DNA of 14,674 nt from an uncultured delta proteobacterium (GTDB taxonomy: Bacteria > Desulfobacterota > RBG-13-43-22). Positions 1-14,674 of the stretch are shown in pieces (within the stretch, counting starts at the first letter, position 1; every line of letters begins with the position of its first letter). Where the stretch lies: contig CAWJJC010000007.1 in NCBI GenBank assembly GCA_963843145.1, positions 1 to 14,674 of the forward strand. The letters run 5' to 3'. The notes below the pieces were generated by a model. That model worked only from the letters and a program-made list of their open reading frames with translations. It was not told the origin of the DNA and did not search any database. The translations under genes were made by a program, and so were the position numbers.

Positions 1-12
1 CAACAGTCTCAT
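1..12 (-). CDS. Possible start of a gene running off the left edge (M-R-L-L...)
   Basis: Minus strand reads AGGGAG (25..20), 7 nt, then ATG AGA CTG TTG (12..1). Only 4 codons are visible. Confidence 0.3.
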
Positions 13-39
13 CAGTAATCTCCCTGAGATTCTATTTTA

Positions 40-516
40 TTGCGAGTTATATATTACCAAAAAAAAGACCTGATTGAATGGTTTGAATACAATTGCCGGT
101 CCTTACTCAAACACAAGCTGGTCTGCACCGGAACGACGGGGAGGTTGATCGAGGAGGCCCTTCAGTCGAAATTGGGCGACGAAGAAGTGGATTGTCAGAT
201 AGTGAAATTGAAATCAGGCCCTTTAGGAGGCGACCAGCAGTTGGGCGCCCTGATTACTGAAGGTCAGATTGATATGGTTATTTTTTTATGGGACCCCATG
301 CAGCCGCATCCCCACGATGTGGACGTGAAGGCCTTGCTGCGGATTGCGGTCCTTTACAATGTGCCGATCGCCTGTAACCGGGCCACCGCCGATTTTATCA
401 TGTCGTCGCCGTTAATGGAGGAACGATACGCCCCGGTCAAAAAGGATTTTGAGTCCTATATTAAGAGAGACGTAGACCTGGGACAGGTACCCGGCGAGGA
501 ATTGCAAGCCCAATAA
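40..516 (+). CDS. mgsA: Methylglyoxal synthase, apparently lacking its N-terminal IAL(I/V)AHD segment (possibly disrupted)
   Basis: MgsA motifs CTGTTG, SGPLGGDQQLG, FLWDPMQPHPHDVDVKALLR, YNVPIACNRATAD. Similarity begins only at about KKDLIEW (nt ~61-64). The TTG start at 40 has no SD and no AHD motif is encoded. Confidence 0.9.
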   Translation: MRVIYYQKKDLIEWFEYNCRSLLKHKLVCTGTTGRLIEEALQSKLGDEEVDCQIVKLKSGPLGGDQQLGALITEGQIDMVIFLWDPMQPHPHDVDVKALLRIAVLYNVPIACNRATADFIMSSPLMEERYAPVKKDFESYIKRDVDLGQVPGEELQAQ

Positions 517-731
517 GCCGGAACCCTTATCCCAAGAAATTCCTGGGAATACAAGCCTCGGTGGAAGCGATGGGGACTCTGGGGACCGGCAGGCACGGGG
601 TTCTTGATCAACCCAAACCCTTGGCACACCGGACAACATTGAAACCTCGGATCTTCTATATAACCTTGGCCGTAACAGCGAGAACAAAAGACCATACCGA
701 TCCTTTTCGGATCAAAAGAGTTCCCTTCCAT
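456..731 (-). CDS. Small protein with two CxxCxGxG repeats (DnaJ-type zinc finger), 91 aa
   Basis: CSRCYGQG and CPVCQGFG motifs. AGGAGG SD (743..738) precedes ATG at 731. The 3' end overlaps mgsA antisense by ~60 nt. Confidence 0.65.
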   Translation of the reverse strand: MEGNSFDPKRIGMVFCSRCYGQGYIEDPRFQCCPVCQGFGLIKNPVPAGPQSPHRFHRGLYSQEFLGIRVPAYWACNSSPGTCPRSTSLLI

Positions 732-811
732 TGCTTTCCTCCTGAAGCCTTTCTCCAATTCACTCAGTGGATTATATCTGGATCAACACGGTCAGCCGGA
801 TTCTTATGAAT

Positions 812-867
812 ACGGTAGAGGAAGAATGTGGCGGGAGGATGACCGGCAGATAAAAATTCGATTACAC
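812..867 (-). promoter_or_regulatory. Pho-box-like promoter (4 heptamers, 11-bp phase) for the 731 zinc-finger gene
   Basis: GTGTAAT-cgaa-TTTTTAT-ctgc-CGGTCAT-cctc-CCGCCAC-10 nt-TACCGT. 47/56 identical to 4357..4412. Confidence 0.65.
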
Positions 868-881
868 GGGGTGTTCTTTTT

Positions 882-1047
882 TTTCTCGCCCGCTTCGCTC
901 GAGTTCGCCGAGGGCGCAGAGAAAGACCAAGTTATTTTTTGAAAAATCGCTGAGAAGCCGCTTTTTCAAAAGAACTCACGCCTCCCGCGGGGTCAGCGGC
1001 AATCAAAAATTAGCTATTCTCAGCGATCTCTGGCGCTTGGAGAGAAA
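882..1047. repeat. Nested imperfect palindromic (REP/MITE-like) element
   Basis: Terminal TTTCTC/GAGAAA. Inner cgccgagggcgcagagaa (~906-923) pairs with ttctcagcgatctctggcg (~1017-1035). Internal IR ttttgaaaaa (937-946) / tttttcaaaa (962-971). Contains cgcttcgctc. Confidence 0.55.
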
Positions 1048-1131
1048 TCGTCTTTTGTCTTTGGTCGTGGTAAGGCGTTTGGCCCGGTTGGGAAAAGGTC
1101 TGTTGGCTGAAAGGGTAGTCAAGCCCTAATC

Positions 1132-1482
1132 TCAGGCAATCTCCCGCTCACTGACGATTTCCTGTTTGATGGCAGATAGCAGCGATTCAAAAACCGGGAG
1201 CACGTCCGTCCGGAATCGTCCGGCCACCAGGAGCAGCATGATGTCGTCCCCCACCTTCAGGTCTCCCCGGTTGATCCAGACCTTGATCTCCAATATCCCG
1301 TCTTTCTTCATTTGTTCGGAAACGACGGTCTTGAGCTTCTCCTCATCATAGGAAAGGTTCATCCCGCGCACCGGGTGGCCGTGTTTGGAGGTGGCCCGAA
1401 CGATGCCGTTATGGACCAGGATCATCCCCAAACCCTCGGGGTCCGCTTTCTTCTTCACTTCAGCCAGCCATTGCTCGATCAT
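1132..1482 (-). CDS. moaE: Molybdopterin synthase catalytic subunit MoaE-like protein
   Basis: GMILVHNGIVR and INRGDLKVGDDIMLLLVAGRFRTDV are typical of short MoaE-family proteins. 116 aa. Confidence 0.85.
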   Translation of the reverse strand: MIEQWLAEVKKKADPEGLGMILVHNGIVRATSKHGHPVRGMNLSYDEEKLKTVVSEQMKKDGILEIKVWINRGDLKVGDDIMLLLVAGRFRTDVLPVFESLLSAIKQEIVSEREIA

Positions 1483-1514
1483 GTCGACCCTACTAATGGT
1501 TTAGATCGGAGATA

Positions 1515-1766
1515 CTAAGCGGCTTTCACCTCTACCCGGTAGCCGAGGCTTGACAGAAAGTCATAACAATCTTCCCAAGTCAAACCAAAAGCTTTTACAT
1601 CTGCTACGCCAATGCGGGCAATTATGTTCCGCAGGGTGGGCGCATCCTTTGGATCAAACACCTCTTCATTCATCACCTGCTCTGCCCAATCGACCAGTTG
1701 GGCAAGAGTAATCCTGTGATTGAGGTAGGCAACCAATTGATCACGTACCGTTTGACGTTGAATCAT
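1515..1766 (-). CDS. Hypothetical protein, 83 aa
   Basis: GGAG SD upstream of ATG. Globular, helical-looking sequence (ITLAQLVDWAE...GLTWEDC). Co-oriented with moaE, 32 nt gap. Confidence 0.75.
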   Translation of the reverse strand: MIQRQTVRDQLVAYLNHRITLAQLVDWAEQVMNEEVFDPKDAPTLRNIIARIGVADVKAFGLTWEDCYDFLSSLGYRVEVKAA

Positions 1767-1769
1767 GAC

Positions 1770-1859
1770 TCAGACTCCATCGATCCAGTATCTTCGTCCA
1801 TCTGAGGGGAAATCTTCCCAGTTAGGGAATTTACTCTCGTTAGCGGTGCGAGTAGTCAT
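1770..1859 (-). pseudogene. 29-aa ORF resembling the N-terminus of a Uma2 (DUF820) family endonuclease
   Basis: MTTRTANESKFPNWEDFPSDGRRYWIDGV* resembles the Uma2 start 'EDxxxxPDDGxRYELIDG'. It ends 3 nt before the next ATG. Confidence 0.4.
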
Positions 1860-1894
1860 GGATGGTGTTGGAAAATAGTTTATACCTTAGAAGA

Positions 1895-1924
1895 ATTATA
1901 TACCCCGGTAGGGTAAAAAATCAA
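1895..1924 (-). promoter_or_regulatory. Sigma70 promoter with a CsoR/RcnR-family-like operator in the spacer
   Basis: TTGATT-N18-TATAAT on the minus strand. The spacer holds the pseudo-palindrome ATACCCCGGTAGGGTAA (1900-1916). Confidence 0.6.
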
Positions 1925-2157
1925 ACTATATTGGGGCCACGGATCGGCCAACACCTGAGATTATTGGGAATAGAGGCTGTTATTACCGGCGGACTTCATC
2001 TCCGAGAGGGTTCGGGTTACCCAGCTCCAGCAAGAGGCGGTCCGCCTCAGTCGAATCGATCCGGTAAGGCCCTTGGGCTTTATCAATACAGGGATGATAA
2101 TCTGCTAATAATCCTCGCTCTGCCGGCCGAGGCGCGTCTTTTCATTCACTATTAATT

Positions 2158-2188
2158 GAGGAAACCCGCGGGTCTCGCGGGTTTCCTC
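2158..2188. terminator. Strong hairpin, likely terminator downstream of the phosphoesterase gene
   Basis: 13-bp perfect stem gaggaaacccgcg / cgcgggtttcctc with a 5-nt loop, ~50 nt after the stop at 2240. The U-tract is weak on the minus strand and short on the plus strand. Confidence 0.65.
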
Positions 2189-2239
2189 GTTTTGCCGGCT
2201 TTTGAATGCTATCTCTGTCGATCCATTCGCCTTGTCGGG

Positions 2240-4120
2240 TTATCTTTTCCCGAAATGTCTAAAACCGGCTACGGCGAAATCGCCACCGTAGTTAACAACC
2301 GCCCAGGCAGTGTGTTTTTTCAGGTCGATACCATAGGTGCCGAGACCGTAGCTCGAGTTGTATGGCCCTAGGACGAATTTCTTGACGCTGCCGTCACCGA
2401 AATTCATATCCACGGCGTTGACCCAGTTACCGTTCTCATCCGGGGCGGCCAGGCCTAACAAGCCGTGTCCGAATTGAACCGGGAGCAAGCGATGGTGATC
2501 GTAGCTCATGGAGAGGACATACGTATCGGTCTTCTCGGCGCCGAGGTCGGCCATGCCCCACAAGGTCAGAATGTCGCTTTCGGGATCATCACATTTCTTC
2601 CGCGTCCCGTTATTCTTAGGTGCCCAGCCGGTGTTGACGGCTTTTTCGGTCGCCTTCCCGTAGTTGGTCGTGGCCGTGCTTCCGTTAATGCCGTCGAGGA
2701 TGGCCATGGAGGTGCCGACAAACCCGCGTTCCATATGGGCGGCCACCTTTGTATCATCGGTCATGGCGTAGGACGCGCCTTGAGCAACGAGGTTCTCTGT
2801 ACCGTTCAAGCTGTAGCCTGTGGTGGACCGCTTGACGAAGTGGAGGGTGGGGGTAGTCCCGAGGGGAAAGTTGACGAGGTCTAAGTTAAAATAAGGGAAT
2901 TTACCGTCCGACTGCCAGTTGCCGTGATCGTCGGCATAGTAGTCGATGGTCACGCGCGGGCCGTCCACGGTGAAGATGTAATATCCAACACGTGCGAGGT
3001 CCTGTTCAACCGGGGCATCATTGCCCGAAGCGGGTAAACCCGGGGTATAGAACTTGGAGCTATCAGACTGGGTGATGAGCTGATGAACCTTGCTCAGTCC
3101 ATCGGGGCTCGTAACCACTGAATTGTAATGGTGGTGATCGTGGCCGGAAATCACGTACTTAACATTGTTGGCCTGCATCGAGTCGAGGAAGGTGTTCATG
3201 GCAGACTGCTTGCCACCAACAGTGAGCCCTGGGGTGTTGGTAATCACCGTGTCGGGATCAAGCCCATAGCCGTCACCGGGATCGTTGTTAGCGTTTCCAC
3301 CGAACATATTGTCCTTGTGGTTGCCGCCCAGGATGTTCTTGTGGGTAAAGGCGAAGGCGTGGGTGTTGGCCGGACGGCCGGAGAGGGTGCTTTCGATCCA
3401 CGACTGCTGATCGGGGATGTAGCTGGTGTAGTAATCGGGGGATTTGAACTGGTCGAGCAGCATGAAGGTCACGTTTTTATAGTCGAAGGCGTATGAGACG
3501 CCGCCGGTGTAAGCGTTGACGCTGTCGGGTGCGGAGAAGTGGCTGCCCACCTTGAATGTTTTTTGTTTGGCCTTGTCCGCCGGTGGATTGCCAGTGATGG
3601 GGTCCAGGTCGGCGGAAGGGATGAGGGCCGTATTGATGTCGCCCGGGGTGTTGTTATTTACACCGGCGTAGGAGTCAGGCACGATCTGGGGGTAGGCATG
3701 CTCATAATCATCGCCAGAACCCGTGTAGGTTCCGTGGGCGGCCTCGTGGTTGCCGCGCAGCGGGTAAAAGCCGATGCCCGCATTGTACAGGTCCTGGGCG
3801 TAGAGCGCCCGGGTGTAGTCATTGACCTGGCTGCCCGAGTCCACCATGTCGCCGACGTGGACGACGAGTTTGACGCCCTGGGCGATGAACTGCTGATCCA
3901 CCTGTTTGATGATGTCGGCGGCGCAGGTATTCGGGTTCTTACCGTCATCCGCTATGGTCCACTGGGTGTCCGAGATGACGCCGAAACTCCATGGTTCTCC
4001 GGATGCCGGTCCCGCTGTAATTTTTTGTAATGAACATGCTTCCGCGGATGTCGACCCCACCGCGATGAGAATCGCGAGCAGCAGGGCCAACGGTGTTTTG
4101 GACCAAAGTATTTTCTTCAT
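2240..4120 (-). CDS. Secreted calcineurin-like metallophosphoesterase (phosphatase-like), 626 aa
   Basis: Signal peptide (MKKILWSKTPLALLLAILIAVGSTSAEA). Metallophos motifs SDTQ, HVGDMVD, LRGNHE, FTHKN, ISGHDHHH. Extra C-terminal domain. AAAGGA SD. Confidence 0.9.
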   Translation of the reverse strand: MKKILWSKTPLALLLAILIAVGSTSAEACSLQKITAGPASGEPWSFGVISDTQWTIADDGKNPNTCAADIIKQVDQQFIAQGVKLVVHVGDMVDSGSQVNDYTRALYAQDLYNAGIGFYPLRGNHEAAHGTYTGSGDDYEHAYPQIVPDSYAGVNNNTPGDINTALIPSADLDPITGNPPADKAKQKTFKVGSHFSAPDSVNAYTGGVSYAFDYKNVTFMLLDQFKSPDYYTSYIPDQQSWIESTLSGRPANTHAFAFTHKNILGGNHKDNMFGGNANNDPGDGYGLDPDTVITNTPGLTVGGKQSAMNTFLDSMQANNVKYVISGHDHHHYNSVVTSPDGLSKVHQLITQSDSSKFYTPGLPASGNDAPVEQDLARVGYYIFTVDGPRVTIDYYADDHGNWQSDGKFPYFNLDLVNFPLGTTPTLHFVKRSTTGYSLNGTENLVAQGASYAMTDDTKVAAHMERGFVGTSMAILDGINGSTATTNYGKATEKAVNTGWAPKNNGTRKKCDDPESDILTLWGMADLGAEKTDTYVLSMSYDHHRLLPVQFGHGLLGLAAPDENGNWVNAVDMNFGDGSVKKFVLGPYNSSYGLGTYGIDLKKHTAWAVVNYGGDFAVAGFRHFGKR

Positions 4121-4356
4121 CTTATTTTCCTTTCAAAATTCTTTTAGATTTTAGAATGTTGTCTGTTCTACTAAACATTTCCGTAAATAATTTAGTGTTC
4201 TTGGACAAGAAAACCTGTCTTACCCGTTGAGTTCGTTTCGCGAAAAGCCTCACCTCCTTCACGCTTCCCTGCGGATTATTTTTTTTGAGAAGATGTTTTT
4301 AAAGCCGAGGGGATTATTAAGTTCGAATCACCTCGGTGACCCGAACGCTGGGGAGT

Positions 4357-4412
4357 ACCATAGCGGAGGAATGTAACGGGAGGATGACCGGCAAATAAAA
4401 ATTCAATTACAG
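4357..4412 (-). promoter_or_regulatory. Pho-box-like promoter (4 heptamers) for the metallophosphoesterase
   Basis: CTGTAAT-tgaa-TTTTTAT-ttgc-CGGTCAT-cctc-CCGTTAC-10 nt-TATGGT. Confidence 0.7.
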
Positions 4413-4474
4413 GGAAGGAAATGATCCCCGGGAGGGGAATTCAGTTTTCGTTAAGCTTTCGGAAAGGTTGCAGG

Positions 4475-4612
4475 GTGCAAAATCGAAGAAAGTCGGCCAG
4501 GATGAAATTTTGGTTAACAAACCATTATCTGATCATCATCCAATTGGCGGGGATGGCTTCGTCGCTTCACTCCTCGCAATGACAGCCCGGGGGACTTTCT
4601 GCGAGTCCGTCA
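4475..4612. mobile_element. Degenerate MITE-like element carrying half of a REP-like palindrome
   Basis: Inverted ends tcgaagaaagtc (4483-4494) / gactttctgcga (4593-4604), 11/12 match. Internal gcttcgtcgcttcactcctcgcaatgaca. Confidence 0.45.
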
Positions 4613-4637
4613 CCAATGAACCCTTAAAAAAACCTTT

Positions 4638-4671
4638 CCTTCATATTCCTGTAACGCTTCCCGAGTAAATT
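4638..4671 (+). promoter_or_regulatory. Pho-box-like promoter (2 heptamers) facing ORF 4943
   Basis: CCTTCAT-attc-CTGTAAC-10 nt-TAAATT. Confidence 0.6.
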
Positions 4672-4713
4672 CGTATTCAGATCAAGTGGCGATACCCTAC
4701 GCGGGGTTTACCT

Positions 4714-4878
4714 TCACCCTGATCCTGAAGGGGGTTCACCTTGAAGGCAAAGACGAGACCCTTCATTTCACTCAGGGTGACAAGCTGGCAAAGAGCTCAG
4801 AATGACGATAAGCGAAGGATCCAGAGTGACAAACTGGGGGAAGGTTCGGGGTGACAGCAGACCGCAGGGATCAGGACA
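4714..4878. repeat. REP-like palindrome followed by a 24-25-nt tandem array
   Basis: IR tcaccctga (4714-4722) / tcagggtga (4772-4780). TGAC cores at 4778, 4803, 4827 and 4852, consensus ~GCGAAGGGCTCAGrGTGACA, plus a degenerate fifth unit. Confidence 0.65.
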
Positions 4879-4942
4879 AGATACCGTAATAATGTAATAA
4901 GAAAACGAATACGTTTAAATAATTAACGAAGGTGAGGCACTA

Positions 4943-5230
4943 ATGTTTTGTAAAAGGCTAAAAGCCACGATGAAAGTCGGCACCTGCCAAAAGCGACAGG
5001 AAAGGGCCCTTCGCGATTTAAGTTATGAGGTTTGCCGTGATTGCCCGCAGATTTTGAAGGTCAACGCCGGGAAAGAATCGGACCGGGATGTGAACCGGAT
5101 TATCAAGGAATTGGCTGGGTCCCCGCCCCTGCCGGTATTTTACCACTGGGCGTCTGCCCAGGCCGGGAGACCCAAGCCCAATAATTGTTTTAGGAAAAAA
5201 AGACAACCCGGCGGGCAGAGGAACGATTGA
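4943..5230 (+). CDS. Hypothetical small basic protein with four Cys (possible zinc binding), 95 aa
   Basis: AAGGTGAGG SD before ATG. C3, C15 and CRDC pattern. Confidence 0.65.
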   Translation: MFCKRLKATMKVGTCQKRQERALRDLSYEVCRDCPQILKVNAGKESDRDVNRIIKELAGSPPLPVFYHWASAQAGRPKPNNCFRKKRQPGGQRND

Positions 5231-5375
5231 ACAAAACCTGGAAGGGGTCCATTCAAATAAAAGGCGATTCCCCCTTTGAGCTAGGTAACCCACCAATTTG
5301 GTGAGGCTGCCGGGTCTGGGAGAAAGGGTTTTCCAAAGGTACTCCGGACTTCTTAGCCGGGCCTAGCAGATTACC

Positions 5376-5404
5376 AAAAAAAGATGCCCCGGATACCGGG
5401 GCAT
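5376..5404 (-). terminator. Rho-independent terminator after the HMA2-like gene
   Basis: Minus strand ATGCCCCGG-TAT-CCGGGGCAT-C-TTTTTTT. Confidence 0.85.
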
Positions 5405-5443
5405 GAAGGAGGGTTGAGACAAGAAAAGAGCCTTGGGGGATTA

Positions 5444-5815
5444 TTACATCAAAACGGAGACAAAGGATATCGGCGTACCGGCCAGGGCCACATCGACAAA
5501 AGAGCCGAAAAAGGCCTTCCAGACGATTTCTCCGGCCGTCGAAATGGCCCCCTGAATATATTCGTCGTGGGTTTTGGCTTTGGCCGGATTGAAATGTCCA
5601 ATATCGGTCAACCGGGAGATGATTTCCTGATCGGTTACCATCCGGGAGTCATAGTTGACTACCACGCTGCCGGTCAGGGTACTGACCGAGGTGGATTTAA
5701 TACCTTCCATTTCCTTCAGAAGATTTTCCACCACCACCGCTTCCGTCTGATTGTTTTTAATCGAGGGCGATTTGATACGCAGTCGGCCAGGAACTTGATG
5801 GACGTAGTAGCTCAT
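5444..5815 (-). CDS. HMA2 (heavy-metal-associated-like) domain protein, 123 aa
   Basis: YYVHQVPGRLRIK...GIKSTSVSTLTGSVVVNYD signature. AGGAGG SD. Hydrophobic C-terminus. Confidence 0.8.
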   Translation of the reverse strand: MSYYVHQVPGRLRIKSPSIKNNQTEAVVVENLLKEMEGIKSTSVSTLTGSVVVNYDSRMVTDQEIISRLTDIGHFNPAKAKTHDEYIQGAISTAGEIVWKAFFGSFVDVALAGTPISFVSVLM

Positions 5816-6107
5816 TGTAGCACATTCCTCCTTTAAGGAACATTTTGAGATAGTGGCGGCAGTCGGGATAGCCGGAACAACGGAACCGGATCACCCGGGG
5901 ATAACGGCGATAGACGTGCATGGGCCGGCCGCATGCCGGGCAGGTCGGTTTCTCCTTCATCGATACCCTTTCCGGGTCGAGGACAAATTGCCTCCCGCAG
6001 ACCAGGCAGAAGTAACGCTGTTTCTTGTTCCAGGTCTTTCCATAGCGATAGATAGCCTCTGACTCGCAGTGGGGACATCGAATTGGAGTAGTATCGCTAT
6101 CAAGCAT
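5757..6107 (-). CDS. Double zinc-ribbon protein (InsA/IS1-type ribbon plus topoisomerase-type C4 finger), no DDE domain, 116 aa
   Basis: CPHC...YRYGK...QRYFCLVCGRQF and CPACGRPM...FRCSGYPDC. ATG at 6107 chosen because it lies 6 nt after a -10 element. Confidence 0.75.
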   Translation of the reverse strand: MLDSDTTPIRCPHCESEAIYRYGKTWNKKQRYFCLVCGRQFVLDPERVSMKEKPTCPACGRPMHVYRRYPRVIRFRCSGYPDCRHYLKMFLKGGMCYNELLRPSSSWPTAYQIALD

Positions 6108-6113
6108 GACCCC

Positions 6114-6169
6114 AAGATATAGTAGGAATGTGACAGTTTGATGAAGGAAATCTATCGATTTCGTTAAAT
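6114..6169 (-). promoter_or_regulatory. Pho-box-like promoter predicting a leaderless transcript
   Basis: ATTTAAC-gaaa-TCGATAG-attt-CCTTCAT-caaa-CTGTCAC-10 nt-TATCTT-6 nt-ATG. Confidence 0.75.
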
Positions 6170-6197
6170 AATTCTTCAAAAATAACAAAATATTAAG

Positions 6198-6253
6198 AAG
6201 TTATCTAATTTTCACCTCCGCACCATCAAATTGCCACGCAGTTTCGGTAAACC
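6198..6253 (+). promoter_or_regulatory. Pho-box-like promoter for the olsF-like gene
   Basis: AAGTTAT-ctaa-TTTTCAC-ctcc-GCACCAT-caaa-TTGCCAC-10 nt-TAAACC (imperfect -10). Confidence 0.55.
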
Positions 6254-6299
6254 ATTTATCCAGAAACTGGCTGTAAACCTAAAAAAAAGGAGGTAGGTC

Positions 6300-8186
6300 A
6301 TGGAAGAAACAAGCTTGGAAGCCCCCCCATTTAAAATTGATTTTCAGTACTCTCGTCCCTGGCCCCGCAAATTTTTTCCTCTGATCGAAGCCTCTCTGGA
6401 GCGGGCCTTATCCTTTCCCCGCTTAAACAGGATGTATGCCCAAGTGGCCTGCGGATCGGACGACCGGTCCTTTTTCGAGAGGTCGCTGGCCCAACTGCGC
6501 ATCGGCCTCCAGATCTCCGAACTTGATCGAGCCCGTCTGCCCCGTCGGGGACCGGTCGTGGTAGTCGCCAACCATCCCTTTGGAGGCATCGAAGGCCTCG
6601 TCCTGGCCGATTTGCTCCTCAAGGTCCGGCCGGATGTGAAGATCCTGGCCAATTATCTTTTGGAACGCATCCCGGAAGTACGGGATTATCTGATTTTCGT
6701 GGACCCTTTTGGGCGGAAAGAATCGGCTGGGAAGAACCTTAAAGGTCTGCGGGAGTCCATTGATTGGCTGAAAAACGGGAACTTGCTGGGGATTTTCCCG
6801 GCCGGGGAGGTGGCCCACTGGAGTTTGAAAAATAAATCCATCACCGACCCGAAGTGGGGAGAGCTGGTGGCCGGCCTGGTCAGGAAAAGCAGGGCCTCGG
6901 TGGTCCCGGTCTATTTTCAGGGAAGAAACAGTGCCTGGTTCCATCTCCTGGGATTGATTCATCCGCTGCTCCGGACGGCGATGCTCCCTCATGAGTTGCT
7001 GAACAAAATGAATTCACAGGTTGAAATCAAGGTCGGCCAGCCGATCCCCTTCAAAAAAATTGAACGGTTTGCAAACGATCGGGAGCTAATCGAATATCTC
7101 CGGCAACGAACTTACCTGCTGGGTAAGCGCCTACCTGAGAACCAAAATGGTGTAGAAAAGCAACAGGTGAAACGGAGACGGGCCTGGAAGCCTTTGGTCG
7201 TGCCCACCGTTAAGAATTTTCTGCTGGAAGAAGTCCGTAATCTACCCGAATCCCAGGTACTCCTGGAACAGGAAGACTATGCAGTTTTCTGGGCCCGGGC
7301 CTCCCAGGTTCCCTATGTTCTTAGGGAAGTGGGCCGGTTGAGGGAAATCACTTTCCGGGAAGCCGGGGAGGGGACCGGAGAATCCATCGACCTGGACCTT
7401 TTTGACTCGCATTATCACCACCTGATTCTTTGGCAGAAAAAGACCCTTGAAGTGGTAGGGGCTTACCGTCTGGGGCCCACGGACTTGATATTAAACCGTT
7501 ACGGGAAGAAGGGGCTATACACCACTTCCCTGTTTAAATTTCACAACGACTTCTTCCTGCAGGTTCATCCCGCCCTGGAATTGGGGCGATCCTTCATCCG
7601 CCGGGAATACCAACGAGCCTTTAGTACCCTGATGCTGCTCTGGAAAGGCATCGGGCAGTATGTGGTCCGCTACCCCCGGTACCGCTTTCTCTTCGGGCCG
7701 GTGAGCATCAGCGACGACTACCGGCGCATTTCCAAAACCCTGCTGATAAAATTTTTGCGGGAGCAAAATTATCGTCCGGAGCTGGCCCGCTGGGTCAAGG
7801 CCAAGCGTCCTTACCGGCAGGACCTCCGCAAAGGATGGATGGACCAGGCTGTGGCTTCCATGATCGGGGACGCCGCCGAAGTATCGGATTGGATCGCCGA
7901 ACTGGAGGCGGACCAGAAAGGCATTCCCATACTTTTGAAACAGTATTTAAAGTTGGGGGGTAAGCTGTTGGGCTTCAATATCGATGCCCAATTCAGCCGG
8001 GTGGTGGACGGATTGATTTTGGTGGACCTGGCCAAGACCAACCCGGTGGTGCTGGAAAAATACCTGGGAAAAGAGGGGGCCGACTTCTTCCTAAGCCACC
8101 ATCAGACCCCGGATACGGCTGAGGTCGTTGGCCGGTTTCCCGGGGCGGAAGAGGCCGAAAGCCCTCAGACCGCCAACGCGGCCTGA
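6300..8186 (+). CDS. olsF: Bifunctional lysophospholipid acyltransferase / GNAT N-acyltransferase, OlsF-type ornithine (amino)lipid synthase
   Basis: N-terminal PlsC-like domain (VVANHPFGGIEG, IFPAGEV). C-terminal Acetyltransf_5-type domain (EVGRLREITFREAGEG, GAYRLG, LELGRSF, IPILLKQYLKLGGK). AAGGAGGT SD. Confidence 0.85.
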   Translation: MEETSLEAPPFKIDFQYSRPWPRKFFPLIEASLERALSFPRLNRMYAQVACGSDDRSFFERSLAQLRIGLQISELDRARLPRRGPVVVVANHPFGGIEGLVLADLLLKVRPDVKILANYLLERIPEVRDYLIFVDPFGRKESAGKNLKGLRESIDWLKNGNLLGIFPAGEVAHWSLKNKSITDPKWGELVAGLVRKSRASVVPVYFQGRNSAWFHLLGLIHPLLRTAMLPHELLNKMNSQVEIKVGQPIPFKKIERFANDRELIEYLRQRTYLLGKRLPENQNGVEKQQVKRRRAWKPLVVPTVKNFLLEEVRNLPESQVLLEQEDYAVFWARASQVPYVLREVGRLREITFREAGEGTGESIDLDLFDSHYHHLILWQKKTLEVVGAYRLGPTDLILNRYGKKGLYTTSLFKFHNDFFLQVHPALELGRSFIRREYQRAFSTLMLLWKGIGQYVVRYPRYRFLFGPVSISDDYRRISKTLLIKFLREQNYRPELARWVKAKRPYRQDLRKGWMDQAVASMIGDAAEVSDWIAELEADQKGIPILLKQYLKLGGKLLGFNIDAQFSRVVDGLILVDLAKTNPVVLEKYLGKEGADFFLSHHQTPDTAEVVGRFPGAEEAESPQTANAA

Positions 8187-8256
8187 AGGCCGGGGATTGT
8201 TCAGCCTTATTTCGAGTCTATAGTATATTTTTTTGGAATTTGAGTGAGGTAAAGGA

Positions 8257-8475
8257 ATGAAAAAACTATTTGTTTTACCGCTTTTCTTGGTGTGGGTGGC
8301 CTGCCTGTCCACCTATTGGAAGGAAACGCAAATGTGGGCCCAGAGTTTTTCTGGATTATACTTTAGTGGGGGGCCCACCTCACCCGCCTTGGAACCCGGC
8401 ACCCTGCTTTTTTTAGGGTCCGGACTCTTGGGAACGGGATTTGTCATCCGAAATAACTGGATGAAGAAGGATTAA
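8257..8475 (+). CDS. Miniature exported protein with a PEP-CTERM-like sorting signal, 72 aa
   Basis: N-terminal signal (MKKLFVLPLFLVWVACL). C-terminal LEPGTLLFLGSGLLGTGFVIRNNWMKKD matches the PEP-CTERM pattern. Confidence 0.7.
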   Translation: MKKLFVLPLFLVWVACLSTYWKETQMWAQSFSGLYFSGGPTSPALEPGTLLFLGSGLLGTGFVIRNNWMKKD

Positions 8476-8530
8476 CGGTTTGGGCCTACCAGCGGTGGCG
8501 GGGTTGGTCCAAGCCGTACCCTCTTCGATA

Positions 8531-8941
8531 TCAGGCGGCTTGTTGTTCTTCTTCCGGCAGAAAAGCCCGGACTTTTTCCCGGAGGGGTTGGGGAATCTCC
8601 GTGATAAAATGGCCACGGTAGAGGACCAGACGTTGCCGTTGGGAAAGAATCAGATCGATCGGGAAGGCCCTGAGCAGTTCGCCGGCTTTCCGGAAGGATA
8701 TACGGGAGTGCATGGTGATCCCCCGTTGAATAATAATATAACTGGCCTTTTGCCGGGTATCCAGGCAAAGAATGCGGATAGGGTCTTTCAGCGGGAATTT
8801 TTCCAACTCGCCCCAATGGTTTTTCACCTCGATGGACCCCTTTCCCACGTCTTCCGGCTCAAAATAGTTTCGAATTCCCCGGTCAAATTCCGCGATGATA
8901 GGTTCCTCCAGATCCGGCTGATAGCCATAATCCAGGGACAA
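8531..8941 (-). CDS. Hypothetical protein, ~136 aa
   Basis: Protein-like composition, TTG start, convergent with 8257..8475, candidate promoter directly upstream. No family recognised. Confidence 0.6.
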   Translation of the reverse strand: MSLDYGYQPDLEEPIIAEFDRGIRNYFEPEDVGKGSIEVKNHWGELEKFPLKDPIRILCLDTRQKASYIIIQRGITMHSRISFRKAGELLRAFPIDLILSQRQRLVLYRGHFITEIPQPLREKVRAFLPEEEQQAA

Positions 8942-8971
8942 CTGCCTGGTTTTCGGTCTTGAGTCAGGGAA

Positions 8972-9016
8972 TATGTAGCAGGGTTGTGTTAATAATCAGT
9001 GGTGAAATGGTGAAGT
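8972..9016 (-). promoter_or_regulatory. Weaker Pho-box-like promoter for ORF 8941
   Basis: ACTTCAC-catt-TCACCAC-tgat-TATTAAC-10 nt-TACATA, with TG upstream of the -10. Confidence 0.4.
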
Positions 9017-9043
9017 TTTTGCAAACAAATGAAGAATCTTCGG

Positions 9044-9061
9044 CGCCTCCAGAGGGAGGCG
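9044..9061. terminator. Short GC hairpin downstream of phoH
   Basis: cgcctcc-agag-ggaggcg. No clear U-tract. Confidence 0.35.
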
Positions 9062-9099
9062 AACTGGGGCCTGTAAAACATTAATCCGATAACGATTTG

Positions 9100-10398
9100 T
9101 TACAACAACCGGGCCCCCAGCTCGGCCACTTGGGACCTTTCCCCTTTGATCAAGGTTACGTGCCCGGTGATCTCCTCGCCTTTCAGCTTTTCCACCAGGT
9201 AGCTCAAGCCGTTGCTGTTGGCGTCCAGGTAGGGATGGTCGATCTGCTCCGGATCGCCGGTGAAGACGATCTTGGTGCCCCCGCCGACCCGGGTGATGAG
9301 GGTCTTGATCATGTGGGGGAAAGGTTCTGGGCCTCGTCGCAGATGATGAACTGCCGGGGAATGCTGCGGCCGCGGATGTAGGTCAGCGCCTCCATTTCGA
9401 TCAGGCCCCGCTCCAGCAGGTCCTCCACCACTGCCGAGGGCTGGGCGGCGCTATTGGAGAGGAACTCCAGATTGTCGTAGATGGGCTGCATCCAGGGGCG
9501 GAGCTTTTCTTCCTTGGAACCGGGAAGATAGCCGATGTCCTGTCCCATGGGGATAACGGGACGGGTAATCAGCAGCCGGTGTAAATTGATTTTGCTCCAT
9601 CACTTTTTCCAGCCCCACCGCCAGGGCCAGCAGGGTCTTGCCGGTCCCGGCCTTGCCCACCAGGGTGACCACCTTCACCGGATCGTCCAACAGCAGCTCC
9701 AAGGCGAACTTCTGTTCCTTGTTGCGGGCCTTGATGCCCCAATTGGGGATTTTCCGTGGGACAGGGGCAGGAGATGTCCCGGAAGTGCCGGGCCAGGGCG
9801 GACTGGGAGGGGTTGACTCTTGCCTCAGGAGGATGAAAAAATGATGGGGCCACGCGGCTCGGTTTCGGAGACCTGCACCCGACCTTCCCGGTAGAGGCGG
9901 TCCAGTTCCTCGGCGCTCAGGTGCCTTTCCTCCACGCCGTTATAGAGCTGCTGATAATCGACCCTATCCGACTGAAAATCCTCCGCCTGAATCCCCAGCA
10001 CGTCGGCTTTGATGCGCAGGTTCAAGTCCTTGGTGACCAGGACCGTGCCGCCTTCCTGGCGGCGGTTCAAATAATGCGCCACGGCCAGGATGCGATTGTC
10101 GAATTTTGGGGTCCAGGCGCCGGGAGGCTCGTGCCATCCTGATGGTTGAGTTCGATCCACAACATCCCGCCGTCTCGGCATGGGTAGTCCCTCCGCAAGA
10201 TTGCCATGGGCCCGCGAGGGCGTCCAATTTTCGCGAGACCATCCGTGCATTCCGGCCGATCTCGTCCTGCCCCCTTTTCTGGTTGTCGATCTCCTCCACC
10301 ACCGCCAACGGAATGATGACTTCGTTGTCCTGAAAGGCGAACAAAGCGTTCGGATCGTGCAGCAAGACATTGGTGTCTAAAATATAGAGGTTGGACAT
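9100..10398 (-). pseudogene. phoH: PIN-PhoH (PhoH2-type) ATPase with about 8-10 frameshifts (pseudogene or sequencing error)
   Basis: PIN domain YILDTNVLLHDP, DNRILAVA, LVTKDLNLRIKAD. Walker [41 protein letters not shown]. These motifs are spread across all three minus frames. Confidence 0.9.
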
Positions 10399-10452
10399 GA
10401 GCGGTTTCCTTTAATACGAAAATAGAATATTTGGTGGTTATTCCAGCCCTTT

Positions 10453-10537
10453 TGAAATCCCCCTAAATCCCCCTCTGCTAAAGGGGGACTTTAACTCCCC
10501 CCCTTTGGCAAAGGGGGGGCGGGGGGGGGGATTTTCA
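10453..10537. repeat. C/G-tract palindromic REP-like element
   Basis: Terminal TGAAATCCCCC / GGGGGATTTTCA with two internal hairpins, ccccctctgctaaaggggg and ccccccctttggcaaaggggggg. Adjacent catgc...gcatg palindrome (10536-10564). Confidence 0.7.
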
Positions 10538-10632
10538 TGCTTCGGGGTGCCCGCCCCGGGCATGGGGGTTTAGTAGGTAAAGGAGACAAGAAATCGTTTC
10601 CTGGGTGTTTGTTTTGGGCCGTCTTCCCGGAT

Positions 10633-13101
10633 TCATACGGCCTCGGCCAGGTCGCTTTTCCCGGGACGGAGCGGGTGGCGGTACATTTCCCAAGTTTCCT
10701 GGAAAGCCTTCTCAAAAGAGCGGTCCTCCAAAAACTGCCTCGCCGCCAGTCCCATGCGTTTCAGTCGCAGGGGATCGGCAACCAGGTTTTCCACGGCGTC
10801 GACGAGGGCCTGGGGATTATTTGCGGGGACGATCAGCCCCGTTTCCCCGGACAGAATGTTTTCTTGAGGCCCGCCCTGGTCTGTCACAATGACCGGCAAT
10901 CCCGAGGCCTGGGCCTCCAGAATGACATTCCCGAAGGTATCCGTACTGCTGGGGAAAATGAACAGATCGGCCGAGGCATAGGCCGCCGCCAGGTCCTCCC
11001 CGTCTAAATATCCGGTAAACAGACAGGGGGTATCACTCATCCAGTCTTGAAATTCTTTCCAATAGGGTCCGTCCCCCACAATAATGAGCTGCAGGTCTTT
11101 TCGCTGGTGCCAGATCCGCTGATAGGCCTCGCCTAAGACCCGGAGGTTTTTTTCTTTGGAGACCCGGCCTACGTAGAGGAGCTTAAATCCCGGCCGGACG
11201 GCGAACCGGGCCTCAAAAAAACCGTTCCGCTTGTCCGGATGGAATCGCTGCGTATCGATGCCCCGGGCGAAGAGTTGGATCTTGTTCGCGGCCAGGCCCT
11301 TTCCGATCAATCCCTGCCGGGTGCTTTGGGAGGGGACATAGACCCGGTCCATCTGGTCATAATACCAGCAGATATATTTCCAGGCGAGATCTTCGATATC
11401 GGGGTCCTCGGTCAGGTAGCGGGCGTACTGAGGGATCGAGGTGTGGTAGGTGCTGTAACAGGGCAGCTTGAGAATGCGGGCGATCACCAAGGCCGCCAGA
11501 CCGACCGGACCCGGAGTGGCCGTGTGGATGGCCACAAACTGCTCCCGGTAGCAATACTGCAGCATTTCCAGAAAAGGCGGAAAATGGAGTTTGAATTCCG
11601 GGTACTCCGCCAGGTCGTAAGATCCGACGGGACGGAATTTTTTGATTTCCGGCTCGGCGTCCTGTTCGTCGGTCCAGTCACAAGTGATGACCGTGAGTCG
11701 CTTGTTGTTCTTTTTGGCCATGGCTACCTGTTGCTGGAGGGTCAGCGCCACTCCGTTGACCTGATAAAAGGTATCGGTAAAATGGGCGATCCGCAACCGC
11801 CGGGCGGGTTGGGCGGAGGGTGGGCCGAGAGGGCAGGAACGATTGATTTCCTCGGCCAGGTGCCGGTCCTGGGCGAAATGGGAAAAAGCGATGAAATAGG
11901 GGGCCATGAGGAAATAAAGCGAACCGGCGGAACCGACGGCCTGGAAAAGGCTGAAGACGTTTCCTTGGGACAGGTTATCCAAAAGGACGTTGCCGATCTG
12001 GAAAAGAATGCGGTTGGAAATCTGGTTTACCAGGGAAAACCACTTTTCTTCCAGCGGACGGGTTTGATCATCTCCATTTTTCAGGAATTGTTTCAAGGCC
12101 GGGTCGCCGGCCAGCAGCTTATAGATTTCGAAACGCAGGTAGTCCGGGAGGGACTGGAGGGTCTGTTGTGACCGAGAAGACCGTAAGCGGGCGCGGAGCA
12201 GATCGTAGACCTTGGAGACCAGCCGGGATTCACTCTGGTGCGGCGAATGGAGGAAGCGGTGCAACAGGCGCAGGAGCAAGTCTTTATGGAGATATTTGTC
12301 CAGTTGGAACTTATGGCAATAGAATTGGTAGGCAATGCTGTATAGGGTGCGGGCCAGCGAGGCCGGGGACGAAGCCTCCCCACAAACGACTGAACGTCCC
12401 TGCTCCAGACCCTGAAAAAAGTCATTCAGCGTCCGGGCGCCGAGCACCTCCGTATATTGCCGCCCAAGCGACAGGGTGCTGTGATCGTCGGACCCGCCGG
12501 TCAGGTGCTTTTCCCAGGGGTGGTCTCCGTAGGGGGCTAAGTTATACCGGTCGGCCAGCTTTTCCAGGTCAACCTGGCGGAGACGGGAAAGGAGTTCTTG
12601 CAAGAGGATATTGAGGTGTCCGTCCCGGGCCCCGTTCAGCTCGAAATAATTGAACAGCAACAGGCAACGTTCGAAATGGGTGAGGGTCAGCCGTTCATTG
12701 ACCCCGAAAAGAGGGTGGGCCAGCACGTGAAAGATTCCCCGGGAACGGAGATAGGGAACCAGCTCAAAGACGTTTTCCCGGAGGGTCTGCATTTCCCGGT
12801 GGATGACCTCATCGATTTGGTAGACCAGGACATGGAGCTTGCAGCGGTCCTCCGGAAAATAGGTAGTAACTTCTTCACTGAGAAAGGTGTGCGGCAGATG
12901 GGCGATGTCCAGGGACCCGGTCAGTTGATTGTGGTCGGTAATGGTGACATGGGTCAACCCTTGCTGCCGGGCCAGTTGATAAAGGCGCAGGGGCTCGGAA
13001 AAACTTTCCGGGCAGCCGATCTTTTTCAGTATCCAGGTGGAGGGGTTGCGGGAGTATTTGGAGTGGAGGTGCATATCGATTTTTACGGTTTGGGCTTCCA
13101 T
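10633..13101 (-). CDS. PHP-family metallohydrolase fused to a GT4 glycosyltransferase (putative glycolipid synthase), 822 aa
   Basis: PHP motifs DMHLHS, ITDHN, LAHP, FELNG, GGSDDH. GT4 motifs FTDTFYQVNGVA, HTATPGPVG, YVGRVSKEKN, DTFGNVILEAQASG. AAGGAG SD favours ATG at 13101. Confidence 0.9.
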   Translation of the reverse strand: MEAQTVKIDMHLHSKYSRNPSTWILKKIGCPESFSEPLRLYQLARQQGLTHVTITDHNQLTGSLDIAHLPHTFLSEEVTTYFPEDRCKLHVLVYQIDEVIHREMQTLRENVFELVPYLRSRGIFHVLAHPLFGVNERLTLTHFERCLLLFNYFELNGARDGHLNILLQELLSRLRQVDLEKLADRYNLAPYGDHPWEKHLTGGSDDHSTLSLGRQYTEVLGARTLNDFFQGLEQGRSVVCGEASSPASLARTLYSIAYQFYCHKFQLDKYLHKDLLLRLLHRFLHSPHQSESRLVSKVYDLLRARLRSSRSQQTLQSLPDYLRFEIYKLLAGDPALKQFLKNGDDQTRPLEEKWFSLVNQISNRILFQIGNVLLDNLSQGNVFSLFQAVGSAGSLYFLMAPYFIAFSHFAQDRHLAEEINRSCPLGPPSAQPARRLRIAHFTDTFYQVNGVALTLQQQVAMAKKNNKRLTVITCDWTDEQDAEPEIKKFRPVGSYDLAEYPEFKLHFPPFLEMLQYCYREQFVAIHTATPGPVGLAALVIARILKLPCYSTYHTSIPQYARYLTEDPDIEDLAWKYICWYYDQMDRVYVPSQSTRQGLIGKGLAANKIQLFARGIDTQRFHPDKRNGFFEARFAVRPGFKLLYVGRVSKEKNLRVLGEAYQRIWHQRKDLQLIIVGDGPYWKEFQDWMSDTPCLFTGYLDGEDLAAAYASADLFIFPSSTDTFGNVILEAQASGLPVIVTDQGGPQENILSGETGLIVPANNPQALVDAVENLVADPLRLKRMGLAARQFLEDRSFEKAFQETWEMYRHPLRPGKSDLAEAV

Positions 13102-13138
13102 GGCAGTCAACTCCTTTACGAATTTGAAAAATTCTCAA

Positions 13139-13834
13139 CTATTCGATTAACAGGGTTTCCCCGGCCCGGACCCGGTCACCGGTTTGAACCCGAATCCTCA
13201 GTCCTGTCGCCCGCGGGACCACGACATCCACCTGAGACCCGATCCGGATCATTCCGAATATCTCCCCGCGGGAGACCTGGTGCCCGGGTTTAAAATGACT
13301 TTCGATACCTCGGACATGCTTTCCGGCTATCTGAACGACATAACAGGGCAGACGCTGGTCCCGGTAAAGCCCTTCGATGCAGGTGACGGTCCGTTCGTTT
13401 CGCAGCAGGTGCAGGGAATTTCTGGTGTAATCACTCCGCCGGATCAGGGAACGCCAATGCATGGGCAGCATCTGCACGTTGTCCGGGTCGGCGGGATAAT
13501 GGTGGATGAACTTGATTTCTCCGGAAAGCGGAGCCCGGTTATAGTGCACATTGAACGGACTCATGAAGATGCCGATGTGAATTTTAGGGCAGGCCAGGTC
13601 CTGACGGCAGATATCGTTGATGCTGGCCGCGGTCCCTTTTTTTATGGCGATGATCTTTTCGCGAGGACCGACTTCCTGGACATAGACGACCCGCCCATCG
13701 GCCGGGCTGACCAGTCCCGACCCTCCCGGCGTTCGGCCGGGGTTGCGGAAGAACCAGATGTAGCGCCAATACAGGTAGGCCGAAATCAGGAGGATGAAGC
13801 CTGTTCCGATAATGAGCATGTTCCGGTCTTCCAT
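13139..13834 (-). CDS. psd: Phosphatidylserine decarboxylase family proenzyme
   Basis: N-terminal TM helix, WFFRNP, SPADGRV, IGIFMSPFNVHYNRAP, and the IRIGSQVD self-cleavage (GS) motif. Confidence 0.88.
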   Translation of the reverse strand: MEDRNMLIIGTGFILLISAYLYWRYIWFFRNPGRTPGGSGLVSPADGRVVYVQEVGPREKIIAIKKGTAASINDICRQDLACPKIHIGIFMSPFNVHYNRAPLSGEIKFIHHYPADPDNVQMLPMHWRSLIRRSDYTRNSLHLLRNERTVTCIEGLYRDQRLPCYVVQIAGKHVRGIESHFKPGHQVSRGEIFGMIRIGSQVDVVVPRATGLRIRVQTGDRVRAGETLLIE

Positions 13835-14549
13835 GGGTTTTCCTTAAGAAGTCGAACCAGGGCGACTCCGGAAGAAAAGGGGAAGGTCGACTGACTTCAA
13901 AACAATCGGGCTCACCTTTCAATTCCTGGACGAAGCGTTTGACTCCGGCGTGCCTAGGGCCTCTCGTACATAAATGTGGGAGTCATGAAGGAAAACGTAG
14001 CTGTTGGGCCGTGCCTGCCCGGGCAGTTTGCCGGAAATCATAGGAGACATCCTTATAGGCACTGATCGCCGTCGATGAAGGCCAGATCGATGGGCGGCAA
14101 ACTAAGCTGGGAATATTGAGAAAAGAACTGATCACTGCGCAGCTTGTAGTGGGTTATCCAGCGATCGACCCCGAAGCGGGCGAAATGATCTTTCACCTTC
14201 AGTGGATTATTCCATTTCGACTGACCGCCAACCGTGTGAAACGGACCGTTCTTGATCAAGGAATAGAGGGGTCGATAAAGGAAAGGTGTCCTTTCCCGTT
14301 GTCCTTCAGGCCCAGGGCCAGGCAAACCACGGAGAAGCCGTGTCCGGAGCCGATGACCAGGATGTGTTTGGGACGTACGGCCCGGACCAGACCGTAATAA
14401 AGGAAGCCGAATCCCAGGTTGGCGTTGCCCGGCCGGGAATGGTGCCCCAGCGGTTTGGCCTTTTTTAATATGCGTTGAATCAGATCGGGGGAGAGGCTGA
14501 AGGCCGAGAGGTCTATTACTTGAGGGCTGGTTTTGACTCGGTACAACAT
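13786..14549 (-). pseudogene. Class I SAM-dependent methyltransferase (Methyltransf_24-like) with about 5-6 frameshifts
   Basis: RPKHILVIGSGHGFS, IDLAFIDGD(H)AYKDVSYDF, PNSYVFLHD and GVKRFV spread over several frames. The 3' end is approximate. Confidence 0.8.
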
Positions 14550-14559
14550 ATGGGGGAAT

Positions 14560-14616
14560 ATTATACCCCCGGGAATATGGCGGAATTATGTCGATCCAAT
14601 GATTTTAAGGTAAAAA
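14560..14616 (-). promoter_or_regulatory. Pho-box-like promoter heading the methyltransferase-psd-PHP/GT4 operon
   Basis: TTTTTAC-ctta-AAATCAT-tgga-TCGACAT-aatt-CCGCCAT-11 nt-TATAAT. The ATG is only 10 nt after the -10 and has no SD. Confidence 0.6.
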
Positions 14617-14674
14617 CAGGGGCCGGAAAAATTTAATGTTGATTGCCCTTTTCGGGGGTGAGAGTAAATGTTCA

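Follow-up and report, generated by a model that had tools for sequence, protein, structure and literature searches.

The seven phased repeat sites in the analysed DNA (the window, a stretch of 14,674 nt) are very probably Pho-box promoters of PhoR-PhoB, and the window is very probably part of a phosphate-starvation island. The mechanism itself is textbook; it is the gathering of targets that sets the window's bacterium apart, since nearly all target genes of the predicted PhoB regulon appear to be kept side by side. Nearly the whole direct phosphate response would then lie in one accessory region, patchy among relatives, which could mark adaptation to habitats poor in phosphorus. The outcome includes a Pho-box model, tested on sequence, for a family of uncultured anaerobes of the deltaproteobacteria type.

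Seven phased sites in the window

The first-pass annotation had reported seven stretches with heptamers at an 11-bp period, and all were found in the sequence where, and on the strand on which, it had placed them. A pooled heptamer matrix was derived from the pstS promoters of 12 relatives (13 promoters), with the window's genome excluded; the model consisted of four heptamers at an 11-bp period and a -10 hexamer 10-11 nt downstream, and was scanned over 10,687,242 strand-positions. Its matches in the window were exactly these seven sites, which were also the only ones returned there by a refined matrix built from 48 boxes, all from other genera.

Site 1 (812..867, minus strand; four heptamers at the 11-bp period, -10 TACCGT) scored 18.6 on the pstS-trained matrix (rank 10 in the genome) and 26.9 on the refined one, and is near-identical in C20, G002 and G001. 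Site 2 (4357..4412, minus strand; four heptamers, -10 TATGGT) scored 24.6 (pstS-trained, rank 3) and is conserved in C20 and G002. These two sites are paralogues, copies of one promoter (77% identity over 88 nt), and the independent sites in the window are therefore six. Site 3 (4616..4671, plus strand; -10 TAAATT) combines two strong heptamers (4638-4655), identical in 4/4 other copies, with two poor ones; it scored 13.2 on the pstS-trained matrix (rank 45), and ranked 6th with a two-heptamer model. Site 4 (6114..6169, minus strand; four heptamers, -10 TATCTT; pstS-trained score 19.8, rank 7th/8th in a tie with its own copy) is recognisable in 7/7 other copies from three genera. It stands back to back with site 5 (6198..6253, plus strand), which has four weaker heptamers and a -10 TAAACC (10.0 pstS-trained, rank 133; 14.4 refined), and is conserved in phase in five other copies. 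Site 6 (8972..9027, minus strand; three heptamers, -10 TACATA) is the weakest (8.5 pstS-trained, rank 262; 13.9 refined). Site 7 (14560..14616, minus strand; four heptamers, -10 TATAAT) scored 13.9 pstS-trained (rank 34th/35th) and 25.5 refined, is conserved in C20, G002 and G001, and orthologues in G014 and G012 have boxes scoring 12.3 and 13.9. By these scores five sites are strong, and sites 5 and 6 are weaker.

The spacing read from the sequence places the predicted -10 elements 10 nt past the box end, or 11 nt at site 7. Their description as TAnnnT-like holds except at sites 5 and 6, whose hexamers lack the final T. Four sites do have the ATTC noted after the last heptamer, among them the duplicates, sites 1 and 2. 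The local consensus is closer to YYGT(C/A)A(C/T) than to the E. coli CTGTCAT to which it had been likened. Heptamer cores vary less than spacers (33/440 against 90/484 substitutions).

Non-coding DNA of the window contains seven sites scoring at least 8, compared with 0.84 expected from the remainder of the genome (Poisson 2.7e-5) and with a mean of 0.25 and a maximum of 2 in 300 dinucleotide shuffles. At the same threshold, periods of 9, 10, 12 and 13 gave 1, 1, 0 and 0 sites. It could be argued that AT-rich intergenic DNA and promoter duplication produce the pattern incidentally, given the copied promoter of sites 1 and 2 and the four kinds of dispersed repeat that the window also carries. 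The probability of this is negligible: none of the 300 shuffles reaches the count, there is no signal at the other periods, and a matrix trained on the window sites recovers pst promoters outside its training set. We rejected this explanation on these three results.

In the genome ranking with the pstS-trained matrix, pstS was 1st, the porin 2nd and the second pstS 6th, and the motif was present in 13/13 pstS promoters, the same 13 that served for training. The reverse scan, with the matrix from the window sites, bore out the expectation that pst promoters would score high, placing the porin 1st and pstS 2nd (both beside phoBR), the second pstS 21st and phoB 46th. Upstream regions of phoB scored at least 10 in 13/18 cases. 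The third pstS (C9), phoU at C25 and phoU at C20:135k were absent among the high-ranking sites inspected. An exact IUPAC pattern exceeded its reversed control in most of the 21 family genomes, but was too noisy for mapping regulons.

The two weaker sites could instead be chance matches or decayed, leaving five promoters in the window. Their ranks are low, their -10 elements are imperfect, and they score within the background range (192 sites scoring at least 8 elsewhere). Among other copies, site 6 scores 8.0 in G002 and drops to 3.5 in C20, where there is a 1-nt gap; site 5 scores 5.1 in G001 C27 and 5.3 in G004. However, the phase of site 5 is kept in its five copies, the position of site 6 is taken by a cleaner two-heptamer box in G001 C27, both sites reach about 14 on the refined matrix, and olsF, the gene behind site 5, has a different, stronger box in G014 (17.0) and G015 (17.2) and a strong one in G026 (14.8). 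We consider the loss of both sites unlikely, and a count of five is compatible with the PhoB explanation.

PhoB as the predicted regulator

A cognate PhoB-PhoR pair linked to pstSCAB is encoded at C8:65376-67870, adjoining the porin and pstS. The best family of the C8 PhoB is TIGR02154, at 260 bits and thus below the 296.2 cut-off, and its recognition helix matches that of E. coli PhoB. Binding by a different OmpR-family regulator had been raised as a way in which the phosphate link could fail. The genomes G014 and G010 (each 100% complete) favour PhoB here: their single PF00486 protein is located at phoB, and the boxes are retained, with 18 around phoB in G014 (score at least 12, 55 kb) and 10 in G010 (score at least 10, 16 kb). 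Five genomes of other families have 2-4 OmpR proteins.

G000 has a second OmpR regulator, which is CusR-like, and the degP promoter, its apparent target there, is built in the same way and comes 12th-14th with each matrix. Some sites, most likely 1 and 2, might therefore be read by the CusR-like regulator or by both, linking them to envelope or metal stress. The degP promoter lies behind the kinase of this regulator and has four heptamers at an 11-bp period in 11/12 genomes; its units CGGTCA(T/G) and spacers CTTC resemble the CGGTCAT-CCTC and ATTC of sites 1 and 2, a promoter type not seen outside the window's own genus, in which G000 and G002 have the second system. Against this, CGGTCAT is also present in the G005 phoB promoter and in boxes from G014, a genome without the second system; sites 1 and 2 rank above degP on all three matrices; site 2 stands before a phosphoesterase; and the CusR-like regulator in G000 is split into two frames, which may be a sequencing error. 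Control of some window sites by the CusR-like protein is, on this evidence, very unlikely, and the Pho-box reading is supported by a motif that exceeds shuffled DNA and sits at pst promoters.

The island and the genes behind the sites

A ~36-kb accessory island is joined to pstSCAB-phoU, and the window duplicates part of it as a ~90% copy. With the refined matrix, 15/16 of the best sites in the genome (score at least 18) fall in island regions and represent 10 distinct promoters, a count for which the island limits were set after the matches were known and in which C7 and C20 duplicate each other. The clustering agrees with the compact phosphate-starvation island first proposed, and extends it beyond the window. 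A search of sequencing runs listed two DNA runs, at shares of 0.06-0.07, and no RNA run.

Site 1 faces a small Cys-rich ORF (456..758, minus strand) with CxxCxGxG repeats resembling a DnaJ-type zinc finger (PF00684, E 0.009, under the cut-off), whose homologues among the loci tested were only in C20, G002 and G001. Starting 236 nt downstream of site 2 is a 626-aa calcineurin-like metallophosphoesterase (2240..4120, minus strand; PF00149, E 1e-11), with a signal-peptide-like start as judged by eye, which is found in 3/20 other family genomes and is likely a scavenging phosphatase. Site 3 faces a 95-aa ORF with four Cys (4943..5230, plus strand), which has copies at 70-92% in C20, G001 and G002, has a paralogue at C21 (59%), and gave no match in a Pfam/NCBIfam search. 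The first gene after site 4 encodes a double zinc-ribbon protein (5757..6110, minus strand; PF03811, PF01396) and is followed by the CoBaHMA gene described below; in other families, boxed zinc-ribbon homologues adjoin the CoBaHMA gene or are divergent from it. Site 5 faces an OlsF-like bifunctional ornithine-lipid synthase (6300..8186, plus strand; NF052615, 416 bits, below the cut-off of 620). The 136-aa ORF behind site 6 (8531..8941, minus strand; 90% in G002) gave no Pfam/NCBIfam match and no usable match in an Atlas search. Site 7 precedes an operon of a methyltransferase (Methyltransf_24; 13789..14549, minus strand), frameshifted in the window and intact in G001, a phosphatidylserine-decarboxylase-like protein (13139..13834, minus strand; PF02666, E 9e-39), and an 825-aa protein (10633..13110, minus strand; PF00534, PF13439) with a GT4 glycosyltransferase domain and, by eye, a PHP-like N-terminus, which is a candidate glycolipid synthase. 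At least five uncharacterised genes are now tied to a defined signal, a predicted Pho box.

PhoH and MgsA had been cited as content consistent with such an island; neither is a boxed gene in the window. The PIN-PhoH (PhoH2) gene (9100..10398, minus strand), split over several frames in the window and intact in G001, has a best upstream score of -0.9 and no box of its own. The mgsA remnant (40..516, plus strand; NF003559) is convergent with site 1 and lacks its first ~14 codons and upstream DNA in the contig, the alignment to the intact start opening at residue 15; in two other copies the candidate box is weak (score ~2). Own boxes were likewise sought and not found for moaE and the 83-aa ORF (-1.7), psd, GT4, the PEP-CTERM-like ORF and parA.

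The CoBaHMA protein and its module

The most consistently boxed gene encodes a 123-aa CoBaHMA protein (5444..5815, minus strand; Pfam HMA_2, PF19991, E 2e-14). It is boxed in 15/15 family copies and in 12/15 copies from 11 other families, giving the CoBaHMA family a candidate physiological trigger: a stand-alone gene behind a predicted Pho box in twelve families. Alignment of 22 sequences showed H6, R11 and R13 to be invariant and K15 nearly so, with no CxxC; the structure model has strands at 3-8 and 11-15, and a fold search returned HMA-domain matches. The protein thus has the extra first strand with His, the basic residues on the next strand and the lack of CxxC given in the part of PMC8890360 that defines the CoBaHMA domain.

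In other families the gene travels with a module of DUF5132, a calcium-type P2A pump and a MetK-like protein. The pump has PEGL in its fourth helix and a P2A-type C-terminus, its nearest solved structures being SPCA1 and LMCA1; the pump operon of G000 is found beyond the window, at the island's other end, and its box is weak. One MetK-like copy, from the G002 island, was aligned to E. coli MetK: it keeps GHPDK and GRK, and departs at GEITT, QSPD, GAGDQG, GGPMGD and TKVDR/SKVDR, stretches which we take to have methionine-binding roles. The island protein is accordingly predicted to lack methionine-binding residues, and the housekeeping metK is located elsewhere. The Ala/Gly/Val repeat protein of the module obtained no name from an Atlas search. 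No description of the module was found in the literature searched, mostly open-access; the supplements of PMC3333781 and of the bioRxiv papers cited below could name such genes.

The CoBaHMA protein might be the soluble member of a PhoB-controlled kit that builds or empties a membrane-bound Ca- or Mn-phosphate store, a doubtful proposal that we put forward tentatively. Its parts would be, with similarly low confidence, DUF5132, a membrane CoBaHMA protein, the Ala/Gly/Val repeat protein, a CoBaHMA-headed P2A pump, the MetK-like protein and sometimes a ParA-like ATPase. If true, the kit would parallel the ferrosome, but under phosphate control. More simply, the same genes might export cations, offsetting metal-phosphate uptake or metallating secreted phosphatases.

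Proposed mechanism

By analogy with E. coli and Desulfovibrio, PhoR would phosphorylate PhoB at low phosphate. PhoB would then bind the 11-bp repeats head to tail, a strong proximal and a weaker distal pair accommodating up to two dimers, cover the -35 region, end 10 nt ahead of the -10 element and recruit sigma-70 polymerase. The predicted output comprises uptake (pst operons, porin), scavenging (metallophosphoesterase), phosphorus-sparing lipids (OlsF and probably the methyltransferase/PSD-like/GT4 operon), and several small proteins without an assigned role, among which conservation is highest for the CoBaHMA protein and the zinc-ribbon protein encoded with it.

Comparison with known systems

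The Pho targets of E. coli are scattered round the chromosome, whereas here they occupy one or two loci. The consensus here is also shifted to TGTAAC/CGTCAY, and four repeats are the rule. As far as the cited part of PMC4415409 describes it, the E. coli system is alike in its 11-nt direct repeats of 7+4, tandem binding and sigma-70 recruitment, and in the targets pstSCAB-phoU, phoBR, porin and phosphatases, with psiE shared in relatives.

PhoB of Desulfovibrio vulgaris Hildenborough (DVU1083), from the same phylum-level group, has the validated consensus (c/t)GT(n)AC, likewise in repeats; it is one of only two OmpR regulators, and one pst operon is without a box (in the parts of PMC3333781 and PMC6456213 used here). 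In the same parts, its targets (replication, amino-acid transport, the lactate operon), unlike those here, form no island, and a CoBaHMA gene is not named among them. In D. alaskensis G20, OlsF and a group-1 (GT4) glycosyltransferase are needed under phosphate limitation, but the locus numbers of olsF, agt, phoR and pst there are far apart (PMC5193443, in part); the likeness of the PHP/GT4 fusion to Agt is at the level of glycosyltransferase class.

The ferrosome fez cluster is alike in combining HMA-like R-rich/CoBaHMA proteins, small hydrophobic GxxxG/DUF5132 proteins and a cation transporter (bioRxiv 10.1101/2020.01.10.902569, in part), and the calcyanin neighbourhood has the same cluster contents (bioRxiv 10.1101/2024.07.07.602159 and PMC8890360, in part). 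The island module does have the R-rich HMA-like and GxxxG partner proteins of fez, but its pump is P2A with PEGL and not the P1B-6 FezB (D[Y/F]SCA, HNxxT). Membrane-bound mineral granules are a further mark of the fez system. The module here also differs in that no calcyanin was seen, a MetK-like protein is attached, and control appears to be PhoB-based.

The phosphate islands of Prochlorococcus and SAR11 hold accessory genes near phoBR/pstS and are patchy among relatives. Here, by comparison, clustering was demonstrated for the binding sites themselves, and it takes in genes for lipid remodelling and CoBaHMA proteins.

Pho-box-like repeats in the window and at pst promoters

The first-pass annotation described seven stretches of heptamers repeated at an 11-bp period, and inspection of the sequence confirmed them as described (sites 867(-), 4412(-), 4616(+), 6169(-), 6198(+), 9027(-) and 14616(-)). 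An independent training set was assembled from the promoters of 13 pstS genes in 12 relatives, leaving out three 35-40% matches and the genome's own pstS genes. All 13 promoters contain four heptamers at an 11-nt period, followed 10 nt on by a hexamer starting with TA. Their heptamers were pooled into one matrix, and 10,687,242 positions of the window's genome (G000) were ranked. Among the matches listed, pstS was 1st, the divergent porin-like gene 2nd and a second pstS 6th, with window sites 4412 at 3rd, 6169 at 7th-8th, 867 at 10th, 14616 at 34th-35th, 4616 at 45th, 6198 at 133rd and 9027 at 262nd. A third pstS (contig C9:30339-31142) had no evident box upstream among the matches listed; one D. 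vulgaris pst operon likewise lacks a box, according to PMC3333781.

In the non-coding DNA of the window, period 11 gave 7 sites scoring at least 8 (0.84 expected) and 5 scoring at least 13 (0.096 expected), while periods 9, 10, 12 and 13 gave 1, 1, 0 and 0 sites of at least 8 and none of at least 13. The window count was matched by 0 of 300 shuffles, in agreement with the expectation that the motif is commoner than in shuffled DNA. A reverse matrix, built from six of the seven window sites (867 was omitted as a copy of 4412), scored the porin and pstS promoters higher than the sites it was trained on, bearing out the predicted occurrence at pst promoters; degP ranked 12th, the second pstS 21st and phoB 46th. 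Among 22 ungapped matches in other genomes (36 of 57 identities required; related genomes, hence not independent), substitutions affected 33 of 440 heptamer core positions and 90 of 484 spacer positions.

Genes with and without boxes

Using Pfam and NCBIfam labels, the boxes point at a Cys-rich ORF, a phosphoesterase, a 95-aa ORF, a zinc-ribbon and CoBaHMA gene pair, olsF, a 136-aa ORF, and a methyltransferase/PSD-like/GT4 operon. Phosphate-limited growth of D. alaskensis requires OlsF and a GT4 enzyme, as stated in PMC5193443. MgsA and PhoH had been listed in the first-pass annotation as content consistent with a phosphate-starvation island; no box was found in the window for phoH2, moaE, the 83-aa ORF or mgsA. 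Read-through transcription could reach phoH2. The window mgsA begins at residue 15, and the copy on contig C20 is interrupted by an insertion. The phoH2 gene (9100-10398) and the methyltransferase gene (13789-14549) are frameshifted in the window and, at different positions, on C20, but both are intact in the related genome G001, which suggests assembly errors.

The 83-aa ORF (1515-1766) has no other match in G000 or the tested loci, and a 72-aa ORF (8257-8475) has a weak PEP-CTERM-like tail. Short dispersed repeats of four families, all present in many copies across the genome, occur at 862-1069 (starting directly at site 867), 4549-4612, 5255-5377 and 10531-10581. A recurring boxed operon (L062:15651-19847, L261:204-4778, L268:820-5259) encodes a ~810-aa protein without a Pfam family, a PSD-like protein and an Lgt-like membrane protein, and is a candidate second lipid pathway; the version in relative G014 adds DUF3047 and a phosphoesterase.

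A probable phosphate-starvation island and its spread

The G000 assembly comprises 5.35 Mb in 32 contigs (completeness 97.9%, contamination 6.9%), the window being all of contig C7. The window is colinear with C20:12005-27927 (identity 84-91%), a copy lying 5 kb from a pstSCAB-phoU operon. Long blocks of C20 are ~94% identical to relative G002 versus ~90% to C7, and C7 is therefore an old duplicate copy or else comes from a relative that was binned together with G000. The interval from the third pst operon to pyrF spans ~36 kb in C20 and ~33 kb in G002; on C9 the same flanks are ~400 nt apart, with a moaE-like gene alone between them, and we infer an empty version of the island site. Cargo is patchy among the family's other genomes, several of which are incomplete: 6 of 18 have olsF, 8 of 20 the CoBaHMA gene, 4 of 20 the methyltransferase and 3 of 20 the phosphoesterase. 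In G014 the region, bounded by phoBR and pstSCAB, is ~50 kb long and holds 18 boxes of at least 12, and G032 and G005 carry short versions. An Atlas search with a relative's island protein matched clusters in which Thermodesulfobacteriota is the commonest phylum. EAL-GGDEF, arsC-like (LMWPc), mntP-like, psiE and dedA genes recur in relatives' islands, several behind boxes (L061:8203-10020, L064:7887-9614, L058:14472-16400).

A refined position-specific matrix was built from 48 boxes of other genera, its training set including orthologues of some G000 sites. It placed 15 of 16 G000 sites of at least 18 in C7, C20:1-40k and C8:65-86k, and the remaining one is that of degP; the 15 represent 10 distinct promoters, with region limits drawn after seeing the matches. 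Within these regions, no site reached 12 at other periods. Outside them, period 11 was no richer in sites of at least 12 (32 versus 24, 22, 40 and 16), and weak two-repeat sites may exist there. Past ~86,000 on C8, directly after a pst remnant, G+C rises from ~0.52-0.57 to 0.66, suggesting a mis-join or foreign DNA.

Identity of the regulator

G000 encodes two OmpR-type response regulators, with four further weak winged-helix matches. One lies on C8 in the order phoB-phoR-porin-pstSCAB; its best family is PhoB, with a score below the family cut-off, and its helix aligns with that of E. coli PhoB with small changes. The second resembles CusR and is broken into two reading frames; a kinase gene and degP come after it. 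Because four repeats in this arrangement also occur at the degP promoter (in 11 of 12 genomes), repeat architecture alone cannot name the regulator. The conserved degP box (C22:68714-68770; four repeats, CTTC spacers) is probably bound by the CusR-like regulator. Relatives G014 and G010, which lack the second kinase, each yield one PF00486 match, at phoB. Boxes precede pstS, phoB and the CoBaHMA genes in both, and G014 is also boxed at olsF and the methyltransferase-GT4 operon; in these two genomes PhoB is thus identified by exclusion. Of the 20 other family genomes, 18 encode PhoB, and 13 of 18 phoB upstream regions tested scored at least 10, after exclusion of two matches that were partial or lay at a contig end. 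The validated D. vulgaris PhoB box, as given in PMC3333781 and PMC6456213, agrees with our consensus. The phosphate reading of the seven predicted sites is well supported at the sequence level by the shuffles, the pst promoters and the single-regulator genomes.

Two-heptamer 11-nt repeats at C28:396710 and C27:229508 adjoin large proteins with weak winged-helix matches and are possibly SARP-like regulator sites.

The CoBaHMA gene and its module

The 123-aa protein behind site 6169 carries the CoBaHMA signature; bioRxiv 10.1101/2024.07.07.602159 equates Pfam HMA_2 with CoBaHMA. All five HMA_2 domains of G000 lie within C7 or C20:11-37k. Of 20 family matches, 19 were scored; the other was the latter part of a split gene. 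A box within 450 nt (score 16-24) accompanies each of the 15 close matches and none of the 4 distant ones; 2 of 3,670 background regions reached 16. In a 300-genome phylum sample, the gene occurs in 14 genomes of 11 other families, and 12 of these 15 loci are boxed (12.9-35.6 at period 11; never above 10.4 at other periods). The loci without a box are those of G159, G097 and G176; in G176 the contig ends within the locus.

The wider 15 regions contain 40 sites of at least 12 at period 11 versus 3, 5, 1 and 3 at other periods. Fourteen of the 15 contain a P2A pump, 14 a MetK-like gene (fragmentary in one), 14 DUF5132 and 13 a membrane CoBaHMA gene. The order in G082, G115 and G288 is co-directional: box, CoBaHMA gene, DUF5132, membrane CoBaHMA, repeat protein, pump and MetK-like gene. 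Neighbors include pstSCAB-phoU, Pit with DUF47, alkaline phosphatase, glycerophosphodiester phosphodiesterase and psiE. G159 has the module without a box, and the box belonging to the pump operon itself scores weakly in four genomes (4.7 in G000, 4.9 in G002, 7.5 in G014, 10.2 in G015). Among proteins of solved structure, SPCA1 and LMCA1 are closest to the pump. The one MetK-like copy aligned has lost the methionine pocket and still scores above the metK family cut-off. By likeness to fez and calcyanin clusters, we hypothesize that the module may form a storage compartment.

A second CoBaHMA-headed P2-type ATPase (C20:8222-11328 in L053; L056:3574-6411) has PSGL in place of PEGL and a sixth-helix motif without an acidic residue, and lies next to a ParA-like gene; the neighboring two-heptamer box faces away from the ATPase gene.

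The predicted mechanism, here read from sequence, is the known PhoB one as set out in PMC4415409. What is unusual is that the predicted regulon is almost wholly clustered physically, in an accessory island, and includes a conserved uncharacterized CoBaHMA member.

Follow-up and report, generated by a model that had tools for sequence, protein, structure and literature searches.

A conserved predicted operon of Desulfobacterota joins a probable glycolipid synthase to a decarboxylase paralogue and a methyltransferase

At low phosphate, Oleidesulfovibrio (Desulfovibrio) alaskensis G20 replaces its phospholipids with monoglycosyl- and glycuronosyl-diacylglycerol (MGDG and GADG), and an agt mutant lacks both of these lipids under the same condition (available text of PMC5193443). 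The same text calls the G20 gene, agt (Dde_3613), homologous to Agt of Agrobacterium tumefaciens and places it at a distance of 47 locus tags from olsF (Dde_3661). In alpha-proteobacteria and SAR11, the phospholipase C PlcP is encoded together with Agt in a plcP-agt operon (available parts of PMC4796936 and PMC9239053). Here, we compare these systems with a locus on an entire contig of 14.7 kb (the window), which carries three co-directional genes on its minus strand that we call MT, PSD-P, and PHP-GT4 (Table 1). A further parallel, by analogy, would be with the BtaA/BtaB betaine-lipid pathway, which builds a head group on DAG with SAM: in both, a SAM-dependent enzyme and another enzyme of the head group would modify a glycerolipid free of phosphorus when phosphate is short. 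However, the MT of the window belongs to another Pfam family, and to our knowledge the BtaAB pathway contains no decarboxylase. A profile search of the genome, run without a positive control, gave no match to PF11899, which we take to be the BtaA-type family.

Table 1. Features of the window and the evidence on which they were assigned.
Feature	Position	Strand	Evidence or remark
Calcineurin-like metallophosphoesterase, 626 aa	2240..4120	-	N-terminus signal-peptide-like
OlsF-like bifunctional acyltransferase	6300..8186	+	Convergent neighbour; NF052615 E 1.8e-124, 416 bits, under the cut-off of 620
PhoH2 (PIN + PhoH)	9100..10398	-	Downstream, co-directional; several frames here; copy in locus L008 intact, 433 aa
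PHP-GT4, GT4 (GT-B) glycosyltransferase domain	10633..11820	-	PF13439, PF00534, PF13692
PHP-GT4, helical linker, residues ~246-430	11821..12375	-	Long, moderately hydrophobic helix 385-425; no Pfam family
PHP-GT4, PHP phosphoesterase domain, residues 1 to ~245	12376..13110	-	Foldseek fold matches, invariant residues
PSD-P, 231-aa phosphatidylserine decarboxylase paralogue	13139..13834	-	PF02666 E 8.8e-39; SPADG, VHYNRAP, NERTVT, and IGSQ motifs
MT, Methyltransf_24 class I SAM-dependent methyltransferase	13786..14549	-	Intact orthologue of 253 aa (L008:4547-5308)
Upstream region	14550..14674	-	Cut by the contig end, 125 nt on the contig

The open reading frames place the trio where a preliminary description of this DNA had seen it, tightly linked by an overlap and then a 37-nt gap. 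The overlap between MT and the start of PSD-P measures 49 nt, the same as in the intact orthologous locus L008. The frame of PHP-GT4 is open from its stop at 10633 to a TTG at 13110; the more likely start is the ATG at 13101, which has an AGGAG 9 nt upstream and, taken as the start, leaves the 37-nt gap to the stop of PSD-P. The window also lacks a phosphatidylserine synthase, as had been stated: no CDP-alcohol phosphatidyltransferase (PF01066) is encoded on the contig, and the profile-search matches of the genome to this family lie on contigs C2, C25, C17, and C27 only.

The fusion protein matches ABB40406.1 of O. alaskensis G20 over its full length (48% identity, 816 aa). In a genome encoding a protein 100% identical to ABB40406.1 (G422), an OlsF homologue is encoded about 49 kb downstream of the corresponding gene, and this distance of 38-50 open reading frames, compared with 47 locus tags, together with the protein's name fits the identification of ABB40406.1 as Dde_3613. 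Given the full-length match and this spacing, the glycosyltransferase part is probably already known. Through the probable identity of ABB40406.1 with Dde_3613, the fusion of the window would be, as judged from sequence comparison, a probable orthologue of the G20 "Agt" glycolipid synthase. The preliminary description had placed the GT4 enzyme in a candidate undescribed lipid pathway, but the enzyme itself is probably the full-length orthologue of the G20 glycolipid synthase covered by the available text of PMC5193443. Both share the PHP-linker-GT4 layout, an OlsF gene nearby, and a context of phosphate limitation, but neither MT nor PSD-P accompanies the fusion gene in the G20-type genomes that we searched. 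The link to A. tumefaciens Agt comes from the description of Dde_3613 in PMC5193443. OlsF itself, the ornithine-lipid synthase, has an OlsF-like counterpart 2.4 kb away in the window but belongs to a separate pathway and is found without the trio in G422. The PHP domain of this enzyme is unmentioned in the literature that we searched, and the terms PHP, phospholipase, and PlcP have 0 occurrences in the available text of PMC5193443.

A structural model of residues 1-250 (pLDDT 89) gave 31 Foldseek matches at E<=0.001 with TM values of 0.5-0.58, and among the matches listed all were of the PHP family, including RNase AM (2.4e-9), PsfC, TM0559, Cv1693, EndoQ, and the PHP domain of Pol III. In profile searches, the domain remained below the cut-offs (PF02811, 17.8 versus 26.4; CehA/McbA, 26.4 versus 80), and the best E of a PDB profile search was 0.2. 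Residues D12, H14, H16, E35, D59, H60, E79, E80, H93, H132, D208, D209, and H210 are invariant among 22-24 sequences, and by analogy these histidines, aspartates, and glutamates would be metal ligands, with an HxH near the N-terminus, later His residues, and a DxH near the end of the domain. The known substrates of PHP enzymes are nucleotides, histidinol phosphate, nucleic acids, and phosphoproteins. PlcP is a calcineurin-like (LpxH-type) metallophosphoesterase. The fusion would resemble plcP-agt, by analogy, in that a phosphoesterase and a diacylglycerol glycosyltransferase together serve the making of phosphorus-free lipids, with both joined in a single polypeptide in the window, but its phosphoesterase domain has a PHP and not a calcineurin-like fold. 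The fold seen with Foldseek rules out membership in PlcP; the domain is thus an analogue of PlcP with a putative activity on lipids. For the GT4 domain, the top Foldseek matches are GT4 enzymes (E 1.7e-21) and comprise MshA, BshA, PimB', PimA, GlgM, and sucrose-phosphate synthases.

Across 401 genomes of the phylum, a sample that includes related genomes so that the counts overstate independence, we found PHP-GT4 in 68 (searched with the N-terminal 430 aa in frames of ~800-900 aa), MT in 26 that all lie inside these 68, and PSD-P in 23 that all lie inside the 26. PSD-P and PHP-GT4 share a contig in 22/22 other genomes, and the trio extends over no fewer than 8 families of the phylum, which bears out the conservation of the neighbourhood on which the preliminary description had staked its pathway. 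Judged by gene order and sequence, the trio is a conserved operon of Desulfobacterota (Thermodesulfobacteriota). The PHP-GT4 family is also present in 137 of 301 genomes of a Desulfovibrionaceae family sample (E<=1e-150), and none of the 5 Desulfovibrionaceae genomes with PHP-GT4 in the 401-genome sample has MT or PSD-P. The nesting of MT and PSD-P within PHP-GT4 genomes favours a tailoring role for them in the glycolipid (GT4) pathway.

PSD-P scores 133.7 bits against PF02666 (cut-off 22), carries a hydrophobic segment at its N-terminus, and shares the IGSQ (Gly-Ser cleavage), SPADG, VHYNRAP, and NERTVT motifs with all P-type sequences of our alignment (13/13). Following work on E. coli Psd, we take the Gly-Ser self-cleavage site, the Asp of SPADG, and the His of VHxN to serve autoprocessing and catalysis. 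On these motifs, PSD-P is predicted to be a catalytically intact pyruvoyl decarboxylase. Its best score against the NCBIfam PSD equivalogs is 125.8 versus 225 bits, under the cut-off as with every other of these models. With the housekeeping short-type Psd it has in common the Pfam family, the Gly-Ser site, the Asp and His motifs, and the N-terminal membrane segment, but it differs by only 30-34% identity, two clade-specific insertions, and a separate clade as well as by its neighbours, which are always MT and PHP-GT4 and never pssA. Housekeeping (H-type) psd adjoins pssA in 15/20 loci, and the psd-pssA pair of this genome is found on contig C17. In a tree of 44 sequences, the H, P, and X types are each set off from all other sequences by a single branch (91/90, 94/91, and 100/100), and by this phylogeny and its gene context PSD-P is a separate, old paralogue and not the housekeeping psd. 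The comparison with housekeeping psd that the preliminary description had proposed thus sets the window gene apart in a clade of its own, and the concern raised there that it might be the only psd of the genome is answered by the second copy beside pssA.

For MT, the intact orthologue P0121 scores 69.3 bits against PF13578 in a profile search (cut-off 26.3), and the first MT fragment of the window reaches just 22 bits to the Methyltransf_24 profile. VIGSGxGFS, FIDGxH, and HD are invariant across 12 aligned MT sequences and include the glycine-rich SAM motif. The families that MT resembles, Methyltransf_24, Methyltransf_3, and CmcI, are O-methyltransferase families, and MT is probably a metal-dependent enzyme of this type. 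In the window, MT starts with an ATG, and six single-base indels with respect to L008 spread it across three frames, a feature overlooked in the preliminary description, as was the fact that PhoH2 is broken in the window assembly. A near-duplicate of the window contig is present in the same MAG (C20:12005-27909; syntenic, ~90% identity). In this copy, PHP-GT4 is broken into three and the gene for a P-type ATPase is split too, so that both near-duplicates are broken, at differing places.

With moderate confidence, we favour an explanation in which the whole locus is a conserved membrane-lipid remodelling operon with the PHP-GT4 "Agt" orthologue at its core and MT and PSD-P as accessory enzymes. 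The GT4 domain would glycosylate diacylglycerol, and the fused PHP metal-phosphoesterase would yield this diacylglycerol from phosphatidate or a phospholipid, much as PlcP supplies Agt in alpha-proteobacteria. As for MT and PSD-P, they would be translationally coupled, lineage-specific additions and, because they are found only together with PHP-GT4, would most likely work downstream of this enzyme or share its lipid pool. The substrate of PSD-P may be phosphatidylserine or another lipid head group bearing a free alpha-amino acid. The preliminary description had MT and the decarboxylase tailor a head group made by either the GT4 or the OlsF enzyme; their restriction to genomes with PHP-GT4 supports the first part, but tailoring of an OlsF product is unlikely because ornithine lipid lacks the free alpha-amino acid group that a pyruvoyl enzyme would need and because olsF adjoins the operon in only 4/21 loci. 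Phosphate-regulon genes (pstSCAB, phoA, phoH2, and olsF) do recur as neighbours, as the earlier reading implied: pstSCAB is encoded divergently upstream in loci L050 and L051, pstS and phoU are found ~5 kb upstream in C20, phoA adjoins the operon in L052 and L056, L042, L044, and L045 have a PhoB-like regulator, and PhoH2 is the next gene in 4 loci. This gene context suggests that expression of the operon is probably raised by phosphate starvation.

Alternatively, PSD-P could be a second phosphatidylserine decarboxylase isozyme that makes PE, with MT N-methylating PE to PME or PDME and nothing but regulation or location shared with agt. We regard this as rather unlikely, even though PSD-P keeps every PSD catalytic motif and the N-terminal membrane segment and scores far over the PF02666 cut-off, PssA is encoded in the genome and could supply PS, and PME and PDME lipids have been reported in sulfate reducers. 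One would not expect a generic isozyme to be confined to genomes positive for MT and PHP-GT4 (23/23), and the divergence of PSD-P from the housekeeping type with its two insertions and its failure to reach any equivalog cut-off also speak against it. In addition, the families that MT resembles are not those of known PE N-methyltransferases, and an extra phospholipid beside phosphate-starvation genes would be counter-intuitive. We give very little credence to the view that the fusion is a synthase-phosphatase for a soluble or other non-lipid glycoconjugate and that MT and PSD-P are unrelated to diacylglycerol glycolipids. In that case, the GT4 domain would glycosylate a phosphorylated acceptor, as MshA and sucrose-phosphate synthase do, and the PHP domain would take off the phosphate; the nearest GT4 folds are indeed those of MshA, BshA, GlgM, and sucrose-phosphate synthases, and the phosphorylated soluble acceptors of MshA and sucrose-phosphate synthase would explain a fused phosphatase as well. 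In pathways of this kind, glycosyltransferases are as a rule fused to or paired with phosphatases. However, this is opposed by the membrane segment in PSD-P and the hydrophobic helix in the fusion, by lipid-gene neighbours such as OlsF and a flippase-like PF03706 gene (L052 and L057), and by the requirement of the probable G20 orthologue for MGDG and GADG (available text of PMC5193443).

The trio of the window could be idle if this copy were a decaying, non-functional duplicate with genuine frameshifts in MT and PhoH2. Six indels within ~760 nt of MT, together with several that disrupt PhoH2, next to intact PHP-GT4 (2.5 kb) and PSD-P frames would fit such decay, as would the duplication of the contig in C20, but we consider it improbable. 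The breaks in C20 hit other genes, which is typical of an indel-prone assembly, every MT piece, read in its own frame, is still recognised by the family profile, and the 6.9% contamination of the genome suggests two co-binned strains. Moreover, a base missing from MT at position 14264 is present in a short-read contig, which restores the frame there. Given this base, the differing break sites in the two near-duplicates, and the uninterrupted MT of L008, the frameshifts of the window MT are most likely assembly errors.

The sequence upstream of MT contains a sigma-70-like TTTACC-18-CATAAT arrangement at 14614-14585, with TTTACC as the -35-like hexamer, and a TATAAT at 14565-14560; four close relatives have almost the same 85 nt upstream of the MT ATG. 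Three CAT-ending heptamers with 11 bp spacing are present at 14605-14577, as in the phased-heptamer promoter of the preliminary description, but their significance did not hold up: the lag-11 self-similarity of 13/22 is the top value of lags 5-20, with a P of 0.03 if lag 11 is preset and 0.34 over all lags. The designation of this promoter as Pho-like is not supported for the window: with a Pho-box model built from the phylum's pstS promoters, the 125 nt on the contig reach 4.3 bits (shuffle P 0.41), and no TGTAAC- or TGTCAY-type dimer is found anywhere in the window. The E. coli Pho consensus was significant in just 2/21 loci. With the model of the phylum, sites of at least 10 bits were found in 9/25 operon promoters compared to 6/89 controls, and the near-duplicate C20 has a Pho-box site of 14.5 bits located 756 nt upstream.

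The locus is genuine and conserved, and a known system accounts for its core; its new elements are the accessory pair of methyltransferase (MT) and operon-type decarboxylase paralogue (PSD-P) as well as the PHP domain of the PHP-GT4 fusion. In a phylum sample of 401 genomes, which served for all three gene counts, the fusion (searched by its N-terminal 430 residues) was found in 68 genomes, MT in 26 (E below 1e-60), all of them among these 68, and PSD-P in 23 (E below 1e-40), all among the 26. Among the 401 genomes, we saw neither PSD-P without MT nor MT without PHP-GT4, a strict nesting to which three genomes (G229, G286, and G161) with MT and PHP-GT4 but no PSD-P also conform; formal Fisher values overstate the case, though, because the sampled genomes are related and thus non-independent. 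PSD-P and PHP-GT4 share a contig in 22/22 other genomes, in the gene order MT-PSD-PHPGT4 except for G148 (PHPGT4-MT-PSD), and the three-gene neighborhood is kept across 8 families, the conservation that the preliminary description had proposed to check. We found no literature report of a PSD paralogue together with MT and PHP-GT4. An apparent MT-PHP-GT4 fusion in locus L052 (a 1084-aa ORF) was discarded as an ORF-extension artifact; BLASTP of MT against this ORF gave no match.

All three linked minus-strand genes previously described are present on the window's contig C7, and the 37-nt gap between PSD and PHP-GT4 was reproduced with ATG 13101 as the start of the latter. C7, a complete contig of 14,674 bases, belongs to a MAG of 5.35 Mb in 32 contigs (97.9% complete, 6.9% contamination) whose close relatives are labeled Thermodesulfobacteriota or "uncultured delta proteobacterium." Over its full length (1-14674), it is syntenic with and ~90% identical to positions 12005-27909 of the 778-kb contig C20 of the same bin and is therefore probably a co-binned related strain's variant of this region. 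Relative to the intact 253-aa orthologue of locus L008, the window's MT has six single-base indels, and PhoH2, downstream of PHP-GT4, is likewise frameshifted. In the C20 copy (L004, 4222-7328 and 9567-12039), frameshifts affect PHP-GT4 (three pieces), MT, PhoH2, and a P-type ATPase. We read the window's frameshifts as probable assembly errors, with real decay in this strain as a less likely alternative, since different genes are frameshifted in the two near-copies, which indicates an indel-prone assembly. The base missing at 14264 is present in a short-read contig from run X1, within a read cover drawn from small shares of three DNA runs that leaves the majority of the stretch uncovered; no RNA run was listed for this DNA. 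The window's short repeats recur many times at 88-100% identity on the genome's other contigs, and the one at 10531-10575 sits between PhoH2 and PHP-GT4 beside long C and G runs.

Features of the window with coordinates, strand, and properties
Feature	Coordinates	Strand	Properties
Short repeats	862-994, 4549-4606, 5262-5365, 10531-10575		
Calcineurin-like phosphoesterase	2240-4120	-	626 aa, signal-peptide-like start
Small ORF	8257-8475	+	72 aa
PhoH2	9100-10398		Frameshifted
PHP-GT4	10633-13110	-	TTG start at 13110, 825 aa; start at ATG 13101 likelier, AGGAG 9 nt upstream
PSD-P	13139-13834	-	PS_Dcarbxylase protein, 231 aa
MT	start 14549	-	Methyltransf_24 gene, split over three frames

The genome contains three PF02666 matches, on C7, as a near-copy on C20, and on contig C17, where a psd of 211 aa lies directly upstream of a CDP-alcohol phosphatidyltransferase gene between ilvC and leuA. 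This C17 pair is the housekeeping psd-pssA. Housekeeping-type (H) psd is present in 22/22 other genomes and adjoins pssA in 15 of the 20 fetched loci. In a maximum-likelihood tree of 44 sequences, H (21), PSD-P (13), and a third, longer type X (10) each form one side of a branch (support 91/90, 94/91, and 100/100), so that the suspicion that the operon's decarboxylase differs from the housekeeping enzyme encoded beside pssA is borne out by a separate clade. PSD-P keeps SPADG, VHYNRAP, NERTVT, and the Gly-Ser site (IGSQ), carries two clade-specific insertions, and scores below every NCBIfam equivalog cutoff; PDB single-sequence and profile searches with it gave no useful match. Proteins resembling PSD-P at 56-57% identity are named from Desulfoferrobacter suflitae and from a MAG of Desulfomonile tiedjei. 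That the phylum has at least 3 functionally separate PSD branches is a testable point and would imply that automatic "phosphatidylserine decarboxylase" labels hide different chemistry.

The PHP-GT4 enzyme had been presented as part of a candidate undescribed pathway, but this core of the operon matches the known system of Oleidesulfovibrio alaskensis G20. The PHP-GT4 family occurs in 137 of 301 genomes of a Desulfovibrionaceae family sample (E<=1e-150), and its cluster includes ABB40406.1 of G20 ("glycosyl transferase group 1," 816 aa), whose identity to the window protein is 48% end to end. Genome G422 encodes a protein identical to ABB40406.1 and has an OlsF homologue ~49 kb downstream of it, separated by 38-50 ORFs; in G20, agt (Dde_3613) and olsF (Dde_3661) are 47 locus tags apart (Bosak et al., PMC5193443). 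That paper reports that MGDG and GADG are absent from the agt mutant at low phosphate and that the appearance of glycolipids is confined to this condition, and its text nowhere mentions PHP, phospholipase, or PlcP. We therefore take the fusion to be the Agt of sulfate reducers and infer from the olsF spacing and the protein name that ABB40406.1 is Dde_3613.

A full-length model of the fusion (pLDDT 80.8, pTM 0.80) had GT4 enzymes as its only fold matches, and the PHP part was therefore modeled separately. Residues 1-250 (pLDDT 89) matched the PHP-family structures RNase AM (2.4e-9), PsfC, BVU_3505, BAD_1165, TM0559, Cv1693, EndoQ, and Pol III alpha PHP domains, and no variation occurs at the expected PHP His, Asp, and Glu positions among 22-24 sequences. 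PHP sequence profiles alone scored below their cutoffs, and PDB single-sequence and profile searches with this part gave no useful match. The spacer to GT4 is helical and includes a moderately hydrophobic helix (385-425). In alpha-proteobacteria, Agt partners the phospholipase C PlcP, which is encoded by a separate adjacent gene, whereas here a candidate phosphoesterase is fused to GT4. As the simplest reading, the PHP domain would supply diacylglycerol to GT4; a rival reading of the same fusion is a synthase-phosphatase logic as in MshA or sucrose-phosphate synthase. Our literature search found no report of lipid phospholipase activity in a PHP domain. It is a testable point that the glycolipid synthase of sulfate reducers bears an unremarked PHP phosphoesterase, which could be the missing diacylglycerol-producing step.

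MT carries a SAM motif as well as FIDGxH and HD motifs, the clusters closest to it resemble O-methyltransferases (Methyltransf_24, Methyltransf_3, and CmcI), and a sequence search of the PDB returned no structural relative. Both MT and PSD-P are absent from G20-type genomes; MGDG and GADG are made there without them, and the pair therefore adds something else. Pyruvoyl decarboxylases require a free alpha-amino acid, which excludes plain glycolipids and ornithine lipid as PSD-P substrates, so that the earlier idea of PSD-P tailoring the OlsF product becomes unlikely, and leaves either PS itself or a head group that the MT-like enzyme has put in place. If PS is the substrate, PSD-P would be a PS decarboxylase isozyme, which we consider rather unlikely; the nesting appears to favor an MT-installed head group. 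That MT and PSD-P tailor the glycolipid pathway has somewhat less than an even chance, and the probability left after these two readings falls to other roles of the pair.

Tailoring of the glycolipid would fit a linear pathway, given the strict nesting: The glycolipid (or DAG) from PHP-GT4 would be modified by the SAM-dependent MT-like enzyme, and the modified product would be decarboxylated by PSD-P. In its boldest version, proposed because of the need for a free alpha-amino acid, the MT-like enzyme would transfer the 3-amino-3-carboxypropyl group of SAM instead of methyl, and PSD-P would trim it to aminopropyl, which on a glucuronosyl lipid would create a zwitterionic phosphorus-free stand-in for PE. 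PF11899, which we take to be the BtaA family, had no match in the genome in a search run without positive control. The combined proposal, a long shot, is that the lipid made by PHP-GT4 receives a novel amine-bearing, phosphorus-free head group from MT and PSD-P and that PHP, in place of PlcP, represents a novel type of lipid phosphoesterase. In sediments, phosphorus stress is traced by phosphorus-free lipids of anaerobes, for which few genes are known. A lipidomics paper on one sulfate reducer describes new low-phosphate lipids, with no passage on genes for them in the consulted part (PMC11181052). About a third of the PHP-GT4 operons in the phylum sample add the dedicated decarboxylase and methyltransferase, a testable point from which an additional class of lipid is expected in Syntrophobacter-, Desulfomonile-, and Desulfobaccales-like bacteria, and both the PHP domain and the MT/PSD-P pair are worth an experiment.

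Around the operon, pstSCAB lies upstream and divergent in L050 and L051, phoA adjoins in L052 and L056, and L042, L044, and L045 encode a PhoB-like regulator together with a kinase; pstS and phoU lie ~5 kb upstream on C20. PhoH2 follows in 4 loci, OlsF adjoins in 4/21 loci, and L052 and L057 have a flippase-like gene. The E. coli Pho-box consensus (CTGTCAT-N4-CTGTCAT) was significant in only 2/21 loci; its replacement, a model for which 17 of the phylum's pstS promoters served as training set (consensus nTGTAAC, four bases, YYGTAAC), reached >=10 bits in 9/25 operon promoters versus 6/89 control promoters. As to the Pho-like phased-heptamer promoter claimed for the window, the 11-bp phasing is real though marginal and a -35-like hexamer is present, but the best Pho-box site in its own 125 nt (TCGACAT-aatt-CCGCCAT) scores 4.3 bits (shuffle P 0.41). 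The best site of the G422 agt promoter (CGGTCAT-actt-CCGCCAT; 6.2 bits, P 0.065) has the second heptamer in common with it, which is suggestive only. An HMA_2-domain P-type ATPase and/or small HMA_2 proteins are encoded beside the operon in several families (L008:1109-3946; L048, L040, L051, and L094), and the divergent ATPase start on C20 is adjoined by a strong match to the Pho box (14.5 bits).

Three genomes share a further conserved module at a distance of 5-8 kb from the operon (L050:13845-18530, L051:1610-6108, and L040:613-5281). Its genes encode a protein of ~840 aa without Pfam family, an Lgt-like protein (PF01790, E 3.7e-9), and a PSD homologue of the long X type (~340 aa, PGSS site). 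The Atlas clusters closest to the ~840-aa protein occur most often in Thermodesulfobacteriota; X-type PSD was not found among the PF02666 matches of the window's genome. One may speculate that sulfur-containing aminolipids could arise if an Lgt-type enzyme moved a diacylglyceryl group onto a thiol and the product was then decarboxylated (compare PMC11181052). In the window, the calcineurin-like phosphoesterase was rejected as a PlcP-like enzyme for its excess length and wrong type of location, as judged by the properties of PlcP, and is possibly a secreted phosphorus-scavenging enzyme. The product of the small plus-strand ORF begins with a signal-like stretch and, by eye, its C-terminal segment resembles a PEP-CTERM sorting signal.
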